NCBI GenBank assembly: GCA_050186075.1 | Contig: JBFWYU010000006.1 | Coordinates: forward strand, 77,291-141,290 | Reading direction: 5' to 3' | Length of the DNA stretch: 64,000 bases | DNA from: Bacteroidia bacterium | GTDB taxonomy: Bacteria > Bacteroidota > Bacteroidia > SXHM01 | Part shown: positions 1 through 64,000 of the stretch, in pieces | Layout: every line of letters starts with the position of its first letter | Numbering within the stretch: position 1 is the first letter of the stretch | Program-made: the position numbers and the translations under genes | Notes under the pieces: generated by a model | What the model was told of the DNA's origin: nothing | The model's input: the letters and a program-made list of their open reading frames with translations, nothing else | Databases searched by the model: none

Positions 1-702
1 CAAGGTACAGCAATACCAGGTTTAGATTACAATCAAATTCCTGACAGCATTGTCATTCCTCAGGGACAATTCAGTGAGCAGTTACTTATAGATGCTTTTG
101 TTGACGGAATTCCAGACAGCATTGAAACTATTACGCTTACCATTGATTTTATAAGTGGTTGTGGTGGCGATACGTTGTATGCAACCATTTATATCCAAAG
201 TGTTGATTCAATTAAAGTGGTTAAAGGCGAAGATTACAATATTTGCACGCCAGACGAAACCGCAACGCTTAAAGCAACTGCTACCGGAGGCAACGGGCCG
301 CTCACATTTACCTGGAGTAATGATGCCGGTGTAGGCGATTCAGTAGTGGTTGTGCCGCTTGAAACAACCAAGTATTTTGTAACCGTTACCGATACCTGCG
401 GAAATATTGCCTACTCCGATTCCATTGAAGTGGTGGTGCAATGTGATGTAATTGTTCCAAACATTTTTACGCCTAACGGTGATGGTTTTAACGACACTTT
501 TTTTGTAGAAAACTTAGATCAATATCCGGGTAGTGGAGTAAAAATTTACAATCGCTGGGGACGTAAAGTACATGAAAGCGATGACTACAAAAACGATTGG
601 GATGGAGAGAAATTGGCAGAGGGAACTTATTTTTACGTTCTTTTGGTTTCGGACCCTGAACAAGGCGAGAAAAGAGGACACGTTACTATTTTAAAAAATT
701 AA
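1..702 (+). CDS. 5'-truncated secreted protein ending in a gliding-motility-associated / T9SS type-B C-terminal sorting domain
   Basis: The reading frame is open from position 1, so the true start lies upstream of the window. The last ~90 aa carry the CHU_C / type-B T9SS sorting-domain pattern: VIVPNIFTPNGDGFNDTF, KIYNRWGRKVHE, GTYFYV. Confidence 0.6.
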   Translation, partial: QGTAIPGLDYNQIPDSIVIPQGQFSEQLLIDAFVDGIPDSIETITLTIDFISGCGGDTLYATIYIQSVDSIKVVKGEDYNICTPDETATLKATATGGNGPLTFTWSNDAGVGDSVVVVPLETTKYFVTVTDTCGNIAYSDSIEVVVQCDVIVPNIFTPNGDGFNDTFFVENLDQYPGSGVKIYNRWGRKVHESDDYKNDWDGEKLAEGTYFYVLLVSDPEQGEKRGHVTILKN

Positions 703-714
703 TTACCAACTCAG

Positions 715-1305
715 ATGAATACCTTTAAATCAATTGCTGCGCTTATAGTTTTTTCATTTATTGCAAACGTTGTTTTTGCGCAAAAAAAAGTAAAAGACAC
801 CTACCTGCACAAGAAAAATTACTTAGTTGAAGTTACCATGAAAGGCGGAAAAAAGACTAAAATTTTTTCTGAAGAAATCGGTTTCTCATCAGGCAAAATA
901 AAAACAAAGCACATGATGATGGCTGATAACGGAGGCTTTGTGCAGGGCGATTATGAAGTTACAAAAGCAGACACCACCGGTGAAGCCCGCACATTTGATT
1001 TCAAAGGCTCCATCAAAAATGCCAAAGACGAATACCTTCTTATCAACGGAACTGTATTTGGCGATATGATTGACGGTACCATGACATGGGAAACAGCTAA
1101 ACACAAAGTAAAATCTGAAATGACCTTTACCGGCAGTGCAAAAGAAAAAGGTCAGAAATATGTAGCCGGAGAAAAAACGGTTTCAAATCCTTCGTCAGGA
1201 AGCAAAGCATCTTCAGGTAAAGGTGATACTAAAGCCGGTGATCCTAAAAAATCTAAGGAAGATAAAGATCTGGACGATGAAATTCTGAATGACGATTTAG
1301 AATAA
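715..1305 (+). CDS. hypothetical secreted protein with Lys-rich C-terminus
   Basis: N-terminal signal peptide MNTFKSIAALIVFSFIANVVFAQ. K/D/S-rich low-complexity tail. No recognisable catalytic motif. Confidence 0.4.
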   Translation: MNTFKSIAALIVFSFIANVVFAQKKVKDTYLHKKNYLVEVTMKGGKKTKIFSEEIGFSSGKIKTKHMMMADNGGFVQGDYEVTKADTTGEARTFDFKGSIKNAKDEYLLINGTVFGDMIDGTMTWETAKHKVKSEMTFTGSAKEKGQKYVAGEKTVSNPSSGSKASSGKGDTKAGDPKKSKEDKDLDDEILNDDLE

Positions 1306-1359
1306 CATTCTCCCTGATTTCCAAAATCTCTCAAGCCATCTTCTGCGTCAACAGCATTC

Positions 1360-1550
1360 GGGAGTATTCCCGCGCCTTCTAAACTTCGTCAAGGGCATGT
1401 ACGAGCACTCGGAAGCCTTCTAAAAAGTTTCAAGGGCATTTCCGAGCACTCGGAAGCCTTCTTAAAAGTTTTAAGAACGTTTCCGAGCACTCTGAAGCCT
1501 TCTAAAATATTTTAAGAGCATGTACGAGCACTCGGAAACCTACCCGAACA
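1360..1550. repeat. tandem array of about 4.5 copies of a 41-42-bp unit, each with a 15-bp palindrome TCCGAG-CAC-CTCGGA
   Basis: Direct reading shows ...gagcactcggaagccttct(t)aaaa(g)ttt(t)aag... recurring with ~41-42 bp period at ~1402, 1443, 1484 and 1525. It lies in the intergenic region between the 715..1305 gene and the DUF4856 gene. Confidence 0.7.
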
Positions 1551-1631
1551 CAATAAAGGGCGGTCAAATAGTTTTTGGTCTTAAGCAAAAATTACCTCAT
1601 TTAGGGTATTGCGGAGCTCTTAAGTCAAACC

Positions 1632-1639
1632 TACTTTTG
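1632..1639 (+). promoter_or_regulatory. Bacteroidetes-type -7 promoter box TACTTTTG (TAnnTTTG) upstream of the DUF4856 gene
   Basis: Exact match to the TAnnTTTG consensus, ~45 bp upstream of the ATG at 1684. Confidence 0.35.
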
Positions 1640-1683
1640 TACCCGTTATTTAAAATCATTCTAAACAAAAGATATAACCCCTG

Positions 1684-2781
1684 ATGAAAATATTCTTCTC
1701 ACTTACACAGTTTGCTTTACTTGCCTGCTGTATTATTCTTGTTCAATCGTGCAAAGATGATGACGATGAACCGCAGTATGATGTACCCACTACTTACAAT
1801 TTTACCAATGTATCTTATTCAGGTCAAACAACACGTTTAGATATGATGGTAGAGCTGTTGACCTATATCAAATCAGCAAATCCCGGAGGCGTAACACTGG
1901 ATGCTCAAAAAATGAAAGATATGTTTGCTAATGAAAACAATCAATTCGCAGGTGCCGGCCTTAATACTTCCGGAAAACAATTAAAAGACAAATGCTTTGC
2001 CGCAGATGTTGATATGTATGAAGACTATTTTGAAGCTGCTGCTCTTGCCAGCCAGAGCGGTGCAACCGGTTCTAACGGTGTAGCGGGAATAGTAACCAGC
2101 TCTACTGATGCAACAAAAAAATATTTGCAAAGCGAGAACGGTGTTGAATATGCTCAGGTCATTGAAAAAGGCTTGATGGGTGCTATATTATATTATCAGG
2201 CTGTTGGTCATTACCTGACTGAAGATGAAGTAGGCGATGCTGTTGACAATACAACGGTTACTACAGGTCAGGGTACGCCCATGGAACACCATTGGGATGA
2301 AGCATTCGGCTATTTTGGTGTGCCTGTTGATTTTCCTGTAACTACTACCGGCAGCCGCTACTGGGGCAAATACAGCACCGAAATGGATGCAGTACTTGGC
2401 ACCAATACCATTATTATGAATGCCTTTTTAAAAGGCAGAGCTGCTATTTCAAATAAAGACATGGAAACCAAGAACGAGCAGCTTGTTATTATAACTGAAA
2501 ACTGGGAGCGAATTGCTGCAGGAACTGCTATTCACTATTTGAATGAAGCAAAAGAAGCAATAGGAAATGATGCGGTGCGTAATCATACGTTGAGCGAGTT
2601 TCTTGGATTTTTGAGAGCCTTGCAATACAGCCCTACTAAAAAAATTACCAATACAGAACTGGATCAGGTGCTGGCTCATGTTGGTGATAATTTTTATGAA
2701 GTAACACTTACCGATCTGGATAATGCCCGCAACCTGCTGAGCACCATTTACGGAATGGACGATATAAAAGACATCCTTTAA
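1684..2781 (+). CDS. DUF4856-like lipoprotein (iron-associated cluster member)
   Basis: Lipoprotein signal (LLACCIILVQSC). Size and gene context (directly upstream of imelysin, HTTM and TonB receptor genes) match the conserved Bacteroidetes DUF4856-imelysin-HTTM-TBDR cluster. Confidence 0.5.
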   Translation: MKIFFSLTQFALLACCIILVQSCKDDDDEPQYDVPTTYNFTNVSYSGQTTRLDMMVELLTYIKSANPGGVTLDAQKMKDMFANENNQFAGAGLNTSGKQLKDKCFAADVDMYEDYFEAAALASQSGATGSNGVAGIVTSSTDATKKYLQSENGVEYAQVIEKGLMGAILYYQAVGHYLTEDEVGDAVDNTTVTTGQGTPMEHHWDEAFGYFGVPVDFPVTTTGSRYWGKYSTEMDAVLGTNTIIMNAFLKGRAAISNKDMETKNEQLVIITENWERIAAGTAIHYLNEAKEAIGNDAVRNHTLSEFLGFLRALQYSPTKKITNTELDQVLAHVGDNFYEVTLTDLDNARNLLSTIYGMDDIKDIL

Positions 2782-3902
2782 TGAAACTAAAACAGATTTT
2801 AACTAACACCCTGCAATCCTGCCTTGTGGCGGGATTGCTCGTTTTTTCATCCTGTAATCCGGAAGGAAATAATCAGATGAATTTTGACCGCGCTGCACTG
2901 CTTGAAAATATGGGCAGTAACATTATTATTCCTAATTATACCGACTTATCGGATAAGATGAATTTGCTGCAACAGGCAGCAGCCGATTTTACAGCTGCCC
3001 CCGATAATTCAAAGCTGACAACGCTTCAAACAACATTTAAGAACGCTTATTTAGCATGGCAAAAATGTTCTGCTTATGAATTTGGTCCTGCCATGCAGGT
3101 TTCGTTGCGCATGAGTGTAAATACTTTTCCAACCGATTCGGTGCAGATACAAAGCAACATCACTTCAGGTTCGTATAATCTGGAAGCAGCCAATAACATT
3201 GATGCGCGTGGTTTTCCTGCTCTTGATTATCTGCTGCATAAGCGCAATGAAAACAATGCCGAGGTGTTGGAAAGATTTACAACAAACCCCGAAGCGCAGG
3301 AATGGAAAGAGTATTTAACTGCCTTGATAAGCGACACTAAAAATCTTGTTGATGCCGTGAAAAATAACTGGCAACCTTCAGGCGGAAATTACCTTGCCAC
3401 CTTTATCAGTAATGATGGAACAGATGTAGGAAGTTCATTAGGCGAATTGGTAAACCAACTGAATTATGATTATGAACAATTGAAAAATGCACGTATTGGA
3501 ATTCCTGCCGGTAAGCAAACATTAGGCGTTGCACTTCCCGAAAAATGTGAAGCATATTATGCCGGTTATTCTGTTGAGCTGGCTATTGAACAAATCACTG
3601 CAATCAAAAACCTGTATCTCGGAGCAGGTGATGCAGATGGAGTAGGATTGGATGAATACCTTGTTGCTTTAGATGCAAAACATGGCAGCGGACAACTTTC
3701 GGATGCAATTAAAACGCAGCTTGATCTTGCAACAACTGCGTTACAAAATGTTCCCGACCCATTGTCTGAAACAGTTGTGAGTAATCAGGCTATTGTAAAC
3801 ACTGCTTATACCGAAATTCAGAAAGGTGTTGTATTGCTGAAAACCGATATGCCTTCTGCACTCAGCGTTTTAATTACTTATCAGGATGGTGACGGTGATT
3901 AA
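2781..3902 (+). CDS. imelysin family (Peptidase_M75 / EfeO-like) lipoprotein
   Basis: Lipoprotein signal (LLVFSSCNPEG). Imelysin-like conserved segment GFPALDYLLH (compare GxHAxEYLLW). Start overlaps the stop of the previous gene by 1 nt. Confidence 0.6.
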   Translation: MKLKQILTNTLQSCLVAGLLVFSSCNPEGNNQMNFDRAALLENMGSNIIIPNYTDLSDKMNLLQQAAADFTAAPDNSKLTTLQTTFKNAYLAWQKCSAYEFGPAMQVSLRMSVNTFPTDSVQIQSNITSGSYNLEAANNIDARGFPALDYLLHKRNENNAEVLERFTTNPEAQEWKEYLTALISDTKNLVDAVKNNWQPSGGNYLATFISNDGTDVGSSLGELVNQLNYDYEQLKNARIGIPAGKQTLGVALPEKCEAYYAGYSVELAIEQITAIKNLYLGAGDADGVGLDEYLVALDAKHGSGQLSDAIKTQLDLATTALQNVPDPLSETVVSNQAIVNTAYTEIQKGVVLLKTDMPSALSVLITYQDGDGD

Positions 3903-5286
3903 CAGAATAAAAAAATATATCTCTTCCACCACGCACATCGCCCCTTTGGCGGTGTTTCGTGTTGTTTTCGGAGGGATGATGTTTGCTTCTGTTATGCGTT
4001 TTTGGCTCAACGGATGGATTGAAACGCAATATATTTTACCAAAACTATTTTTCCCTTTTTATGGTTTTGAGTGGATAAAGCCGTTGGGTGAGACAGGTAT
4101 GTATGTAGTATTTGCTGCAATGGCAATTGCTGCACTGTTTGTTATGTTGGGCTTGTTTTACAGATTTTCAGCAACCGCTTTTTTTCTTCTGTTTACCTAC
4201 GTTGAGTTGATTGACAAAAGCAATTACCTCAATCACTATTATTTTGTAAGTATTATTTCGTTGTTGCTCATTCCGGTTCCGGCCAACCGTTATTTTTCAT
4301 TGGATGTTTTGCTTAAGCCATCGCTGTTGGTAACGCAAGTTCCAAGCTGGATGGTTGACATTTTTAAACTGCAATTAGGCATTGTTTATTTTTTTGCAGG
4401 CATCGCAAAGCTTAACTACGATTGGCTTTTTCGTGCTATGCCGCTTGCTATCTGGTTACCTGCAAAATCAAATCTTCCATTAGTTGGCGAGTTGTTGAAT
4501 TACAAATTCACAGCTTATGTGTTCAGTTGGTTTGGTGCTGTCTATGATATTCTTATTCCGTTTTTTCTTTTTAATAAGCAGACAAGAAATGTTGCATATG
4601 TTTTTGTAATTGTATTCCATGCTGCAACAGCTATTGTTTTGCCTGTAATAGGTATGTTCCCTTACATTATGATTTTGGCCACACTGATTTTTTTCCCGCC
4701 TGAATTTCACAATAAACTTATTCAACGCGTTGTTGAATTATTTTCTTTCGGTAAAAAAAATCTGCTCAATTATCGTCACGATATTAGCTTTTCATTTCCC
4801 CGTCCGCTAATCGGAAAGGTGATAATTGCAACATTGTGTATGCATTTTGCTGTTCAACTCATTTTGCCTTTTCGTTATCTGCTTTATCCCGGCAATCTTT
4901 TCTGGACAGAACAGGGCTATCGTTTTTCGTGGCGCGTAATGTTGATGGAAAAAGGTGGTACAGCATTTTTCTATGTGAAAGATTCTGTAACAGGCAAAGA
5001 AAGTGAAGTGGATAATTCCACCTACCTGACGTATCAGCAGCAGAAAATGATGGCCACTCAACCGGATATGATTTTACAGTTTGCACACTTCCTTGCAGCA
5101 GAGTATGAGAAGAAAGGTTATGCAAATCCACAGGTGCGTGCCGAAAGTTATGTAACGCTGAATGGCAGTGGCAGCAAGCCATTTATTAATGGTTCAGTTG
5201 ATTTAACAAAAGAGAAAGAAGGTTTTACTCCAAAAAACTGGGTGCTTCCTTTTGAAGAAACAAAGATGAGTTACGCTGAGAGATGA
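3886..5286 (+). CDS. HTTM domain (vitamin-K-dependent gamma-carboxylase-like) integral membrane protein
   Basis: N-terminal HTTM pattern (IAPLAVFRVVFGGMMFASVMRFW...) and multiple transmembrane segments. Typical partner of imelysin genes. Confidence 0.6.
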   Translation: MVTVINRIKKYISSTTHIAPLAVFRVVFGGMMFASVMRFWLNGWIETQYILPKLFFPFYGFEWIKPLGETGMYVVFAAMAIAALFVMLGLFYRFSATAFFLLFTYVELIDKSNYLNHYYFVSIISLLLIPVPANRYFSLDVLLKPSLLVTQVPSWMVDIFKLQLGIVYFFAGIAKLNYDWLFRAMPLAIWLPAKSNLPLVGELLNYKFTAYVFSWFGAVYDILIPFFLFNKQTRNVAYVFVIVFHAATAIVLPVIGMFPYIMILATLIFFPPEFHNKLIQRVVELFSFGKKNLLNYRHDISFSFPRPLIGKVIIATLCMHFAVQLILPFRYLLYPGNLFWTEQGYRFSWRVMLMEKGGTAFFYVKDSVTGKESEVDNSTYLTYQQQKMMATQPDMILQFAHFLAAEYEKKGYANPQVRAESYVTLNGSGSKPFINGSVDLTKEKEGFTPKNWVLPFEETKMSYAER

Positions 5287-7748
5287 AGTTGGGCAGATTT
5301 CTTTTTTTTATCATTCTACATTTATCATTCTGCATTCTGCATGTGTTTGCCCAGCCCGCACCTTTGCCTGATAACGAGTTTGATGCAGCAGGCTCGGTTT
5401 ACGGAATTATAACCGACAAACAAACGGGCGAACCTGTATTTCTTGCTGAGGTTTTATTGGATAATTCTACTCGCTCAGTTCGCACAGACGAGAAAGGAAT
5501 ATATCATCTCAGGCATTTGAGTTATGGCAGTCATAAGCTGATTTATTTTGCTTACGGCTATGAAAAAGTGGAGCAGTATATTGATATTAAAGACGAAAAA
5601 TTAGAAATCAACATAGCGTTGCAACCTTTAGTAATGGATTTAAAAGATGTGGTTGTAAAAGAAGAAAAAGACAATGACTTTGGTATTACACGTTTAAAAC
5701 CGGTTGACGGGATAGCTATTTATGCCGGTAAAAAATCAGAGGTTGTTTTGTTGGACGATGTAGCTGCAAATCTTGCAACCAATAACAGTCGTCAGGTGTT
5801 TGCAAAAGTTGCAGGCCTTAATATATGGGAAAGCGATGGAGCCGGTTTACAGATTGGCATTGGCGGACGAGGATTAAGTCCCAACCGCACATCTAATTTC
5901 AACACCCGTCAAAATGGTTACGACATCAGTGCTGATGCGTTGGGATATCCCGAAAGTTATTATTCACCGCCAACCGAAGCGTTGGAAAAAATAGAGGTAG
6001 TGCGTGGTGCCGCATCTTTGCAATACGGAACACAGTTTGGCGGCTTCATCAATTTTGTTTTTAAAAAACCAAACCCCACAAAAGCATTTGAAGCTGTGCT
6101 GCGCCAAACTGCCGGTTCATTTGGTTTGTTTAATTCATTCAACAGTATCAGCGGAACAAAGGGAAAGCTTGCATATTACGCCTACTATCAATTCAAGCGC
6201 GGTGACGGATGGCGACCCAATTCAGGTTTTAATAATCATGCTGCCCATGCTTCTGTTGCTTTTCACGCTACTAAAAAATTATCGTTCACGCTGGAGCATA
6301 CCTACATGCACTACCTCGCACAGCAACCCGGTGGATTGACCGATGCAGCATTTGCGCAAGACCCGCGCCAGTCTATTCGCGAGCGCAATTGGTTTCGTGT
6401 GAACTGGAATTTAACTGCGCTGATGGTGGATTATAAATTCAACGACCGGTTAAAACTCAACAGCCGTTTCTTTGGTTTGATTGCAGACCGTGCTGCACTT
6501 GGTTTCTTAGGGCTTATCAGTCGTGCCGACCCGATGGAAGAACGTGATTTGCTTTGGGATAACTATAGAAATTTCGGCAATGAAACCCGTATTATGTATG
6601 GCTATAATTTGCTTGGAAATCACAGTACCTTTCTTGCAGGAGTGCGCTATTATCAGGGCCATACCGACCGCAAACAAGGACTTGCAAACAATGGCAGCGA
6701 GTCTGATTTCTATTATCTGAATCCTGATAACTTAGAACATTCAGCCTATGTTTTTCCAAGCAGAAACATTTCTTTTTTTGCTGAAAATATTTTTGCAGTC
6801 ACTTCTGAATTCAGCGTTACGCCCGGTGTGCGTTATGAATACATCAGCACTTCGTCCGATGGATTTTATAACACAGAATACAAAGATCTTGCAGGTAACA
6901 TAATATATAGTGAACATACAATAGACAAACGCAGCAACAGCCGTGGTTTTGTTTTACTTGGAGCAGGAGCAAGCTATAAACCGACAAGTAGTCTTGAGGT
7001 ATATGGAAATTTTTCACAGAACTACCGCGCCATCACGTTCAGTGATATGCGTATTGTAAACCCCAATTTTCGTGTTGACACTGATTTGCAGGACGAGAAA
7101 GGATACACCACCGACCTTGGTGTTCGCGGAAACATAAACAGGATAGTTAATTTTGATGTAAGTGTATTTATGATTTCATACAAAAATAGAATTGGTGCTG
7201 ATCTGCGTTTGGATAGCAACACCTATGTTGTTTACCGCTATCGTACCAACATTGCTGACTCGCGTAATATGGGTGTTGAGGTTTTTGCCGAACTGGATTT
7301 GCTGAAAATTTTTTCAGGCGCACAATCAAAATCAATGCTGTCGGTTTTTACCAATTGCTCGTTTACAGATGCACGTTATTTTAATAGCAGAGAGGCTGCT
7401 TTCAATGATAAAAAGGTAGAACTGGTTCCAACCTTCACCAATAAATCAGGTATCACTTTCAAGCGCAAAAACTTTCAGGCTACATACCAATTCTCTTATA
7501 CAGGTGAGCAATTCAGTGATGCCACTAATGCCGAGTTCAGCGCCAACGGTGTTTACGGAATTATTCCTGCTTATTACGTTATGGATTTTTCAGTGAACTA
7601 TGCATGGAGGCGTTACAGTTTCTCAGGCGGATTGAACAACATCACCAACAATAAATATTTTACACGCAGGGCCGAGAGTTATCCCGGGCCCGGTATTATT
7701 CCTTCTGATGGCAGAAGTTTTTATATCACCGTAGGCGTGAAGATTTAA
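5283..7748 (+). CDS. TonB-dependent outer-membrane receptor (with N-terminal carboxypeptidase-regulatory-like domain)
   Basis: Signal peptide, CarbopepD_reg-like N-terminus (GIITDKQTGEPVFLAEVLL...TDEKGIYHL), plug and 22-strand barrel-like periodic sequence. 4-nt overlap with the HTTM gene indicates an operon. Confidence 0.7.
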   Translation: MKLGRFLFFIILHLSFCILHVFAQPAPLPDNEFDAAGSVYGIITDKQTGEPVFLAEVLLDNSTRSVRTDEKGIYHLRHLSYGSHKLIYFAYGYEKVEQYIDIKDEKLEINIALQPLVMDLKDVVVKEEKDNDFGITRLKPVDGIAIYAGKKSEVVLLDDVAANLATNNSRQVFAKVAGLNIWESDGAGLQIGIGGRGLSPNRTSNFNTRQNGYDISADALGYPESYYSPPTEALEKIEVVRGAASLQYGTQFGGFINFVFKKPNPTKAFEAVLRQTAGSFGLFNSFNSISGTKGKLAYYAYYQFKRGDGWRPNSGFNNHAAHASVAFHATKKLSFTLEHTYMHYLAQQPGGLTDAAFAQDPRQSIRERNWFRVNWNLTALMVDYKFNDRLKLNSRFFGLIADRAALGFLGLISRADPMEERDLLWDNYRNFGNETRIMYGYNLLGNHSTFLAGVRYYQGHTDRKQGLANNGSESDFYYLNPDNLEHSAYVFPSRNISFFAENIFAVTSEFSVTPGVRYEYISTSSDGFYNTEYKDLAGNIIYSEHTIDKRSNSRGFVLLGAGASYKPTSSLEVYGNFSQNYRAITFSDMRIVNPNFRVDTDLQDEKGYTTDLGVRGNINRIVNFDVSVFMISYKNRIGADLRLDSNTYVVYRYRTNIADSRNMGVEVFAELDLLKIFSGAQSKSMLSVFTNCSFTDARYFNSREAAFNDKKVELVPTFTNKSGITFKRKNFQATYQFSYTGEQFSDATNAEFSANGVYGIIPAYYVMDFSVNYAWRRYSFSGGLNNITNNKYFTRRAESYPGPGIIPSDGRSFYITVGVKI

Positions 7749-7817
7749 CACATTAACAAGATTTTCCTGAGAATATAACCGGATTTTGCTACTACCTAAC
7801 CAGATTTCCGGGGTACC

Positions 7818-7976
7818 TGAACAGGTTTACTGTGAATGTTCACAGGAACTCTGTGAACATTCACAGTAAACCTGTGGACATACACAGAGTTTCTGTGGAC
7901 GTGACAAGTATTCCTGTGGACGCGACTGGATTTTCTGTGAATAAATCAGAAGAATATCTGTGTAATCTGTGACAAC
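7818..7976. promoter_or_regulatory. phased array of eight CTGTG(A/G) motifs at ~21-bp spacing, including an inverted pair of the palindrome TGTGAATGTTCACA
   Basis: CTGTG occurs at ~7829, 7851, 7872, 7893, 7914, 7935, 7958 and 7968. tgtgaatgttcaca and its reverse complement tgtgaacattcaca lie adjacent. The array sits between the TonB receptor stop and the thioesterase promoter. Confidence 0.5.
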
Positions 7977-7982
7977 AACATG

Positions 7983-7990
7983 TACTTTTG
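7983..7990 (+). promoter_or_regulatory. -7 promoter box TACTTTTG followed by GCGCCC, upstream of the thioesterase gene
   Basis: Exact TAnnTTTG match ~20 bp upstream of the ATG at 8010. The same TAnnTTTGCGCCC extension occurs upstream of hppA. Confidence 0.4.
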
Positions 7991-8009
7991 CGCCCGTTAA
8001 ATAAAAATT

Positions 8010-8429
8010 ATGATACCACCTTATAAACACCGCGAACCCATTCAGATTCGTTTTTGTGATACCGACTCATTGGGACATGTAAATAATTCAAATTACCTCT
8101 CTTACATGGAACTTGCCCGTATCGGTTATATCGACAAGGTTTTTGGCAATTCAATTAATTGGGCAGCCGATGGAGTAATTCTTGCAAAAGCTGTTGTTGA
8201 TTTTAAGTTGCCGGTAATGCTTCACGACAAACTGTTTGTCTATATCCGCACCTCGCGCTTGGGCACAAAAAGTTTTGACATAGAATATTTATTCGTTCGC
8301 GAAGTGGATGGTAAGGATGAAGTGGTTTCTTCAGGTTCAACAGTAATGGTTGCATACAATTATGCCCACAACAAAACCATTGAGATTTTATCTGAGTGGC
8401 GAAGAAGAATTGAAGAGTTCGAAAAATAA
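8010..8429 (+). CDS. acyl-CoA thioesterase, 4HBT/YbgC-like hotdog-fold
   Basis: Hotdog thioesterase N-terminal motif IRFCDTDSLGHVNNSNYLSYMELAR. Length 139 aa. Confidence 0.7.
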   Translation: MIPPYKHREPIQIRFCDTDSLGHVNNSNYLSYMELARIGYIDKVFGNSINWAADGVILAKAVVDFKLPVMLHDKLFVYIRTSRLGTKSFDIEYLFVREVDGKDEVVSSGSTVMVAYNYAHNKTIEILSEWRRRIEEFEK

Positions 8430-9884
8430 TCAGTAACGGATTCCGAAGGTCAGCATAAAACTTCCGGCTACGTTATTGACTTCTGCTGAAGCTGCGGTTG
8501 TCTCATCCAGCACATACAGATTATACCTGTTCTTCTGTGAGAAATTCATCAGGTAAGCTGCATCCATAAAAAAACCTTTTGTGCGCAAACCTGCACCGAT
8601 GGATGCAGTTGAATTATCAATCTTAAACGTTTTTGAATAAGGACTTCCAAAAATTGCATAGCCTGCACGGGCACTGAAAATTTTGTATCTCCACTCTGTT
8701 CCTATGCGGATATTTCCGGTGCTGTTATAGTTATCATTTACGTTTTTATTCTCGGTTGAAAAATTATAGTCACTTGAGTTCAGTTTAGCTGTTGAGTAGT
8801 TCACGTATTCATAATCAGCACTTATTAATCCTGCTTTGCCAACAATAAATCCAACACTTGCTATTGCTTTAAGAGGAGTAGTAAGCGAGTACTGAAAACT
8901 TCCGGCAGGCGATTCTGCGAAAAAGTCCTGATTGTAAATTTTAGAATCTAAACCTGAAATCCAGTTGTCGGTAAGTCTGAAATAGGTTGGTGTGTGAAAC
9001 GCTCCACCAACGCGCACCCAGTCGGTTATCCTGTAAATAACACCTAATTTCAGATTGATACCGTTGCCTGAAGTTTTCAATGTTTCAGTGTATTTCAGTG
9101 ATGTAAACTGTGCAATGGTGTCTAAATCATCGGTTTCTTCATACACTTTTTCTTGCATATAACGCACACTTGGAATTCCTATAGTTGCTCCAAGATACAG
9201 TTTGTTACTGTAGTTTGCTCCAAAAGCAATTACAGTTTCTCCCATTGACCCTCGTGTGGTTGCCTGAAGTTTTTGCAGTTGCCCGTAATTGCCCATTGGC
9301 GTATTGTAAACACTGGTCTCTCCTGAAGCTGTATCTATAACATATGTTTGCCATGCAAGATTTGCATCAAAGGGATTTGAGTTTGCTAAATCACTATAAG
9401 CTGTTCCATAAGCCTGACTTGCAAAAGCATCAGCAATAGAATGATCAAAATTCCGGCCTTCAATACTCACTCTGTTTTGAAAACTGTTGAGGCGATTGTA
9501 GCCAACACCAAAGTTGAAATTTAACCACCCGTAAGTACTGCCCTCTTTATTTCTGATGCGGGTAAATACCGCACCTAAATTTCCAAAATTGAAATTTAGT
9601 TTATTGTCTTTGGTTCTGGTTCCAAGGTAATCAGCAGTTGATGTTGAATTGTAAAGTGAAGGCGTTAAGGATAGCTCACTGCTGCGATATAAAGCGATAC
9701 CTGCAGGGTTAAAACTAAGTGTTGAGAAATCACTTCCCAAAGCTCCGAAAGCACCGCCAACTGCTGCAAAACGAGCAGTTCCTGTTGGTGAAGTTTGCGA
9801 GTAACGCAATGCATCTGTTTCGTTTTGCGCTGTTGCAGTTAAACTCATCAACGCTAATATTCCGCTTGCTATTTTAGTTTTCAT
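8430..9884 (-). CDS. FadL/TodX-family (PorV-like) outer-membrane beta-barrel transport protein
   Basis: Signal peptide, FadL-like N-terminal pattern GTARFAAVGGAFGALGSDFSTLSFNPAGIA (the NPA motif), and a C-terminal aromatic barrel end ...TFGIRY. Co-directional with the upstream N/Y-rich lipoprotein gene, 31 bp away. Confidence 0.55.
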   Translation of the reverse strand: MKTKIASGILALMSLTATAQNETDALRYSQTSPTGTARFAAVGGAFGALGSDFSTLSFNPAGIALYRSSELSLTPSLYNSTSTADYLGTRTKDNKLNFNFGNLGAVFTRIRNKEGSTYGWLNFNFGVGYNRLNSFQNRVSIEGRNFDHSIADAFASQAYGTAYSDLANSNPFDANLAWQTYVIDTASGETSVYNTPMGNYGQLQKLQATTRGSMGETVIAFGANYSNKLYLGATIGIPSVRYMQEKVYEETDDLDTIAQFTSLKYTETLKTSGNGINLKLGVIYRITDWVRVGGAFHTPTYFRLTDNWISGLDSKIYNQDFFAESPAGSFQYSLTTPLKAIASVGFIVGKAGLISADYEYVNYSTAKLNSSDYNFSTENKNVNDNYNSTGNIRIGTEWRYKIFSARAGYAIFGSPYSKTFKIDNSTASIGAGLRTKGFFMDAAYLMNFSQKNRYNLYVLDETTAASAEVNNVAGSFMLTFGIRY

Positions 9885-9915
9885 GCTTGTTCTTCTGAAC
9901 TATTTATTTCAAAAT

Positions 9916-11532
9916 TTAGCGTGGGCCTTTGCTGTTGCCTCCGGGATTTCCGCCTCTGCTGTTTGAGCCACCTGAATTGAAATTGCCTCCGCCTTTGTTT
10001 CCGCTTCCGTTATCAAAACCTCTGTTGTTATTATTGTTCTGATTGAAGTTCTGACGTTCATTCTGTTGAGGTTTGTAATCGTTGCCGCGGTTGTTACTTG
10101 GCTTCTGTTGCTCATACTGCGGTTTGCTGTTGTTATACTGGCGCTGATTGTACTGATTATTCTCGTAATTTCTTTGCGGTTGAGTATTTTGCTGATACCC
10201 GTTATTTCTGTTGTATTGGTTCTGCTGATACCCGTTGTTGTTATTGCCGCGCTGATAATAATCCTGCTGAGGTTTGGTTCTTTCAGGAGTTACATATTGC
10301 TCGGGTCTTGACTGTTGTGTCTGGTTAGGCACAGGGCGGCTTGATTCCGGACGGGAATAAACACCTTGTTGCTGCTGAGTTGTTGTCTGTGGCCTGCTGT
10401 ATTTATCAGCATTGTTTTCAGGCTTTGCATACTCAGTTTGTTTAGGCAATTCTTTGCTTTGTTGTGTTGTGCCGTTTACATTGTTTTCTTTTGTAAAGCG
10501 GTCAGCACCGTTTTGCGGAATCTCTTTTGAGCCTTGTGTAGGTTGTTCTTTACCAACAGTAGTAGGTGTGGTTTTTATCTCCTTTGTAGTAGGATTGTAC
10601 ACAGGATCTTTCACCTTGGTAGCATTTTCTTTACCAATGTTAAAGCCATCTATGTTGGGTTTATTGCTCTCTTTTGAATAGTTAACTACATTCAGTTTGC
10701 TGCCGGTAACGGTGCCTTGTGTTACAGCAGTCAGATATTGTTCTTTGAAAGATGTTTTACCTGCGTAACCACTTCCCGCTTGGTTTACACTGCGGTGGCC
10801 GTAGTAGAAATTACTGTTGTTGTCAAATGTGTTGTAGTAGTTATTGAAATAGCCGTTATTGTAGCCATTCCAGTAACCGTTGTTATAGCCATCCCAATAT
10901 CCGTTGTTGTAGCCATTCCAGTAGCCGTTGTTATAGCCCCAACCATTATTGTAAGGGTAACCATACCAGTTATTATAGCAGTTAAAACCGTTGTAACCGT
11001 AGTAAGGCGAACCCCAGCCACCATAACCGTAAGGGTAGCATCCCCAACCGTAGTTAAAAGTTATAGATGGTCCCCAAAAGTTATAGCTTGAATAAATACT
11101 TGTTCCGTAAAAATACGGATCGTAATTATAGTAATAGGAGTTGGTGTAATAGTTATTATAATACCCGAACCCATAAGAAGGGTTTTGAAATCTTCTTATG
11201 CGTGCTGCGTATGAATAATCATAATAATCATCATATACAAACTGGTCGTCATAATAGTTGTTGTTGGTAACGTACGTATTACCGGTTGTGCTGTCGGTAT
11301 ATTGTTGCGAGTTTGAATTATTACTGTAACCGTTCGGGTCGTAATAATCATCTTGTTGTTGATTATTGCTCTGGTTGTTTTGAGCAGGAGTATAATTATC
11401 CGGATTGGTTTGATAAGCCTGACTTGCAGGTGTGTAAACATCATCATCGCTGTATGCGCCTGAATAGTAACTTGATTTACAACCTGCAATGGTGAGCAGT
11501 GTTGCTGCAAATAAGATAGATAGATTTTTCAT
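9916..11532 (-). CDS. N/Y/G/Q-rich low-complexity (prion-like) lipoprotein
   Basis: Lipoprotein signal MKNLSILFAATLLTIAGCKSS. Long YNNGWGYNNGYWNGYNNGYWDGYNNGYWNGYNNGYF repeat, a Q/N-rich C-terminal half and a GGN/RGG-like tail. The opposite-strand ORFs are compositional mirrors. Start chosen at the internal ATG with signal peptide (the ORF extends to 11574). Confidence 0.6.
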   Translation of the reverse strand: MKNLSILFAATLLTIAGCKSSYYSGAYSDDDVYTPASQAYQTNPDNYTPAQNNQSNNQQQDDYYDPNGYSNNSNSQQYTDSTTGNTYVTNNNYYDDQFVYDDYYDYSYAARIRRFQNPSYGFGYYNNYYTNSYYYNYDPYFYGTSIYSSYNFWGPSITFNYGWGCYPYGYGGWGSPYYGYNGFNCYNNWYGYPYNNGWGYNNGYWNGYNNGYWDGYNNGYWNGYNNGYFNNYYNTFDNNSNFYYGHRSVNQAGSGYAGKTSFKEQYLTAVTQGTVTGSKLNVVNYSKESNKPNIDGFNIGKENATKVKDPVYNPTTKEIKTTPTTVGKEQPTQGSKEIPQNGADRFTKENNVNGTTQQSKELPKQTEYAKPENNADKYSRPQTTTQQQQGVYSRPESSRPVPNQTQQSRPEQYVTPERTKPQQDYYQRGNNNNGYQQNQYNRNNGYQQNTQPQRNYENNQYNQRQYNNSKPQYEQQKPSNNRGNDYKPQQNERQNFNQNNNNNRGFDNGSGNKGGGNFNSGGSNSRGGNPGGNSKGPR

Positions 11533-11652
11533 GGTTTTTCCTCCTTGAAATTTTGTTGTAGCAGATGTGTTCATGTCAGCAGTATTTAATTTTAACTTTG
11601 CCGGGTATCAAATTTAACCCGCTACAAATTTACAAAGACCATACCAAGATTT

Positions 11653-13125
11653 ATGAGCAAAGATTTTGCAACCCGAGAAGAGAATTATTCCAAGTGGTAT
11701 AACGACATAGTTACAAAAGCTGATTTGGCTGAAAACTCAGCTGTGCGTGGCTGTATGGTGATAAAACCTTATGGCTACAGCATCTGGGAAAAGATGCAGG
11801 CAACGTTGGATAAAATGTTTAAAGACACAGGGCATGAGAATGCTTATTTTCCTTTGTTTATTCCTAAGTCCTTTTTCTCAAAAGAAGCAAGTCACGTGGA
11901 AGGGTTCGCCAAAGAATGTGCTGTTGTAACGCACTATCGCCTGAAAACCGCTCCGGATGGTAAAATTGTTGTGGATGAGGATGCTAAGCTGGAAGAAGAA
12001 CTGATTGTTCGCCCAACTTCCGAAACTATTATCTGGGATACTTACCGCAATTGGATTCAATCCTACCGTGATTTGCCTTTGCTGATTAACCAATGGGCTA
12101 ATGTAGTGCGTTGGGAAATGCGTACAAGATTATTTTTAAGAACTGCTGAATTCCTTTGGCAGGAAGGACATACAGCACACGCGACCCAACAGGAAGCTCT
12201 TGAAGAAGCAGAAAAAATGTTAGGCGTATATGCAGATTTTGCTGAAAATTTTCTGGCACTTCCTGTTTTAAAAGGAGTGAAATCAGAGAATGAGCGTTTT
12301 GCCGGAGCTATTGAAACCTATTGCATTGAAGCATTGATGCAAGACGGGAAAGCTTTGCAGGCAGGAACTTCACATTTCTTAGGACAAAATTTTGCAAAAG
12401 CATTTGATGTGAAATTCACAGGAAAAGATGGTAAGCAGGAGTTTGTTTGGGCTACTTCCTGGGGCGTTTCAACACGATTGATGGGTGCACTGATCATGGC
12501 GCATTCAGATGATAACGGTTTGGTGCTACCTCCAAAATTGGCACCTAATCAGGTGGTAATAGTTCCTATCTATAAATCAGATGAAGAATTGGCAAGGTTG
12601 AACGAAAAAGCCGGAGAAATAAAAAAATCATTGGAAGCACTTGGTATTCGTGTGAAATATGATAACCGTGATACGCATAAACCAGGTTGGAAATTTGCCG
12701 AGTATGAATTTAAAGGAGTTCCTGTTCGTATTGCAATTGGCCCGAGAGATTTAGAAAACGGAACTGTAGAAGTTGCACGTAGAGATACCAAAGAGAAAGC
12801 ATCGTATCAGCAAATTGACTTGGCTCATAAAATTGACCACTTGCTTGGACAAATTCAAAGCAATCTATATCAGAAAGCTCTTTCTTTCCGTGAGCAAAAT
12901 ACTACCAATGTTGATACTTGGGATGAGTTTGTAAAGCAGATTGAAGGAAAAGGCGGTTTTGTCTACGCTCACTGGGACGGTACAAAAGAAACCGAAGAAA
13001 CAATAAAGGAGAAAACTAAAGCTACTATCCGTTGCATTCCGCTTGATAATAAGAAGGAAGACGGTAAATGCGTCCTTACAGGAAAATCTTCAACACAACG
13101 TGTGGTGTTTGCGAGGGCTTATTAA
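11653..13125 (+). CDS. proS: proline--tRNA ligase (archaeal/eukaryotic-type class II ProRS)
   Basis: 490 aa. Class II aaRS motifs and a ProRS-specific N-terminus ([16 protein letters not shown]...). Typical Bacteroidetes ProRS length. Confidence 0.9.
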
Positions 13126-13189
13126 TAAGGTAAATAAAGAAGGTTGATGCTGTTTTTTAAATAATTTTTGCAGAAAACCTTTTTACTGT

Positions 13190-13197
13190 TACATTTG
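13190..13197 (+). promoter_or_regulatory. -7 promoter box TACATTTG (followed by GCGCTCCC) upstream of tRNA-Glu
   Basis: TAnnTTTG match ~42 nt upstream of the tRNA 5' end. Confidence 0.3.
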
Positions 13198-13238
13198 CGC
13201 TCCCATTTCGGGAAAAAAGACAGTTCTTTATCATATTT

Positions 13239-13310
13239 GGCCCGTTCGTCTAGGGGTTAGGACGTCAGGTTTTCATCCTGGTAACAGGGGTTCGATTCCC
13301 CTACGGGCTA
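13239..13310 (+). tRNA. tRNA-Glu: tRNA-Glu (anticodon TTC)
   Basis: Cloverleaf folded by eye: acceptor GGCCCGT/ACGGGCT, anticodon stem CAGG/CCTG with loop TTTTCAT (anticodon TTC), T-loop GGTTCGATTCC. CCA is not encoded. Confidence 0.9.
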
Positions 13311-13318
13311 CACAAATC

Positions 13319-13361
13319 AAGCCTGAAATTATTGTTAATCAATAGTTTCAGGCTTTTTTAT
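13319..13361. terminator. bidirectional rho-independent terminator (stem aagcctgaaa/tttcaggctt followed by a T-run)
   Basis: Hairpin followed by TTTTTATT on the plus strand (ends tRNA-Glu) and by an A/T run on the minus strand (ends aroA). Confidence 0.55.
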
Positions 13362-14599
13362 TTACCTGAAGTAACCGATAGGTCGCTCTTTTTCAAATCT
13401 TCCCAAAATCCGGGATAAGATTTTTTCACCGTTTCAGGGTTTTGAATATTAATGCTTCTGCAGGCTAATGCCAGAGGAGCAAACGCCATCACCATGCGGT
13501 GGTCGTCATACGTTTCAATAGTTTGCTCCGATTTTTGGAATTGACCTTTTAAGGTGTAGTGATCACCTTGTTTGACAAACTCTTTCCCGAATTTTTTCAG
13601 TTCGGTTTGTAAGGCAGAAATGCGGTCAGTCTCTTTCAACTTTAAATTTTCAATTCCTGAAAATTGAATTTGTAAGTCAAGTGCGGCTGCAACTACTGTC
13701 AGGCTTTGTGTAAGGTCAGGGAAATTAGTGAAATCGATTTTGATTAATGATTGACGATTAACAATTGATGATTGACGAAGTTTGATTCCTTCATTTGAAA
13801 ATTCAGTTTCCACTCCAAACTTCTTCATCAACTCCTGCAAAACAGAATCACCTTGCAGGCTTTTTTTTTGCAAACCGGGCAAGGTAACTTCTGCATCTTT
13901 TGAAAATGCAACCAGCGAATACCAAAACGCAGCTGCACTCCAGTCGGGTTCAACTTTGTAGGGTAGAGGAATGTATTTTTGATGTGGGATTTCAATTGTA
14001 TTTTCCTTCCATAAAGCTGAAATACCAAAGTGCTTCATTAATGCAATTGTCATTTCTGCATAAGGCTTTGAAACAAGGTTTCCTTTGATGGTTATTCTCA
14101 AACCATTTTCTAAAACAGGAGCAATCATTAATAGCGCAGAAAGAAATTGACTGCTGATCGTTCCATCAACTTCCACTTCATTTTCTGACAATCTTTTTCC
14201 TTTGATACTGATAGGAGGGAAGCCTGCATTTTCAAGATATTCAATGTCGGCACCTAAGACTTTTAACGCTTCAACCAATGGAGCAATTGGTCTTTGTTTC
14301 ATTCGCTCTGTTCCTGTCAAAATTTTTTCTCCTTCACTTACTGCAAAGTAAGCAGTGAGAAAACGCATGGCTGTTCCGGCAGCACCAACGTCAATTGTTT
14401 TATCAGTTGATTGAATTGCGTTCAGTAAAATCTTTGTGTCTTCTGCTTCCGAAAGATTTTCTACCCGATAGCTATCGGGTTCAAAATCTTTTCCGGTCAA
14501 TGCGCGGATAATCAGCGCACGGTTGCTCAGGCTTTTTGATGCAGGTAAATTGATGGTAGCGCGAATTGGCTTTTGCGGTGCGCTGATCTTTGCAATCAT
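13358..14599 (-). CDS. aroA: 3-phosphoshikimate 1-carboxyvinyltransferase (EPSP synthase)
   Basis: Motifs KSLSNRALIIRAL and GAAGTAMRFLTAY. Start placed at the internal MIAKIS, giving an ATGA overlap with the aroB stop (the ORF extends to 14656). Confidence 0.85.
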   Translation of the reverse strand: MIAKISAPQKPIRATINLPASKSLSNRALIIRALTGKDFEPDSYRVENLSEAEDTKILLNAIQSTDKTIDVGAAGTAMRFLTAYFAVSEGEKILTGTERMKQRPIAPLVEALKVLGADIEYLENAGFPPISIKGKRLSENEVEVDGTISSQFLSALLMIAPVLENGLRITIKGNLVSKPYAEMTIALMKHFGISALWKENTIEIPHQKYIPLPYKVEPDWSAAAFWYSLVAFSKDAEVTLPGLQKKSLQGDSVLQELMKKFGVETEFSNEGIKLRQSSIVNRQSLIKIDFTNFPDLTQSLTVVAAALDLQIQFSGIENLKLKETDRISALQTELKKFGKEFVKQGDHYTLKGQFQKSEQTIETYDDHRMVMAFAPLALACRSINIQNPETVKKSYPGFWEDLKKSDLSVTSGK

Positions 14600-15681
14600 T
14601 GAAAGGTATTTAACCTGTAAAATGCAAGCGCAGCAAGTATTTCTTCTTCGCTGCAAGGCTTGTCAACTTCTGCACTTCCGATGCGGCTGAGCAATGTAAA
14701 GCGTATTTCACCTTTCGCGTTTTTCTTATCGTTGCGCATCAGACTTATGAATTCAGGGAATGCTTCTTTTTTTACAGGATAAGGGTCAAACATCCGTAGA
14801 ATGAAACATACAATTTCGTGCAGATCATTTCTTCCCAATCCTAGTTTCCGGTGTGATAAAAATGCTTCACATATCATTCCTGCTGCCACTGCTTCGCCAT
14901 GCGAAATTGGTTTTCGGTCGTGCTCTAATGAGTAGCTTTCAAACGCATGACCAATGGTGTGGCCGAAGTTCAGAACCTTGCGCCAGTTAGCTTCTTCTGG
15001 GTCTTCTACGACAATGTTATTTTTGATTTTCAACGATTGAAAAATAATATCATCTGTAATATCGTTTCTCAGTTTTTTGATTTCACGAATGGAGTTCCAG
15101 TAATTTCTGTCGGCAATCAAACCATGTTTAACCACTTCTGCAAAACCTGATTTTAGTTGTGCAGGAGGCAATGTTTCGAGGAATTTAGGAGCTGCGAAAA
15201 CAGCTTCAGGGAAAGCAAAAAGGCCAACCTGATTCTTTATATTTTTTAAATCAACGCCCGTTTTCCCGCCAATGGCGGCATCAACCTGAGCGAGCAGGGT
15301 AGTGGGGATATTGATGAAATCAATTCCGCGCTTAAATGTTGCCGCAACAAAACCACCCATGTCGCAGATAACACCGCCACCTAAATTAATAAGCAAGGAT
15401 TTTCTGTCGGCCTCCAGTTCGCTCATTGCACTCCACAATTGATAACATACATCAAGGCTTTTGTTTTTTTCTCCGCTTTCGGTTTCTATTATTTCGGCAT
15501 CGGCAAGTTCTTCTGTGGCGGCAAGCAAAACGGGAAGACAATGTTTAGAGGTGTTTTCATCCACCATGATGAACTTTCGGCAACCTGTGTAGCGCGTGGT
15601 TCTCAGCAATTCATCCAACTCAACAAAGGCGTTGTCGCCAAAGTAAATGTTGTGTCCGATGGATTGCAGAACTCTTGACAT
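14596..15681 (-). CDS. aroB: 3-dehydroquinate synthase
   Basis: GGGVICDMGGFVAATFKRGIDFINIPTTLLAQVDAAIGGKTGVD nucleotide/metal-binding core typical of AroB. Confidence 0.85.
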   Translation of the reverse strand: MSRVLQSIGHNIYFGDNAFVELDELLRTTRYTGCRKFIMVDENTSKHCLPVLLAATEELADAEIIETESGEKNKSLDVCYQLWSAMSELEADRKSLLINLGGGVICDMGGFVAATFKRGIDFINIPTTLLAQVDAAIGGKTGVDLKNIKNQVGLFAFPEAVFAAPKFLETLPPAQLKSGFAEVVKHGLIADRNYWNSIREIKKLRNDITDDIIFQSLKIKNNIVVEDPEEANWRKVLNFGHTIGHAFESYSLEHDRKPISHGEAVAAGMICEAFLSHRKLGLGRNDLHEIVCFILRMFDPYPVKKEAFPEFISLMRNDKKNAKGEIRFTLLSRIGSAEVDKPCSEEEILAALAFYRLNTFQ

Positions 15682-15684
15682 TGC

Positions 15685-16776
15685 TTATTTCTTATGCAGT
15701 TCCCGATTCATGATTTCGGTTTGAATACGAATTGATTCTTCGTGAACCAGTTGATATAGTTTTTTTGAAAACTCTTTTTGCATTCCCAGATTTTCGGATT
15801 GTGCAACAATATTTTTTAACACAGTATTCCAACGTTCCAGTTGCAGAATGGTAACGTTGTTTTCTTTTTTATACAAGCCTATTTCTTCCACCAGTTGCAT
15901 ACGTGCTGCAAGAATGTCCACTATGTCGAGGTCAATTTTATCAATGCGTTTGCGCAATTGTTCCAGGCGATTAGAAAATTCAACATTGCCAGAAACCGGG
16001 CTGCGGAAAACCAATTGCGATAATAAGTCTTTGAGTTTCGCAGGAGTGATTTGTTGCTGCGCATCGCTCTTTGCATTAGTAGGGTCGATGTGGGTTTCAA
16101 TCATCAGTCCGTCCATGTCGAGGTCAAGTGCTTCTTGTGCTACAGATAATAACAGTTCGCGTTTTCCGGCAATGTGGCTGGGGTCGCAGATTACGGGAAT
16201 ATGCGGCATCTGAATTTTCAGTTCAATCGGGATTTGCCAGTTGGGGGAGTTGCGGAATTTTGTTTGGCTGAGCGATGAGAATCCGCGATGCACTGCAATT
16301 ACTTTATCAATACCAATATTGTTCAGTCGCTCAATTGCGCCCAGCCAAAGTTGCAGATCGGGGTTGATGGGGTTCTTTACCATCACAGTGATGTCAACTC
16401 CTTTGAGTGCATCCGCAATTTCCTGAACGGTAAAAGGGTTTACGGTTGTGCGTGCACCAATCCAGATGATGTCAATTCCTGCTTTTAAACATTCTTCAAC
16501 GTGTTGTGCGTTTGCTGCTTCCACTGCGGTAAGCAAGCCTGTCTGTTCTTTTACTTTTGTAAGCCATGGCAAACCAACAACACCAACCCCTTCAAAAGAA
16601 TTTGGACGGGTTCGTGGTTTCCAGATGCCGGCACGAAACACCTGCACCTCTTCAATTTTTGCCAGTTCTTTTGCAGTTGCTAGAACCTGTTCTTCGCTCT
16701 CAGCACTGCAGGGCCCCGCAACAATAAAAGGCTTCTTAAATTTACTGAACCACTCTTTATTTCCTTTCTCTGACAT
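15685..16776 (-). CDS. bifunctional 3-deoxy-7-phosphoheptulonate synthase (class I-beta) / chorismate mutase
   Basis: N-terminal KDO8P/DAHP-synthase-like barrel (FIVAGPCSAESEEQ...FRAGIWKPRTRP). C-terminal AroQ chorismate mutase helix bundle (LRKRIDKIDLDIVDILAARMQLVEEIG). Confidence 0.8.
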   Translation of the reverse strand: MSEKGNKEWFSKFKKPFIVAGPCSAESEEQVLATAKELAKIEEVQVFRAGIWKPRTRPNSFEGVGVVGLPWLTKVKEQTGLLTAVEAANAQHVEECLKAGIDIIWIGARTTVNPFTVQEIADALKGVDITVMVKNPINPDLQLWLGAIERLNNIGIDKVIAVHRGFSSLSQTKFRNSPNWQIPIELKIQMPHIPVICDPSHIAGKRELLLSVAQEALDLDMDGLMIETHIDPTNAKSDAQQQITPAKLKDLLSQLVFRSPVSGNVEFSNRLEQLRKRIDKIDLDIVDILAARMQLVEEIGLYKKENNVTILQLERWNTVLKNIVAQSENLGMQKEFSKKLYQLVHEESIRIQTEIMNRELHKK

Positions 16777-16778
16777 CC

Positions 16779-17846
16779 TTACTTGTAAATTTTATTTCTC
16801 AAAAAATGGTCTGCAATAACCAATGCAGCCATTGCTTCCACTATAGGCACAGCGCGCGGAACCACGCAAGGATCGTGGCGACCTTTACCTTCTACGATTA
16901 CTTTGTTTCCTTTTTTATCAATGCTTTGCTGGTCCTGAATGATGGTTGCAACAGGCTTAAACGCCACATTGAAGCGGATGTCCATTCCATTGGAAATACC
17001 GCCTTGTATGCCGCCTGAGTGATTAGATAATGTTTTTGCTTTTGAAGTAAATACATCATTGTGTTCCGAGCCTTTCATTTCGGTTCCTTCAAATCCGCTG
17101 CCGTATTCAAAACCTTTCACTGCATTGATGCTGAGCATTGCTTTTCCCAAGTCGGCATGAAGTTTATCAAACACGGGCTCGCCCAAGCCCACGGGGCATT
17201 TGGTGATGACTGCCGTAATTACTCCGCCCAGCGTATCGCCTTCTTTGCGTGTTTTTTCAATCAGCGCAATCATTTTCTCTGCCGTTGCTTTTTCGGGGCA
17301 GCGAACAATGGTGCTTTCAATTTCTTTGTTGCTGAAAACCTTTTCAGTGTCATTCATCTTCACCGTTCCTACTTGCGAAACCCAGGCATTGAATTCTATT
17401 CCCTGTTTTTTCAGCAGCAGCTTTGCGATTGCTCCGGCTGCAACACGTGCAGCAGTTTCGCGTGCTGAAGACCGACCGCCACCGCGGTAGTCACGGTTGC
17501 CGTATTTTTCTTCGTAAGTAAAATCGGCATGGGAAGGACGGAACTTATCTGCAAGGTGTTTATAGTCCTGCGGCTTCTGGTCGCTGTTGCGGATGATAAT
17601 GGTAAGCGGTGCGCCTGTTGTTAAATTATTAAACACGCCTGAGACAATTTCAAACACATCGTATTCTTTGCGCTGGGTGGTTATTTTGCTTTGGCCGGGT
17701 TTTCTGCGGTTGAGCTCGGACTGAATAAATTTTTCGTCAATCTTAAGGTTGGAAGGGCAGCCGTCAATGACAACGCCAATCATGGCGCCATGTGATTCGC
17801 CAAAGGTTGTGATTTTGAAAAGTTGTCCGAAGGTGTTTCCTGCCAT
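16779..17846 (-). CDS. aroC: chorismate synthase
   Basis: N-terminus [20 protein letters not shown] and AroC signature regions. Start placed at the internal Met (the ORF extends to 17876). Confidence 0.85.
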
Positions 17847-18005
17847 AGGGTTTACAAAAGTAGGAAAAAGGGGCAAGTATTTTTTGACACAATACTTTCA
17901 ACACTTCAGCGTTAATAAGTTAAAGGGTGTGTATCAATTAAGTGTAGGGTAAAATCTAAATTTTGCACAAAGTTGTTTTATGCAGCTACTATTAATATAG
18001 AGGAT

Positions 18006-21000
18006 ATGATGCGAAGTAAAAATAGAATTTCACAACTGCTGCTTGCGGCCTTGCTGTTGTGCGGTTCACAGGCGTTTTCACAGAAGACGGCTTATTACCT
18101 TGACCCCGCTACGGAATACCGCCTGGGGAGCGAGTTGTATGAGAAAGAGAAGTATACTGCTGCCCGCGAAAAGTTTGAGAATGTAACGGCACAAACCGCT
18201 TATCTGCCGCTTGATTTGCGGGTGAATGCCGAGTTTTATACAGCCATGTGTGCCGTTGAATTGTTTCACAAAGATGCTGAAATGTTGTTGCAGCGTTTTA
18301 TAGATACCCGCCCCGAAAGCCCGAAAATAAAGGCTGCATGGTTTGAGATGGGTAAATTTCAATACCGTAAAAAGAGCTGGAAAAAAGCGGTGGAATGGTT
18401 TGAAAAGCTGAACACCTATGATTTGAATAACGATCAGCTGGCTGAATATTATTTCAAGTCGGGCTATAGTTATTTCATGCTCACTGATTTTAAAAATGCA
18501 AAAACCAACCTCGACCAGATCAAGGGAGTGGAGAATAAATACTCGGCACCTGCAAGTTACTACAGTGCGCACATAGCCTACATAGAAGAGAATTACGAAA
18601 CGGCTTTGCAGGATTTTCTGAAACTGCAGGACGATAAGATTTTCGGTGCGGTGGTGCCGTTCTACATCACACAGCTTTATTTCATGCAGAAGAAATATGA
18701 TAAGGTAATTGAATACGGAACGCCTTTGCTTTCATCGGCCAATACCAAGCGTACACCTGAGATTGCCAAGTTGGTGGGCGAATCATATTTCAACAAAGAG
18801 CAATATAAGGAAGCGGTACCGCACCTTACCTTGTTTATAGACAATGCCGGAATTATTACCCGCGAAGATAATTACCAGTTGGGTTATGCGCTTTATAAAA
18901 ACGGTGAATACGAGAAGGCGATTACCTATTTAGAAAAGGTTGCCGGAGATGCGGATAAGCTCACGCAAATAGCCTACTACAACATTGCGGATTGCTATCT
19001 GAAATCGGGAAAGAAACCCGCAGCACGCAACTCCTTCAAACAGGCTTCGTCCTTTGAGTTTGACAAAGAAATACAGGAAGATGCCTTGTTCAATTACGCG
19101 AAACTGGCTTACGAACTTTCGTTCAATCCTTATAATGAAGCGATAACTGCCTTTGAAGAATATATCCGCAAGAACCCGCAATCACCGCGTGTGGAAGAAG
19201 CCTACGCTTTTCTGCTGGATGTTTACCTCACCACCAAAAACTACAAGCAGGCTCTTGAATCCATTGAGCTGATCAAGAACAAGGATGATAAAATGAGACG
19301 CAGTTATCAGCGCATTGCCTATTTCCGCGCTGTGGAGCTGTATAATGATTTGAATTACCAGAGTGCGATTGCACACTTTGATCTTTCGCTGAAGTTTCCT
19401 TTAGATAAAGAAATTGAAGCCGGTGCTGATTACTGGAAAGGCGAAGCAAAATATAAGCTGAACAACTACGATGGTGCCATTGCCGACTACAACAAATTTC
19501 TTTATGTGCCGGGCGTGAACCACAACAATTACAAGACGGTGAACTACAACATGGGTTATGCTTATTTCAAAAAAGGCGATTACCCGAATGCTGTTCAGTG
19601 GCTGAGAAAATATGTAGCTTCATCTGATGACAACAAGAAACTGTGTGATGCTTATATCCGAATTGGTGACTGCTATTTCCTGACCCGCGAAAACCAACTG
19701 GCAATTGATTTCTATGACAAGGCCGTGAAGGTGGGTGCGCTGGATGTGGATTATGCTTTGTTTCAGATTGCGGTGTGTTATGGTTTACAGAATAAAAACG
19801 AATCGAAAATTGCTGCATTGGAATCATTACTCAATACGTATAAAAACTCAGCGTATTCAGCCGATGCAAAATATGAGATTGCTGAAAGCTACCTGCTGAA
19901 TGATGCGTTGGATAATGCGCTTACCTGGTTTCAGCGTGTGATAAACGAGCATCCGAAATCGGCTTACGTTAAGAAGTCGATGCTATCGAGCGCACAGATT
20001 TACTACAACAAAAGCAATGACGATCAGGCATTGGAGCTTTTCAAAAAGGTGTATGCCGAATATCCGGGAACATCGGAAAAGAACGATGCAATGTTGCAGA
20101 TAAAGAAGATATATGTGGAAGCCGGCAAAGTGCAGGAGTTTGAAAACTGGCTGAAAGGAAATGCTCCCGGATTTAATGTGGCTACGCTGGATACAGCTAA
20201 CTATGAAGTTGCGGAAAAGAAATACTTAGAGTCGAAATTCTCGGAAGCGTATGATGGCTTTAATACCTACCTCACCAAATATCCGAACGGCAACTTTGAA
20301 TTGAATGCTAAATTTTACCGCGCTGAGTCGGCTTACCAGTTGAAGAAATACGATGAAGCATTAGAAGGATACAACTATGCAATAGGCAGAGCGAAGAATA
20401 TTTTCACTGAGAAATCATTGATACGCGCTGCTGATGTTCACTACTTCAGCAAGAATTACAGCGATGCGAAACTGATGTTCTCGGTTCTGGAAGAAGTTGC
20501 TGAAGTAGAGCAAAACCTGATCAACTCACGCATCGGTTTGATGCGCTGCAATTATGAGTTGGGCGAATACGATGAGGCTTCGCGTTATGCAGAGAAGGTT
20601 ATTATTATGGAAAAAATTCAGGATGATGTTCTGCACGAAGCGCATCTGATCATTGCAAAATCTGCATTGGCTCAGGATAAAGAAGGCCTGGCGTTGGCAG
20701 CGTTTAATAAAGTTGCAGGCTTATCGCAAACTGCCGTGGGAGCAGAAGCAGAATACAATGTTGCGGCTATTCAATACAGTCAGGGTAATTATGATGTGTG
20801 CGAAAAAACGATCATCAGCATTATTAAGAACCGACCTTCTTATCCTTACTGGGTTGCAAAATCATTTATTCTGCTGGCTGATAATTATGTTGCCAAGGAT
20901 GATGACTTTCAGGCAAAGCTGACCTTGCAAAACCTCATTGATAAATATGAAGGCGCAGACCTGAAAGCTATAGCACAGGAGAAATTGAATACCATTATTC

Positions 21001-21149
21001 AGCGCGAAAATGATGAAGAACTGATGCGCGAAATGAAAGTGAAAGAAGAGATATACATTCAGTTTAATGAGAATAATAAAGAACAGAAACTGTTTGAGGA
21101 GGAAACTATGCCTTCCGATACTTTACAAACTCCCCAAAACCAGGAATAA
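18006..21149 (+). CDS. large secreted tetratricopeptide-repeat (TPR) protein
   Basis: Signal peptide (LLLAALLLCGSQAFSQ) followed by ~1000 aa of TPR-like helical repeats, many containing the Y..G.Y..A pattern. Overlaps the next gene by ATGA. Confidence 0.65.
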   Translation: MMRSKNRISQLLLAALLLCGSQAFSQKTAYYLDPATEYRLGSELYEKEKYTAAREKFENVTAQTAYLPLDLRVNAEFYTAMCAVELFHKDAEMLLQRFIDTRPESPKIKAAWFEMGKFQYRKKSWKKAVEWFEKLNTYDLNNDQLAEYYFKSGYSYFMLTDFKNAKTNLDQIKGVENKYSAPASYYSAHIAYIEENYETALQDFLKLQDDKIFGAVVPFYITQLYFMQKKYDKVIEYGTPLLSSANTKRTPEIAKLVGESYFNKEQYKEAVPHLTLFIDNAGIITREDNYQLGYALYKNGEYEKAITYLEKVAGDADKLTQIAYYNIADCYLKSGKKPAARNSFKQASSFEFDKEIQEDALFNYAKLAYELSFNPYNEAITAFEEYIRKNPQSPRVEEAYAFLLDVYLTTKNYKQALESIELIKNKDDKMRRSYQRIAYFRAVELYNDLNYQSAIAHFDLSLKFPLDKEIEAGADYWKGEAKYKLNNYDGAIADYNKFLYVPGVNHNNYKTVNYNMGYAYFKKGDYPNAVQWLRKYVASSDDNKKLCDAYIRIGDCYFLTRENQLAIDFYDKAVKVGALDVDYALFQIAVCYGLQNKNESKIAALESLLNTYKNSAYSADAKYEIAESYLLNDALDNALTWFQRVINEHPKSAYVKKSMLSSAQIYYNKSNDDQALELFKKVYAEYPGTSEKNDAMLQIKKIYVEAGKVQEFENWLKGNAPGFNVATLDTANYEVAEKKYLESKFSEAYDGFNTYLTKYPNGNFELNAKFYRAESAYQLKKYDEALEGYNYAIGRAKNIFTEKSLIRAADVHYFSKNYSDAKLMFSVLEEVAEVEQNLINSRIGLMRCNYELGEYDEASRYAEKVIIMEKIQDDVLHEAHLIIAKSALAQDKEGLALAAFNKVAGLSQTAVGAEAEYNVAAIQYSQGNYDVCEKTIISIIKNRPSYPYWVAKSFILLADNYVAKDDDFQAKLTLQNLIDKYEGADLKAIAQEKLNTIIQRENDEELMREMKVKEEIYIQFNENNKEQKLFEEETMPSDTLQTPQNQE

Positions 21150-22842
21150 CATGAAAAAGATAATAAGTCTAACGTTTGCGGTATTGTTTTCGGGAAGTAT
21201 TGTTTCGCTTGCCCAAACCAAGGAAAGCCTTCCTGAGATGGAGTTTGAGCACACCAAGCCTTCGGACCGCGCTACTAAGAATGCAATCAAAATAAGTCAG
21301 AACCCGGAAGTGAAGGATGACACGCTGGTGATCTCTCCCTTGAATTATACCATTCTGAAAAAGCAGGAGAAACCTGAATACAAGGTGGAGAAAATAAAAC
21401 CTGCGAAGATTGTGGACGAGCCGCTGAAAAAACTTTACAAGCATTATGCTAAGGTTGGTTTCGGGAATTATACCTCGCCTTTGGTTGAATTCAGCATGAG
21501 CAATCTGCGCAGCAAGGATTATGCGGGAAGTGTTTACCTGAAACACTACTCCATGAACGGAAAACTGAAAGAGGTTGGTCCGCCACAATTCAGCGACAAC
21601 GAGATAGTGCTGGACGGGAAGAAGTTTTTCAAAGAGTTTACGCTGAACGGTAACCTTGCTTATAAAAGGAATGTGGTTCATCGTTATGGCTTTGATGTTG
21701 ATTCATTTCCGTCTGACAGTTTTCCTGCTTTCAGCAAAAGCGCCACCAAACAGCGTTTTTCGTTTATCGGAACGTCAGTTGATCTGACTTCTTCGGAATT
21801 GCGCCCTTCCAAATGGCTTCAGAAGATTGGTATTGATTATTACAACTATCAGGACAAATTCGGAACAACTGAAAATAAGTTTGGCCTGATGACTAACCTT
21901 GTAAAAGATGTTTCTAAAAAATCGGATGTGCTGATTGATGTGGGTGTGGATTATTATAATGAGAAGATGGCTGTACATGGTGGCAATAATTTTATACCGC
22001 GCTTGCGTGCGGCATTTGCTACCAGCGGAAAAGGATGGAAACTGAAAGTAGGCTTGGGAACAGCACTGGATGTTACCGACTCGCTTACCAAAGGATATAT
22101 CTATCCGCATGTGGATTTTCAGTATTCGCTGGTTGAGAATATTTTTTACTTCTATGCAGGAGCCAATGGTGACTTGCAGCGTAACAGTTTCCGCAACCTT
22201 ACTACTGAAAATCCTTTTATTGCTTCTGATGTTGCTTTGAAAAACAGTAACCAGCAGGCAAAATTATTTGCAGGTCTTCGCGGGGCATTCAGTTCCAAGA
22301 TGACGTTCAATGCGTTTGTGTCGCAAAGCTTTATTGATAACATGCCGTATTATGTAAACCAGATTGACACCGGTTCAATAGCAGGAAATGTATTTGATGT
22401 GGTTTACGACAAGACTTCTTTGCTTACCGTTGGCGGTGATTTGGGTTTTCAGGCAGGGGAGAAGCTGATGCTGAATGCTTCGGCTTTCTATAATTTTTAT
22501 GCTATGGATAAACAATTGCAGCCTTGGCATCGTCCTGCAATCACAGGTAAGTTCACCGGTAAGTATAACCTGAAAGACAAGATAATCATATCGGCTGATG
22601 TGTATTATTTAGGTCCGCAGTTTGGCCGCACTTACACGCAGGATACACTTGGTGTTATAGCTTATGATGATGTTAAAATAAAACACCTGATTGATGTAAA
22701 TCTTGGTGTTGAATATCGCTACAACCAACGTTTCTCAACGTTTGTGAATTTCAACAACATTGCATCTTACCGTTACTACCGCTGGAGCCAGTATCCTTCT
22801 CAGCGATTTAATTTTATGGTAGGGTTGACTGCGAATTTCTAG
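21148..22842 (+). CDS. putative outer-membrane beta-barrel protein (porin-like), translationally coupled to the TPR protein
   Basis: Signal peptide MKKIISLTFAVLFSGSIVSLAQ, alternating amphipathic strands, and a C-terminal ...FMVGLTANF barrel terminus. ATGA overlap with the upstream TPR gene. Confidence 0.5.
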   Translation, partial: NMKKIISLTFAVLFSGSIVSLAQTKESLPEMEFEHTKPSDRATKNAIKISQNPEVKDDTLVISPLNYTILKKQEKPEYKVEKIKPAKIVDEPLKKLYKHYAKVGFGNYTSPLVEFSMSNLRSKDYAGSVYLKHYSMNGKLKEVGPPQFSDNEIVLDGKKFFKEFTLNGNLAYKRNVVHRYGFDVDSFPSDSFPAFSKSATKQRFSFIGTSVDLTSSELRPSKWLQKIGIDYYNYQDKFGTTENKFGLMTNLVKDVSKKSDVLIDVGVDYYNEKMAVHGGNNFIPRLRAAFATSGKGWKLKVGLGTALDVTDSLTKGYIYPHVDFQYSLVENIFYFYAGANGDLQRNSFRNLTTENPFIASDVALKNSNQQAKLFAGLRGAFSSKMTFNAFVSQSFIDNMPYYVNQIDTGSIAGNVFDVVYDKTSLLTVGGDLGFQAGEKLMLNASAFYNFYAMDKQLQPWHRPAITGKFTGKYNLKDKIIISADVYYLGPQFGRTYTQDTLGVIAYDDVKIKHLIDVNLGVEYRYNQRFSTFVNFNNIASYRYYRWSQYPSQRFNFMVGLTANF

Positions 22843-22964
22843 TAAGTATCCTCATTGCGGGCTTAGCGAAGCAATCTTATAATTTAGAGATTGCTTCGTT
22901 CGTTTCTCACCCGCAATGACGATATTATTTCCTTTACCTTAGCATTTAAATAACAAGTCTTATT

Positions 22965-25325
22965 ATGCTAAGAAAATTATTCTTTCTCACGCTCTCACTT
23001 TCTTACGTTCTCACTTCCACTGCCCAGGTCAACATCAGTGTTGCCGGACATTTGAATTATCAGACCCTTCATGAAACCAACCTCAGCGATGTCTGGGGTT
23101 ATGTGGATGAAGCAGGAAATGAATATGCACTGGTTGGAATGACCGAAGGAGGGATTTCAGTCGTTGATATTTCTGATCCCGCAAACATGACAGAAGTATT
23201 TTCAACTTCAGGTCCTGCCAGCAACTGGTATGAAATAAAAATATGGAATGATCATGCTTACGTCACAACTGAAGGTGGTGGAGGTATAATCATTATTGAT
23301 CTAAGTCCGCTGCCCGGAAACACGAATCTTACCGTTAGTCATTTTACAACGGGTGGATGGTCAACTGCTCATAATCTCTGGATTGATGAAAATGGGATAC
23401 TCTATATTTTCGGTGCAAACAGAGGAGTGGGAGGTGCTATTATATATGACCTGAATATTGATCCGACAGATTTAACGGAGGTTGGATTTTGGAATGAATA
23501 TTATGTGCACGATGGAATTGCGATTGGTGATACACTTTATTCAGCTCATATACACGATGGCTTCTTTACAATTTATGATGTTTCGGATAAAGCCAATCCT
23601 ATTTATCTGGCAAGTGCCAATACACCCAGCAACTGGACTCATAATATCTGGGTGAGTGATGACCGCCAGCGAGTTTTTACAACGGATGAAGTAAGTGGCG
23701 CTTACATTGCAGAATATGATATTACCGATTTTCAGAATATTACGGAAACAGACAGAATACAAAGCAGCCCGGGAGAATTAGTAATTCCTCATAACGTTTA
23801 TTACCTCAGCAATGATTATGTAATCAGCTCTTACTTCAATGATGGTGTAATACTCTATGATGTATCGCAGCAAGGCAACATGGTTGAGGTTGGTCATTAT
23901 GATACTTCGCCATACAGCGGCACAGGTTTTACTGGCGTATGGGGAACTTATAACTGGCTGCCATCCGGAAATATTATTGCCGGTGATGTTACCGAGGGAC
24001 TTTATATTCTCTCGCCCAATTATGTCCGTGGCGCATATCTTGAAGGTGCAGTTACCGATCAGGTGACAACCAATCCAATTCCGAATGTAAGTATTGAAAT
24101 ACTTGAACCAGGAGATGTTGACCACAGTCAACTGAACGGTGAATACCGCATGGGAACAGCACAGACAGGAAGTTATACTGTTGTATTTGCAAGGCCAGCT
24201 TATCGTAGTGATACCATCTATAATGTAGCACTCACCAACGGAACTATTACAACACTTGATGTGGAGTTAGAACCGCTTGTTCCTTTTTCTTTTTCCGGAA
24301 CTGTTACTCAACTTGGTACAGGAACACCAATAGATTCTGCAATTGTAAGAATTGAGAACTACCAATACTTCTATGAAGTTTATACCGATGAGAATGGTGA
24401 TTTTACTATTCCTGTTTTTTATGAAGGATCGTTTAATATCAATATTGGCAAGTGGGAATACCATACTGTTTGTTTCGGTGAACAGGCAATTGACGGTTCG
24501 AACAATGTATTGAATGTTGAATTGGAAAAAGGACTTTTTGAAGATTTTACTTTTGATAACGGATGGGTTGCAACCGCAAATGCAACACGAGGATTGTGGG
24601 AATATGGTAAACCATTCGGAACTTTTTTTGGTCCTATTGTAATTCACCCCAATGCTGATTCGCCCGACTGTGGTGGCTTTGCCTACACTACCGGAAACGA
24701 TGGTAATATTTATAACGAGGTAGATGGAACAGTTATTATCACCTCTCCTGTGTTTGATGCAACGTATATCAATGACCCTTACATCAGTTATTATCGTTGG
24801 TTTTTTAATGCTAATTTAAGTACAGCAACTGCGGGAAATGACACTATGCAAATAATGTTGAGTAATGGATCAGAGACAGTAGTTATTGAAAAAGTAGATG
24901 CTTATACAAATTTCAACACTGTCTGGAATCTGCACAGTGAGCGCATCAGCAATTATATAACACCAACATCAACTATGCAGTTTATTGTACAGGTAAGTGA
25001 CCCGAGCAATGATATAGATGACCAAACTGAAGCAGGAATTGATGGTATACAAATTACAGCAACATCAATAGGTGTGAAAGAGAATGAAACTTCGGGAGAT
25101 TTAATTTATCCTAATCCGGCAAATGACTTTATAAATATTGAACTGGCAGATAAATTTAAAAAATTCAAGTTGGAAATACTGGATCTGACAGGACATATAG
25201 TTCTGGTAGTTTCTAATCCAATTATAAATTCAAGGATTGATATCTCTTCACTCAGTTCAGGTATTTATTGTCTGAGGATTTTATCGACTTCTGAGATTTA
25301 TTCAACCAAAGTGGTAAAGCTGTAA
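22965..25325 (+). CDS. T9SS-secreted LVIVD-repeat (beta-propeller) protein with carboxypeptidase-regulatory-like domains and a type-A C-terminal sorting domain
   Basis: N-terminal LVIVD-type repeats (VWGYVDEAGNEYALVG..., AYVTTEGGGGIIIIDLS). CarbopepD_reg-like segments. C-terminus LIYPNPANDFINIEL...SSGIYCLRILS...TKVVKL matches the type-A T9SS sorting-domain pattern. Confidence 0.6.
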   Translation: MLRKLFFLTLSLSYVLTSTAQVNISVAGHLNYQTLHETNLSDVWGYVDEAGNEYALVGMTEGGISVVDISDPANMTEVFSTSGPASNWYEIKIWNDHAYVTTEGGGGIIIIDLSPLPGNTNLTVSHFTTGGWSTAHNLWIDENGILYIFGANRGVGGAIIYDLNIDPTDLTEVGFWNEYYVHDGIAIGDTLYSAHIHDGFFTIYDVSDKANPIYLASANTPSNWTHNIWVSDDRQRVFTTDEVSGAYIAEYDITDFQNITETDRIQSSPGELVIPHNVYYLSNDYVISSYFNDGVILYDVSQQGNMVEVGHYDTSPYSGTGFTGVWGTYNWLPSGNIIAGDVTEGLYILSPNYVRGAYLEGAVTDQVTTNPIPNVSIEILEPGDVDHSQLNGEYRMGTAQTGSYTVVFARPAYRSDTIYNVALTNGTITTLDVELEPLVPFSFSGTVTQLGTGTPIDSAIVRIENYQYFYEVYTDENGDFTIPVFYEGSFNINIGKWEYHTVCFGEQAIDGSNNVLNVELEKGLFEDFTFDNGWVATANATRGLWEYGKPFGTFFGPIVIHPNADSPDCGGFAYTTGNDGNIYNEVDGTVIITSPVFDATYINDPYISYYRWFFNANLSTATAGNDTMQIMLSNGSETVVIEKVDAYTNFNTVWNLHSERISNYITPTSTMQFIVQVSDPSNDIDDQTEAGIDGIQITATSIGVKENETSGDLIYPNPANDFINIELADKFKKFKLEILDLTGHIVLVVSNPIINSRIDISSLSSGIYCLRILSTSEIYSTKVVKL

Positions 25326-25330
25326 AACAA

Positions 25331-25357
25331 AAAACCCCGCTTGCGCAGGGTTTTTTG
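25331..25357. terminator. bidirectional rho-independent terminator
   Basis: AAAAAACCCCGCttgcGCaGGGTTTTTT hairpin flanked by an A-run and a T-run. It sits between convergent genes 22965..25325 (+) and 25376..25582 (-). Confidence 0.55.
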
Positions 25358-25375
25358 TTTAAAAACAGGGGAAAC

Positions 25376-25582
25376 CTATTTTTTCTTTTTAGCAACTGCT
25401 TTTTTAGCAGCTGGTTTTTTAGCAGCTGGTTTTTTAGCAGCTGGTTTTTTAGCAGCTTTTTTCTTAGCTACTGGTTTTTTCGCAGCAGCTTTTTTCTTAG
25501 CAGCTGGTTTTTTTGCAGCAGCTTTCTTAGCGGCTGGTTTTGCAGCGGCTTTCTTTGCTGCAGGTTTTTTTGCTTTTGCCAT
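25376..25582 (-). CDS. histone H1-like / HC2-like Lys/Ala-rich nucleoid protein
   Basis: MAKAKKPAAKKAAAKPAAKKAAAKKPAAKK... The coding DNA is an AGCAGCTGGTTTTTT-type tandem repeat. Genuine direction inferred from terminator placement and Met/Lys context. Confidence 0.6.
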   Translation of the reverse strand: MAKAKKPAAKKAAAKPAAKKAAAKKPAAKKKAAAKKPVAKKKAAKKPAAKKPAAKKPAAKKAVAKKKK

Positions 25583-25958
25583 GGTGTTTTTTGTTTTTTT
25601 AGTTAAACAATAATTATTGGTTTTAAACATCTCAAATGTATGCTGAGATTTTTTTTCACTAACAACTTTCTAAATAAGTTTTTAACTATTAATTGTTAAT
25701 TAGTGAAATTCAAAACCGGCATTGTAACGCGAACACTTCAATAAAGGTTACACTTTTTTACTTTCCTTTAAAATCAAGACATGTACAGAGTGTTATAAAA
25801 TATTCGTTTTTTGAAATTCTGATTTTTTTCTGATTTTTTGCAAAACGTATTCATGAAGTTGTTAGTTGAAAAGTTGAAAACTCTGAAATGTGCTGACGTC
25901 ATTTTTCCTTGTCAGCGGTTCTCAACATTGTGTTTTCTGAACTGAAAATTCAGAGAAG

Positions 25959-26909
25959 TTATTTGTTGAGCAGCACGTAATTTTTGAAACCACCTATTTG
26001 TTTTCCGCCCAGAAATGTTTTTTCAAAAAAGGTGAGAAGACGATATTTTAATCGTTCGTGTTTAAATAAGTCTCTGTCTGGATAGGCTTTTCCTGAGTAA
26101 TCAAGGTCATTGGCCCAGCTAAAGTCTTCTATCCACGTTTTCATAACTGCCGGATGAGTTCCTTTAAAGACCGGAGTTTTTTTCAAGGGGCCGTAATTGA
26201 AATCGGTTGTTCTGGTTTTATAAAGTTGCTCAGCCTTTGCACTTCCTTTATGAATTGTGTCAAGCGATTTCTTTTTGTTTTGCATCAATGCCGGTGGTCG
26301 TACCCAACCGTAATGAAATACTTCGGCAGCTACAGTTGCTACTTTAAGTTTAGCTGTTCCGTTTTGCTGGCGGTAATTCTTTTCATCAAAGTTTGGTATT
26401 CGTCTGAATGATTGAGCGCTTTCCCAGGAGTGAATGTCTTTATCATTTCTTACAATCCTTATTTCGTGGGGATACCAGCCGTGTGAGTCAACATAGTGAT
26501 TATAGTCTCCCCAGAAGTGTCTGTAAGAAAAGAGCAGTCCTTCCACTTCTTTATCATTCACTAATTCTTCGCAGCGTTGTTTTATTACAGGAAGATACTT
26601 TTCATGAATTACCTCATCAGCTTGCAGGTAAAACAGCCAGTCGCCAGTGCAGTGTTTTTTCGCAATATCGGTCTGGTGAGCATTCTCTGTTCCGTTGGGA
26701 TATTTTTTCAAATCCCACACGGTGTGAATTATTTTCACCTTGCTGCTGTCAATGCTTTCAATGATACTTTGCGTTTTATCATCGGCATCGCAATCGCCCA
26801 ATGCAACTACAAATTCATCAACAACAGGAAGGATGGAAAGAATGCTCTGCTTAATCGGATAATAGAGTTTATCCGCATTCTTAACCATTGTAAATCCTGA
26901 AATTTTCAC
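25959..26909 (-). CDS. glycosyltransferase family 2 (LPS/outer-core-type)
   Basis: N-terminal GT-A pattern FTMVKNA...VDEFVVALGDCDADDKT and a DxD-like QADE. ATGA overlap with the upstream ABC exporter gene. Confidence 0.5.
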   Translation of the reverse strand: MKISGFTMVKNADKLYYPIKQSILSILPVVDEFVVALGDCDADDKTQSIIESIDSSKVKIIHTVWDLKKYPNGTENAHQTDIAKKHCTGDWLFYLQADEVIHEKYLPVIKQRCEELVNDKEVEGLLFSYRHFWGDYNHYVDSHGWYPHEIRIVRNDKDIHSWESAQSFRRIPNFDEKNYRQQNGTAKLKVATVAAEVFHYGWVRPPALMQNKKKSLDTIHKGSAKAEQLYKTRTTDFNYGPLKKTPVFKGTHPAVMKTWIEDFSWANDLDYSGKAYPDRDLFKHERLKYRLLTFFEKTFLGGKQIGGFKNYVLLNK

Positions 26910-28807
26910 TGTGCGGGAGATTGAAAAATCTGGAGGTCGTAAAGCTTTTTATAGATACCGTTTTTGCCCAACAGTTCTTTGTGGGTTCCTGTTTCAGCAA
27001 TTTCACCTTCCTGCATTACTATTATTAAGTCGGCTTTTTGAATGGTAGAAAGGCGGTGTGCAATTACTAATGAGGTGCGATGTTTCATCAGGTTGTTGAG
27101 GGCATCCTGTACTAACTTTTCGGACTCGGTATCAAGTGCAGAGGTGGCTTCATCTAAAATTAATATCGGAGGATTTTTTAAAACAGCGCGTGCAATGCTT
27201 ACCCGCTGCCGCTGGCCGCCTGAGAGTTTGCTGCCTCTTTCACCAATATTACTTTGGTAACCTTCAGGGAACTGAGAGATGAAATCGTGGGCATTGGCAA
27301 TTTTTGCAGCTTTCTCAACTGCTGTGGGCGGAACGTTGGGCATTGCCAATGCAATGTTTTTAAAAATGGTATCGTTAAATAAAATAGACTCCTGCGAAAC
27401 AACTCCCATCAGATTTCTCAAATCGTGCAGGCTGTAGTTTTTAATATTTATTCCATCAATCAGAATTTCACCTTCCTGAATATCATAGAAGCGGGGGAGC
27501 AAATCCGCCAATGTTGATTTGCCGGCACCGGATTGACCAACAAGCGCAATGGTTTGTCCTTTGCTGATTTTAAGGTTTATGTTTTTAAGTACAGGTCCTT
27601 TCCCGTAGCTAAAACTCACATTGCGGAATTCAATGCAGTCGTTAAATCTTTTAACCGGAACAGGATTTTCAATCTCATGGATTTTCTGTTCGGCATTCAG
27701 GATTTCATTTACTCTATCCATAGAGGCAATACCTTTTTGGAGACGGAAAAAACCTTCACTGAATGCTTTTGCAGGTGGCATCAATTGAGAGAAGATGGCA
27801 ATGTAAGCGATAAAGAACTCACCTGTAAGTGCAGAATTTTTGTCAAGGATCAGGTTTCCTCCGAACCATAAAATGGTAACGATAACAATGGCCCCCATAA
27901 ATTCACTCACCGGTGATGCAAGGTTTAGAAGTCGGTGAACGCGCACCATTATTTTATAGAACATCTCGTTACTACTGCTGAAACGATTTTCCATAAATGA
28001 CTGCGCATTGAATGCTTTGATGATGCGCATTCCTGAAATGGTTTCTTCCAGCGTTGAGATAATTTCGCCCAGGCGGCTTTGTCCTTTTTTGGCAGAGCTG
28101 CGCAGTTTGCTTCCTATCTTACTTATTAAATAGCCGCTAAGTGGTAAGAGCACCAGAACAAAAACGGTAAGTTCCGGACTCATAATAAATAAGGTACTAA
28201 GGAAGATGATAAACGTTACCGGTTCTTTAAACAGCATTTCAATGGAACCTAGGATAGACCATTCAATTTCTGAAATGTCGCTGGTGCTTCTTGAAATCAG
28301 GTCGCCTTTGCGTTCATTGGAATAATAGGAAAGCGGCAGCGCCAGAATTTTAGAATATAGTTTTTTACGCAGGTCGCGTACAACCCCGGCACGCACCGGA
28401 GCAATGAAATAAAAAGCCAGATAACGCGAAAGGTTTTTAAGCAGAAACAAAACCACTACAGCTATACATATAATAAGGAGTGCGTTTTTTGCACCGTGAA
28501 CAGATATATAGTTATTCAGGCGGTAGTCAATATACTTCATCAGGGAGTCGGGAGAGAAGGAAAGCTCAACCGGATCAATGCTTTTTTTCTCATCATTGCT
28601 GAAGAGGATTTTAAGAAAAGGGATAATAGCGGCAAACGAAACCAGTGAAAAGAGCGTGCTCAGCAGGTTGAAAAATGAATTGGCAGCAATCAGTGATTTG
28701 TAATTGCGGAGGTAGGATAGTATGCCGAGAAATTTTTTCAATGCTTGAAGTAGCCCGCAAATATAGATGTTATTCCCTTGGATTTCCGCTGTGTTTCTCT
28801 GCGCCAT
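26906..28807 (-). CDS. ABC transporter permease/ATP-binding protein, MsbA-like lipid exporter
   Basis: Six-TM N-terminal domain plus C-terminal NBD: Walker A GQSGAGKST, signature LSGGQRQR, Walker B ILILDEATSALD. Confidence 0.8.
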   Translation of the reverse strand: MAQRNTAEIQGNNIYICGLLQALKKFLGILSYLRNYKSLIAANSFFNLLSTLFSLVSFAAIIPFLKILFSNDEKKSIDPVELSFSPDSLMKYIDYRLNNYISVHGAKNALLIICIAVVVLFLLKNLSRYLAFYFIAPVRAGVVRDLRKKLYSKILALPLSYYSNERKGDLISRSTSDISEIEWSILGSIEMLFKEPVTFIIFLSTLFIMSPELTVFVLVLLPLSGYLISKIGSKLRSSAKKGQSRLGEIISTLEETISGMRIIKAFNAQSFMENRFSSSNEMFYKIMVRVHRLLNLASPVSEFMGAIVIVTILWFGGNLILDKNSALTGEFFIAYIAIFSQLMPPAKAFSEGFFRLQKGIASMDRVNEILNAEQKIHEIENPVPVKRFNDCIEFRNVSFSYGKGPVLKNINLKISKGQTIALVGQSGAGKSTLADLLPRFYDIQEGEILIDGINIKNYSLHDLRNLMGVVSQESILFNDTIFKNIALAMPNVPPTAVEKAAKIANAHDFISQFPEGYQSNIGERGSKLSGGQRQRVSIARAVLKNPPILILDEATSALDTESEKLVQDALNNLMKHRTSLVIAHRLSTIQKADLIIVMQEGEIAETGTHKELLGKNGIYKKLYDLQIFQSPAQ

Positions 28808-28881
28808 CTGTGCGCTGCCTGTGGTTAATATTTAAATGCCGAATAAATGTATTTTTGCCCGTCTTTCAAAAGAATAAACAA

Positions 28882-29985
28882 ATGACAACACACCTTTCTT
28901 CCCTTATTTGCGCTGTGGTATTGCTTGCTTCCTGCTCGGGAGGTAAATCAAAAATAAGCGGCAACATTGAAAATGCTAAAAACGAAACATTGTTTTTTGA
29001 GCAACTGACTTCTACCAAAGTTAATAAACTGGATTCGGTAAAAATTGAAAAGAACGGAGATTTTAAAATGAATGTTAAAATTCCCGGATACGGATTTTAC
29101 CGTGTACGTTTAAGTGACAATAACTTTATTACACTATTGCTTGATTCAACTTCCAGCGTTGAGTTGACGGCTGATGCGTTAAACATGCAGGATGGGTATA
29201 CTATTAAAGGATCGCCCGAATCAGAGAAAATTGCCAACCTGTTTAATGGCATGAAACAAACCTTTGCAACCCGCGACTCATTAAGTAAGCTATATAATAT
29301 GCTGGCTCAGCAGGGCAAATTGGATTCTATTACTGCCGCATCGCTTACGTCTCAGTTCCTGTCTATTAATAAATCTAACAGAGACTATATTTTAAACTTC
29401 GCAAATGAAAACAGCAACTCACTGCTTCCTCTGTTAGCGGTGGAGTATTTAAATCAGCAGGAAGACGTAGCTGAAATAGCCAAGATAGTTGAAGGACTGA
29501 ATGCTAACTTCCCTAACTCGGATTATGTGAAACCGCTTGTGGCAAGAGTAAGTGAATTAAAACGTTTGGCTATCGGTTCAGAGGCTCCTGAAATTGTAGT
29601 AAGTGATCCCGAAGGCAAACAAATCAAGCTTTCGGATTTGCGGGGTAAGGTAGTGCTTATTGACTTCTGGGCTTCATGGTGCCGTCCGTGTCGTATGGAA
29701 AATCCAAATGTGGTAAAGGTTTATCAGAAATATAAAGACAAAGGCTTTGAGGTTTTCGGTGTTTCATTAGATAAAGGAAAACCTGAGTGGGTGGAGGCAA
29801 TTAAGCTGGACGGATTAACCTGGAAACACGGAAGCGAACTTGCGTTCTGGAATTCATCATTTGTGAAGACTTATAATATAGACGGCATTCCTAAAACGGT
29901 TCTTGTGGATAAAAACGGAATTATAATAGCCAAAGATTTACGTGGACCCCAACTTGAACAGAAACTTGCAGAAGTATTGAATTAA
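28882..29985 (+). CDS. TlpA-like thiol:disulfide oxidoreductase lipoprotein (thioredoxin fold, N-terminal DUF4369-like domain)
   Basis: Lipoprotein signal MTTHLSSLICAVVLLASCSG. Thioredoxin motif VLIDFWASWCRPCRMENP. Start taken at the internal ATG (the ORF begins at 28675 inside the divergent ABC gene). Confidence 0.75.
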   Translation: MTTHLSSLICAVVLLASCSGGKSKISGNIENAKNETLFFEQLTSTKVNKLDSVKIEKNGDFKMNVKIPGYGFYRVRLSDNNFITLLLDSTSSVELTADALNMQDGYTIKGSPESEKIANLFNGMKQTFATRDSLSKLYNMLAQQGKLDSITAASLTSQFLSINKSNRDYILNFANENSNSLLPLLAVEYLNQQEDVAEIAKIVEGLNANFPNSDYVKPLVARVSELKRLAIGSEAPEIVVSDPEGKQIKLSDLRGKVVLIDFWASWCRPCRMENPNVVKVYQKYKDKGFEVFGVSLDKGKPEWVEAIKLDGLTWKHGSELAFWNSSFVKTYNIDGIPKTVLVDKNGIIIAKDLRGPQLEQKLAEVLN

Positions 29986-29998
29986 ACTAAAATCATTT

Positions 29999-32900
29999 AT
30001 GAAAAAACTATTCTCGTCAATACTTTTTGCAATCCCATTCCTTGCCTCTGCTCAGGAGGAAACCCCCTATTTCCAACAGGAGGTAAACTACACCATTCAC
30101 GTAAAACTTGATGATGTAAAGCATGAGTTGAATGCCGACATCAGCATGGAATACATCAACAATTCGCCTGACTGGCTGGATGTGATTTATATTCACTTGT
30201 GGCCTAATGCATATAAAAACCACACTACCGCTTTGGCGAAACAGCAGGTGGAGAACGGTGAAACAAAACTGTATTATGCAAAAGAAGAAAACCGTGGCTA
30301 TATAGACAGCCTCAATTTTAAAGTAAACGGAACTGCAGTAAGATGGGAATACGATTCAAAGAACATAGACATCTGTAAATTGGTTTTGGCTGAGCCGTTG
30401 AAGCCTAAAGGAAAGCTAACCATCACTACTCCTTTTCATGTAAAAATCCCTTTGGGCGAATATTCACGCCTGGGGCATTTGGGGCAGAGCTACCAGATAA
30501 CACAGTGGTATCCCAAGCCGGCAGTGTATGACCGCAACGGCTGGAACCCCATGCCTTATTTAGATCAGGGAGAGTTTTATTCTGAGTTCGGAAGTTTTGA
30601 TGTGAGCATTACGCTGCCTAAAAACTATGTGCTGGGCGCAACAGGTGACATGGTGAATGGAGAAGCTGAACTGAAATGGCTGAATGAAATTGCTGAGCAA
30701 ACCAAAAATAAAACTTCGTTTGGTGACGGAAAAACATTTCCTAAATCATCGGACGAACTGAAAACGCTGCGTTTCAAGCAGAGTAAAGTGCATGACTTCG
30801 CCTGGTTTGCCGACAAGCGTTTCAATGTGTTGAAAGGCGAAGTGGAAATGCCTGAATCAAAACGCAAAGTAACAACGTGGGCAATGTTTACAGACGGAGA
30901 AGCAGACCTGTGGAGTAATTCAATTGAATACCTGAACGATGCTACATTGTTCTACTCACAGAAAGTAGGGGAGTATCCTTACAACCATGTAACTGCAGTT
31001 GACGGTGCACTGAGTGCAGGAGGCGGAATGGAGTATCCTAACATTACCGTTATCGGAACTTCGGGCGATAAACGAACGCTGGAACAAACCATTATGCACG
31101 AAGTGGGGCACAACTGGTTTTACGGAATATTGGGAAGTAACGAGCGTGTGCATCCCTGGTTAGATGAAGGTTTCAACTCTTTTATTGAAGGACGATACAT
31201 GCGCCATAAATATCCCAAAGCTACTTTCGGAGATGTGCTGGGTGGAAATCTTCCAGCACCGATTTTAAGATATTTAGGTGCAGATAAATTTCCGCAGGAA
31301 GCGATGGGTGAGTTGGCATATCTGTTTTCGGCACGCCAAAACCTTGATCAGCCGGTTGAGTTACATGCTGCGGACTATATGAAAATAAACTACGGAACCA
31401 TTGTATATATGAAGAGCGCCCTTATTATGGATTACCTGATGGGTTATTTGGGCGAGGAAAAAATGGATGCCATTATGCACAACTATTTTGACCAGTGGAA
31501 ATTCAAGCATCCGCAGCCCGAAGACTTTAAAAAAGTAGCAGAAGAGCGTGGCGGAGAATTGGACTGGTTCTTTAACGACATGGTAAACACCTCCAAAAAA
31601 TTAGACTACAGCGTTTGCTCCGTAAAAAAAGATGATGAACGCAAAACATGGAAACTGAAAGTACACAACTGCGGAAAGATTGCAGGTCCTGTTTCTATCT
31701 CTGCTTATAATAAGGACTCGCTGATGAAGACCGAATGGTTTGCCGGTTTTGTTGATTCTCGTACGCTGGAATTTCCTGAAGGCGATTACGACAAGTTTAT
31801 CATCAACGAAAAAGCTCCTGAGATTGATAAGAACAACAATACCATCCGCACCAAAGGGATGATGAGAACGATTGAGCCCTTGCAGATCAAATTCCTTGGA
31901 ACGCTGGAGCGCTCAGACCGCACGCAATTATTCTGGTCGCCCGTTATCGGTTGGAACAACTATAACAAGACATTGCTGGGAGCCGTTTTCTACAACAGCT
32001 TTTTTCCTGCCAATAAATTAGACTATACCGTAATGCCTTTATATGGAACAGGCAACAATGATTTTGCAGGTTACTTTAATGTGGGTTATACTTTCCGTCC
32101 TTCGGGTTCGTTTTTGCAGGAGTTAAGAATAGGTGTTGCAGGTCAACGTTACGGATATTTCTATCGTCCGGATGTAGGCTACCTTAATTATAATGTATTG
32201 AAACCCGAAATCAGTTTCAGCATTAAGAAAGACCCGCGCAGTTCCATCACACAGAGTTTCCGTTTCCGCCATATCAGTGTTTCAAAAGAAATACCAACGT
32301 TTGATGCTGCCGAAAACGGTTACGTAGGAACCGCTTCCTATTATTATGTAAACGACTACACGCAAAGTTTTGTGAACAACCGCAAAATAAATCCGTGGTC
32401 GGGAAAAATTAATGTGCAGCAGGGCAGAGGTTTTGTGAAAGCTTCGATTGAAGCCAAATACCGCATCAGCTATAAAGGAAAGAACAAAGGCTTTGACATC
32501 CGCTTATTTGCCGGACAGTTTTTTATCAAGAACAATACGGGCCCTTACCGCTTCCGTATGGCGGGTCAGCGCGGCTTTCAGGATTATTTGTTTGACGATA
32601 CCTTTTTGGGAAGAACCGATACCAAAGGTGTTTTCGCGCAACAGTTTACCGAAACCGATGGTAATTTTAAAGTGCCTACTTCAGTGGGACAAACCGATGA
32701 CTGGCTGATAGCTTTGAATTTGAAAACATCTATTCACCGCAAAATTCCGCTGAACATTTATGCCGATTTGGGAACGTATAAAAATGCGGCCAATGCTTAT
32801 CCCGGTTCAAAGTTTCTGATGTTTAATGCAGGACTTTCGGTGCCGGTTATTGCCAATGTGTTTGAGGTTTATTTCCCCTTGCTCAGTTCGTCTGATATTA

Positions 32901-33010
32901 ATGACAACCTTGAACTGATGACCAAGAACTATTGGCAGCGCATACGCTTCACGCTTAATTTCAACAACATTAATCCGTTGAAGAGGGTGAGAGCAATTAA
33001 GCCGAATTAG
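29999..33010 (+). CDS. M1-family zinc metallopeptidase (aminopeptidase N-like), secreted
   Basis: Signal peptide. Gluzincin motif HEVGHNWFYGILGSNERVHPWLDEGFNSF (HExxH ... E). 1003 aa. Confidence 0.8.
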   Translation: MKKLFSSILFAIPFLASAQEETPYFQQEVNYTIHVKLDDVKHELNADISMEYINNSPDWLDVIYIHLWPNAYKNHTTALAKQQVENGETKLYYAKEENRGYIDSLNFKVNGTAVRWEYDSKNIDICKLVLAEPLKPKGKLTITTPFHVKIPLGEYSRLGHLGQSYQITQWYPKPAVYDRNGWNPMPYLDQGEFYSEFGSFDVSITLPKNYVLGATGDMVNGEAELKWLNEIAEQTKNKTSFGDGKTFPKSSDELKTLRFKQSKVHDFAWFADKRFNVLKGEVEMPESKRKVTTWAMFTDGEADLWSNSIEYLNDATLFYSQKVGEYPYNHVTAVDGALSAGGGMEYPNITVIGTSGDKRTLEQTIMHEVGHNWFYGILGSNERVHPWLDEGFNSFIEGRYMRHKYPKATFGDVLGGNLPAPILRYLGADKFPQEAMGELAYLFSARQNLDQPVELHAADYMKINYGTIVYMKSALIMDYLMGYLGEEKMDAIMHNYFDQWKFKHPQPEDFKKVAEERGGELDWFFNDMVNTSKKLDYSVCSVKKDDERKTWKLKVHNCGKIAGPVSISAYNKDSLMKTEWFAGFVDSRTLEFPEGDYDKFIINEKAPEIDKNNNTIRTKGMMRTIEPLQIKFLGTLERSDRTQLFWSPVIGWNNYNKTLLGAVFYNSFFPANKLDYTVMPLYGTGNNDFAGYFNVGYTFRPSGSFLQELRIGVAGQRYGYFYRPDVGYLNYNVLKPEISFSIKKDPRSSITQSFRFRHISVSKEIPTFDAAENGYVGTASYYYVNDYTQSFVNNRKINPWSGKINVQQGRGFVKASIEAKYRISYKGKNKGFDIRLFAGQFFIKNNTGPYRFRMAGQRGFQDYLFDDTFLGRTDTKGVFAQQFTETDGNFKVPTSVGQTDDWLIALNLKTSIHRKIPLNIYADLGTYKNAANAYPGSKFLMFNAGLSVPVIANVFEVYFPLLSSSDINDNLELMTKNYWQRIRFTLNFNNINPLKRVRAIKPN

Positions 33011-33016
33011 AATTTC

Positions 33017-33199
33017 ATGTGCATGAAACCGCTTACAACAAAAAATGCTGCTTTGGGTATCGGCAGGAAATTTACGGATGATGAGTTGAGTGAATATCTG
33101 GAAAGGACAAAATCTCGGAAATCAAAATCTGCTTCCCAAACAAAGCTTGATTTAAAATCACGCTTAATGAAAACACTAAAAGATGACCGTTCTTTTTAA
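33017..33199 (+). CDS. putative antitoxin (small basic protein upstream of and overlapping a ParE-like toxin gene)
   Basis: 60-aa ORF overlapping the next gene by 17 nt in classic TA arrangement. Assignment is by context only. Confidence 0.3.
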   Translation: MCMKPLTTKNAALGIGRKFTDDELSEYLERTKSRKSKSASQTKLDLKSRLMKTLKDDRSF

Positions 33200-33467
33200 G
33201 CCGGAGGCAGAAGAAGCGCTTTTCGAAATTTCAAAATGGGTGGAAGAGCAGGAAGGCTCCGGCAGCGGTATTAAGTTTGCTGAAGAGTTTATTGACAGGA
33301 TTTCAGAGTTTGTTATACCCGATTTTAAGTATGCCCGTTGTTTTAATGCTTCACTCGCAGCTCTTAACCTCAGATGCATTGCTATTAAAGACTGGGTAAT
33401 TGCCTTTAAACAAACCAAAGACGAATTTATAGTCCACTATATTATTTATGGTCCGGGCTTAAAATGA
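33183..33467 (+). CDS. putative ParE/RelE-family type II toxin
   Basis: 94 aa. N-terminal acidic helix (PEAEEALFEISKWVEEQ) and a C-terminal LRCIAIKDWVIAFKQTKDEFIVHYIIYG segment resembling the RelE/ParE beta-sheet core. Confidence 0.45.
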   Translation: MTVLFKPEAEEALFEISKWVEEQEGSGSGIKFAEEFIDRISEFVIPDFKYARCFNASLAALNLRCIAIKDWVIAFKQTKDEFIVHYIIYGPGLK

Positions 33468-33475
33468 TGTAGCCT

Positions 33476-35575
33476 TTACTCCGGATGATAAATCCTCTCC
33501 GCGCTTTTATAAACATCCTCTTTTTTGAGCGACATTTTTTTCATGCGGTGTTCCGAGAATAAGGGCATCTGGTCAGTATAGTGTTTACTGTACGGCATAC
33601 TGGATGCACCAAACGCATTGATGGATTCTATCTGCGGACCTTCTCTGGTAAACTGCACCAACTGAACGTAACCGTCACCGGCTTTCATGCGGATGCGGCC
33701 ATCGGGTAAAATATCACCAAACACAGCACGTATGGCATCGGGCCCTCCGTTAATTCCGTAAAATTTTCCCGCACGCTCCAACACTTGCACTTTTCCGGTA
33801 GGAACATCAATGGTTCCGAAATGCTTGACTAAATGTTCCTTTGATTCGCGGATGCAGGCAACTGCTAATGCTTCCATTTTTGCATCGTCTTTTTCAACAC
33901 CTTGTCTGCGCTCACCGGGTCCCTGCAATAAGCGGTAAATTGAAAAAAGAAAAACCGGAAAATTGCGGTCAAGTGTATCAGCTGTGCGGTCAAAGTTTTT
34001 AATCCGGATAATGGCATCTGCTATGTCGGGATACTTTGCCGTGTCTAACTGAAAGAATTTATCCATCCAGAAATCGCCTTTAAAGGTTGTTCGCTTAGGA
34101 AAAGTATGATCGTATTTCAGGTCTTTAAAATTCTGATAACTAAGTGTTGAATTGGCGTATTTCTCATTCATTATTTCTTCAAAGCGCAGACTGCGGTTGT
34201 TGTATTGCTCAACATATCCGATGCCGGGATTGAATTGCGGAAGGGTGCAATTGTTATCATCGCAGGTGGCTTCATACCCTGCGTTGTTGGTATTGAATAC
34301 ATAACCGCAATCGGGATTCAGAAAATGTGCAAGGCTGTCAATGGGCAGGTATTTTTTATCCCAAAGTGTTGCAGAAGTATCACCCGGCAAAACTTTTTTC
34401 CAGTTGTAATGTCTGTCGCGGTGGGGTATTAAACCGTTGGCGATAAAAAAGATGGTATCGTTTTTATCGGCATAGGTAATGTTCTGGCGCGATAAGCCCT
34501 GCACATCCAGTGCCTTTTTGAACTCGGTAAAGTTGCGTGCCTTGTTCATGCGAAACCATTGCACCGATGGTTTCAGTTCCAGCAATGCGGGCATGCGCAG
34601 TGCAAAAACTCCGTTATCGTTTTTCATAGTGGGGCCATATACACTGGTCCAGTATTTTTTGCGCACATGCAGTTTAAAGTTTTTCTTTTTGCCCAATGCC
34701 ACAATCAGTTTGGCGCGGTGCGTTTCTAGTTTTTTCCATTCGCCATCAAACTTGTACCGGTTCTTTTTGCGTGGGTGCATGTTCAGTTTGTAAACATCAA
34801 TCTCGTCCAGTTGACCGGTAGTATGCGCCCAGCCAAGGTTTTCGTTCGTGCCCAGAAAAATGGTTGCCGAGCCGTGAAACAGCGCTCCTACAATATTCCA
34901 GCCTTCTTCGCTGCACACATGCGCCTCGTACCACGATAGCAAACCCTCAATCGGCTGATGCGCATTCACCGCCAGGTAGGTATTTCCGGTTTCGGTTTTG
35001 GTAGAGTTAAACGCAAAAGCATTGGAGCCAATTCCGTCTTCGGGCTTTGGCATGTCTTTAATGATGCGGCCATCCACCATTTTTTTTACCGTGCCTTCCA
35101 CACCGCCCATCAGCGCCATGCCCAGCATGTAGCCTGCCACCAAGTGTTGCGGACGAATGGGCAAAAGTTTTTTGTCCCACATTTTTTCGGGATGCGCGGT
35201 ATAATAGGCATTGGCACCGGCTGCATAGCCTTCCAGTACGCGTTTGAAATCTTCGGGTATTTCTTTCTCGTAGTTTGCCTCTACATAGTCCATCGTGCCC
35301 AGAAACTGAATGGCAAAATCTATTTTAGCTCCTTCCATACCCAGGCCCTTGCCCAGCAAACCTTTTATGGCACTCAGCAGATATTGCGAGTTGCTGGTAT
35401 CGTCTTCGGCTGTAGCCCATGCCAGACCAAATGCAGCTTCAGCATCGGTTTTCCCGAAAATGTGTGGCACTCCAAAACTGTCGCGCACAATTTCAATGTT
35501 TTTAGGGTTGATGGTTTGCGCTGAAAGAGAAGAAATAAACAACAGGTAACAGGCGATAGACAAAGAAAAGCGCAT
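33476..35575 (-). CDS. penicillin acylase family (Ntn-hydrolase, peptidase S45; possible AHL acylase) - paralog 1
   Basis: Signal peptide. N-terminal RDSFGVPHIFGKTDAEAAFGLAWATAEDD and overall 699-aa length typical of PvdQ/PGA-type acylases. Paralogous to 49069..51135. Confidence 0.75.
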   Translation of the reverse strand: MRFSLSIACYLLFISSLSAQTINPKNIEIVRDSFGVPHIFGKTDAEAAFGLAWATAEDDTSNSQYLLSAIKGLLGKGLGMEGAKIDFAIQFLGTMDYVEANYEKEIPEDFKRVLEGYAAGANAYYTAHPEKMWDKKLLPIRPQHLVAGYMLGMALMGGVEGTVKKMVDGRIIKDMPKPEDGIGSNAFAFNSTKTETGNTYLAVNAHQPIEGLLSWYEAHVCSEEGWNIVGALFHGSATIFLGTNENLGWAHTTGQLDEIDVYKLNMHPRKKNRYKFDGEWKKLETHRAKLIVALGKKKNFKLHVRKKYWTSVYGPTMKNDNGVFALRMPALLELKPSVQWFRMNKARNFTEFKKALDVQGLSRQNITYADKNDTIFFIANGLIPHRDRHYNWKKVLPGDTSATLWDKKYLPIDSLAHFLNPDCGYVFNTNNAGYEATCDDNNCTLPQFNPGIGYVEQYNNRSLRFEEIMNEKYANSTLSYQNFKDLKYDHTFPKRTTFKGDFWMDKFFQLDTAKYPDIADAIIRIKNFDRTADTLDRNFPVFLFSIYRLLQGPGERRQGVEKDDAKMEALAVACIRESKEHLVKHFGTIDVPTGKVQVLERAGKFYGINGGPDAIRAVFGDILPDGRIRMKAGDGYVQLVQFTREGPQIESINAFGASSMPYSKHYTDQMPLFSEHRMKKMSLKKEDVYKSAERIYHPE

Positions 35576-35771
35576 AAGAAGAAATTTTTTGCCGAAAATA
35601 GAGCAAATCAGAAAGCAAATGACAGGTAAGTGAAATGGATTTTACTGAATGTTTGGATGTGCCCTATTCTGAAAAAAATAATTAACGACATAATAAGGAT
35701 TAATATCCTGAAAAAGAAGTAGTTTGTCCGTTATTATAACCCGCTGAACCTCTTCTTAAAACCTCAAAAAC

Positions 35772-36162
35772 CTTGCAGCGGACCTCAAGTCCGTTGCAGC
35801 GGAGTTGAGGTCCGCTGCTCAGATTCTCGATTCCCTAGCAGCGGAACAGAGGTTCTTTGCAAAAAGGTTGAGGTTCTTTGCAAGAATGTTGAGGTTTCTT
35901 CCAAGAATGTTAAGATTTCTTGCAAGAAGGTTGAGGTTTCTTCCAAGAGGGTTAAGGTTCTTTGCAAAAAGGTTAAGGTTCTTTGCAAAAAGGTTGAGGT
36001 TCTTTGCAAGAATGTTAAGGTTTCTTGCAAGAAGGTTGATGTTTCTTCCAAGATGGTTAAGGTTCTTTGCAACGGGGAATGAGTCCGTTGCAGCGGAACG
36101 GGGGGGCTTTGCAAAAAGGTTGGGGTTTCTTCCAAGAAAGTTGTGGTTTTGTGCTCGAGGTT
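35772..36162. repeat. about 18 tandem copies of a degenerate 21-bp unit, consensus aaGAAnGTTgAGGTTtCTTgC
   Basis: Direct reading shows a strict 21-bp period from ~35850 to 36075, with GC-richer degenerate copies at both ends. The array is intergenic, between the acylase gene and the hppA promoter. All six frames are open across it, which produces spurious ORFs. Confidence 0.8.
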
Positions 36163-36259
36163 TACATTTTTTACACAAATAGTATTTACCCAAATTCAAT
36201 AGCCGATTAGCACTGTCAACTCTTTTCCTCCCTCCCTTTGCATAATTTCTTTTTAATAA

Positions 36260-36267
36260 TACCTTTG
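36260..36267 (+). promoter_or_regulatory. -7 promoter box TACCTTTG (followed by CGCCCC) upstream of hppA
   Basis: Exact TAnnTTTG match ~40 bp upstream of the ATG at 36309. Confidence 0.4.
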
Positions 36268-36308
36268 CGCCCCTCAAAAAAACTAAACAATAACAATTAA
36301 ATAAGGAT

Positions 36309-38639
36309 ATGGAAAATCTGATTTACATTCTTCCCGTGTTTGGATTGGTAGCATTGGCTTACATGGCCATACTTTCAAGCTGGGTAACAAAACAAGATGC
36401 AGGCGATGCAAAAATGACAGGCATTGCAAAAAACATTGCCGATGGCGCTATGGCTTTCCTGAAAGCTGAGTACCGTATTCTGGCTATCTATGTATTATTG
36501 GCAGGAACAGCATTGGGTATCCTTTCGCAGGTTCCTAAAGTGGCTGTTCATTCAAGCATTCTGATTGTGCTTGCTTTTGTAATTGGATGTTTCTTTTCAG
36601 CGCTTGCCGGATTTCTGGGAATGCGCATAGCAACCAAAGCCAACGTGCGTACCACGCAGGCAGCTAAAACCTCATTGGCTAAAGCATTGAAAGTTTCTTT
36701 CGGTGGCGGAACCGTGATGGGATTAGGTGTAGCAGGTCTGGCGGTGTTGGGCTTAAGCTCACTCTTTATCATTTTCTTCCTTCAGTTCATGGGCGGTGAT
36801 TTTGCAACCGGTGGCGGATACGATGGCATGACCAAAGTGCTGGAAGTATTGGCAGGTTTCTCTTTGGGTGCCGAATCAATTGCTTTGTTTGCACGCGTAG
36901 GCGGAGGTATTTATACCAAAGCTGCTGACGTAGGTGCTGACCTGGTTGGTAAAGTGGAAGCTGGAATTCCTGAAGACGATCCGCGCAACCCTGCTACCAT
37001 TGCCGATAACGTAGGCGATAACGTAGGTGACGTTGCGGGTATGGGTGCCGACTTGTTCGGTTCCTATGTGGCTACCGTATTGGCTTCAATGGTATTGGGT
37101 AACTACATTATCCGTGATAACGGAGGTCATATTGCTGACAGCTTCGGAAGCATTGGTCCAATCCTGTTGCCTATAGCTATTGCGGGAGTTGGTATCATTG
37201 CTTCTATCATCGGTAGCTTTTTAGTAAGTGTAAAAGAAAATGCAAAAGCAGATGTAAACACCGTGCAGAGTGCTTTGAACCGCGGAAACAACGTGGCTAT
37301 GTTATTGGCGCTTGCGGCTTCTTACTTCCTTATTAATCTCATGTTACCTGAAACTATCCTGATGAGTGCATTCAATCACGGTGAATTCAGCGTAATGACC
37401 ACTTCATCTATTAATGTATTCTTTGCAGTATGTATTGGTATGGCAGTTGGATACCTGATCTCTTACATCACTGAATATTATACCGGCTTGGGTGGCAAAC
37501 CTGTTCTGGGTATCGTTCAGAAATCGGCAACCGGTGCAGCTACTAATATTATAGCAGGTCTGGGAACAGGAATGCTTTCAACAGCTTTCCCGGTTATCAT
37601 TTTCGCAGCAGCTATCTGGGGCGCTTATGCCTTGGCAGGTTTCTACGGAGTGGGTATTGCTGCATCAGCAATGATGGCTACAACAGCTATGCAACTGGCG
37701 GTTGATGCCTTCGGACCTATTGCCGATAACGCAGGTGGTATTGCCGAAATGAGCGAATTGCCTAAAGAAGTGCGTGAAAAAACAGACGTGCTCGACTCGG
37801 TTGGTAACACAACCGCTGCTGTTGGAAAAGGATTTGCCATTGCTTCTGCGGCATTGACTGCACTCGCTTTGTTTGCTGCTTACGTTACCTTAACTGGCAT
37901 TCACGGTATCAATATTTTTGACGCGAAAGTGCTGGCAGCTTTATTCATCGGTGGTATGATACCGGTTGTGTTCTCTGCCCTGGCAATGAACTCAGTTGGT
38001 AAAGCTGCCATGGACATGGTAAACGAAGTTCGCAGACAGTTCCGCGAAATTCCGGGTATCCTGGAAGGAACAGGAACACCTGAATACGATAAATGTGTGG
38101 AGATTTCTACCAAAGCTGCTTTGCGCGAGATGTTGGCTCCGGGAGCTATCACTATTGTTACTCCTATTATTATAGGTCTGGGCATGGGCGCTGAAGCGCT
38201 GGGTGCTTACATGGCAGGTGTTACTGTTAGCGGTGTGCTTTGGGCTATCTTCCAGAATAACGCAGGTGGCGCATGGGACAATGCCAAAAAATCATTCGAG
38301 AAAGGTGTGGAGATTGAAGTGAACGGAAAGAAAGAAATGTTCTACAAAAAATCAGAGCCGCATAAAGCTGCCGTTGTTGGTGATACAGTTGGAGATCCTT
38401 TCAAAGATACTTCAGGTCCGTCAATGAACATTTTGATTAAACTTTCATCACTGGTTGGTTTAACCATTGCACCTTTAATTGCAGTGGAGCATGTTGTAAA
38501 ACACGAAGAACCGAATGCAGTTGTTTCTCCTGCTACTTCATCATTAAATGAAAACACAGAGAAGAACATCACTATCACCGATATCAACGGTGCAGGAACG
38601 GTGAAAGAAGAAGAGAAAGCAACTTCGGTAACGGAGTAA
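36309..38639 (+). CDS. hppA: membrane-bound proton/sodium-translocating pyrophosphatase (V-type H+-PPase)
   Basis: 776 aa, ~16 TM helices. H+-PPase signatures GGG(I)[16 protein letters not shown] and DNVGDNVGD(V)AGMGADLF. Confidence 0.9.
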
Positions 38640-38670
38640 TCTATTAACAATACGCTATTAAAAACAAAAA

Positions 38671-38703
38671 AGTCCCCTCGCCTAAGGCGAGGGGACTTTT
38701 TTG
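38671..38703 (+). terminator. rho-independent terminator of hppA
   Basis: Perfect 12-bp stem agtcccctcgcc/ggcgaggggact with a 3-nt loop, followed by TTTTTTGTT. Confidence 0.8.
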
Positions 38704-38732
38704 TTGCAAAAACTTAGTGCTATCTTTGCGAT

Positions 38733-39023
38733 ATGACTTCTACAGAGATCATAAAAACTTTACGGGAGCAAATGCCTTTGATGCGCCAACAATTCAGTGT
38801 TGACCGGATAGGACTGTTTGGCTCATACTCACGCAACGAGCAAACTGAAAGTTCAGATATTGATGTGTTGGTGAAGTTCAATAAACATGATTTGAAATCA
38901 TTGATAGGTCTGCTTGATTTTCTTGAAGCCAGATTGCAAAAAAAAGTAGACATCGTAACAGACGGGAAGCAACTGAGCGAACGATTTAAAAAACACGTTC
39001 AGTCTGAAATTATCTATGCGTAA
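38733..39023 (+). CDS. nucleotidyltransferase-domain protein, MNT-type antitoxin of a HepT/MNT pair
   Basis: Minimal nucleotidyltransferase motif GLFGSYSRNEQTESSDIDVLV. Overlaps the downstream HepT-like gene by 8 nt. Confidence 0.7.
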   Translation: MTSTEIIKTLREQMPLMRQQFSVDRIGLFGSYSRNEQTESSDIDVLVKFNKHDLKSLIGLLDFLEARLQKKVDIVTDGKQLSERFKKHVQSEIIYA

Positions 39024-39384
39024 CGAGCTGCTGATTTCAAAATTTGAGTTTATCCTTGATTCCGTTTCTCTTATTCAAACCTGGTTCAGCGAAATAAAAA
39101 CTGCTGATGATTACCTGAAAACTTCTTCCGGGCGCTCACACTTTGATGCAACGCTTATGCGTCTGCAAAGCATTGGTGAAACCTTGAAGAAGATTGATAA
39201 AGAGAACCCTGAAATCCTTCAAAAGCATAACGAAGTAAACTGGCACGAAATAATTAAGTTGCGTGAAATAATTTCGCATCATTACGAGCAGTTAAGCCCT
39301 GAAATTATCTACAATATTTGTCGTTATGATATTCCTGATCTCAAAACAAGTGTCGAGCGTATAATTGCAACATTGAATGAATAA
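39016..39384 (+). CDS. DUF86 / HepT-like HEPN ribonuclease toxin
   Basis: HEPN Rx4HxY motif in LREIISHHYEQL. 122 aa. Paired with the upstream MNT gene. Confidence 0.7.
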   Translation: MRNELLISKFEFILDSVSLIQTWFSEIKTADDYLKTSSGRSHFDATLMRLQSIGETLKKIDKENPEILQKHNEVNWHEIIKLREIISHHYEQLSPEIIYNICRYDIPDLKTSVERIIATLNE

Positions 39385-39399
39385 AAACTGCTAACCCCG

Positions 39400-41343
39400 A
39401 TGAAAAAACTCTTCTCGCTCTTCATACTCTTCTTTGCAATCATTATAAATACCACTGCAAAGCCCCAACCTGAAATACACCAACTCTTTGTTCGTTTTAC
39501 CCAAAACCTTTCTGCCGAAGAATTGAATACGCTTGTTCAATCGGTGCAGGGAATAAAACCAACCGATGCAAGAAATCGTTTTCCTTACAAAACCACATTG
39601 CTTGAGTTAGCTGAAAACGCAGACTACAAAGTTGTTTCAGAAGAATTGAATAAACTGGATGTGGTAGCATTTGTTGCACCGCTTTACAACACAGGCAAAA
39701 ATCAATTCATCACCACAGGCGATGAGTTTTTTGTAAAACTTAATCATGCCGGTGAATTGCAGCAACTCAGAGAACTTGCCTTGCAAACCAAAACAAAAAT
39801 CATTGGCGAAAATCAGTTCATCAGCAACGTTTACAAACTCAGAGTTGACAAACATTCGCAGGCAAATCCCTTTGAGCTTTCTAAGTATTTTATGCAAGTT
39901 GGGAATTTTGCTCACGCACAACCCAATTATAATTTCACTCCAACGGTAACAACAGACGACCCTCGCTTTAACCGTCAGTGGAATTTGTATAACGAAGGCA
40001 CACCGCAACAATACAACGGCACACCCGGTGCTGACATGAAAGTAACCGAAGCCTGGCAAATCACCATGGGTTCGTCTGATATTAAAGTCGGCATCCTTGA
40101 TTCAGGTGTTGATACCTTGCACGAAGATTTGATTGGCGATGGTGTTACGGTTAGCAATTTACTCGCAGGGTATGATGCTTGCCAAGACTCTGCACAAAAC
40201 ACAAAAGGCTATCCCACTCCCAATTTTGATAATGACGGACACGGCACTTGCTGCGCAGGAATAGCTTGTGCCATAGCCGACAATGGTTTGGGTATTGCGG
40301 GTATTGCACCCAATTGCAAAATAGTTCCCATCAGAGTGTTTTATTACATCACCGTTGGTGTGGGTGGCGATCCTATTCCCTGGTCAACCAGCGAGTTTTT
40401 TGTAAACGGAATTTCATGGCAGTGGCAGGTAGCTGATGTAGATGTTTCCAGCAACTCCTGGGGAATAACAGATAGTTTTCTTGCACTTTTTCCGGGGCAG
40501 GATTCAATTGTTAATATAGCCATCAACGAAGCAGTGAACAGCGGAAGAAACGGAAAAGGTTTGCCGGTGCTGCATTCCAGCGGTAATGACGGACTAACCG
40601 ATACCATTCCCATCTGGCCTGCCCGCACCGATATTGTTATTTCAGTAAATGCAACCAGCATGTGCGATGAGTGGAAAAGCAATACCTCCTGCGATAACGA
40701 AACATGGTGGGGCGGTAACTGGGGCGATGGTCTGGATGTCTCGGCACCCGGAGTAAAAATTCCTGCAACGGATATGAACGGAACAAATGGTTTCAGCGCC
40801 TCTTCCAATTATTACAACACCTTTAATGGAACTTCGGCTGCCTGTCCCAATGCAGCAGGCGTGATGGCGCTGATGCTTTCCATCCGTCCTGAATTAACGC
40901 AGGCGCAAGCCCGCTCTATTTTAGAATCAACCTGTGATACAGTTGGAGGTTATGATTACAGCACTGCAGGTCCTTCCGGTCCTTGGAGCGAAGAACTTGG
41001 TCATGGAAGAATTAATGCAAAACGTGCAGTAGAGAAAGCCCGTGATTATGTGATTATTCCGCCTTCATTAGAAATTGGTGCCTACGTTTATTACGATGAT
41101 ACAGAGCAGAATTCTTACTTACATTATAATGTTGCCAATGCAGGAAAAGTAGTAATAGAGTGGTTTGATATCAATGGAGCAAAAGCATTGTTGGTTGATG
41201 ATGACAACCATGCAGCCGGACAATTCAATTTGCTTATAGAAAAACCAAATTACGCTGCCGGAATTTTCATTGCACGTTTGCAGATAAATGACAGAGAGCG
41301 GACACTCAAATTCTTTATGTCTGCAAGCAAAACAGAATACTGA
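39400..41343 (+). CDS. secreted S8 subtilisin-like serine peptidase with probable T9SS C-terminal sorting domain
   Basis: Signal peptide. Catalytic triad contexts GILDSGVD (Asp), DGHGTCCAGIA (His), GTSAACPNAAG (Ser). C-terminal ~80 aa beta-rich with ...GIFIARLQINDRERTLKF, resembling type-A CTDs. Confidence 0.75.
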   Translation: MKKLFSLFILFFAIIINTTAKPQPEIHQLFVRFTQNLSAEELNTLVQSVQGIKPTDARNRFPYKTTLLELAENADYKVVSEELNKLDVVAFVAPLYNTGKNQFITTGDEFFVKLNHAGELQQLRELALQTKTKIIGENQFISNVYKLRVDKHSQANPFELSKYFMQVGNFAHAQPNYNFTPTVTTDDPRFNRQWNLYNEGTPQQYNGTPGADMKVTEAWQITMGSSDIKVGILDSGVDTLHEDLIGDGVTVSNLLAGYDACQDSAQNTKGYPTPNFDNDGHGTCCAGIACAIADNGLGIAGIAPNCKIVPIRVFYYITVGVGGDPIPWSTSEFFVNGISWQWQVADVDVSSNSWGITDSFLALFPGQDSIVNIAINEAVNSGRNGKGLPVLHSSGNDGLTDTIPIWPARTDIVISVNATSMCDEWKSNTSCDNETWWGGNWGDGLDVSAPGVKIPATDMNGTNGFSASSNYYNTFNGTSAACPNAAGVMALMLSIRPELTQAQARSILESTCDTVGGYDYSTAGPSGPWSEELGHGRINAKRAVEKARDYVIIPPSLEIGAYVYYDDTEQNSYLHYNVANAGKVVIEWFDINGAKALLVDDDNHAAGQFNLLIEKPNYAAGIFIARLQINDRERTLKFFMSASKTEY

Positions 41344-41344
41344 T

Positions 41345-42316
41345 TTAATGTAACACTATCTTCCTGAGAGTTGTGCCGTGTTCTATTGAATTAATTTTGC
41401 AATAATACAATCCACTACTTAAATTATCCAGTGATAAAGCATAAATTTTGTCTGTGATATTATTAAAACTATTTACCAGCATTCCGGCTGAGTTAAATAA
41501 TTCTATGGAATAGGGTGTGAATTCTGAATGGATGTTAATCTTTGAAATAGCGGGATTTGGGTAGATTTTTACTACAGCATCATTATTTTCCTGAACGGAA
41601 GTTGTAAGTAGTTGAAGCAGTTCTTCAATTTCTTGTTCCATTCTTCCGGCAGGCTCACCTAACCAACCTTCTTTATAAAAAACTGTTCCATCAGGTTTTA
41701 TCAGATAGGCATTGTTTGCCGCAGGGCCAAAATTGTTCCACCAGATGTTACACGGATCATCTATTAAAACAGGAAACAGAATAGTTCTTTTAGTTAACAA
41801 GGTGTCAACCATTTTTTTTCTGTCTTCGTAAGTTTGATGCTGAGGATAAAAAATATTTTCATCACTATTTTGTTGAGGAACAAACACCGTACCTGTGAAA
41901 GGACAAATTTCGGGAGGCTTGGGATGAGCTTCTATTGTATAAACTAAATAGATATTTATGTAATTACCATATTGTAAAACCAGATTGTTCATTAAATCAA
42001 TACTAGCTCTGAATTTGTCGCAGGTATAGCTACCCGATACAATTAACAAGGGTTTATTTTGATTTAATAATGATGAAATTTCAATATTGTCTCCGCTTGG
42101 TGATTGGAGTAAAATATTATTTAATGTGTCGTTGATTTTATAGCCAGAAAAGTTAAATGTATGAGTTGTGTCTATGTAAACATCAAAATCGCAGATACTA
42201 TCGGTTGAAACCGGATTTATAATTTGCTCTAGTCCGGGCTTAAGATAGGATTGTGAATACCCTTCAAAAACAATAAAGAGCAAAATGGCATAAACGGGCA
42301 ATTGTATAATCTTCAT
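41345..42316 (-). CDS. hypothetical secreted protein with T9SS type-A C-terminal sorting domain
   Basis: Signal peptide. C-terminus VKIYPNPAISKINIHSE...LSSGLYYCKINS...LRKIVLH matches the T9SS CTD pattern. N-terminal domain unassigned. Confidence 0.5.
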   Translation of the reverse strand: MKIIQLPVYAILLFIVFEGYSQSYLKPGLEQIINPVSTDSICDFDVYIDTTHTFNFSGYKINDTLNNILLQSPSGDNIEISSLLNQNKPLLIVSGSYTCDKFRASIDLMNNLVLQYGNYINIYLVYTIEAHPKPPEICPFTGTVFVPQQNSDENIFYPQHQTYEDRKKMVDTLLTKRTILFPVLIDDPCNIWWNNFGPAANNAYLIKPDGTVFYKEGWLGEPAGRMEQEIEELLQLLTTSVQENNDAVVKIYPNPAISKINIHSEFTPYSIELFNSAGMLVNSFNNITDKIYALSLDNLSSGLYYCKINSIEHGTTLRKIVLH

Positions 42317-42452
42317 TTAACTTAATCCTGCTTTAATTTACATGGCACTTGTTTGTACAATATTATTATAAGAAAATCCTAACAAGCAATCTATTCTATG
42401 AAATCTATCATTACTCCGACAGGTGGTAAATGTTTTTTAGATTTGTAAAAAA

Positions 42453-42884
42453 ATGAGACTAACAAATCTAATAATCCTAATACTTTGTTTTTGCCTACTT
42501 TTTAATTCTTGTAGCAAGAACAGTAATAACAACAGCAATATTCCTTATGTGCCTGTAAACATTGACATCTATCCCGCCAATCCGCAATACATTAATCTGA
42601 ATGTGGATGGCGGCTGGATATATCTTACCGGAGGTTCGCGCGGAATAATTGTTTACCGCCTGGCACAGGGTGAATATTATGCCTACGACCGTCATTGCAC
42701 CTACCAGCCCCTTGATGCGTGTGGTAAGGTAAAAATGGACACCGATAACATTACCCTGGTTGATACCTGCTGCGGTTCAAAATTTATTGTAGTGGATGGT
42801 TCAGTAATTAATGGTCCCGCAGGATTGCCGTTACAACGCTACCAGACTTATTATGACGGAACAACACTGCACATTACTAATTAG
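42453..42884 (+). CDS. small Cys-rich lipoprotein (first gene of a 5-gene operon)
   Basis: Lipoprotein signal LILCFCLLFNSCS. Cys/His cluster DRHCTYQPLDACGK ... DTCCGSKF, which loosely resembles Rieske box spacing but lacks the His ligands. Confidence 0.45.
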   Translation: MRLTNLIILILCFCLLFNSCSKNSNNNSNIPYVPVNIDIYPANPQYINLNVDGGWIYLTGGSRGIIVYRLAQGEYYAYDRHCTYQPLDACGKVKMDTDNITLVDTCCGSKFIVVDGSVINGPAGLPLQRYQTYYDGTTLHITN

Positions 42885-42885
42885 A

Positions 42886-43518
42886 ATGAGAGTTTTTGCA
42901 CTTTTATTAATTCCGGCTGCGCTGATTTTATTTTCCTGCGGAACTAAACAATCCAACGGAACAGGGCATTATGCCAATGCACTTGCAGCTATTGACAGCA
43001 GTAACTATTCTGTTGCATTGCAGCAATTAAATGAAGCTATTGAAACAAAAGAGAACGACACTACGCTTGCTTATTTGTTTTTCCTGCGCGGACAGATGCA
43101 TGAAAAAACAGGCAGTTTGGATTTGGCTGTGGTAGATTATGCAGAAGCAGCAAAACAAAATCCTTCTGATGTTACTGCGCACCTGAAAGCAGGTAATGTT
43201 TTTAATCTTTTAGGAAAATACGATGATGCGCTTAACAGCTACAACAGCGCACTGACAATTAATGCTGATAATATTGATGCATTACTTAAACGCGCAGATA
43301 TTTTAACTGCAACAGACAAAGACTCTCTTGCCTTTGCCGACTTTGAGAAAGTGATTTCATTGGAGCCTGAAAATGATTATGCTATTATGAGTCGTGCATT
43401 GATTTATCAGCGGTTTAATCAACAGGATAAATGTTGTGCAGATCTTGAAAAAGCTGCATCGCTTGGTAATGAAACTGCAGCAGAATTTTTACACAGCATG
43501 TGCGGAAAACAAAAGTAG
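42886..43518 (+). CDS. TPR-repeat lipoprotein
   Basis: Lipoprotein signal MRVFALLLIPAALILFSCG. Three to four TPR-like repeats (AYLFFLRGQMHEKTGSLDLAVVDYAEAAKQNP ...). Starts 2 nt after the previous stop. Confidence 0.6.
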   Translation: MRVFALLLIPAALILFSCGTKQSNGTGHYANALAAIDSSNYSVALQQLNEAIETKENDTTLAYLFFLRGQMHEKTGSLDLAVVDYAEAAKQNPSDVTAHLKAGNVFNLLGKYDDALNSYNSALTINADNIDALLKRADILTATDKDSLAFADFEKVISLEPENDYAIMSRALIYQRFNQQDKCCADLEKAASLGNETAAEFLHSMCGKQK

Positions 43519-43521
43519 AGA

Positions 43522-44628
43522 ATGGGAAATAGTTTCAATAATGCACTTGATAATGCTATAACCGTTTGCTGGCGGTTGCTTGAGCTTCCTTTATTTGTAT
43601 TGCTTTCGGTGCTGATGTTGGTTTTTCTTGCGCTTTGGCTTGTTATCAAAAAGCGGTATGAGAAGAGGGGTAAAAACACTAAAACAGCAATCGTAATTCT
43701 TCTGATTGCATTTTTTATTCTTTCTGCTGCGCTCATTGCTGATGTAAAAATAGTTTCCACACTGAATGAAGTGCGCGAACTCCGTTCGCAAATGCTGCTA
43801 CAACAAAATGATAAAGTTGCTGCAACTGCAACGTCAGACTTAAAGAGTAATTACAATATTGACAACCTGAATACTGTTTTGCAGAAAAAGTTTGGTGCGA
43901 TTGAAATCGTTTCAAAACCTGAACACAGTTCAGTTGACTTTATGGTTTTAAAAATCAAAGAACCGCTGACGCATGTCTATATTTCGGTAGTTGATTTAAC
44001 GGATAAAAATCTGGAAGTGGTAATTACTCCCGAGCTTACCGAAAAATGGCTGACCAGTGCATTTGCAAAACAAAACAATTGTGTGGTTGCTGTAAATGGT
44101 GAGGCAGGAATGAACCCGCGTCAGGGTTGTGGCTTTGGCGAGTGGATTGGCAACTGGATAGTGAAAGGAAAAACGATTTTGTTAATGGATAATGACAAGC
44201 GCCCTTTTCTTTCATTTGATAAAAACAATCATGCAAAATATTTCCGTGAGGAATTAGTGGATAAAACCCTTACGGATGAAAAGTATAACACCATCTGGGG
44301 CAGATTTGATATTATTCTTCAAGGCGAAAATCTTGAACGTGAGCCTGGCTGGCAGCAACCTCGCACCATTATGGGAATTGATAAAGCAGGAGGGAAACTT
44401 TTTCTGATGGTGGTAGATGGCCGCCAACCTGCTTACAGCATGGGAATGGGGCTGAAAGAAGCTGCAGATATTTTGCTGGCATTAGGTTGCTACGAGGCTA
44501 TGTCCTGTGACCAGGGAGGCTCTGCCTGTATGTATCTGAAAAGCACGGGAGGCATCGTTTCCCGCCCGAGTGATGATGGCAGAGAACGTTTTACCTACAA
44601 TCATTTCGGGATAAAATTTAACGAATGA
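43522..44628 (+). CDS. membrane-anchored phosphodiester glycosidase family (NAGPA / DUF2233-like) protein
   Basis: N-terminal TM anchor. C-terminal LGCYEAMSCDQGGSACMYL resembles the NAGPA-domain LDGGGS motif. 4-nt overlap with the next gene. Confidence 0.5.
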   Translation: MGNSFNNALDNAITVCWRLLELPLFVLLSVLMLVFLALWLVIKKRYEKRGKNTKTAIVILLIAFFILSAALIADVKIVSTLNEVRELRSQMLLQQNDKVAATATSDLKSNYNIDNLNTVLQKKFGAIEIVSKPEHSSVDFMVLKIKEPLTHVYISVVDLTDKNLEVVITPELTEKWLTSAFAKQNNCVVAVNGEAGMNPRQGCGFGEWIGNWIVKGKTILLMDNDKRPFLSFDKNNHAKYFREELVDKTLTDEKYNTIWGRFDIILQGENLEREPGWQQPRTIMGIDKAGGKLFLMVVDGRQPAYSMGMGLKEAADILLALGCYEAMSCDQGGSACMYLKSTGGIVSRPSDDGRERFTYNHFGIKFNE

Positions 44629-45893
44629 AAAACAGGCTTTTCTCGTTTTCATTGCTGATTGTTGTTATAATTCTTTCTTCTTGTTCTGAAAATAAATCCG
44701 GGATTTCTGCTTTTTATCTTGAGACAGACATATCAAAGCTAAATACCGAGAAAAAAATTCCCTGCACGGTGTCTTACAGCGATTCAGAAGGCGAACGAGT
44801 ATTTGATAAGATGCAGGCCGGCATTATGTATAAAGGAAATCAAAGCCTGGCTTTTGAAAAGAAATCATTTTCCATTGAGCTGAGTGAGAAGGTGAAAATA
44901 GAAGGGATGGATGCTGATGATGACTGGAAACTGAATGCATCCTACATTGACAAAACATTTCTGCGCAACAAAATCAGCTACAATCTTTACCGGCTTTTCA
45001 GCGAAAATAATATTGCACCAAACGTTTCGTGGGTTGAGGTTTTTCTTAATAATACTTATCATGGTTTGTATATTGTAACGGACAGAATGGATGCTAAGCG
45101 ACTTGGACTTGATGATAAAGATACCGCTGCAGTGCTCTTTAAAGCAGCACCTATCAGCCAGTTGCCATCGGCTCTTGACTCGGTTCAGCGCGGTTATGCT
45201 GATTATGTGATGACTGCCGAACGCTGGAGTTCATGGTCGGAAGAGGGTAAGAAAGAATTTGCAGCTGATATTTATTTCAATCAGCGCTATCCTGAGTTTG
45301 CAAAAAAGAACAAGCACTTCGTTATTTACCAACTGACAGCGTTTTTGCATAACACTACAACAGAAGAATTCACAGCAAAGAGAGGTGGAGTTGATTCTGT
45401 TTTTGATATTGAAAATATCATTGACTTTCATTTGCTGTTGCTGATTACCAATAACGGAGATGGTGTGGTGAATAACAATTATCTTTATCGTCAGAATTCA
45501 AACACGCCTTACAGAATTTGTCCGTATGATTTTGACCACAGTTTCGGGCGCGATGGTGACGGAGAGCCCAACCCCGCTGATTTTATTGACTTAAGAAGGA
45601 ATATACTGATAACCAGACTGATTGAAACCAATGCCTTTAATTACAAAGAACGCCTTAAAGAGAAGTATTTGCGATTGAAAGATCGAAATATTCTGACGGT
45701 TGAAAACATTACTGCAATGATTGATGAACATGCCGCACGGATAAAACCGTTTGCACTGAAAGATGAAAGAAAATGGAAGCCGGAAGCACATAAGTATTTT
45801 CAAAATACTGATTATGACAAAGAGATTGAGTTAATGAAGGTTTGGCTAAAACAGCATTTACCCAAAGTGGAAAAATACATAAACGAGTTATGA
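44625..45893 (+). CDS. CotH-kinase-family lipoprotein
   Basis: Lipoprotein signal LLIVVIILSSCS. CotH core pattern IDFHLLLLITNNGDGVVNNNYLYRQN...YRICPYDFDHSFG (compare CotH NYYLY...PWDxDxSFG). Confidence 0.6.
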   Translation: MKNRLFSFSLLIVVIILSSCSENKSGISAFYLETDISKLNTEKKIPCTVSYSDSEGERVFDKMQAGIMYKGNQSLAFEKKSFSIELSEKVKIEGMDADDDWKLNASYIDKTFLRNKISYNLYRLFSENNIAPNVSWVEVFLNNTYHGLYIVTDRMDAKRLGLDDKDTAAVLFKAAPISQLPSALDSVQRGYADYVMTAERWSSWSEEGKKEFAADIYFNQRYPEFAKKNKHFVIYQLTAFLHNTTTEEFTAKRGGVDSVFDIENIIDFHLLLLITNNGDGVVNNNYLYRQNSNTPYRICPYDFDHSFGRDGDGEPNPADFIDLRRNILITRLIETNAFNYKERLKEKYLRLKDRNILTVENITAMIDEHAARIKPFALKDERKWKPEAHKYFQNTDYDKEIELMKVWLKQHLPKVEKYINEL

Positions 45894-46855
45894 TTGTAGT
45901 TACAGGAGCAGCAGGTTTCATTGGTAGTTGTTTGATTGAAAAACTCAACAGCGAACAATACTATGATGTAGTTGCAGTTGATGATTTTTCTGATGAACAA
46001 AAGAATAAAAATCTGGATGGAAAGAGAATTTCTGCCCGCGTTGAGCGCAAGGTGTTTGCTGACTGGCTCAGAGAAAATCAACGCTTTGTTCAGTTTGTGT
46101 TTCACCTGGGCGCGCGCACCGATACTACCGAATTTGATAAAACTGTTTTTGATGAACTTAATCTCAATTACTCAAAGGATGTTTGGAATATCTGCGTTGA
46201 GTTTGGTTTGCCACTCGTGTATGCTTCCTCTGCGGCAACCTATGGTTTAGGTGAACTGGGCTTTGCGGATAGCGAAGAAATCATTCCCAATCTAAAACCG
46301 CTAAACCCTTATGGCGATTCTAAAAATGATTTTGATAAATGGGTGCTGATACAAAGACGAAAACCATTTTTTTGGGCTGGGCTTAAGTTTTTTAATGTTT
46401 ATGGTCCTAATGAATATCATAAAGGCCGCATGGCTTCAGTGATTTTTCACACGTTTAATTCGGTGAAGAATACGGGCAAGATGAAATTGTTTCGTTCGCA
46501 CAATGCCGTCTATAAAGACGGAGAACAACTGCGCGACTTTATTTATGTGAAAGATGTGTGCGATGTATGTTTTTATTTAATGCTTAACCGCAAGCACAGC
46601 GGCATTTATAATCTGGGCACTGGAAAAGCACGAAGTTTTCTTGCGCTGGTACAAAATGTTTTCAAGACAATGGGTGTTGATGAAAGTATTGAATTTATTG
46701 ATACTCCCGAAGATATACGCGACAAGTATCAGTATTTTACCGAGGCCAAAATGCAGAAGCTGCGTTCCATAGGCTACAGGAATGAATTTACATCACTGGA
46801 AGATGGTATTGCGGATTATGTGAAAAATTACCTTGCTGTTCAGAAATATTTATGA
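45890..46855 (+). CDS. hldD: ADP-L-glycero-D-manno-heptose 6-epimerase
   Basis: Rossmann motif MIVVTGAAGFIGS. LVYASSAATYG, FFNVYGPNEYHKGRMASV, IYNLGTGKARSF and RDKYQYFTEAKMQKLRSIGY closely parallel E. coli HldD/RfaD. ATGA overlap with the CotH gene. Confidence 0.85.
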   Translation: MIVVTGAAGFIGSCLIEKLNSEQYYDVVAVDDFSDEQKNKNLDGKRISARVERKVFADWLRENQRFVQFVFHLGARTDTTEFDKTVFDELNLNYSKDVWNICVEFGLPLVYASSAATYGLGELGFADSEEIIPNLKPLNPYGDSKNDFDKWVLIQRRKPFFWAGLKFFNVYGPNEYHKGRMASVIFHTFNSVKNTGKMKLFRSHNAVYKDGEQLRDFIYVKDVCDVCFYLMLNRKHSGIYNLGTGKARSFLALVQNVFKTMGVDESIEFIDTPEDIRDKYQYFTEAKMQKLRSIGYRNEFTSLEDGIADYVKNYLAVQKYL

Positions 46856-46879
46856 CCTTTACTTTTATTGTCTTAACAC

Positions 46880-48586
46880 TTGAATAATTCTTCACGCATA
46901 TATGCCATTGTAGCGGTTGTAATGTCGCTGCTCTTCATTATCTGGAGTGTTACGTTAATACGTTCTGTTAAAGTCCAGCGCGATGATGTTTCAAATCATG
47001 TGGCAGCTATTACACAAATCGGTGCGATAAATCATGCTATTCTTGAGTTGCAGACTATTTACCTTGAAGATAAATACCACACCAACAGTAACTGGGTTTC
47101 GGGATTGGAGACGTATACCAAAACTGTAAATAATTTCAGGGAAAGGAACACTACTTCGCCCGAGATGGCTGATTATATCTACGCACTGGACTCCATTGTG
47201 CGCAGAGCGGTGATTATTCACACATCGATATACAGTGGCGAAACAAAATCCGAGGCAGAACTGAACCAGCTTGAGACTGAGTTTAAGAGCGAGCTGAATG
47301 AAGCGCTGGAACTGAACGAGACTACTACCACCAAAATAAGGCTGAAGCTGGCAAAGTTTTCGGATCAGCTTGCGTGGAAATGGACCTGGCTGAATGTGCT
47401 CGTTATGTTTTCGTGTATTCTGGCCATTGTGCTATCGGTTGTAAGTATTCTGAACAGCATCAATTACCAGAAGCGGAAAAAGGCAATGATAGCCCTGCGG
47501 GCCGAGAAAGATAAAGCACAGAGTTATCTGGATATGGCAGGTTCTATTCTTGTGGTGATTGACCGTAATCAGCGCATAAGTATGCTGAATAAAAAAGGCT
47601 TGGAAATCATAGGGCTTACACACGAAGAGGAAGTTATAGGCCGAAATGCATTTGATTATTTTGCTTCAAAAAGTGAACGCGAATTGCTGAGAGAGGGTTT
47701 TGATAAAGTAATAAAGGGTGAAGCGCAGCTGGTTGAGTATTATGAACGCAGAGTGGTTTCTAAAAGCGGTGAAGAGCGCATAGTGGGCTGGCACAACAGT
47801 TTGCTCGAAGATATGAGCGGAAAGATTATTGGCGTATTGAGTTCGGGTGATGATGTGACGGAGAAAAAATTCCGTGAGAAAGCACTAAAAGATACGGTAA
47901 TAAAATTAGAGAAATCGAACGAGCAACTGGAAGGCTTTGCCTATATGGCAACCCACGATTTGCGCGCACCTGTTGCCAACCTGATGGCGCTACTTAATCT
48001 TTACAATAAAGAACAGCCGGAAGACGAAGAAAATAAATTTATCTTCCAGAAGTTTGAAGAAAGTGTAAAAATACTGAACAACACACTGAGTGATCTGATT
48101 GATATTGTAGCGGTGAATAAAAATAAGTTTGATGAAAAAGTGGACATCAACATTGAAGAAACGCTGAAAAATGTGATGGAAAGTGTGAAGGAAGACATCA
48201 ATAAATCAGGTATTGAGGTAAAATTTGATTTCAGTAAATGCAATGAAGTAAGTTATCCTGCCTCACAGTTTCGCAGCATACTGATTAATATGCTTACCAA
48301 TGCTATCAAGTACCGTTCGCCTGATAAAAAAGCTAAAGTGGAAATTACATCCACGATAGAAAATGGTTTTGTGCGTCTGGATTTTGCTGACAACGGATTA
48401 GGAATAGACCTGAAGAAATACGGCAGCAAGCTGTTTCAGATGAACAAGCGCTTTCATGTTGGAACTGAAGGCAAGGGTATCGGACTTTTTATTATTAAGT
48501 CTCAGGTAGAGGCAATGGGGGGAAAAGTTGGAATTGTAAGTGAGCCGGGAACAGGCACAACCTTCAGTGTTTTTATAAAACATTGA
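46880..48586 (+). CDS. PAS-domain sensor histidine kinase
   Basis: Two N-terminal TM segments flanking a periplasmic/coiled-coil region, then a PAS domain. H-box MATHDLRAPVANL. HATPase_c G-boxes FADNGLGID and GKGIGLFIIKSQVEAMGG. Confidence 0.8.
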   Translation: MNNSSRIYAIVAVVMSLLFIIWSVTLIRSVKVQRDDVSNHVAAITQIGAINHAILELQTIYLEDKYHTNSNWVSGLETYTKTVNNFRERNTTSPEMADYIYALDSIVRRAVIIHTSIYSGETKSEAELNQLETEFKSELNEALELNETTTTKIRLKLAKFSDQLAWKWTWLNVLVMFSCILAIVLSVVSILNSINYQKRKKAMIALRAEKDKAQSYLDMAGSILVVIDRNQRISMLNKKGLEIIGLTHEEEVIGRNAFDYFASKSERELLREGFDKVIKGEAQLVEYYERRVVSKSGEERIVGWHNSLLEDMSGKIIGVLSSGDDVTEKKFREKALKDTVIKLEKSNEQLEGFAYMATHDLRAPVANLMALLNLYNKEQPEDEENKFIFQKFEESVKILNNTLSDLIDIVAVNKNKFDEKVDINIEETLKNVMESVKEDINKSGIEVKFDFSKCNEVSYPASQFRSILINMLTNAIKYRSPDKKAKVEITSTIENGFVRLDFADNGLGIDLKKYGSKLFQMNKRFHVGTEGKGIGLFIIKSQVEAMGGKVGIVSEPGTGTTFSVFIKH

Positions 48587-48613
48587 AAAATTGTATAGTT
48601 TAGCCTCTGCGAA

Positions 48614-49027
48614 ATGAAAAAAATAAAACACATAATGCTGGTAGATGATGACGATACTACTATTTATGTTACCCGCAGATTTATTGAAAAAGCAGGCATT
48701 GCCGAAAAGGTAACCAGCAAAAAAAGCGGGCAGGAGGCATTGGCCTATTTCTCGGATTTTGAAAAGTACAAGAGCGACCCCGAGAATGAGATTGATCTTA
48801 TCTTCTTAGACATCAACATGCCAGTGATGGATGGTTTTGAGTTTCTGGAAGAGTTTGAAAAGCTAACATTTGAACCGGCACTGAAGAAAGTAAAAATCAT
48901 TATGCTCACTTCATCTGTGTTTCATATCGATAGGTTTAAGTCGCAGAGCTTTCCCAACGTAATCAGCTATATCAGCAAGCCTGTTTCTATTGACAGTTTG
49001 AAGGATATAGTTGAGCGGTATTTCTGA
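48614..49027 (+). CDS. single-domain response regulator (CheY-like receiver)
   Basis: IMLVDDDD (acidic pocket), phospho-acceptor context IFLDINMPVMDG, and conserved Lys region SKP. 137 aa with no output domain. Confidence 0.8.
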   Translation: MKKIKHIMLVDDDDTTIYVTRRFIEKAGIAEKVTSKKSGQEALAYFSDFEKYKSDPENEIDLIFLDINMPVMDGFEFLEEFEKLTFEPALKKVKIIMLTSSVFHIDRFKSQSFPNVISYISKPVSIDSLKDIVERYF

Positions 49028-49068
49028 TTGATTTCGTTTTATTGCAGGCAAGGGACAAAATCTTTTGC

Positions 49069-51135
49069 CTATTGCCCGCCCGGGTGATACACTTTCTCTG
49101 CGTTTTGTTTTATTTTTTCCCAGTCAAAGGTCATGGTTTTGAATTGTTCTTTGCTGAACAGTTCCATCTGGTCGGTATAGTGTTTGCTTTGCGGATGCGA
49201 AGATGCACCGTAGGCATTTACCGAATTTATTTCCACTCCGGTTTTTGAATATTTATTTACCTGAATGTAGCCATCGCCAGCGGTTACGCGCCAGATGCCT
49301 TTTTTCTTGTCAAACAGTTTGGAGTCGGTTGCGCGCGATACTTCGCGCAATCCGCTGGCGGCAAAACTTGCGTTGCCGCGAATCATGCGTTGAATATCGC
49401 CCAGCTTTATATCAATGGTTCCGTATTTGCGCAGCATAAATTTGCGGGTGTGGCGAAGCGCATTCACCAGTTCGGTTTCGTGAAGCGGTTCTTTTTTAAT
49501 CATCAGAAATGCAAAGGGTACTTTCCATTCTTTCATCAGTTTTTCGTGCATAATCATAGCTACTGCCGCCTCTTTATTTTCTGTTTCACCGCTGCGGTTC
49601 CATTGTTTCAGTTTTTGAATTACATCGGCTATGTCGGGATATTTTTTTTCGTCTAATTCAAATGCTGTTGTAAAATTGCGGGCATAGCTTCCGCTTTGCG
49701 AATAGCTTTTATCGAACTTGATGCGAAGAAAATCCTGCCATGTAAATTTTCCATTTACTTCTGCGAGCAACTCAGCAAAGCGCTCGCCCCTGTTGTAGTT
49801 AAACTGCTGAATGCCGATAAAACTTCCGGGCCATGCACACTCTTTACCGCTGACTGAATATTGCGTTTGATTGCAGCTGAAGAGGTAGCCGCAGCTTGGG
49901 TTTAGCAGTGATGGTTTGCGCTCATAGGGCACTAAGGAATTCCATTTGTAGTTAGAGGTGTTGGCCGTAATGGGTGTATTCCAGTTGAGGGTTGAATCGC
50001 GGAGGGGAACCTGCCCACCGCTCTGGTAAAAGATAGTGCCGTCAACATCGGCATAGGTAATGTTGAACAGGGGAATGGCTTCCATTTTTAAGGCGGTTTC
50101 AAATTCCTGAAAGTTGCTTGCCTTGTTCATGCGAAACCATTGTTCGGTGGCGCGCAAATCCATTGCTCCGGGGAAACGAATGGCATACCATCCGTGCTTT
50201 GACTGAAACACAGGGCCATATTCGCAGGTGCGGATCTTTTTAGTAATGCCGATTTTACCAATTCCTGTTTTTATTTTCAGGTGTGCTTTTTTGGTTTTAA
50301 ATGTTTGCCATTTTCCGTCATACAGGTATTTATTGCCTTTGTGTTTCAGTTTATAGATGTCGCCAAAGGTGTGGTAGTTGGTGGTGTGTGCCCATCCTAA
50401 CTTCTGGTTGCTGCCTACAAATATGGTAGTGCCACCGGGAAAAAGGCCTCCTATAATATCCCAGCCTTCATCGCTTTTGATGTGTGCCTCGTACCAGGCA
50501 AAGCGCCCTTCAATGGGTTGATGCGAGTTGATGAGCAGCCATGCTTTGCCATCGTTGGTGCGCGTGGGTGCTATGGCCATGGAATTAGAGCCCACCTCGT
50601 TGGGCTGATGCAATAATTGAATGTGATTGTCTTTAATGGATTTGAGTGCCATGCCCGCACCTGCAAAAAGGGTAAGTGTAAGCGTTGAGCCTTTTACCAT
50701 ATCGGTGGCTTTAAAGGGCAATGCTTTTTTAAGCAACACTTCATCGGGGTGCTGGGCTGCATAATCGTTTACGCCCTGGGTGTAGCCTTCCAGCACTTTT
50801 TTAAAATCAGAGGAAATAACGCGCTCGTAATTATTATCAACTAAGGTGTCGATTCCAAAAAACTGCAGACCAAAATCAAACAACACACCTTCTTTGCCGA
50901 GCACCTGACCTAACATGCCTTTTGCGACAAGCAGGTTTTGCTGTATGCTTTTAAAGTCGTCTTCGCAATGGGCGTAGGCTAAACCGTAGGCAGCTTCGGC
51001 ATCGGTGTGGCCATAGATGTGGGGCACTCCGAAACTGTCGCGGGCTATGGTAATGTTGGCAGGGTTTATCTGTGCACTGAGCCCGGGAGCAAAAACAAGG
51101 AATAGAAGAGAAAGGAGTAATTGGCGTTTTTTCAT
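49069..51135 (-). CDS. penicillin acylase family (Ntn-hydrolase, peptidase S45; possible AHL acylase) - paralog 2
   Basis: Signal peptide. N-terminal RDSFGVPHIYGHTDAEAAYGLAYAHCEDD aligns by eye with 33476..35575 at roughly half identity. Confidence 0.75.
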   Translation of the reverse strand: MKKRQLLLSLLFLVFAPGLSAQINPANITIARDSFGVPHIYGHTDAEAAYGLAYAHCEDDFKSIQQNLLVAKGMLGQVLGKEGVLFDFGLQFFGIDTLVDNNYERVISSDFKKVLEGYTQGVNDYAAQHPDEVLLKKALPFKATDMVKGSTLTLTLFAGAGMALKSIKDNHIQLLHQPNEVGSNSMAIAPTRTNDGKAWLLINSHQPIEGRFAWYEAHIKSDEGWDIIGGLFPGGTTIFVGSNQKLGWAHTTNYHTFGDIYKLKHKGNKYLYDGKWQTFKTKKAHLKIKTGIGKIGITKKIRTCEYGPVFQSKHGWYAIRFPGAMDLRATEQWFRMNKASNFQEFETALKMEAIPLFNITYADVDGTIFYQSGGQVPLRDSTLNWNTPITANTSNYKWNSLVPYERKPSLLNPSCGYLFSCNQTQYSVSGKECAWPGSFIGIQQFNYNRGERFAELLAEVNGKFTWQDFLRIKFDKSYSQSGSYARNFTTAFELDEKKYPDIADVIQKLKQWNRSGETENKEAAVAMIMHEKLMKEWKVPFAFLMIKKEPLHETELVNALRHTRKFMLRKYGTIDIKLGDIQRMIRGNASFAASGLREVSRATDSKLFDKKKGIWRVTAGDGYIQVNKYSKTGVEINSVNAYGASSHPQSKHYTDQMELFSKEQFKTMTFDWEKIKQNAEKVYHPGGQ

Positions 51136-51329
51136 AAACTGTTTATGCAGGTAATGGTGTGCAAAGAAAAGGGAATATGTTTATAAAGTCAAAAGGGAAA
51201 AATGGCAAAAGTCAGAAGTGAGGTTGGGGAAGGCAATATCGAATAATGAATGTAGAATAGCGAATGATAAAGTTGGAAGTTTAAAGAGTGCCATATAATG
51301 CAGCAGTAGCCGGGTGCTGCGCAAGGGGC

Positions 51330-51632
51330 TTATTTTAAATTCCGTTCTTTCAGGAGTTTTTCAAGGTCTTTGTTTCTTTTATTTTTAGGATCATTAACCA
51401 TTTTGTAAATAAAATACAATGGAATTAATGTAAGCATTCCCCAGGTGTTTTTAACAATACTGAAAAGTACAATGCCCGCTAAAAATCCAAGAAACAAAGC
51501 ATTAGTAATGGAAAATGATTTCATCTTTTTTGCTTCTTCTATTAATTCCTGGTCTGTTAATTCTGAAAGGTCTTTGTTTGCCATTATTTTTTTTCTTTTG
51601 GGTAGGTGCTGTTGTGCGTTCGTATTTTTCAA
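51330..51632 (-). CDS. small two-TM membrane protein, hypothetical
   Basis: 100-aa ORF with a hydrophobic core FLGFLAGIVLFSIV...MLTLIPLYFIY. 4-nt overlap with the upstream sensor-domain gene. The true start may be the internal MANKD. Confidence 0.35.
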   Translation of the reverse strand: MKNTNAQQHLPKRKKIMANKDLSELTDQELIEEAKKMKSFSITNALFLGFLAGIVLFSIVKNTWGMLTLIPLYFIYKMVNDPKNKRNKDLEKLLKERNLK

Positions 51633-52735
51633 AATTGCTTTTCAAACGTCTTTCCGTTAAACTTATATATGTTTCCGTCTGCCATACCAAACCATAATTC
51701 ACCTTTATTATCTTCAAAAATGGATAGGGCATTGTCATTGGTAAGTCCATCTTTCCTGGTGTAATTAGTCATCTTTACACCATCATATTTCCAAATTCCC
51801 GCATCTCTGTCTCCAAACCAGATATTACCTTTTCCATCTTCTGCAATGGTGAAAATGTGTTCGAGCGTGCCGGGCATTGATTTATCACCTTTTCTTCCGC
51901 TTGACGGGTGAATTAAGTTATTTTTTTCAGAAAAATTAATGATTGAATCACCCTCCTTCAGTAATACGCCTATTCCGTTATTACCAATCCAAAGCCGGCC
52001 TTTTGAGTCTTCGAAAATACTTCTGATGTGCAGCGGTGCAATAGTTCTGTCGAAGCCTAAGGTTTCATCATTGATGATTGCAAATTCGTTTCCGTTATAG
52101 CCAAAAACACCTGCGTAAGTAGCAAACCAAATCATATTGTTTTTTCCTTTAGCAATGCCGGTTACAGCAAATAAATTATCGTAATGATTAAGGACTTTAT
52201 GGGGTGGAAATGCTAAATAACTTAATTTTTGTCCATCGTATCTGTAAACTCCTTCTTTAATTCCAGCTTCAAACCAAAGGTCGTTATCTGATTTCATCCA
52301 TTGACCTTGCAATGGTTCATTGCTCTGAATAGGTAATTTAGTTTGTAATTTTTCTATGCCTGCTTTGGTGTGATTCACAATTTTTACCCCATCATAACTG
52401 CTCAGTCCCTGTTGAGTATTAAACCAAATAACACCTTCTTTGTCTTCCTGTATGTTGTGAATTTGATTGTCTGTCAATCCGTCATTACTATTATAGTAAG
52501 TGAATGATTTACCGTTGTAAACTGCAACTCCTTCCTGAAGACTTCCAAACCAATAATTGCCTTTACTGTCCTGAAAGATAGCACGTATTCCGGAAGTAAA
52601 TTTTAAGGTGTCGGCTTTTGAAGTCCTTACCAATTCAGATTTATTAACTTCTTTCTCGGTTGATTGCTTTTCACCGCACGAAAAGTTAAGTGTCAACAGG
52701 AGTATCAGGTAAATCAATTTTAATTTTTTGTTCAT
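51629..52735 (-). CDS. stand-alone two-component-regulator propeller (Reg_prop) ligand-binding sensor-domain lipoprotein
   Basis: Lipoprotein signal LILLLTLNFSCG. Repeated Reg_prop-type blades (GxxWFGTxxGVxxYNG, IWFNTQQGLSSYDG, LWIGNNGIGV, IWFGDRDAGIWKYDG, LWFGMADGNIYKF). No kinase domain. Start placed at the internal Met (the ORF extends to 52831). Confidence 0.6.
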   Translation of the reverse strand: MNKKLKLIYLILLLTLNFSCGEKQSTEKEVNKSELVRTSKADTLKFTSGIRAIFQDSKGNYWFGSLQEGVAVYNGKSFTYYNSNDGLTDNQIHNIQEDKEGVIWFNTQQGLSSYDGVKIVNHTKAGIEKLQTKLPIQSNEPLQGQWMKSDNDLWFEAGIKEGVYRYDGQKLSYLAFPPHKVLNHYDNLFAVTGIAKGKNNMIWFATYAGVFGYNGNEFAIINDETLGFDRTIAPLHIRSIFEDSKGRLWIGNNGIGVLLKEGDSIINFSEKNNLIHPSSGRKGDKSMPGTLEHIFTIAEDGKGNIWFGDRDAGIWKYDGVKMTNYTRKDGLTNDNALSIFEDNKGELWFGMADGNIYKFNGKTFEKQF

Positions 52736-52839
52736 TTCCGGTTTTCGAATATGACGCAGAACGTTTATTATGCAAAACAAACTTACCAAAACTTTCACTT
52801 TTTCATATTCATCCCATAGTATCCCGCACATTTTTCTCC

Positions 52840-53230
52840 GCTAAGAATCACTTTGAATCTAATGCTATAGCTTTTACACCATAAGAATCATTCTGAATCT
52901 AAGGCTATAACTTTTACAGCGTAAGAATCATTTTGAATCTAGGGCTATAACTTTTACACGTCCCCATTCATTTTGAATCTGAGGCTATTAAACTTATAGC
53001 CTTCGAGTCAATAATCAACTTAAGGCTGTAAAACTTATAGCGTTAAGTTGCATTTAGAATCCGATGCTGTAAGTTTTACAGCGTGTTTTTCAATATGTAA
53101 TTTTTTACTGTAATTTTTACACAGCAAGAATCAAATGGATTCTCAGCCTAGTAAAAGTTATAGCGTGAGATTCAAAAATTTTGGGATGCTATAAGTTTTA
53201 TAGCCTTAGATTCGGTTTATAAATCTCTGT
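52840..53230. repeat. complex ~40-bp tandem/inverted repeat region built from two motifs, ATT(C/T)TGAATCT and GGCTATAA(C/G)TTTTACAGCG, in both orientations
   Basis: Three clean head-to-tail copies (taagaatcat.ctgaatcta.ggctataacttttacagcg) are followed by about five further copies of the motifs in mixed orientation (e.g. ggctgtaaaacttatagcg, gatgctgtaagttttacagcg, gatgctataagttttatagcc). It occupies most of the 555-bp divergent intergenic region between 51629..52735 (-) and 53291..53740 (+). Confidence 0.75.
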
Positions 53231-53262
53231 TTTTATTTATCCTCAACTCTGTTTATTAATAC

Positions 53263-53270
53263 TACCTTTG
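53263..53270 (+). promoter_or_regulatory. -7 promoter box TACCTTTG upstream of the HGQPGH-repeat lipoprotein gene
   Basis: Exact TAnnTTTG match ~21 bp upstream of the ATG at 53291. Confidence 0.4.
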
Positions 53271-53290
53271 AAATCACAAACACAACACAA

Positions 53291-53740
53291 ATGAAAGGAT
53301 ACATTACAGCACTTTGCGCAGGCTCATTATTATTTTTCTCGTGCGCTAATGAACAGGAACCCGCAACTGACAAAACCGAAAGCACTACGCAGGGCGCAGC
53401 GCAAACCACTGCACCAACGGCAATGCCTCCGGCTACATCACCTGCTTTTAATCCCGGTCAGCAAACTGCAACACCGCAATCATCAGCACCCGTTGCAGCG
53501 GGCATGAACCCCGAACACGGGCAACCCGGCCACCGTTGCGATATTGCTGTAGGCGCACCGCTTAACTCGCCACCTGCTGCACAACCATCGGTAACTACCG
53601 CACCTGCTATTAATACACAGCCGGCAACGCAAGCGCCCGTAGCTACACCACCTACAGCCACTGCTCCGGGAATGAATCCTCCGCACGGACAACCGGGACA
53701 CGATTGTGCCGTTGCCGTAGGTGCTCCGTTAAATAAATAG
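53291..53740 (+). CDS. P/A/T/Q-rich lipoprotein with two copies of a (M)NPxHGQPGHxCxxAVGAPLN motif
   Basis: Lipoprotein signal ALCAGSLLFFSCANEQ. Two near-identical 21-aa blocks, GMNPEHGQPGHRCDIAVGAPLNS and GMNPPHGQPGHDCAVAVGAPLNK, separated by a Pro/Ala/Thr/Gln-rich linker. Confidence 0.55.
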   Translation: MKGYITALCAGSLLFFSCANEQEPATDKTESTTQGAAQTTAPTAMPPATSPAFNPGQQTATPQSSAPVAAGMNPEHGQPGHRCDIAVGAPLNSPPAAQPSVTTAPAINTQPATQAPVATPPTATAPGMNPPHGQPGHDCAVAVGAPLNK

Positions 53741-53754
53741 TAGCGTTTAGTTTT

Positions 53755-53950
53755 TTACCAACCTGAGTTGGGAATAAGAAAACGGTCAATAACAGGTCGC
53801 TCCTATGGAGCTGATTACGCTATTGTATGTTCATTTTCTACAAACAGGTCGCCTCTGAAGAGGCTTTGTTAAGCCCCGGAGGGGCTACCTGTTTGTAGCA
53901 ACAGGAATAAGCATACCGATTTTAGCTCCGTAGGAGCGACCTTATCTCTA
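53755..53950. repeat. nested inverted-repeat element: a 19-bp outer IR enclosing a 12-bp inner IR plus two short GC hairpins. Possible MITE or structured RNA.
   Basis: Outer arms aggtcgctcctatggagct (53793..53811) and agctccgtaggagcgacct (53923..53941), 18/19 complementary. Inner arms ctacaaacaggt (53838..) and acctgtttgtag (53887..). Hairpins gcctctgaagaggc and gccccggaggggc lie between them. A ccaacctgagttgg palindrome is at 53757. Confidence 0.6.
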
Positions 53951-53959
53951 ATCGCAAAC

Positions 53960-54196
53960 TCAGGGTACTAATTTAAGATATAGCTTTTCTACTTTTTCCC
54001 TCGCCCAGGGCGTGCGTCTTAAAAATTTAAGACTCGAGTTCAGCGATGGATTGGAGATAAAACATTTTATCCTCACACGTTCGCCCAGTTCTTCCCAGCC
54101 ATATTCTTCCACCAGACGTTCCAGTATGGTCTGCAATGTTATGCCATGCAGTGGATTATTGGGTTGCGGGTTGGCGGGTGTGTTGTTAGTATCCAT
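53960..54196 (-). CDS. DUF2132 (VF530-like) small protein
   Basis: 78 aa with ...[57 protein letters not shown], matching the conserved DUF2132 core as recalled. Confidence 0.5.
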
Positions 54197-54202
54197 ATCG
54201 CT

Positions 54203-54592
54203 TTACTTCAGGCGTTCTAAAACGCCTTTGCGTTTCACAATGTTTTTATAATCCCATTGAATATCGCGTGCTTTTTTCAGCCAGCGTTTCAGGTCCTTGG
54301 TGTTTACCTGGTCGGCAGAAGTGTAGCGCATTTCGGCTGCTTTAAAACTGCCTTCGTTTTTCAATCCTGCTTCGTCAAACGATTGTCCGCTCCAGAATAA
54401 TAAGCGTACCGCGTGTTTCAGTTTATGGTAGCCCGCAATCGGGTTTCCGTCCAGAAACCAAACCGGATGTGCATGCCATATCTTATTCTCGGCTTCGGGC
54501 AATGCCTTGCTGATTTCCTGCTCCAGTAAATCGCAGATGACTTTGTCTTCCGCTGCCTGTTTGTTGTTATAGGCTTGAATGTCTTTGTTCAT
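54203..54592 (-). CDS. DUF1801 (YdhG-like) domain protein
   Basis: Pattern ...ALPEAENKIWHAHPVWFLDGNPIAGYHKLKHAVRLLFW is typical of DUF1801. Start placed at the internal MNKDIQ (the ORF extends to 54613). Confidence 0.45.
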   Translation of the reverse strand: MNKDIQAYNNKQAAEDKVICDLLEQEISKALPEAENKIWHAHPVWFLDGNPIAGYHKLKHAVRLLFWSGQSFDEAGLKNEGSFKAAEMRYTSADQVNTKDLKRWLKKARDIQWDYKNIVKRKGVLERLK

Positions 54593-54599
54593 TTTCACG

Positions 54600-57155
54600 T
54601 TACTGAATAACAATCTTCCTGCTGAATTTTTCTTCGCCTGCGTTGATGCTTACCAGATAAACCCCGCCCGGCAAAGCTGCACGGTTAAGGTTTATGCGTT
54701 GAGCACCATAAAGTTTTCCTTTGTCTTCAGTGAAAACTTTTTGTCCTTTTATATCATATACATCCATTGTAACACTGCACATTTGTTCAAGGCTGAATGA
54801 AAGCGTTGTTGCCTCCGAAAAAGGATTGGGGAATATTTCCAGTTTTTGTAGCAACGTGTTTTCAGCCACCGAAACCAGAGGCTCATCGGTAATACCAAAA
54901 TCCCATGTTCCGCGTCCGTAGGTGCCAAAGCGCACCACATTTAATGAGGGAATATAATCAACGCTGGTATAATTCTGGTCGGGAGCGGTTACGCCTGCCA
55001 TATCAAACCATTCCTGCGTATTGAAATTATAACAATATGGTCCTACATCGGTTGCTGCAAACAGCAACAATTCGGTTGACGAAAGTTTTAAATCATTGAA
55101 CGATGTTTGCGGAATGTTATTGTCAATCGGTGAAAAAGTTTGTCCGTGATTTTCGGAAATAAATACACCGGCATTGCTGTAGCCGCTGCCACCAATAATT
55201 ACCCGGCCTAAATGTGTAGGCGAAGGAATAATCACATTCCCGCGAAAGTCGGGTACGTTAAATGTGTTGGACAAAGTCCATGTTTGTCCTTCGTCATCGG
55301 AATAAAAAAAGCGTCCGCGGTTGGTAAGTACATAGCGGTAGTTCCAGTCAATAGGTGAGTAGGCAACTGCCGTAATTTCATTGGTATTGTTGATGCTGAA
55401 ATTGTAAGGCAGTCGCTCGGCCTCCACATCACCGCTTAGGTGTTGCAGGTGCCAGAGGTATTGTCCGTTTACTGCTGAATCACCACCACCGGTGTAGGCA
55501 TAATTGTAATCATAAGGGTCGGCCATCATGGGCGCCATCCATTGCCATCCATCGCCCACAAAATCCCAGAAAGCAGAAAAATCACCAACATCAGCCGCCT
55601 CGGGATAATACATAGCAAAGCCGGGATAAACCGTCCACAGGCTGTTTCCGTCATCGCCCGAAACAATGCTGCCGTAGTCACCGCTGATACTTTGTTTAAA
55701 ACCTAATACTCCGCCCGAATCAACTCTGCATTTCTGAAAGCCCTGATCCTGGCTCCCCATGTATATGTAATTGGTGTTGGTGCGGTTGGTGTAGGTAGAA
55801 TAAAATTGTCCGGTGCGCATACCGTGTAGCGTAATGTTTTCAACCTGGTCCATTTGATTGTATGATTTATAAAGTCCGCCATCGGTTGAAATCATCGTTA
55901 CCTCGTTGCCGAGTGTATCATAGAATAAATCAATTCCGTCAATATCGGCATGAAGCGCATAACGTATATTGCCGTAATACTCATACCACTCGTTGCGCGG
56001 AAACCATCCTGCACCGGCATCGCCCGTAATGTGGAAGTTTACGGCACCAAAGTATAAACGATCAACATCGTTTAGCGAACATGCAAAACTGTTGCGTCCC
56101 CACAAACCGGCAGGTTCATCACCGGTATAATTCCAGTTCAATCCGCTGTTATCGCTGCGGTAAACCGCACCACCTGAAAGAACAGCAAGCTTTGCTGTTC
56201 CGTTGTTTTCTTCCAAACCTGTAATTACCGCCTCACCTCCCGAACTGCCGATGTCGGCTACAAACACAGGTTGTCCTGCATTGTCTAATTTATAAAAGTC
56301 GGCATCGTTAATCAGATAAACATTTCCGCTTGTGCCGTAGCGTGCAGTCCATATATCGGTATTGCCCGCCCATCCCGAATAGGAGGTAATGCGCGTAAAA
56401 CTCTCGCCCATATCATCCGAGCGATACAAAGCTGCAACGGGTTCCCATGCCGGGCCGTAATCCCATTCCAGCACTAAGGTGTAAAATAATTTGGGTTCAG
56501 TTGAAGTAACCACCACGCGAACAACATTACCCCAGTCAATCAGGCTTTCCAGACCTGTTGCGGTTTCCCACGTAAGGCCATCGTTGTCGCTGTAATAAAA
56601 ATATTTTCCTCCTGCCATGTAAAGGCGGTTTCCGTTTTGCAGTTCAAGGTGGCGAACAAAAATAATTTCGTTGCTCATGTAATCGTTCAGCGGTTGCCAG
56701 TCATCACCATCCAATGTACCCTTCCATAAAACTCCACCCGATGAGCCTGCATAAACAGCATTGGTTTCAAAATCAATATCGCAGGTGTGCATGCGGCCTG
56801 CAATATTGGTGCTGCCGCGCTCGCGCCATTCGCCTGTAAGCGAACCGTTACCCAGCACTTCTAAAATCTTTTCGTTTGATTTCAGTTGTCCTTTTTTGTA
56901 AAGTTCTTTGCGCAGCTGATTTCTGCTTTCTGCTCTTTCTTTGCGTGTTCTTTCGTCCATCGCTTTCCAGTCAACACCTTCGGCAGCGCCATGTTTTTTC
57001 TCCCACCATTCCTTGCGTCTTTGTTTCATTTCATCGTTCTCTTCAACTTCTGCCGGGGCAGGATGTTTTTTTGCGTCAGAGAAATATAACAAGCCACCCG
57101 CTGAAATAAGAATAAAGAAAAAGGCTGTACTGAAAAGTTGTGTTTTGTTCATCAT
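54600..57155 (-). CDS. secreted BNR/Asp-box repeat (sialidase/xyloglucanase-like beta-propeller) protein with T9SS type-A C-terminal sorting domain
   Basis: Signal/anchor. Multiple Asp-box repeats (SDNDGLTW, SDDMGESF, SDNSGLNW, SDDEGQTW, SENHGQTF). C-terminus LEIFPNPFSEATTLSFSL...GGVYLVSINAGEEKFSRKIVIQ matches the T9SS CTD pattern. 4-nt overlap with bshA. Confidence 0.65.
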   Translation of the reverse strand: MMNKTQLFSTAFFFILISAGGLLYFSDAKKHPAPAEVEENDEMKQRRKEWWEKKHGAAEGVDWKAMDERTRKERAESRNQLRKELYKKGQLKSNEKILEVLGNGSLTGEWRERGSTNIAGRMHTCDIDFETNAVYAGSSGGVLWKGTLDGDDWQPLNDYMSNEIIFVRHLELQNGNRLYMAGGKYFYYSDNDGLTWETATGLESLIDWGNVVRVVVTSTEPKLFYTLVLEWDYGPAWEPVAALYRSDDMGESFTRITSYSGWAGNTDIWTARYGTSGNVYLINDADFYKLDNAGQPVFVADIGSSGGEAVITGLEENNGTAKLAVLSGGAVYRSDNSGLNWNYTGDEPAGLWGRNSFACSLNDVDRLYFGAVNFHITGDAGAGWFPRNEWYEYYGNIRYALHADIDGIDLFYDTLGNEVTMISTDGGLYKSYNQMDQVENITLHGMRTGQFYSTYTNRTNTNYIYMGSQDQGFQKCRVDSGGVLGFKQSISGDYGSIVSGDDGNSLWTVYPGFAMYYPEAADVGDFSAFWDFVGDGWQWMAPMMADPYDYNYAYTGGGDSAVNGQYLWHLQHLSGDVEAERLPYNFSINNTNEITAVAYSPIDWNYRYVLTNRGRFFYSDDEGQTWTLSNTFNVPDFRGNVIIPSPTHLGRVIIGGSGYSNAGVFISENHGQTFSPIDNNIPQTSFNDLKLSSTELLLFAATDVGPYCYNFNTQEWFDMAGVTAPDQNYTSVDYIPSLNVVRFGTYGRGTWDFGITDEPLVSVAENTLLQKLEIFPNPFSEATTLSFSLEQMCSVTMDVYDIKGQKVFTEDKGKLYGAQRINLNRAALPGGVYLVSINAGEEKFSRKIVIQ

Positions 57156-58279
57156 ATTTTGTTAATCACACGTTCATAAAGGTTCTCGTAAAGCGGAAGA
57201 ATTTTAGAAAGTTCAAATTCTTTGGCTCGTTTCAATGCGTTGTTGCGGAAGGTATCGTGTGTTTTTTTGTCTTTTAAAATGCTGATTGCATTTTTTGCCA
57301 TGTCGTCCACATCGCCCACATTGCTCAGGTAGCCCGAAACACCGTGAACATTTACTTCGGGCAAACCGCCTGTGTTGGTTGAAATAACCGGCACCGAAGC
57401 GGCCATTGCCTCTAATGCTGAAAGACCAAAGCTTTCGGTTTCGGAAGGCAGAATAAATAAATCAGCCATTGCCAGTGCCTGTTCGGTTGCTTTCATTTTT
57501 CCGAGAAACTGTATTTCATCACAAGTGCCTAACTCGCGGCACATCGCTTCTATTTTACTGCGCTCGGGACCATCGCCTACGAGCAAAAGTTTTACAGGAA
57601 TTTGTTTTCTTATTTTATCAAATACACGCACCACATCTTCCACACGTTTTACCGGGCGGAAGTTGGAGATGTGCAGCAATACTTTTTTATCACCTGTATT
57701 GTAATTGAATTTGCTCAGCGCATTTTTTGCTTTACCGTATAAATCAATGTCTACAAAATTGGGGATAACCTCAATTTCGCGTTTTACATTAAAGAACTTG
57801 TAGGTATCTTGTTTCAGACTTTCTGAAACTGAAGTTACAGCATCGCTTTCATTAATAGCAAACGTGATAACGGGTTCAAATGAAGCATCTTTTCCTACCA
57901 ATGTAATATCCGTTCCGTGCAGCGTTGTGATGTAAGGAATTTTAATTCCCTGCGAGGCCAGAATTTGTTTTGCCATATAAGCCGCAGAAGCATGGGGAAT
58001 AGCATAATGCACATGCAGCAGGTCTAACTTTTCGTGTTTAGCCACATCTACTAATTTGCTGGAAAGTACCAATTCGTAAGGTTGGTAATCAAACAGAGGA
58101 TAATCACTTACCTGTACCTCATGATAAAACAGGTTGGGTGAGAAGTTGTCGAATCGCACCGGCATATCATACGTAATGAAATGTACCTGATGACCTTTAT
58201 GAGCCAGCGCATTGCCTAATTCAGTTGCCACCACACCGCTACCACCAAAGGTGGGATAACATACTATGCCGATTTTCAT
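57152..58279 (-). CDS. bshA: GT4 glycosyltransferase, BshA-like (N-acetyl-alpha-D-glucosaminyl L-malate synthase)
   Basis: N-terminus MKIGIVCYPTFGGSGVVATELGNALAHKGHQVHFIT parallels BshA (MKIGITCYP.VGGSGVVATELG). C-terminal GT4 E-x7-E region present. Confidence 0.7.
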   Translation of the reverse strand: MKIGIVCYPTFGGSGVVATELGNALAHKGHQVHFITYDMPVRFDNFSPNLFYHEVQVSDYPLFDYQPYELVLSSKLVDVAKHEKLDLLHVHYAIPHASAAYMAKQILASQGIKIPYITTLHGTDITLVGKDASFEPVITFAINESDAVTSVSESLKQDTYKFFNVKREIEVIPNFVDIDLYGKAKNALSKFNYNTGDKKVLLHISNFRPVKRVEDVVRVFDKIRKQIPVKLLLVGDGPERSKIEAMCRELGTCDEIQFLGKMKATEQALAMADLFILPSETESFGLSALEAMAASVPVISTNTGGLPEVNVHGVSGYLSNVGDVDDMAKNAISILKDKKTHDTFRNNALKRAKEFELSKILPLYENLYERVINKI

Positions 58280-58342
58280 TTATAGATATTGTGAATATTG
58301 AAAATGATTGTAAAGATTGAAAAAAATAGTTGGTAAAAAAAG

Positions 58343-58368
58343 GAAAGCCCCGCATTTCTGCGAGGCTT
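58343..58368 (-). terminator. rho-independent terminator immediately downstream (minus strand) of the tRNA-Val 3' fragment. Probably the ancestral tRNA-Val terminator.
   Basis: Stem aaagccccgca/tgcgaggcttt (10/11 paired) followed on the minus strand by a T-run. Confidence 0.5.
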
Positions 58369-58369
58369 T

Positions 58370-58431
58370 GTGGGAGCTACTGGGTTCGAACCAGTGACCC
58401 CCTGCTTGTAAGGCAGGTGCTCTGAACCAGC
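58370..58431 (-). repeat. 62-bp direct repeat, the 3' portion of tRNA-Val including CCA: attR of the integrated islet
   Basis: gtgggagctactgggttcgaaccagtgaccccctgcttgtaaggcaggtgctctgaaccagc is identical to 62622..62683 within the intact tRNA-Val. The sequence diverges immediately 5' of the D-arm. Confidence 0.85.
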
Positions 58432-58577
58432 CAATATGCTGATTTTTATCAAGATCCTCAGAGAAGCTGCGGGGATTTGCAGATTTTTTGCAGGTGAAAG
58501 CTTGGTTTATAATGATTTAATCACAGTAAGGGGTTGACTAAAACAATTGTTGATCTTGAATATTATCTGCAAGGAAG

Positions 58578-59411
58578 TTAGTTGGTGCAGTTTAGCTCAA
58601 TTCTAAAATCATCTTCAGGTTCTGCATCATCAGAACAGTTAATGGGGGCTCCATTATCATCTAAGCAAAATTCTTTTGGACCAACCTGACCTATAACAGT
58701 ACCATCTCCATCAGTAATTTTTACAGTTGCTAAAGTTGCCCAATTACTTCCACCGTTATCTACATTTATTGCAAATGGGAAATCAACAATGTAGCTGTAA
58801 GTGTGCAAACTCTGAGCAAAATTTTGTGATACTGTTTGGCTCCATGTGGTTAAGCCTGTCATATCGACTGGTTGAGTAATACCATTATCATCAGTATAAC
58901 TTATATATAATCTACTTCCACCTGCCCCAAGTGGAATAGGATTATTAAATTCAACAGAATATGTAAAACTACAGGTTGTATACAGGTCTGAATAATTTTT
59001 TTCTAACTGATATATTTTTTCAAACTGCCCGTCATCGTAGTTCTTTAAAGTTAAACTGTTATTTGTTTGGTTTAATATATGGTATTGCCAACCAGCCAAA
59101 GTAATGTAAGGAGAAACTGCGCTCCATGGCATAACTGTGGGGTCGCAGCTATACAACCCATTTTCACAATAGAAATGCCCTCCATATGGATTACTGCTAA
59201 ATTTTACTTTACAATGAGCTGTATCTGTGGATGTTTCTACTTTAACACACTCTGCTGAAGTGTTTAAAGGGTCGGTGACGGTTTTTCTTTTAATGTACCA
59301 AGTTCCTACAAGCCCTTGCTCAAAAGAAGATGGTGTGTTACCCGAGTTGGGGTTACAACTTGTTAATAAGCCAACAATAAGTATAAGGAGAGTTACTGTT
59401 TTTGCTTTCAT
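58578..59411 (-). CDS. islet cargo: Cys-rich lipoprotein with N-terminal lipocalin-like signature
   Basis: Lipoprotein signal LLILIVGLLTSCNPNS. GTWYIK lipocalin-like motif. Ten or more Cys residues. No catalytic motif recognised. Confidence 0.5.
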   Translation of the reverse strand: MKAKTVTLLILIVGLLTSCNPNSGNTPSSFEQGLVGTWYIKRKTVTDPLNTSAECVKVETSTDTAHCKVKFSSNPYGGHFYCENGLYSCDPTVMPWSAVSPYITLAGWQYHILNQTNNSLTLKNYDDGQFEKIYQLEKNYSDLYTTCSFTYSVEFNNPIPLGAGGSRLYISYTDDNGITQPVDMTGLTTWSQTVSQNFAQSLHTYSYIVDFPFAINVDNGGSNWATLATVKITDGDGTVIGQVGPKEFCLDDNGAPINCSDDAEPEDDFRIELNCTN

Positions 59412-59574
59412 GTTAAATGTGTTTGTGAAAAACCAATCAAATGTATAATATTTTCACAAGGCATGATATTGTCTCTGTAGCTGCAGGGAATTACATAGCT
59501 GCTTGCCAGTATAGTCTGGGTTCTAAAAATTAGTGCATCACCTCTCTTTGCAGAACATAACACAATCCTTGTGC

Positions 59575-59880
59575 TTACCCTATTCTTTTTAGGACATTCT
59601 TTTTTGCAAAAGCCTGTCTTTTTATCTTCTCATTTAACTCATACTCTTGTGGGTGTTTTTCTTTGATTATCTCACTTAGTTGAGAATATGCACAATCAGA
59701 AAGCGTAATGCGCCTTCTCCCATTGTAGTAAATCCTTTTAGTAGCTTTCCATAGTGATAATGGGTCTGCTTTAATCCATACCCACACTCTCTTGTAGATT
59801 AATTCATTGTCAATAACAAGAGGGGCTACATCTTTAAGCCTCAGCTCTCTAATAATTCTGGTTCTTCTTCTGAATTTCAT
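59575..59880 (-). CDS. islet cargo: small basic protein (possible DNA-binding/excision accessory factor)
   Basis: 101 aa, Arg/Lys-rich (MKFRRRTRIIRELRLKD...KRIYYNGRRRITL...). Sits between the ATPase and lipoprotein genes. Function is inferred from position in an integrative element only. Confidence 0.35.
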   Translation of the reverse strand: MKFRRRTRIIRELRLKDVAPLVIDNELIYKRVWVWIKADPLSLWKATKRIYYNGRRRITLSDCAYSQLSEIIKEKHPQEYELNEKIKRQAFAKKNVLKRIG

Positions 59881-60044
59881 TTTACTTGGTTAATAAAGTT
59901 ATTGGGCTCCACCATGGCGTCCTGCCTAAAAAATAACAAAAATTCACTGTAAAAGCAAATTGAGTTTTGAACAATCATGTAGACTTTTAAACATTAGGTA
60001 GTAACATTAAGAGAGCACAGTTTCCCATGCTCTCCTTTCCCGCG

Positions 60045-60728
60045 CTAATGTTGGTGTTTTGATGATCCATTCAAAGAAGGATTTACAGGTGAGTTTGATG
60101 CATTACACCATTCACAAATTTCCCTGCCCAAATTCTCATTTAATACTATCTCACTCATATTATAGAAAACTTCAGTTCTGTCTTTAATCACAGAGGTAAT
60201 ATGCTTTTGGTTAAGTTCAAGCACAATGGTGAATTCATATTCAGTATCTTCACGCTGAACAGCCTTTAGCCCTACTTTTTCAGGAACCATTTTACCATTT
60301 TTATCCAGAATGATATATTCTGTCTTGGCTCTCATTGTTGCTATTACATGTATATCACTTTTAAGAATAGCCTGAATAAATGAATTATGCCGTGGAGTAA
60401 CTTTAGACCAAGCTGCAAATGAATTTCCAGGGATTTTGCTGTGAATATCCAATATTCCTCCATCACCTGACCATTCTGCTGAGAGAGTGTCAATAATCAG
60501 GCATTTATAGCCGTTCTTAACTGCAAGGTCAATAGCTTCTACATAATGCTCAGGAGAGTATGGTGCTGTTAAATTCAATACAGAGTATTCTCCTAAATGT
60601 GAATAAAGATGGGATGAACCATTCTCAGTGTCAATTACTGCAATCTTATTCCAATCTCCTGTAATTCCATAAGCTAATAGCAATGCTGAAAATGTTTTAC
60701 CTGAACCAGAAGAGCCTTGTAAGGTCAT
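60045..60728 (-). CDS. islet cargo: RecA-fold P-loop ATPase, AAA_24/Sak4-like
   Basis: Walker A GSSGSGKTFSAL, Walker B KCLIIDTLSAEW, ~230 aa with a C-terminal CEWC pair. Start placed at the internal MTLQG (the ORF extends to 60773). Confidence 0.55.
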   Translation of the reverse strand: MTLQGSSGSGKTFSALLLAYGITGDWNKIAVIDTENGSSHLYSHLGEYSVLNLTAPYSPEHYVEAIDLAVKNGYKCLIIDTLSAEWSGDGGILDIHSKIPGNSFAAWSKVTPRHNSFIQAILKSDIHVIATMRAKTEYIILDKNGKMVPEKVGLKAVQREDTEYEFTIVLELNQKHITSVIKDRTEVFYNMSEIVLNENLGREICEWCNASNSPVNPSLNGSSKHQH

Positions 60729-61237
60729 TTTAATTTTGCAGCTGTTCCTTGCTGCTTTGTGAAAGTGTTCCATAGTTTAAATTTTTAAGGTTTATAATCC
60801 TTCACAGTGAGGGGTTGGCAAAAAAAGACAGAATACAGGGGTCAACCTTTGCAAGGCTTAACACTCCTATATGCTGTCAGGCTGTTATCTTCAGTGTTTT
60901 TTATTAACGGAGAAAAGGCTCAAGAAACAGGCAAAGAATACAACATACTCCGGATGAGGTTTATAGTAACCTTGAATTAAATAAACATACAAGTGGATTT
61001 TGGTTTTTATTCCCCTTTCGGCTGATTATTAAACTCAACAATAATCTCATAGGGGGTGACCACCCTTTTATAAGTAAGTGGGGGTAGTCAGTGAGATAGT
61101 TCTATTAAACTCTAATGCTCTTAGCTATATACTGCCCGTAAATTTTAAAAGTTTAAATTTTTTGGGTAAAAATTATTTTTCACAACAACAACACACGTAG
61201 GGTATCTACACTCACTCTTGAAAAAAGTAAGGGGTTG

Positions 61238-62470
61238 TTAATCCCCTTTACTTCTTCTCATTACAGCATAGCATACATTCTCATTAAGATTATCAATATG
61301 CTCCAAGTCATATGCTTCAAGATATATCCCTGTTACCTTTGAACCATAGCTGTGCCCTAATGCTTCTCCTATCAGGTCTTTGGAGAAGCCTAGCTGCTTT
61401 GCAATATTTGCTGAAGAGTATCTGAAACAATACCCAGTCAGCTTCTCTTTGCAGCTAATGATATTACCAATCTTTTCAAGATGATTGTTGTAGACCTTAT
61501 TAGCTTGCTTAATCTCCTTTATCAGTCTTTCACCGTCTTGCAGATGCTCTTGTTTGATTTTACCTAACAGTGTGCTTTCACTTCTTCCATGGAAATAGTT
61601 GATGACTTCCATTGCTTCAGGTAAAAGCTTTATGGAATACTGCCTCTTGGTCTTGGCTCTGCTGTAAAATATTCTTCCGTGTTGTAGCTGTTCTTTACTC
61701 AGAAGAACCATGTCTGTGAAGTTTATTCCAATTAGCATGAACATCAGTTTTCCCATCATCCAACTATCATAGAGAAGTGAAGAAGTTTCAAGCTTCAGAT
61801 TGAAATACTTCTGCAATTCATCCAATGTTAATACCCTTGGCTTGGTGGCTTCTTTCCTGATAATAAAGTTTCTAAAGGGGTAATGCTCAAAAGCAACCTG
61901 TTTAGAGTTAATTGCTTTGTTATAAATTGCCCTCAGTGTCCTTAAGTATAAGCTAATGGTGTTTAACTTATTTCCTTTAGCCAATAACTCCGCTTCCAAT
62001 TCTTTGAGATAACTGAAGTCTATCTTCTCAAAAGGGATTTGCATGTTGTCAATCTTTTGCAGTGCTGTAAGTGTCTCACTGTAGATATTTGCATTCCCGT
62101 TTCTGTTACTCTTCCTCAGCAGTAAAATCTCATTCTCCCAAAACTCAATAACTGTTTTCTTCTTTGCAGAACCTGACAATATGTAGTCCTTTAGGTTCTG
62201 AACATTACCTGTAGAGGGATAGTCCTTCTCAAAAGCAATGATTTTACTCAGCAATGCAATTTCATGCTCTTTAATTTTTCTGCTGAGTTCTTCGTGAGCT
62301 GTAATATCCTTTTTCAAGGAGTGTGTTCTACTATTCCAATAATTTTCAGGAATGGAGATACCTGTGGGTATGTCTCTTGATTGCCCATTCAAGGAAATCC
62401 TGAATACTAATGGATAGGTTTTGTTTGTCTTTGCCCTTCTTGTATCAAGGGTTAATTTTAGTGATGCCAT
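61238..62470 (-). CDS. tyrosine-type site-specific integrase (Bacteroidetes phage-integrase family with N-terminal arm-binding domain)
   Basis: N-terminal arm-DBD-like MASLKLTLDTRRAKTNKTYPLVFRISLNG. C-terminal catalytic region with ...GHSYGSKVTGIYLEAYD containing the presumed nucleophilic Tyr. Adjacent to the tRNA. Confidence 0.85.
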   Translation of the reverse strand: MASLKLTLDTRRAKTNKTYPLVFRISLNGQSRDIPTGISIPENYWNSRTHSLKKDITAHEELSRKIKEHEIALLSKIIAFEKDYPSTGNVQNLKDYILSGSAKKKTVIEFWENEILLLRKSNRNGNANIYSETLTALQKIDNMQIPFEKIDFSYLKELEAELLAKGNKLNTISLYLRTLRAIYNKAINSKQVAFEHYPFRNFIIRKEATKPRVLTLDELQKYFNLKLETSSLLYDSWMMGKLMFMLIGINFTDMVLLSKEQLQHGRIFYSRAKTKRQYSIKLLPEAMEVINYFHGRSESTLLGKIKQEHLQDGERLIKEIKQANKVYNNHLEKIGNIISCKEKLTGYCFRYSSANIAKQLGFSKDLIGEALGHSYGSKVTGIYLEAYDLEHIDNLNENVCYAVMRRSKGD

Positions 62471-62619
62471 AGCTGCTGTTTTTTGCAGCTTTCACTCTTA
62501 AAAAATTTGCAGGTGGTTTGCAGGTGGATTTCTCCTTTCTCTGATAAGACACTATTTAATCTCAAAAGAGTTAAAAAGCAAGAAGCCCCACAATACTGAA
62601 TATTGCAGGGCTTTCATTG

Positions 62620-62697
62620 TGGTGGGAGCTACTGGGTTCGAACCAGTGACCCCCTGCTTGTAAGGCAGGTGCTCTGAACCAGCTGAGCTAAGCTCCC
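62620..62697 (-). tRNA. tRNA-Val: tRNA-Val (anticodon TAC), CCA encoded. Integration target of the islet.
   Basis: Minus-strand sequence GGGAGCTTAGCTCAGCTGGTTCAGAGCACCTGCCTTACAAGCAGGGGGTCACTGGTTCGAACCCAGTAGCTCCCACCA folds as a cloverleaf. Anticodon loop CTTACAA gives TAC. Confidence 0.9.
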
Positions 62698-62769
62698 TTT
62701 GTTTTTTCAAACGGGCTGCAAATATACACTTTTGTAATAACGAGCAAATATTTTTTTTAAATTCTGTTT

Positions 62770-64000
62770 TCAGACTACTTCGGCAACCACAAACGTGCTG
62801 CCCCCCACAAACACAAGGTCTTTTGATTTGGCCTCTTGCAGCGCAGCATTGTATGCGCTTTTAACGCTTTTGTAAGCACGCCCTTTAAGCCCCGATGAAA
62901 TGGCTTTATTCATCAGTTCAAGCTCACTTAACCCACGTGGAATTTGAGGGCGACAGAAATAATACACTGCATTTTTGGGAAGAATATTTAAAACGGGTTC
63001 AATCTTTTTGTCACTCACAACGCCCAATACAAAGTGTAGCTTTTTATGTTTTACGGAGGTAATCTGTGCCAATACTTCTTTAATACCGTCAATGTTATGT
63101 CCTGTATCGCAGTAGGCAAGGGGAGAGGAGGAGAGTTTTTGCCACCGTCCCGTTATTCCGGTTTGTGATACAACGTTTTTTAGCCCTTTATAAAATGCTT
63201 TGTCTGAAATATGAAAGCCCTGTTCGCGCAACAGTTTTACAGATGCGGCAACTGTTTTAAGGTTTTTGTGCTGATAAACTCCTGTCAACTCTGATTGTGC
63301 TTTTTTCAGAAAAACAGTGTTGCCTTCAACAATATTCACTTCGAGGTATTGTTTTCTTTTGCCCGTTAAATGCGATGATTTAATAGCAAGCAGTTTATCC
63401 GCGAAATAAATTTTTGCCTTTTCAGACTTTGCTTTTGTTTTAAATGTGTTTGCGGTTTCTTTATGAGTTTCACCAATAACAACAGGTATTCCCGGTTTAA
63501 TGATTCCTGCTTTCTCGGCAGCAATTTTTGGTAATGTATTTCCCAGAAAATGCTCGTGATCCCAACCGATGTTAGTAATCACCGAAAGCAGAGGATTAAC
63601 AACATTTGTTGAATCTAACCTTCCCCCCATACCCGTTTCAATGATGGCAATGTCCACCTTTTCATTTTTGAAATAATCAAAGGCAAGTCCAACGGTCATC
63701 TCAAAGAACGAGGGTTGTATTTTTTCAAAAGCAGTTTTGTGCTTTTCCACAAAAGCAACAACTTTCTTTTTTGGAATCATCTTCCCGTTTATTTTTATCC
63801 GTTCCCTGAAATCTTTAAGGTGAGGAGAAGTGTAAAGTCCTGTTTTATACCCTGCTGATTGAAGAATGGAAGCAAGAAAATGAGAAGTAGAGCCTTTGCC
63901 GTTTGTGCCAGCAATATGAATACAGCGTCCGTTCAGAAATTGTTCAGGATTGCCAAGTATGCGGCAGATTTCAATAGTGTTATTAAGATTAGCTTTGTAT
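62770..64000 (-). CDS. folC: bifunctional folylpolyglutamate synthase / dihydrofolate synthase, N-terminus beyond the window edge
   Basis: Mur-ligase/FolC motifs read on the minus strand: HIAGTNGKGST (P-loop, 63900s), DIAIIETGMGGRLDSTNVV, ITNIGWDHEHFLGNTLPKIAAEKAGIIKPG. The frame is open to position 64000. Confidence 0.85.
   Translation of the reverse strand, partial: YKANLNNTIEICRILGNPEQFLNGRCIHIAGTNGKGSTSHFLASILQSAGYKTGLYTSPHLKDFRERIKINGKMIPKKKVVAFVEKHKTAFEKIQPSFFEMTVGLAFDYFKNEKVDIAIIETGMGGRLDSTNVVNPLLSVITNIGWDHEHFLGNTLPKIAAEKAGIIKPGIPVVIGETHKETANTFKTKAKSEKAKIYFADKLLAIKSSHLTGKRKQYLEVNIVEGNTVFLKKAQSELTGVYQHKNLKTVAASVKLLREQGFHISDKAFYKGLKNVVSQTGITGRWQKLSSSPLAYCDTGHNIDGIKEVLAQITSVKHKKLHFVLGVVSDKKIEPVLNILPKNAVYYFCRPQIPRGLSELELMNKAISSGLKGRAYKSVKSAYNAALQEAKSKDLVFVGGSTFVVAEVV

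Follow-up and report, generated by a model that had tools for sequence, protein, structure and literature searches.

We analysed a window of 64,000 nucleotides of contig JBFWYU010000006.1, from an uncultured member of the Bacteroidia. Five co-directional genes (g1-g5) occupy positions 42453-46855 of the + strand, as read from the list of open reading frames and the sequence. A preliminary description had reported this tight string, and its coordinates and ATGA overlaps were confirmed. That description stopped too early, however, as the co-directional run reaches a histidine kinase and a receiver and thus comprises seven genes. The features are:

42438-42445, + strand: candidate promoter, TAGATTTG, which matches the Bacteroidetes sigma-A -7 consensus TAnnTTTG and ends 7 nt before the g1 ATG
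42453-42884, + strand: g1, 143-aa lipoprotein of Rieske fold with both His ligands replaced
42886-43518, + strand: g2, 210-aa TPR lipoprotein, with its ATG inside a longer ORF (42811-43518)
43522-44628, + strand: g3, 368-aa membrane-anchored phosphodiester glycosidase of the NAGPA/DUF2233 family
44625-45893, + strand: g4, 422-aa CotH-family kinase-fold lipoprotein
45890-46855, + strand: g5, 321-aa HldD, an SDR of the ADP-glyceromanno-heptose 6-epimerase family, with its ATG inside ORF 45842-46855
46880-48586, + strand: PAS sensor histidine kinase (HisKA, HATPase_c and PAS domains), starting at TTG 46880 or ATG 46922
48614-49027, + strand: stand-alone response-regulator receiver, an ORF assigned from the N-terminal acidic motif MLVDDDD in its translation, read by eye
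49070-49089, + strand: terminator-like G+C hairpin downstream of the final co-directional gene, from a consensus scan alone

The sequence shows 1 nt between g1 and g2 (TAG a ATG) and 3 nt between g2 and g3, a trivial departure from the 2-nt gaps described before, and ATGA overlaps at g3/g4 and g4/g5. The gap from hldD to the histidine kinase is 24 nt, assuming the TTG start, and that from the kinase to the receiver 27 nt. Since tight junctions are frequent elsewhere in the window (for example, 2781, 5283/5286, 26906/26909 and 57152/57155), four in a row give the string an ordinary operon look and are no statistical oddity. Scanning for sigma-70 promoters was not informative (30 sites; 22.9 expected); as the Bacteroidota consensus differs, TAnnTTTG was used instead. 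The match ahead of g1 is the only one on the + strand between 41830 and 48123; the motif was absent from the + strand within g1-g5 in both the window and L002, and from about 450 nt upstream of hldD in the relatives L003, L004 and L082. It lies at -14/-15 from the g1 start in the window, L001-L004 and L081, though the upstream genes differ; for L083 and L084 it was deduced by back-translating N-terminal residues, not from DNA. The consensus match and its conservation make it plausible that g1-g5 are co-transcribed from a promoter just ahead of g1. Weak intragenic hits of the intrinsic-terminator scan (43919, 46423 and 46910) were judged to be due to chance, and Rfam detected no RNA family in the operon or nearby.

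Pfam and NCBIfam profile searches bore out the domain calls made earlier by eye (TPR, NAGPA, CotH and HldD). The lipoprotein signals proposed for g1 and g2 are present, and g4 carries one too. The g1 product (lipobox LFNS-C20) had been called a Cys-rich lipoprotein; it is a lipoprotein, and it proves to be of the Rieske fold according to profile comparison and structure prediction. Pfam gave only Rieske_2 at E=0.01, but the family profile matched the Rieske protein PetC3 (PDB 5cxm) at E=5e-6, with CTH aligned to CTY and CPCHG to sCCGS. An alignment-based AlphaFold2 model reached a pLDDT of 93.6 (a single-sequence model, at 42.8, was unusable), and its best Foldseek matches were Rieske ferredoxins (E ~1e-5). 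The fold is thus common to g1 and to Rieske [2Fe-2S] proteins such as PetC3 and dioxygenase ferredoxins. Unlike these, g1 is lipid-anchored and does not keep the CxH...CxxH ligands: CTH has become CTY and CPCHG has become (T/D)xCCG, so that one His is replaced by Tyr and the other falls at Cys/Gly positions. The family has no invariant Cys column other than that of the lipobox. Judging from these substitutions, g1 probably carries no Rieske cluster. The g1 family has at least 1000 representative clusters, and its members adjoin AdoHcyase in both of the other loci examined. Because the family is widespread and its contexts are unrelated, g1 was counted as a passenger. The g2 product (lipobox LFS-C) matched TPR_11 (6.9e-17), TPR_2 (1.5e-14) and other TPR models. 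TPR proteins, clustered by BLAST, are also encoded directly upstream of NAGPA in L105, L107 and L114; in L135 the TPR gene stands two ORFs upstream of it.

The g3 product matched PF09992 over residues 185-364 (E=8.1e-20; 72.1 bits against a gathering cutoff of 25; profile positions 1-168 of 169), and a profile search found PDB 3ohg (E=7.5e-17) as well as vertebrate NAGPA structures (about 1e-6). The protein consists of a conserved N-terminal motif, two transmembrane helices flanking a Lys/Arg-rich loop, and the C-terminal catalytic domain, which is predicted by the positive-inside rule to be periplasmic. Human NAGPA, the uncovering enzyme, is likewise membrane-tethered with its catalytic domain on the non-cytoplasmic side, and relies on the essential Asp of a DGGGS motif (D286) and a phosphate-binding Arg (R316) (PMC13474241). 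The catalytic domain, the motif Asp and the downstream Arg are common to g3, NAGPA and bacterial DUF2233 proteins (PF09992; PDB 3ohg and 6pku). The CDQGGS of g3, invariant in its subfamily, aligns with DGGGS of the solved structures, with Gln in place of the first Gly, and R356 aligns with the Arg of the bacterial ones. The anchors differ as well: g3 is held by a two-helix hairpin at its N terminus, which has a conserved motif of its own, whereas human NAGPA has a C-terminal helix after EGF domains. No gene for Stealth/GlcNAc-1-phosphotransferase was seen near g3.

The g4 product matched nearly the whole of PF08757 (E=4.7e-45; 154.9 bits against the Pfam gathering cutoff of 23.8; profile positions 1-318 of 322), and its profile matched B. 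cereus CotH (PDB 5jd9) at E=6e-32. In B. subtilis CotH, a spore-coat Ser/Thr kinase, the catalytic and metal-binding Asp pair is D228 and D251 (PMC7821199). In g4, D279 (NGDG) and D302 (YDFD) align to D224 and D247 of the B. cereus protein, with a spacing of 23 residues in both. Among 17 relatives, D302 and N284 never vary and D279 hardly does, and the surrounding FGRDGDGE block is likewise fully or almost fully conserved over a range of 31-80% identity. The catalytic residues of g4, like those of g3, thus appear intact, and retention of the Asp pair, the Asn and the block argues for retained catalysis. Family, structure match, Asp spacing and Asn are therefore shared with Bacillus CotH (PDB 5jd9/5jda). 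In contrast to it, g4 comes from a non-sporulating Bacteroidia host, is a lipoprotein (lipobox LSS-C20, with Cys20 nearly invariant among relatives) predicted to lie outside the cytoplasm, and has a phosphodiester glycosidase gene as partner. A spore-coat role does not fit g4: the host is a Bacteroidia MAG, and the window encodes T9SS cargo proteins. To our knowledge, no member of the phylum Bacteroidota forms endospores. CotB/CotG-like serine-rich substrates were not seen near g4.

ATP is not known to occur in the periplasm. The chemistry of an extracytoplasmic g4 may, thus, be other than phosphorylation, as it would lack an obvious ATP supply. Mucorales CotH invasins have been proposed to be surface ligands or adhesins, and g4 could similarly be a non-enzymatic surface ligand, with g3 acting independently in cell-wall or exopolymer turnover. 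The lipobox, which would place g4 away from an evident ATP source, the enrichment of T9SS-secreted proteins among CotH-family neighbours (11 of 81 neighbour cluster representatives) and the T9SS cargo nature of one partner CotH (see below) are all consistent with such a role. We nevertheless consider it improbable, given that the catalytic Asp pair, the Asn and the FGRDGDGE block are kept over so wide a range of identity. Another parallel is SIR_1594 of Streptococcus intermedius, a secreted CotH-domain protein of the pel exopolysaccharide cluster, the deletion of which alters polymer level and aggregation (PMC12345266). Like g4, it is secreted in a non-sporulating host and encoded in an envelope/exopolysaccharide cluster; it differs in phylum, in its CotH+FN3 architecture and in having pel genes, rather than NAGPA, TPR and hldD, as neighbours (PMC12345266).

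The full five-gene order was limited to L001-L004 and L081-L084, whose CotH proteins are 73-88% identical to that of the window. Gene order and ATGA overlaps are retained in 8/8 related contigs that cover them, and comparison of the individual proteins gives 70-93% identity for the relatives that share the order. The order did not occur at the distant loci of CotH (76) or NAGPA (76), nor at those examined for hldD (6) and g1 (2), and the contexts of the closest outgroup CotH (P0018, 44%) and of an outgroup NAGPA (P0139, 41%) are unrelated. The preliminary description had suggested looking for the neighbourhood across Bacteroidota and had named a gene order not kept in relatives as refuting its proposal; we found conservation in the close clade only, and by that standard the heptose coupling fails. 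In this form the string occurs in a single clade of uncultured Bacteroidia, at the level of genus or family. Within the clade g1-g5 stay intact while both flanks are rearranged. Upstream, a deiodinase-like gene is inserted in the window and L002. Downstream, about 4.1 kb, including two SDR paralogues, displaces the histidine kinase in L003; in L002 and L004 the kinase keeps its place after hldD, and the receiver is 95-96% identical in L002-L004.

The g5 product passed the HldD equivalog TIGR02197 (375.6 bits against a cutoff of 274.6) and shares with E. coli HldD (RfaD) the SDR NAD(P) and YxxxK motifs, read from the sequence as GAAGFIGS and YGDSK. In contrast to E. coli HldD, it fell short of the cutoff for PRK11150, the enterobacterial model (237.9 against 452 bits), and the conserved neighbours of hldD in other Bacteroidota are futalosine-type menaquinone or ccm genes, not LPS genes. 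Indeed, hldD genes 70-75% identical to g5 follow PNP_UDP_1 and VitK2_biosynth (menaquinone/futalosine-type) genes in 4 and precede ccm genes in 2 of 6 other Bacteroidota loci. At 70-92% identity g5 resembles thousands of Bacteroidota proteins. HldD is a cytoplasmic protein and carries no signal peptide; the other four products are predicted to be extracytoplasmic. A scan of most window ORFs of at least 120 aa found no other heptose/LPS-core gene (GmhA, HldE/HddA, GmhB or GT9) and a single glycosyltransferase, a GT4 about 10 kb away. In the relative L165, hldD has a GT9 gene at a distance of 4.3 kb. An hldD copy in L023, 8.8 kb from CotH on the opposite strand, was judged coincidental.

These data bear on the proposal that all five genes form one envelope module, in which CotH and NAGPA add, edit or remove ADP-L,D-heptose-dependent phospho-sugar decorations and the two lipoproteins serve as scaffold. 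Its domain assignments are all correct, both ATGA overlaps persist in all close relatives, a promoter motif is missing just upstream of hldD, and the string holds together between variable flanks, which leaves room for some selective value in hldD staying there. However, hldD adjoins CotH or NAGPA genes in the close clade only (0/76 distant CotH-like and 0/76 distant NAGPA-like loci, or 0/152), and the conserved strings that hold it in all six other Bacteroidota loci are different ones. The lack of other heptose genes among the window ORFs covered and the cytoplasmic location of HldD, on the other side of the membrane from its predicted partners, count against the proposal too. The suggested coupling to the heptose pathway would have been the more striking result, but the gene-order distribution gives it no support and we regard such a module as very unlikely.

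Proteins of the CotH and DUF2233/NAGPA families are widespread among bacteria that do not sporulate. We found that the two-helix-anchored NAGPA subfamily of g3 lies directly beside CotH in about six separate lineages, in either order. The two are adjacent on the same strand in L021, L046, L085, L098, L100, L102, L104, L115 and L150, and also in L121 and L136, with partners of the CotH+LTD type (by Pfam in L121; by BLAST clustering with the L121 protein in L136). The partner in L104 bears a T9SS sorting domain. Among neighbour families of this NAGPA subfamily CotH ranks second and TPR third, and the members linked to CotH are dispersed among three of the four major branches in a rough neighbour-joining tree. 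Adjacency is the minority arrangement (2/76 distant CotH loci and 9/76 distant NAGPA loci), counted over contigs of which many are short and with lineages grouped by eye and by the rough tree, without phylogenetic correction. The counts are lower bounds, as the local CotH HMM, built from close relatives, misses the CotH+LTD type found by Pfam. No NAGPA-CotH or NAGPA-TPR fusion was found, and six long NAGPA proteins carry PF09992 alone.

The recurrence weighs against pure genome compaction, by which the genes would be neighbours, perhaps co-transcribed, none of them working with another, their order kept by close kinship. At 70-93% protein identity synteny often lasts without function, CotH-family neighbourhoods are otherwise very heterogeneous and most NAGPA-like loci lack CotH, all of which would suit compaction. 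Chance adjacency, however, would be expected at well under 1% of loci given the few CotH genes per genome (an uncomputed, order-of-magnitude estimate), and the pair turns up again, in both orders, in about five other lineages, across the NAGPA tree and with varying partner architectures (lipoprotein, CotH+LTD, and CotH+LTD with a T9SS tail). Compaction alone is thus unlikely in our view.

We lean, by a little, towards a composite, clade-specific operon, most likely a single transcription unit, with a hitherto undescribed NAGPA-CotH (plus TPR) envelope core, in which hldD is a passenger. Of the module first proposed, the NAGPA-CotH link is supported; the membership of hldD and g1 is not. The core would consist of the extracytoplasmic g3 glycosidase and the g4 kinase-fold lipoprotein, often with a TPR protein such as g2, which may be a scaffold. 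The widespread g1 would precede this core, and the housekeeping hldD and the two-component pair would follow it, sharing its expression in this clade while lying outside the conserved functional module. The site of action of both core enzymes could be extracytoplasmic, their substrate being an envelope glycan, exopolymer or glycoprotein that bears phosphate. There g3 would remove the sugar from a sugar-1-phosphodiester to leave a phosphomonoester, and g4 would add or transfer a phosphoryl group through its putatively intact kinase-type active site. For now, the annotation of the locus is correct, and its interest as a clade-specific operon is modest.

A broader reading, which we offer tentatively and hold to be rather doubtful, is that two-helix-anchored NAGPA proteins and CotH proteins, the latter being lipoproteins or T9SS cargo, together make up a hitherto undescribed system of two extracytoplasmic enzymes, present in Bacteroidota and certain other Gram-negative lineages. 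This system, in which a TPR protein often takes part, would edit sugars in phosphodiester linkage, or phosphates, on an envelope glycan, an exopolymer or a surface glycoprotein, and the clade of the window would add co-expression with hldD and the two-component system. In the literature searched, CotH was not found together with 'phosphodiester glycosidase', no relevant paper connected CotH with T9SS, and pel was the only precedent for CotH, Stealth and exopolysaccharide. If such a system exists, kinase-fold chemistry would take place outside the cytoplasm with a non-obvious phosphoryl donor, and the recurrent pair poses the question of how that donor is supplied. The pair is, in any case, a testable lead to phospho-glycan or phospho-protein editing in the Bacteroidota envelope.

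We also noted a membrane protein of about 600 aa (cluster 15) without a Pfam match even at E=0.1, for which a GT-C glycosyltransferase identity, based on a 'DE' motif alone, was unsupported. This protein flanks the CotH-NAGPA pair in L098 and L102.

The window belongs to the MAG of an uncultured member of the Bacteroidia. All five reading frames lay where the preliminary description had placed them, and the CotH-like and NAGPA-like proteins were 100% identical to NCBI MAG proteins. The co-directional run extends past hldD into a two-component pair:

42453-42884, + strand, g1, Rieske-fold lipoprotein, open reading frame
42886-43518, + strand, g2, TPR lipoprotein, internal ATG start
43522-44628, + strand, g3, NAGPA-family phosphodiester glycosidase, open reading frame
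44625-45893, + strand, g4, CotH-family (kinase-fold) protein, open reading frame
45890-46855, + strand, g5, hldD, internal ATG start
46880-48586, + strand, PAS histidine kinase, 24 nt after hldD
48614-49027, + strand, stand-alone receiver, 27 nt after the histidine kinase
49070-49089, terminator-like hairpin after the receiver and before a convergent penicillin-amidase gene

Read from the sequence with the internal ATG starts, the spacing is 1 nt between g1 and g2 and 3 nt between g2 and g3; the g3/g4 and g4/g5 junctions are ATGA overlaps. Many other gene junctions of the window are just as tight, and the packing of g1 to g5 thus looks like that of an ordinary operon. Two penicillin-amidase (PF01804) paralogues, 13.5 kb apart, flank the region (33476-35575 and 49069-51135, both on the - strand).

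A generic sigma-70 promoter scan of the window was uninformative. Promoters of Bacteroidota are not sigma-70-like, and their -7 consensus is TAnnTTTG. Between 41830 and 48123 this motif has a single + strand match, TAGATTTG at 42438-42445, leaving 7 nt before the g1 ATG. In the window, in L001-L004 and in L081 (loci of the close clade sharing the gene order), its distance to the g1 start is 14-15 nt, and its presence ahead of g1 in L083 and L084 was deduced from N-terminal residues. The gene upstream is a co-directional S8 peptidase in most motif-bearing relatives and a divergent deiodinase-like gene in the window. The motif was absent inside g1 to g5 in the window and L002 and, for L003, L004 and L082, from the ~450 nt that precede hldD. 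By this consensus argument, the pattern fits a single transcript that would run from g1 through hldD. The product of the deiodinase-like gene (41345-42316, - strand) is deiodinase-family/thioredoxin-like and carries a T9SS sorting domain. In the window and L002 the insertion of this gene separates g1 from the S8 peptidase; L001, L003, L004, L081, L083 and L084 lack it at that position.

The domains guessed in the preliminary description for g2 to g5 were correct by profile. g2 is a TPR protein with a lipoprotein signal (LFS|C); g3 and g4 match the two families proposed for checking, NAGPA PF09992 (8.1e-20) and CotH PF08757 (4.7e-45); and g5 scores 375.6 bits against the HldD model TIGR02197 (cutoff 274.6). 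HldD is placed in the cytoplasm because it has SDR motifs and no signal peptide. The label of g1 as a Cys-rich lipoprotein held for its lipoprotein signal (LFNS|C), and the protein turned out to have a Rieske fold. Its family profile matches the Rieske protein 5cxm (E=5e-6), its alignment-based AlphaFold2 model has a pLDDT of 93.6, and Foldseek returned Rieske ferredoxins; profile and predicted structure thus agree on the fold. With both His ligands replaced, the protein is unlikely to carry a Rieske cluster. This family of Rieske-fold lipoproteins without His ligands comprises at least 1000 representative clusters (50% identity), and no Pfam or NCBIfam model matches it above threshold.

g3 begins with a conserved motif (MGDxFNxxxDxLxAxxWRLLELP), followed by a pair of hydrophobic helices flanking a Lys/Arg-rich loop and then the catalytic domain, which the positive-inside rule would place in the periplasm. 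Its counterpart of the DGGGS motif is CDQGGS, which still contains the Asp that human NAGPA cannot do without (PMC13474241); an Arg aligning with that of solved bacterial homologues is also kept. g4 has a lipoprotein signal (LSS|C) whose Cys is nearly invariant among relatives. Its D279 and D302 align with D224 and D247 of B. cereus CotH, and their spacing of 23 residues is that of D228 and D251 in B. subtilis CotH, where substitution inactivates the kinase (PMC7821199). Across 17 relatives, the most distant of them 31% identical, no substitution occurs at D302, at N284 or in the FGRDGDGE block, and D279 is almost invariant. The alignment indicates that g4 retains the catalytic machinery of Bacillus CotH.

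We examined conservation of the gene order from four sides: CotH, NAGPA, hldD and g1. Among 80 genome loci encoding g4 relatives, the g1-g2-g3-g4-g5 order, overlaps included, is confined to L001-L004 (73-80% identical). In the other 76 (at most 43% identical) hldD was never adjacent to the CotH-like gene; L023 has a single hldD copy 8.8 kb from CotH on the opposite strand. NAGPA adjoins CotH in two of these 76 (L021 and L046). CotH neighbours were otherwise heterogeneous, the sole recurrent Pfam family being the T9SS sorting domain (11/81 neighbour cluster representatives), and the nearest outgroup CotH (44%) has a PorZ-like gene on one side and PadR/PspC genes on the other. From the NAGPA side, four of 80 metagenome loci (L081-L084) share the window order, L082 extending to hldD; the remaining 76 contained no hldD.

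Across Sphingobacteriia, Cytophagia and Flavobacteriia, HldD shows 70-75% identity, a conservation well above that of g3 or g4. Neither CotH nor NAGPA occurred within 6 kb of hldD in six other hldD loci. In four of the six, hldD directly follows PNP_UDP_1 and VitK2_biosynth (MqnA/D-type) genes, and in the two closest it is the first gene before a ccm cluster. Relatives of g1 in two other lineages adjoin a convergent AdoHcyase (S-adenosylhomocysteine hydrolase) gene (L167:183-635 and L168:1222-1650). A gene order not conserved in relatives, which the preliminary description had itself named as a refuting result, is thus what was found for hldD and for g1, and the heptose-coupled envelope module that it advanced is not supported. 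The PNP_UDP_1-VitK2_biosynth-hldD arrangement (L161:4495-6966, L162:4396-6966, L163:4496-6954, L166:4473-6966) is a conserved triplet without obvious biochemical rationale, in which futalosine-type genes (MqnB/MTAN-like, then MqnA/MqnD-like) precede hldD at spacings between -4 and 19 nt. The four Bacteroidota that carry it are divergent, and one of them is Daejeonella lutea; hldD of the window's clade has left this context.

What does recur is the pairing of g3 and g4 relatives. In several loci the two-helix NAGPA subfamily directly adjoins a same-strand CotH-domain gene, the gap ranging from -11 to +127 nt:

L021, L085: NAGPA, then CotH
L046: NAGPA adjoining CotH
L098, L100, L102: CotH, then NAGPA
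L104, L115, L150: NAGPA, then two CotH genes (L104: a lipoprotein, then a protein with LTD and a T9SS sorting domain)
L121, L136: CotH with LTD, then NAGPA (assigned in L121 by Pfam and in L136 by BLAST clustering with L121)

In a rough NJ tree, CotH-linked NAGPA members fall in three of four major branches, and the sister group of the window clade is L021/L085, where the pair occurs without g1, g2 or hldD. CotH ranked second among neighbours of the NAGPA subfamily, after GDPD+DUF4996 and before TPR; a search for fusion proteins found none. On this evidence, which is moderate, NAGPA and CotH would form a functional pair, with TPR a frequent accessory.

The convergent GDPD+DUF4996 gene (glycerophosphodiester phosphodiesterase) adjoins the NAGPA 3' end in 20 loci, all in one branch of the subfamily (L113, L116, L118, L120, L121, L124, L126, L128, L129, L132, L133, L135, L136, L139, L141-L144, L146, L148); the 3' ends often overlap by 4 nt. 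GT2 and UbiA-type genes are also recurrent, the former often in the GDPD+DUF4996 branch and the latter after NAGPA in a separate TPR-linked branch (L105, L107, L114). These neighbours hint at phosphodiester-linked polymer or lipid-carrier chemistry. In L102, paralogous ~600-aa membrane proteins without Pfam match (4696-6528 and 10433-12211) flank the CotH-NAGPA pair, the insert lying between GyrB/ParE-like and GyrA/ParC-like topoisomerase-type genes, identified from N-terminal sequences.

We lean slightly towards reading the string as a composite operon, in which hldD and the two-component pair would be passengers co-expressed in the window clade. g3 would sit in the inner membrane, its catalytic domain facing the periplasm, and might take the sugar off a sugar-1-phosphodiester carried by an envelope glycan, exopolymer or glycoprotein; g4, predicted to be lipid-anchored outside the cytoplasm, might act on the same class of substrate through its intact kinase-type site, with g2 as a possible scaffold. 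This specific chemistry is doubtful, and its chief obstacle is the phosphoryl donor for an extracytoplasmic kinase-fold enzyme. One precedent is the CotH-domain protein of the S. intermedius pel exopolysaccharide cluster, secreted by a non-sporulating host (PMC12345266). Among the papers listed by the literature searches, none deals with both CotH and phosphodiester glycosidases. Taken singly, the genes belong to known families in an ordinary way, and public records already annotate them so; the only lead that merits pursuit is the recurrent pairing of NAGPA with CotH.

Elsewhere in the window, 58374-62697 is a probable small integrated element:

62620-62697, - strand, tRNA-Val, abutting the integrase
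61238-62470, - strand, tyrosine integrase
60045-60773, AAA_24 gene, between the integrase and the repeat copy of the tRNA 3' part
~58379-58440, 62-nt perfect copy of the tRNA-Val 3' part

Given this repeat, the two copies look like att sites. Two overlapping small genes at 38733-39384 (96 and 122 aa) have the look of a nucleotidyltransferase/HEPN (MNT/HEPN-type) toxin-antitoxin pair, judging by sequence. A string with overlapping junctions at 1684-7748 (DUF4856, imelysin (M75), HTTM/vitamin-K-carboxylase-like and TonB-dependent receptor genes) is probably a metal-uptake cluster.

Follow-up and report, generated by a model that had tools for sequence, protein, structure and literature searches.

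Pneumococcal Pht proteins (PhtA/B/D/E) are surface or lipid-anchored proteins in which a short His motif is repeated, with one Zn(II) bound per copy, and they are thought to capture metal and then pass it to an importer. PcoE and SilE are small envelope proteins that are disordered in the metal-free state and carry repeated short motifs that fold on Cu(I) or Ag(I). A further case is that of the prion octarepeats (PHGGGWGQ), tandem His/Gly/Pro-rich units of a disordered, lipid-anchored extracellular protein, each of which can bind Cu(II). Soils, fresh water, plant roots and guts are all dominated by Bacteroidota, yet far less is known of how these bacteria manage trace metals in the envelope than is known for Proteobacteria or Firmicutes. 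Here we describe a Bacteroidota gene whose product carries a repeated His-His-Cys module, and compare it with these systems.

In the window, by which we mean the whole 64-kb stretch of DNA that was analysed, an ORF with an ATG start (53291..53740, forward strand, 149 aa) was present as an earlier note on this DNA gave it. The gene has a GC content of 55%, compared to 41% for the window, and the reverse-strand ORFs that overlap it were rejected as real genes, being by-products of G+C-rich Pro/Ala/Gly coding. The N-terminus of the protein, MKGYITALCAGSLLFFSC followed by ANEQE, presents a short basic n-region, a hydrophobic core and a lipobox-like FFSC, and a lipobox with its terminal Cys was found in about 100 among the best 120 homologues, those without it being mostly apparent N-terminal truncations or extended ORF calls. 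By these sequence features the protein is a predicted lipidated substrate of signal peptidase II, in agreement with the earlier note, which had called it a lipoprotein. The same note had described duplicated His-x4-His-x-Cys modules on flexible linkers, and these were recovered as two 22-aa copies (G-M-N-P-x-H-G-Q-P-G-H-x-C-x-x-A-V-G-A-P-L-N) joined by Pro/Ala/Thr/Gln linkers; taken overall, the linkers are rich in Thr, Ala, Pro, Ser, Val and Gln and contain nearly no His or Cys (Table 1).

Table 1. Features of the lipoprotein gene and its flanks (window positions).
Feature	Position	Strand	Basis or remark
Candidate Bacteroidota-type -7 promoter box TACCTTTG (consensus TAnnTTTG)	53263..53270	+	Starts 28 nt before the ATG
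Predicted type II (lipoprotein) signal peptide, residues 1-17	53291..53341	+	Sequence; lipobox kept in homologues
Cys18, predicted lipid-modified residue 1 of the mature protein	53342..53344	+	Invariant in the 12 closest orthologues
Linker 1, residues 19-70, low-complexity Thr/Ala/Pro/Gln, predicted disordered	53345..53500	+	Composition; AlphaFold pLDDT <60
Module 1 GMNPEHGQPGHRCDIAVGAPLN, G71-N92; putative ligands His76, His81 and Cys83, with Asp84 alongside	53501..53566	+	Sequence, conservation
Linker 2, residues 93-126, Pro/Ala/Thr/Gln-rich	53567..53668	+	Composition; orthologue alignment
Module 2 GMNPPHGQPGHDCAVAVGAPLN, G127-N148; putative ligands His132, His137 and Cys139	53669..53734	+	Sequence; 'H-D-C-A' variant
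Long imperfect palindrome between this gene and the convergent gene downstream	53794..53942		Inverted repeat, 63-nt arms, 73% complementary

The two modules are identical at 18 of 22 residues and at 45 of 66 nucleotides, and 12 of the 18 shared residues are encoded by different codons, which argues that the repeat has been kept by selection on the protein. These synonymous differences rule out a recent DNA duplication or gene conversion as the origin of the repeat, and a chance match was ruled out by the 18/22 identity despite differing codons. Further copies of the module were absent from the rest of the 64-kb window. In module 2 the acidic residue precedes the Cys (H-D-C-A) instead of following it as in module 1. 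Alignment with 12 orthologues, 65-87% identical overall, showed 20 of the 23 positions from G71 to S93 to be invariant, with the modules fixed and the linkers variable.

A search with the full-length protein returned 6157 homologues, counted as clusters at 90% identity, and a profile of the module found 1647 representative clusters at 50% identity, 1526 of them at E <= 1e-10. All named source organisms were Bacteroidota, covering Flavobacteriia, Chitinophagia, Sphingobacteriia, Saprospiria and Cytophagia. Proteins with at least one N-P-x-H-G-x-P-[GN]-H-x-C-x-x-x-V-G-x-P-L, Pro/Thr/Ala-rich linkers and no other domain were taken as the family, of which the window protein, with two copies, is a member. 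Modules number from 1 to 7 per protein, most commonly 3, and among the best 150 representatives and the best 120 homologues the architecture consisted of signal peptide, modules and linkers, with no other domain. No Pfam or NCBIfam model covers the family, the only matches being below cut-off and due to composition or to the signal peptide, and the earlier note was thus right in assigning the module to no named family. A Pfam scan at E <= 10 gave compositional matches only, to Extensin_1 (E 0.0076, far below the cut-off) and Pneumo_att_G. The PG1828 family lipoprotein model (NCBIfam NF050142, a profile of 59 positions) was rejected at 18.8 bits and E 0.002 against a cut-off of 50 bits, its match covering residues 6-41 only, i.e. 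the signal peptide and first mature residues. Literature searches with the motif (as sequence strings and in pattern notation) or the accession ABQ04371 found nothing relevant, nor did a general search on Zn and Cu in Flavobacterium find anything relevant to the family, and no report of its metal-dependent expression was found in the literature. Moreover, no copy was detected by tblastn against a plasmid collection.

For a count of conservation that did not depend on the putative ligands, 1162 modules were located with an anchor made of non-ligand residues only. Both His residues (His0 and His5) were present in 1162 of 1162 modules and the Cys (Cys7) in 1160; a repeat with no metal-binding residues conserved across homologues, which the earlier note had named as evidence against its own proposal, is therefore not what the family presents. 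An Asp or Glu adjoins the Cys in 1139 of these 1160 modules (98%). In 32 cases the acidic residue has relocated from after the Cys to before it ('H-D-C-A/S'), and every one of these D-C-A/D-C-S variants is the last module of its protein; the variant was also found in Rufibacter and in another Bacteroidota MAG. Beyond residue 25, about 97% of all His and about 95% of all Cys in the family lie at the ligand-type positions of modules, and the linkers contain 0.1% His and 0.1% Cys. The conservation extends to a core N-P-x-H-G-x-P-G-H-R-C-D-I-x-V-G-x-P-L, and some 19 of the 22 module positions are nearly invariant, many of them non-ligand. The Met context stressed in the earlier note is not kept in the family, where the position holds Met in 68%, Leu in 21% and Ile in 9% of modules, and Met was rejected as a metal ligand on this basis. 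With only one Cys in each module, and an odd module count in 298 of 408 proteins, intramolecular disulfides cannot explain the conservation of the Cys. Where a protein outside the cytoplasm conserves a Cys that is unpaired, that Cys usually serves as ligand to a metal or a cofactor.

Searches of the PDB with the full protein and with the module profile gave no significant match, the sole profile match being an 8-residue HGERGHRC in a C2H2 zinc-finger protein (E 3.9, not significant), and a Foldseek search of the module model against the PDB returned 0 matches. The likeness to known Cu/Zn chaperones that had been drawn from the motif thus corresponds to no sequence or fold relationship in Pfam, the PDB or Foldseek. 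AlphaFold2 modelled the isolated module, with 60 sequences, at a mean pLDDT of 92 with its ends joined by a beta-bridge, although 2 of the 5 models scored only 65-71, and it modelled the full-length protein as disordered throughout, modules included (mean pLDDT 46). The isolated-module and full-length models are thus contradictory as to module folding; the module may fold on its own, as a small closed loop.

The probable orthologue in F. johnsoniae is Fjoh_1339 (A5FK94). Fjoh_1339 was found by mass spectrometry in outer-membrane fractions (PMC11885536), appears in a second proteomics supplement (PMC12045153), is classed as SPII by SignalP in both, and is transcribed (PMC8115612 supplement). 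One table labels it SPII, i.e. facing the periplasm, and another SPII-LES, i.e. surface-exposed (PMC11885536). With this outer-membrane detection and these conflicting labels, the periplasmic location proposed in the earlier note is uncertain.

Upstream of the gene, the position of the candidate -7 box points to a short leader and to a gene with its own promoter. The exact TAnnTTTG occurs within the last 60 nt upstream in 42 of 79 family loci, where shuffled sequences would give 3.6, and 39 of the 42 copies start 27-36 nt before the ATG. From the upstream sequences we infer that the family genes mostly have their own Bacteroidota-type promoter, the box being a candidate for this function. A sigma-70 promoter scan found nothing, as expected for Bacteroidota, and an Rfam scan of the gene flanks gave no credible match. 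By-eye alignment of the upstream regions revealed no operator shared across lineages, only a Flavobacterium-specific repeat, and no metal-sensor site was identified in a by-eye search. Downstream, the region 53741-53960 folds as RNA at -96.3 kcal/mol (z = -8.7 relative to shuffles) and contains terminator-like hairpins at 53851-53864 and 53872-53886; the palindrome may act as a terminator in both directions or represent a small palindromic element, and any link to the function of the gene is putative.

The neighbours in the window (a penicillin amidase, a Reg_prop protein, VF530, DUF1801, a T9SS-sorted BNR protein and a GT4 glycosyltransferase) are unrelated and mostly lie on the opposite strand. 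Neighbour clustering over 83 loci found no conserved neighbour gene, synteny being confined to within lineages, and three hand-picked loci likewise showed lineage-specific synteny only. Consequently, the metal-efflux or TonB genes that the earlier note had suggested looking for are not a conserved partner in these 83 loci, and haem-uptake genes were found neither among the window neighbours nor in the clustering. In F. crocinum an RND-MFP gene lies about 8 kb from the family gene, and this proximity is not a conserved feature. That the gene stands singly on the chromosome, lacks operon partners and has a promoter of its own suggests a role in housekeeping and not one tied to resistance islands.

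We favour, with a probability of about 0.55, the reading that this is an envelope lipoprotein whose modules each bind a metal (Cu or Zn), acting as a buffer or relay. The protein would be anchored in the outer membrane as 'beads on a string', each 22-residue module being a self-contained mini-domain around one soft or borderline metal ion, most likely Cu(I)/Cu(II) or Zn(II), with Ni, Co, Fe(II) and Cd also possible. His0, His5 and Cys7 would coordinate the ion, with the carboxylate adjoining the Cys as fourth ligand or charge partner, and the tight loop would owe its shape to invariant Asn, Pro, Gly, Val and Leu residues. Tethered by disordered Pro/Thr/Ala linkers, the 2-7 sites would be able to sweep the periplasm or cell surface, and such a multivalent buffer or relay could capture metal for importers or metalloenzymes, or sequester an excess. 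Metal binding appears to be the best explanation for the pattern of conservation, namely the invariant His, His and Cys, the relocating acid and the confinement of His and Cys to the modules, and the envelope location and expression of the presumed F. johnsoniae orthologue support that this is a real envelope protein. Against it we count that no metal-related neighbour was found in 83 loci and no copy on a plasmid, and that the family has no likeness to known metal-binding families or solved structures and gives a disordered full-length model. The conservation of around ten non-ligand residues also counts against it, being more than chelation by itself would call for and equally suited to recognition by a partner or an enzyme.

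Compared with the described systems, the pneumococcal Pht proteins (Pfam Strep_his_triad) come closest to the mode of action proposed here, but their HxxHxH lies inside larger folded domains and lacks Cys, and they are Gram-positive and linked to adcAII and AdcR regulation. Membership of the histidine triad family was rejected, as the window protein has no HxxHxH, no match to the Strep_his_triad profile and no conserved importer neighbour. PcoE and SilE have Met/His motifs without Cys, are soluble and belong to plasmid or island pco/sil operons, whereas the window family is Cys-containing, predicted lipid-anchored, chromosomal and stand-alone; a sponge of this type was rejected on the Cys modules, the lipid anchor, the lack of a conserved efflux or resistance neighbour in the 83 loci and the lack of a plasmid copy. 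Prion octarepeats are not homologous to the module: they belong to a eukaryotic protein, follow one another with no linkers between them, and contain one His and no Cys per repeat. The type 1 site of cupredoxins resembles the module in having two His, one Cys and a variable fourth position (mostly Met, with Leu, Phe or Gln in others, compared to Met/Leu/Ile in the module), but its ligands come in the order His ... Cys-x(n)-His-x(n)-Met and are scattered along a Greek-key beta-barrel roughly 100 residues long, while the module has His-x4-His-x-Cys within 8 residues. With 22 residues, no predicted strands and no Pfam or Foldseek match, the module was rejected as a cupredoxin. Zinc knuckles and mini zinc modules share with it a length of some 15-25 residues and Gly/Pro turns round one ion without regular secondary structure, but are cytoplasmic or nuclear, nucleic-acid-binding and built on Cys-rich sets (CCHC, C2H2), in contrast to the single Cys of this extracytoplasmic module. 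An HMA domain (CopZ/MerP type, MxCxxC in a ferredoxin-like fold of about 70 residues) was rejected since each module has one Cys, no CxxC and no Pfam or PDB sequence match, and membership of the RiPP multi-core precursors was rejected because a lipoprotein signal replaces the leader, no enzyme neighbour is conserved and the downstream genes depend on the lineage.

The near-invariance of non-ligand positions would also be accounted for if the module were a short linear docking motif for a conserved envelope partner (an outer-membrane barrel, peptidoglycan, or a secretion or gliding component), with the His and Cys as contact or catalytic-partner residues. The disorder of the full-length model is typical of linear motifs and a stand-alone gene fits a partner encoded elsewhere, but none of the lineages offers a candidate partner, either co-occurring or encoded close by, docking motifs do not typically hold a His2-Cys-Asp cluster within 9 residues, and the isolated module is predicted to fold alone; we regard docking as unlikely. 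The single exposed Cys per module in an oxidising compartment could instead serve intermolecular disulfides or cross-links in an extensin- or mucin-like structural polymer or spacer of the envelope or surface. The extensin-like composition of the linkers, with the weak Extensin_1 match, and the Bacteroidota O-glycosylation-type sequons (D-[ST]-[AILVMT]) in 255 of 414 family proteins would suit such a polymer, yet it leaves the two invariant His, the relocating acid and the invariant turn residues unexplained, and a cross-linking Cys rarely needs a fixed context of 20 residues, which makes this reading highly unlikely.

Near-identical core-like repeats with variable spacers, in numbers varying from 1 to 7, resemble RiPP precursors, and the protein might be a multi-core precursor or substrate whose modules are modified (by a Cys-His cross-link or thioether) or excised as peptide metallophores. 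This seems barely probable given a lipoprotein signal without a leader peptide, the detection of this class of protein intact in outer-membrane proteomes, and the lack of a maturase, protease or transporter gene conserved alongside in 83 loci. We give equally little credence to binding of a non-metal-ion cofactor, such as haem with His/Cys axial ligation, or to redox-active thiol centres: His and Cys are classical axial ligands of haem and the envelope is where Bacteroidota handle haem, but the module has neither a CXXCH nor a Cys-Pro haem motif, a 22-residue loop offers no hydrophobic pocket, and haem-uptake genes are absent nearby. Within the favoured reading of metal-binding modules, a more specific form, quite unlikely as it stands, is that the module is an autonomously folding metal mini-domain restricted to Bacteroidota, serving either as a surface 'tethered metallophore' that passes Cu or Zn to outer-membrane transporters or as type-1-like His2-Cys copper centres on a tether.

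In any case, this is a very widespread, expressed and outer-membrane-associated family of thousands of sequences with no name, Pfam model or structure, whose sole conserved feature, the His-His-Cys module, is among the most rigidly fixed short motifs. F. johnsoniae is a genetically tractable model that carries a non-essential orthologue, presumably Fjoh_1339, which makes the question directly testable. If the module does not bind metal, its invariant motif must point to a conserved partner or modification. If it does, it would be a new mini-domain and the family a new player in Bacteroidota metal homeostasis, and the module would be attractive as a 22-residue tag for protein engineering; should the tethered metallophore or type-1-like form be true, Bacteroidota, a phylum in which such pathways are little known, would acquire or handle metal by a new route.

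By its sequence, the product of the lipoprotein gene qualifies as a bacterial lipoprotein: the N-terminus is a type II signal peptide, MKGYITALCAGSLLFFSC followed by ANEQE, so that a lipid-modified Cys18 would be the first mature residue. Two 22-residue modules with a His-x4-His-x-Cys core follow, behind Thr/Ala/Pro/Gln-rich linkers of 52 and 34 residues, respectively, and a single residue remains between the second module and the C-terminus. The modules are identical at 18 of 22 residues but at only 45 of 66 nucleotides; among the 18 shared residues, 12 are encoded by different codons, indicating that the repeat is kept by selection on the protein; recent duplication as its origin is ruled out by the same differences. 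No further module copy was found within the 64-kb window. The G+C content of the gene (55%, vs 41% for the window) follows from the amino acids that it encodes and accounts for the spurious ORFs that overlap it.

Coordinates of the lipoprotein gene, its modules and flanking features in the window
Feature	Position	Strand	Details
Reg_prop (two-component regulator propeller) ORF	51629-52831	-	400 aa
Candidate -7 promoter element	53263-53270		TACCTTTG; perfect TAnnTTTG match, starts 28 nt before ATG
Lipoprotein ORF	53291..53740	+	149 codons, ATG start
Module 1	residues 71-92		GMNPEHGQPGHRCDIAVGAPLN
Module 2	residues 127-148 (nt 53669-53734)		GMNPPHGQPGHDCAVAVGAPLN
Imperfect palindrome	53794-53942		~150 nt; intergenic, lipoprotein gene / convergent VF530 gene
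BNR/sortilin-repeat protein gene	54600-57155	-	851 aa; type IX secretion C-terminal sorting domain
GT4 glycosyltransferase gene	57152-58279	-	4-nt overlap with BNR/sortilin-repeat gene

Conservation of the module was measured from two anchors that are mutually non-circular. In 295 modules located by His-x4-His-x-Cys, Asn-3, Pro-2, Gly+1, Gly+12, Pro+14 and Leu+15 (counted from the first His as 0) were invariant. When these six non-ligand residues alone were used as the anchor (n = 1162), His0 and His5 were present in 1162/1162 modules and Cys7 in 1160/1162. Arg6 (94%) and Asp8 (92%) are also conserved, and an acidic residue adjoins the Cys in 1139 of the 1160 modules. In a variant, H-D-C-[A/S], the acid precedes the Cys instead of following it and the Arg of H-R-C-D is lost; all 32 such D-C-A or D-C-S modules are the last of their protein, among them module 2 of the window protein and the last modules of members from Rufibacter and another Bacteroidota MAG, which suggests a distinct role or affinity of the C-terminal site. 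Two-module members carry H-D-C-[A/S] in place of H-R-C-D in their last module. Beyond residue 25, ~97% of the His and ~95% of the Cys residues fall on module positions, and each of the two makes up 0.1% of the linkers. Among the 12 closest orthologues (65–87% identical overall), 20 of 23 positions in module 1 and 18 of 21 in module 2 are invariant, and the linkers are variable.

We consider it somewhat better than even (roughly 0.55) that the window protein is a lipid-anchored envelope protein of a type with 2–7 independent mini-sites, each chelating one metal ion. His0, His5 and Cys7 of each site would hold one soft or borderline ion, and the carboxylate beside the Cys would serve as fourth ligand or charge partner; Gly, Pro and Asn residues would set the shape of the loop, flexible linkers would provide reach and multivalency, and the lipoprotein would thus capture, buffer and hand off metal. 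Copper and zinc, the metals named in the earlier note, remain the candidates. Outside the cytoplasm, Cys serves as a ligand more often in copper proteins (cupredoxins, Sco, NosL, CueP) than in proteins of zinc uptake, where His and carboxylates are preferred; His2-Cys-Asp, on the other hand, is a classical Zn ligand set. The Met within the module, to which that note had also drawn attention, was rejected as a conserved ligand, its position being Met in 68%, Leu in 21% and Ile in 9% of the family.

Neither Pfam nor NCBIfam has a family for this protein. A 90%-clustered database yielded 6157 homologues at E <= 1e-3, all annotated 'hypothetical protein' or 'lipoprotein', devoid of Pfam domains and including Solitalea; the one identical match is from a MAG carrying the label 'Bacteroidia bacterium'. 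Searching with a profile of the 32-residue module region retrieved 1647 clusters at 50% identity, 1526 of them at E <= 1e-10, so that the family is sharply bounded. The best 150 of the 1647 representatives are 146–398 residues long and consist of 3–7 modules with no other content. Scanning one genome per GTDB species gave >590 confirmed stretches; among the best 80, all named sources are Bacteroidota, namely Flavobacterium, Chitinophagaceae (Chitinophaga, Ferruginibacter, Lacibacter, Flavihumibacter, Flavisolibacter), Saprospirales, Sphingobacteriales and Rufibacter. No copy was found in the plasmid collection. Across 408 distinct proteins the module number was 1 (1 protein), 2 (64), 3 (288), 4 (46), 5 (8) or 7 (1). 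The Chitinophagaceae MAG JBEBIF01 encodes two different three-module paralogues, showing that the family is not always single-copy. Many members, of Chitinophagaceae type (homologues P0015-P0028 and others), have a C-terminal tail of 20–40 residues that follows the pattern ...P-x-K-x-D-S-[S/T/L]-x-K-N/Q. A sequon of the Bacteroidota O-glycosylation type, D-[ST]-[AILVMT], occurs in 55/414 tails and 255/414 mature proteins; the window protein lacks both tail and sequon.

Sequence and profile searches of the PDB found no relative of the protein or module, the sole alignment, which was not significant (E 3.9), covering the eight residues HGERGHRC of a zinc-finger protein. Given an alignment of 60 modules, AlphaFold2 modelled the 32-residue module by itself at a mean pLDDT of 92, two of the five models scoring just 71 and 65. 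The model has no helices or strands; a beta-bridge between residues 7 and 25 suggests a closed loop, and Foldseek found nothing similar to it in the PDB. The full-length protein with 12 orthologues was predicted to be disordered throughout, modules included (mean pLDDT 46, pTM 0.11).

The window gene stands alone, 459 nt downstream of the divergently transcribed Reg_prop gene and 219 nt from the convergent VF530 gene. Its candidate Bacteroidota -7 promoter element, TAnnTTTG, recurs in 42 of 79 related loci (3.6 expected from shuffles), starting 27–36 nt before the ATG in 39 of the 42. The flanks gave no credible Rfam match. Downstream, the palindrome has 63-nt arms that are 73% complementary, and the RNA of 53741-53960 folds at -96.3 kcal/mol (z = -8.7). 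The region holds three AACAGGT(C/A)GC units, forward at 53791 and 53843 and reverse at 53893, with a short GC hairpin after each. The palindrome may act as a terminator in both directions or represent a small mobile or REP-like palindromic element; the window showed no second full copy. The true start of the Reg_prop ORF is probably an internal Met, from which MNKKLKLIYLILLLTLNFSCGEKQ resembles a lipoprotein signal, so that this neighbour is probably a lipoprotein, not a cytoplasmic regulator. The overlap of the BNR/sortilin-repeat and GT4 genes suggests a single operon.

The earlier note had suggested looking for metal-efflux or TonB genes beside the homologues. ORFs were called in 83 loci, all neighbours were clustered by BLASTP and recurrences were counted, and the expectation was not borne out: synteny was confined to lineages, no neighbour family was common to several of them, and no metal exporter, importer or TonB-dependent receptor was a conserved neighbour. 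A same-strand neighbour lay within 100 nt upstream in 16/76 loci and downstream in 19/83, and the gene acts as a unit of its own, mostly monocistronic. In 13 Chitinophagaceae and Sphingobacteriales loci a same-strand DinB_2-family gene (~170 aa) lies directly downstream, sometimes after just 2–10 nt. DinB-fold proteins often contain a metal-binding His triad, but the adjacency is missing in Flavobacterium and the window and may be mere lineage synteny. Other lineages have CIA30-like, SRPBCC, QueD, GNAT, Smr or DJ-1 genes downstream, and in one Flavobacterium group the gene is preceded by those for a SnoaL_3 protein and an ammonium transporter and followed by that for a ribosome hibernation factor. 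Eleven Flavobacterium loci share CTTAAATTnTCTTAyATnACTTATATGG ~45–80 nt upstream of the ATG, in the divergent intergenic region common to the lipoprotein and SnoaL_3 genes. Its three direct CTTAnAT repeats, at ~10-bp spacing, look like a transcription-factor site of the response-regulator type; the segment is confined to this lineage, and the window lacks it.

The F. johnsoniae UW101 member is ABQ04371.1, a 'hypothetical lipoprotein', whose gene is followed by those for the hibernation factor, a 78-codon ORF and an AsmA-like protein. Fjoh_1342 is named AsmA-like (PMC12045153), Fjoh_1340 is listed as cytoplasmic and Fjoh_1339 (A5FK94) as SPII (PMC12045153 supplement), and the signal peptide of the upstream SnoaL_3 protein lacks a Cys; from this synteny and description, rather than an explicit cross-reference, we infer that the orthologue is Fjoh_1339. 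The segment after the lipid Cys is acidic (Flavobacterium, CKKELEPQE; window protein, CANEQEP) but does not clearly match the surface-export-signal consensus. Fjoh_1339 was found by mass spectrometry in outer-membrane fractions (PMC11885536, Supplementary Data 1), ~2-fold up in lolA1 (FC 2.03) and lolB1 (FC 1.81) mutants. The lolA1 table classes it as 'SPII, OM lipoprotein', the lolB1 table as 'SPII-LES, surface-exposed lipoprotein', and it carries no essential flag (PMC11885536). It gave ~12 spectral counts in a TamL study (PMC12045153 supplement). In a phosphate-limitation study it was transcribed at levels similar to those of the neighbouring genes and did not change significantly in any of the three tabulated comparisons (PMC8115612 supplement). 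In the literature searched, neither the motif (as sequence or pattern notation) nor, in main texts, the locus is mentioned.

Several observations weigh against metal chelation: no metal-linked context (83 loci) or regulation and no homology to known binders were found, and the predictions for the isolated module and the full-length protein contradict each other, a contrast that would also fit a module needing its ligand to fold. Conservation, moreover, reaches well past the ligand positions; that the module is a docking motif for some partner is nevertheless rather unlikely in our estimation. The module number is odd in 298 of 408 proteins, so conserved intramolecular disulfides cannot explain the conservation of the Cys. 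A structural polymer cross-linked by disulfides we regard as improbable. Still harder to credit are a modified or processed multi-core precursor, the window protein showing none of the tested defining features of RiPP precursors, and, to the same low degree, a site of haem or redox chemistry.

As a metal binder, the lipoprotein would resemble the pneumococcal histidine triad (Pht) proteins and PcoE/SilE in capturing, buffering and handing off metal. It has none of the tested defining features of Pht, HMA domains, cupredoxins, PcoE/SilE or CCHC knuckles, and on its sequence it would work like a tandem-site envelope metal binder, yet outside every described family. That the gene is chromosomal, stands alone and probably has a promoter of its own suggests housekeeping rather than resistance as its role. 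The family is large, expressed, wholly uncharacterised and carried by a tractable model organism, which makes it a worthwhile and moderately surprising target.

Follow-up and report, generated by a model that had tools for sequence, protein, structure and literature searches.

The described elements closest to the locus analysed here are the mobilisable elements of Bacteroides, NBU1, NBU2, Tn4555 and Tn5520. The insertion site of NBU1 and NBU2 is the 3' end of a tRNA gene, and Tn5520, at about 4.7 kb, is similar in size to the islet reported below. The likeness lies in an integrase of the IntCTnDOT-type subgroup, which has an arm-binding domain at the N terminus, a core-binding domain of SAM-like type and a non-canonical placement of the first catalytic Arg, and helper dependence for transfer would be common to all. 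In contrast to the islet, in which none of these is detectable, the four elements encode a relaxase (Mob) and oriT, and NBU1 also has a primase. To our knowledge, NBU1, NBU2, Tn4555 and Tn5520 have no counterpart of the islet's AAA_24 ATPase, basic protein or conserved noncoding block. IntCTnDOT-type enzymes rely on an alternative Arg located downstream (PMC8138268). Tn5520 inserts into AT-rich DNA with low specificity and carries no cargo, and relaxase-less MGIs that borrow a helper relaxase are documented in other phyla (PMC5704250).

A second point of comparison is offered by the satellites PICMI (Vibrionaceae) and the marine VEIMEs, which likewise depend on a helper, carry an integrase, measure a few kb and have very few genes, none of them structural; the wider family of the islet also includes defence-type cargo, as many satellites do. 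Satellites of 5–6 kb with minimal gene sets are known, and those of the PICMI and VEIME type have been described with a primase or replication gene, AlpA/excisionase regulators and direct evidence of encapsidation (PMC10803314, PMC9618062). None of these was found for the islet, which belongs to another phylum and uses another integrase family.

Our locus lies in a 64-kb window, the whole stretch of DNA analysed, from an uncultured Bacteroidia bacterium; except for the two repeat copies, the features below are on the minus strand. We consider it most probable that the locus is a 4,252-bp non-autonomous integrative islet in tRNA-Val(TAC), a reduced mosaic member of the Bacteroidota tRNA islets. 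An intact tRNA-Val with encoded CCA (62620..62697; ARAGORN, Rfam RF00005 71.6 bits) adjoins a tyrosine integrase, and a repeat search returned one perfect 62-nt direct repeat at 58370-58431 (attR) and 62622-62683 (attL), with a spacing of 4252. The preliminary description had reported these features, and they were recovered here; its repeat proved perfect over 62 bp but is confined to 62622-62683 and does not extend across the whole of 62620-62697; it corresponds to tRNA positions 15-76, beginning in the D-loop and ending at the first C of CCA. The attR copy is a non-functional tRNA 3' fragment that scores as a partial tRNA (34.3 bits, Rfam). Because the 36-nt core of the repeat occurs at two sites in 64 kb, both of them att copies (0 expected), it is not a dispersed repeat. 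The terminator scan placed an islet-borne hairpin directly 3' of the restored tRNA (62583..62613), with equivalents 3' of the tRNA in the related islets L091, L010 and L012, and a second terminator-like hairpin with a T-run directly 3' of attR (58344..58369), which is probably the original tRNA-Val terminator, as had been proposed. The islet unit (58432-62621 plus one 62-bp repeat) is indeed far smaller than a prophage or ICE. It holds four intact, co-oriented ORFs (61238-62470, 60045-60773, 59575-59880 and 58578-59411) and has a GC content of 36.4%, against 41.3% in the remaining window.

The integrase (61238..62470, 410 aa) is of the IntCTnDOT type (phrog_1), with Arm-DNA-bind_5 and Phage_int_SAM_5 domains followed by a divergent catalytic domain that falls below the Pfam threshold (17.6 vs 27.1 bits). 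Alignment identified the residues R271-x-K273, Y346-x-x-x-R350, H373 and Y383; R271, K273, R350 and H373 are invariant across 13 integrase sequences and Y383 is present in 12, with Phe in L012. The R-H-R-Y set looked for in the preliminary description is therefore present only in part, the Arg of the canonical box I position being absent and the first His replaced by Tyr, with the alternative Arg and the other residues kept. This deviation does not refute integration, because it is common to the entire integrase clade, even to those relatives that have perfect att repeats on either side, and is documented for the IntCTnDOT subgroup. The low score of the catalytic domain and the missing canonical first Arg and His count against the integrative reading, the conservation of the catalytic residues among relatives in favour of it.

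Candidate arm-type integrase binding sites were found at both ends of the islet. On the P-arm, two CACCTGCAAA repeats with 11 bp phasing lie 36 nt upstream of the int ATG (62506..62526; motif scan and alignment), and a second 11-bp-phased CTGCAAA pair lies 45 nt inside attR in the orientation of the P-arm (58476..58496, P'-arm; motif scan). CTGCAAA-N4-CTGCAAA occurs twice in 64 kb, against 0.06 expected, and only at the islet ends. The three islets whose integrases resemble this one most closely (L091, 59% identical; L012, 58%; L010, 55%) keep both pairs in position and orientation, the P-arm pair being invariant in the alignment; two of the three sit in tRNA-Asn and one in tRNA-Met. An inverted repeat, AGCTGC-N8-GCAGCT, abuts the int start codon (62471..62490), where L091 and L012 have the stems GGCTACA/TGTAGCC and AGCTAC/GTAGCT. 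A terminator-like hairpin overlaps the int stop codon (61229..61248; terminator scan). With an att region that looks intact and arm-site pairs at both ends, these features agree with the earlier proposal that an integrase-encoding element inserted site-specifically within the 3' part of tRNA-Val.

The same architecture, running from tRNA through terminator, arm pair and int to a distal arm pair and a tRNA 3' repeat, was also observed in L010 (43-bp repeat, 9.8 kb), L012 (47-bp repeat, 9.9 kb), L009 (67-bp repeat, 6.6 kb), L089 (44-bp repeat, 7.5 kb) and L091. The present islet is the smallest seen among the family members examined. Its nearest counterparts are the undescribed AAA_24-DUF3871-(RadC) islets (L009-L088, L251 and L002), with which it shares an orthologous ATPase (65-72% identity); the closest loci also have the order tRNA, int, ATPase, long perfect tRNA-derived repeats, the integrase clade and arm motifs (L010 and L012), the noncoding block (L009, L011 and L012) and variable secreted-protein cargo. 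It differs from them in size (4.25 kb vs 6.6-9.9 kb in delimited relatives) and in the absence, with no remnants, of DUF3871, RadC and the C-terminal domain of the ATPase.

Two further components link the islet to another set of relatives. The 101-aa basic protein (59575..59880, pI 10.4), earlier described as small and Arg-rich, is indeed basic, and a homologue search placed it in a small uncharacterised family of tRNA islets, with relatives inside L089, L090 and L091. Its AF2 model (pLDDT 85.7) gave no fold match; the protein may serve as a recombination directionality factor or as a regulator. A noncoding block of ~125 nt (TATATAGCTAA ... C5 ... AAAAGGGTGGTCACCCCC; 61036..61159; nhmmer and alignment) has nhmmer matches at equivalent positions in L009, L011, L012, L075, L089, L090 and L091. 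Both the basic protein and the block recur in small tRNA islets with TIR or RES genes, and Abi_alpha is also found among the defence-type cargo of related islets.

The cargo of the present islet is an acidic lipoprotein of 277 aa (58578..59411; lipobox LLTSC19, 9 Cys). ORF and homologue searches assigned it to an orphan family with three homologues, all outside islets, and no Pfam, PHROG or PADLOC family was matched. The suggestion that it is lipocalin-like was not borne out: its sole resemblance is a signal peptide plus LVGTW motif, as in one annotated lipocalin lipoprotein, no lipocalin family was detected, and the all-beta AF2 model (pLDDT 58) has no fold match. A weak regex match to the Bacteroidetes -7 promoter box, TAcaTTTG, lies 27 nt upstream of the lipoprotein ATG (59438..59445) and is the only such motif in the islet besides that before the tRNA.

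The ATPase (60045..60773, 242 aa) has a RecA-like P-loop core (Pfam AAA_24, 8.2e-19), and its profile matches in the PDB are to RecA only. Among 6665 homologues the closest are about 70% identical and about 298 aa long; the protein here is without the ~55-aa C-terminal domain of these relatives but has all the residues that are invariant in the family alignment. DUF3871 directly follows the ATPase in 69 of 80 related loci, and RadC is nearby in 31. The sequence comparisons indicate that the protein is an orthologue of the Bacteroidota island ATPase normally coupled to DUF3871, and because both this partner and the C-terminal domain are missing, it may not function. These absences, together with unusually long spacers (464 and 164 nt) and the absence of transfer genes, could mean that the islet is a stranded remnant of a larger 6.5-10 kb AAA_24-DUF3871-RadC islet, now an immobile fossil passed on by vertical inheritance only. 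We regard this as possible but rather unlikely. All four ORFs are intact, tblastn recovered no remnant of RadC, of DUF3871 or of the missing ATPase C-terminus in any reading frame, short ATPase variants also occur in relatives, and the att repeats remain perfect over 62 bp with arm pairs and the int-proximal inverted repeat intact. Moreover, the basic protein and noncoding block shared with L089-L091 point to module exchange rather than simple decay.

The noncoding block bears on a further explanation, in which the islet would be mobilisable without a relaxase of its own (a non-canonical IME/MGI): once excised, it would be transferred by a Bacteroidota conjugative element resident in the same cell, whose relaxase would recognise the block as an oriT mimic. 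The block has no consensus RNA or ssDNA structure and no Rfam match, and it is conserved across islets that differ in integrase and cargo. It behaves as an element at the level of DNA, not RNA, and probably works as a site in double-stranded DNA, be it an operator, promoter, ori or oriT. The integrase subgroup is the one typically found in ICEs and IMEs of Bacteroidota, among them NBU1, Tn4555 and Tn5520, the precedent of relaxase-less MGIs in other phyla fits, and DUF3871 and the other partner genes of the ATPase family have no PHROG family, DUF3871 being nearly absent from phage records. However, DUF3871 is nearly absent from plasmids too, no oriT or nick-site homology was demonstrated, the 64-kb window shows no conjugative element, and the block can equally be read as a promoter or operator. 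We judge this explanation unlikely.

Still less probable, in our view, is a minimalist PICMI- or VEIME-like phage satellite, induced by a helper phage and packaged as concatemers in helper capsids, in which the RecA-like ATPase would aid replication or recombination. Small size, the precedent of minimal 5–6 kb satellites, the absence of structural genes, the defence-type cargo of related islets and an ATPase family common to many phages (phrog_1366, function unknown; 413 phage records) would all suit it. The preliminary description had called the ATPase Sak4-like, and it does share with phage Sak4 single-strand annealing proteins a RecA-like core (Pfam AAA_24) that bears Walker A and B motifs. 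Its best PHROG match is nevertheless phrog_1366 (1.8e-76), against 2.9e-08 for the Sak4 family phrog_124, no SSB or recombination gene lies beside it, and the usual genomic partner of its relatives, DUF3871, is essentially absent from phages; the protein is orthologous to an island ATPase and not to phage Sak4. ATPase relatives in IMG/VR do not exceed ~52% identity, whereas non-viral genome and metagenome contigs reach 65-72%. Searches of Pfam, PHROG and NCBIfam returned no primase or replication initiator, AlpA/Xis, small terminase or capsid-redirecting gene, and a cos or pac site was not identified.

An empty-site allele was not found. In 71 loci examined, bshA is never preceded by tRNA-Val; in the nearest relatives (BshA 90-96% amino-acid identity, ~76% nucleotide identity) homology ends 44 nt before attR. 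No evidence of excision or a circular form was obtained, the 4,250-bp Logan contig being exactly what is expected from a break of a k=31 de Bruijn graph at a 62-bp repeat. Although no empty site came to light and relatives do not conserve the synteny upstream of bshA, it is hardly credible that the tRNA segment was duplicated by local rearrangement around unrelated genes with no mobile element involved, given the integrase adjoining the tRNA, arm-site pairs unique to the islet ends, identical architecture around four further tRNA genes from unrelated genomes and the lower GC of the islet.

As an integrative islet, the locus would have arisen when a circular attP form, a tRNA-like core between P and P' arms bound by the N-terminal arm-binding domain of the integrase, recombined with the chromosomal tRNA gene. 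The crossover probably took place between the D-loop and the anticodon loop; in consequence, the tRNA 3' part, CCA and new terminator would now be supplied by the islet, with the old 3' fragment and its terminator displaced by 4.2 kb. The integrase, arms and ATPase are common to it and the AAA_24-DUF3871-(RadC) islets, the basic protein and noncoding block to it and islets with TIR or RES cargo. The ATPase probably takes part in replicating or recombining the excised or incoming DNA, and the basic protein probably acts as a directionality factor or regulator; we infer these roles and that of the noncoding block, for which fold and family comparisons gave no supporting match. The lipoprotein would be cargo and may be transcribed from a housekeeping-type promoter of its own. 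No relaxase, primase, terminase, packaging or capsid gene was found in the islet (Pfam, PHROG, NCBIfam), and cell-to-cell transfer would therefore need the help of a conjugative element or of a phage. The islet belongs to a compact and apparently undescribed tRNA islet family that is widespread in Bacteroidota and carries variable surface or defence genes.

The tRNA-Val(TAC) insertion and its perfect 62-bp repeats, both claimed in the preliminary description, were borne out by ARAGORN, Rfam and a repeat finder, and the insertion signature of the islet (58370-62697) is real. ARAGORN placed an intact tRNA-Val(tac) at 62620..62697 (-), scored at 71.6 bits by Rfam, and the repeat finder returned a single perfect 62-nt direct repeat at 58370-58431 and 62622-62683 (spacing 4,252 bp), whose 36-nt core occurs only at these two sites in 64 kb. 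The repeat covers tRNA positions 15-76 (D-loop through the first C of CCA); tRNA-Val is restored, and the direct repeats on either side of the element duplicate its 3′ part. A hairpin with a T-run (58369-58344, -) lies directly 3′ of the partial copy (attR), and a second hairpin (62613-62583, -) lies 3′ of the intact tRNA-Val, which holds the other copy (attL). Between the repeats there are four intact ORFs, all in the same direction as the tRNA, with the integrase gene (int, 61238-62470) starting 150 nt from the tRNA-Val 3′ end. The islet has a GC content of 36.4% versus 41.3% for the rest of the window; its flanking genes are bshA (TIGR03999, 2.7e-170) and folC, and a T9SS-sorted protein encoded nearby identifies the host as one of the Bacteroidota. 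The restored tRNA-Val encodes CCA, the CA part of which comes from islet DNA (62620-62623 versus 58366-58369); the original 3′ flank, now displaced, is ACAAA, and a host tRNA-Glu gene (13239-13314) also lacks an encoded CCA.

The 410-aa integrase matched Arm-DNA-bind_5 (PF17293, 2.1e-09) and Phage_int_SAM_5 (PF13102, 1.5e-13) in Pfam, with the catalytic domain PF00589 at 17.6 bits, under the Pfam cut-off of 27.1, and no match when the single sequence was compared with PDB sequences. An alignment with 12 integrases of related loci served to assess the catalytic R-H-R-Y residues, a set that was recovered in part (n = 13). The canonical box I Arg is absent from all 13 proteins, the window copy reading G-I-N250-F-T-D, and the HxxR box reads Y346-C-F-R-Y, with Tyr at the first-His position in 10 of the 13. 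R350, G372-H373 and the motif R271-x-K273-T are invariant throughout, and Y383 aligns with the nucleophile, a Tyr being present in 12/13. The first Arg is often missing in IntCTnDOT-subgroup integrases, where another Arg downstream serves instead (Smyshlyaev et al., PMC8138268). Both the domain set and the catalytic residues, with an alternative Arg, place the islet integrase in this subgroup; given the alignment and the alternative Arg described there, it is non-canonical but typical of its clade, members of which occur in elements bounded by perfect att repeats. On comparative evidence, the integration module is predicted to be intact. The one aligned integrase without the Tyr (L012, 7901-9124) has Phe in that column (TGIFLE versus TGIYLE) and may be catalytically dead, despite the perfect 47-bp repeats of its 9.9-kb tRNA-Asn islet.

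Candidate cis sites were found at both ends of the element. From the tRNA inwards, the islet has the terminator, a repeat pair CACCTGCAAA-C-CACCTGCAAA and an inverted repeat AGCTGC-N8-GCAGCT abutting the int ATG. At the other end, 45 nt inside attR, is a second repeat pair, CACCTGCAAA-A-AATCTGCAAA, oriented like the first. CTGCAAA-N4-CTGCAAA is present at just two places in the window (62506-62523 and 58476-58493), against a chance expectation of 0.06 occurrences. The three islets with the closest integrases (L091, 59% identity; L012, 58%; L010, 55%) have TGCAAA-N5-TGCAAA pairs at both matching positions and also a terminator 3′ of the tRNA; in L091 and L012 there is a stem at the int start as well, made of different bases. 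The islet L009 has an unrelated integrase and a different repeated motif. From this conservation, we infer that the CTGCAAA pairs are candidate arm-type sites. For another motif, AAGGGGTTG, enrichment was not significant.

An empty site was sought in 80 metagenome bshA loci, among them relatives of 90-96% amino acid identity, and tRNA-Val was present at the site in none of them; synteny with the bshA relatives ends at 58326. Exact-protein look-ups led to one sample only and likewise gave no empty site. A Logan contig (L001, 4,250 bp) looked like an excised circle, but was rejected as such since both its ends stop 30 nt inside a repeat (the 4,250-bp unitig being 4,190 unique bases and 2 × 30). 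The neighboring bshA Logan contig likewise ends 30 nt into the repeat; ends at this position in a 62-bp repeat are a k = 31 graph break and are uninformative on the circular form. Elsewhere in the window, a 5.5-kb segment (49040-54600) is missing in the two closest metagenomic relatives (L092 and L093), whose homology to the window jumps from ~54600 to ~49030. It encodes a penicillin amidase, a Reg_prop protein, a DUF1801 protein and small ORFs, and no mobility gene was seen in it.

The second islet gene encodes a 242-aa ATPase (60045-60773, -) that had been called Sak4-like. The RecA-like AAA_24 core holds (PF13479, 8.2e-19, with conserved Walker motifs GSSGSGKT and CLIID), but membership of the Sak4 family proper does not, as the protein matched phrog_1366 at 1.8e-76 and the Sak4-like phrog_124 only at 2.9e-08. 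Against solved structures, its profile matched RecA alone, weakly, over residues 64-149 (the Walker A to Walker B region). There are 6,665 homologs at E<1e-20, and the nearest, 65-72% identical, are ~298 aa long. All invariant columns are kept in the islet copy, which, compared with these relatives, is without a conserved C-terminal domain of ~55 aa.

In 80 ATPase loci fetched from Bacteroidota genomes, a DUF3871 gene lies directly 3′ of the ATPase gene in 69, and RadC is encoded nearby in 31. The closest loci share the order tRNA, int, (RadC), AAA_24, DUF3871, cargo and tRNA 3′ repeat, and include islets in tRNA-Ser (L009, 67-bp repeat, 6.6 kb), tRNA-Met (L010, 43-bp repeat, 9.8 kb) and tRNA-Asn (L012, 47-bp repeat, 9.9 kb), with T9SS-sorted proteins among their cargo. 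The islet shares the orthologous ATPase with this AAA_24-DUF3871-(RadC) cassette but lacks DUF3871 and the ATPase C-terminal domain, and tblastn found no remnant of DUF3871, RadC or the ATPase C-terminus in the window, islet spacers included. Relative to its closest kin, DUF3871 and RadC have been lost from the islet or were never present. PHROG has no family for DUF3871 or its partner genes; DUF3871 occurred in 2 of 50,697 phage records, both unverified fecal scaffolds, and once among 72,556 plasmid records, and literature searches gave nothing relevant on DUF3871 or AAA_24 in Bacteroidota mobile elements. A GenBank record, MT839478.1 (L002, “Bacteriophage sp.,” 4,253 bp), was considered as a free copy of the islet and rejected: it is a linear scaffold fragment with AAA_24-DUF3871-RadC, and as it has neither integrase nor tRNA the match in size is coincidental. 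This record, from human feces, is a Bacteroidales cassette fragment with no phage hallmark genes among its ORFs, and similar cassettes are found in IMG/VR contigs (L173-L189). The only plasmid record with DUF3871, Bacteroides finegoldii “plasmid 58” (L252, NZ_OY725960.1, 15,501 bp, circular), is typed as non-mobilizable. Alongside DUF3871 it has a pair of site-specific integrases, an R-M gene of Eco57I type and a lipoprotein labeled “lipocalin family”; it may not be a plasmid but an integrative element in its excised form. In L251 (6242-11676), a type II Cas9-Cas1-Cas2 locus adjoins a RadC-AAA_24-DUF3871 cassette whose ATPase shares 72% identity with that of the window.

The basic protein (101 aa, pI 10.4; 59575-59880, -) had no word-indexed homolog and no family match, and its AF2 model, although confident (pLDDT 85.7), matched no known fold. 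Exhaustive phmmer searches recovered ~10 relatives of ~100 aa each, and the two that could be placed both lie inside other small integrase islets: one in tRNA-Met (L089, 3938-11439; 44-bp repeat, 7,458 bp), which also encodes a TIR_2 protein, and one in tRNA-Asn (L091, 1-8365), which encodes RES-domain proteins. A noncoding block of ~125 nt between int and the ATPase gene (61036-61159, -), with the layout TATATAGCTAA ... C-tract ... AAAAGGGTGnnACCCCC, also recurs. Its homologs occupy the equivalent place in three ATPase islets (L009, 9175-9332; L011, 9203-9341; L012, 9188-9322), lie upstream of the ATPase gene in L075 (9812-9937), and are found just 3′ of the basic-protein gene in L089 (8462-8599), L090 and L091 (5536-5696). 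The block is conserved across islets differing in integrase and cargo, and the islet combines modules of two sub-groups. As a structured RNA or single-stranded DNA the block was rejected, with 0 pairs in RNAalifold, per-sequence z-scores mostly near 0, no Rfam match and no consistent ssDNA fold. The block is probably a double-stranded DNA site, and could be an operator, ori or oriT.

The 277-aa lipoprotein (58578-59411, -) has the lipobox LLTSC19, 9 Cys and a pI of 4.4. Its description as lipocalin-like found no support in sequence and fold searches: the lipobox and an LVGTW motif are all that it has in common with an annotated lipocalin lipoprotein, and there was no Pfam match at E<0.01, no family detected and no fold match (AF2 model of low confidence, pLDDT 58; best Foldseek E-value against PDB, 0.014). 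Three homologs were found, none of them in an islet (0/3). The closest (63% identity; L005, 169-3335) is translationally coupled behind an SF1-helicase-like ORF of >785 aa, with 4 nt of overlap at the stop of that ORF. This arrangement hints that the lipoproteins of the family may have a partner and not be simple surface proteins. A TAnnTTTG box 27 nt 5′ of the lipoprotein ATG points weakly to a promoter; a sigma-70 scan, with a model ill-suited to Bacteroidota, gave sites no more numerous than in shuffled sequence.

Among described systems, the nearest are the Bacteroides IMEs (NBU1, Tn5520; PMC5704250) and minimalist phage satellites (PICMI, VEIMEs). Searches of Pfam, NCBIfam and PHROG found no relaxase, primase, excisionase, terminase or capsid protein among the four islet proteins, and no replication initiator or AlpA/Xis-type regulator. 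The IMEs NBU1, Tn4555 and Tn5520 have their own relaxase (Mob), whereas the islet has none; PICI, PICMI and VEIME satellites have a primase or initiator with AlpA/Xis as well as packaging or capsid-hijack genes, and none of these genes was found in the islet. The best IMG/VR relatives of the ATPase are ~50% identical and lie in 20-80 kb contigs, with no close relative in that database. Judged by gene content, the islet falls outside both groups and cannot transfer unaided; if still mobile, it would be moved by a conjugative element or a phage.

Among the delimited members seen here of a modular family of Bacteroidota islets, this one is the smallest; no description of the family was found in the literature. 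Because related small tRNA islets carry TIR_2, RES or Abi_alpha proteins, the family may be a vehicle for anti-phage genes; the Abi_alpha islet, on a JGI 3300050046 contig, has genes for an HTH_17 protein and an AAA_25 ATPase as well. A possible, if on balance improbable, reading is that the islet and its relatives (among them L009-L012 and L089-L091) belong to an undescribed class of minimal Bacteroidota “hitcher” elements that have neither relaxase nor primase. The noncoding block would then be a helper’s handle, as a packaging site or a mimic of oriT. Incoming DNA would be established by the RecA-like AAA_24 ATPase, alone or together with DUF3871 and RadC, and cargo for the cell surface or against phage (lipoproteins, T9SS proteins, TIR, RES, Abi) would be shuttled from one tRNA gene to another.

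Small islands with an integrase only are thought to make up a large, poorly understood fraction of genomic islands, and their route of transfer is often unknown. The islet is a clean, fully delimited 4.25-kb case from the Bacteroidota in which candidate cis sites can be picked out, namely the core, the two pairs of arm sites and the noncoding block. It has ties to a widespread family centered on the uncharacterized AAA_24-DUF3871-RadC cassette and on a new small basic protein; TIR, RES or Abi defense genes are carried by some of the islets in that family. As it is small enough for synthesis, its integration, excision and helper dependence are directly testable, and such tests would give DUF3871 and its partners their first functional context.
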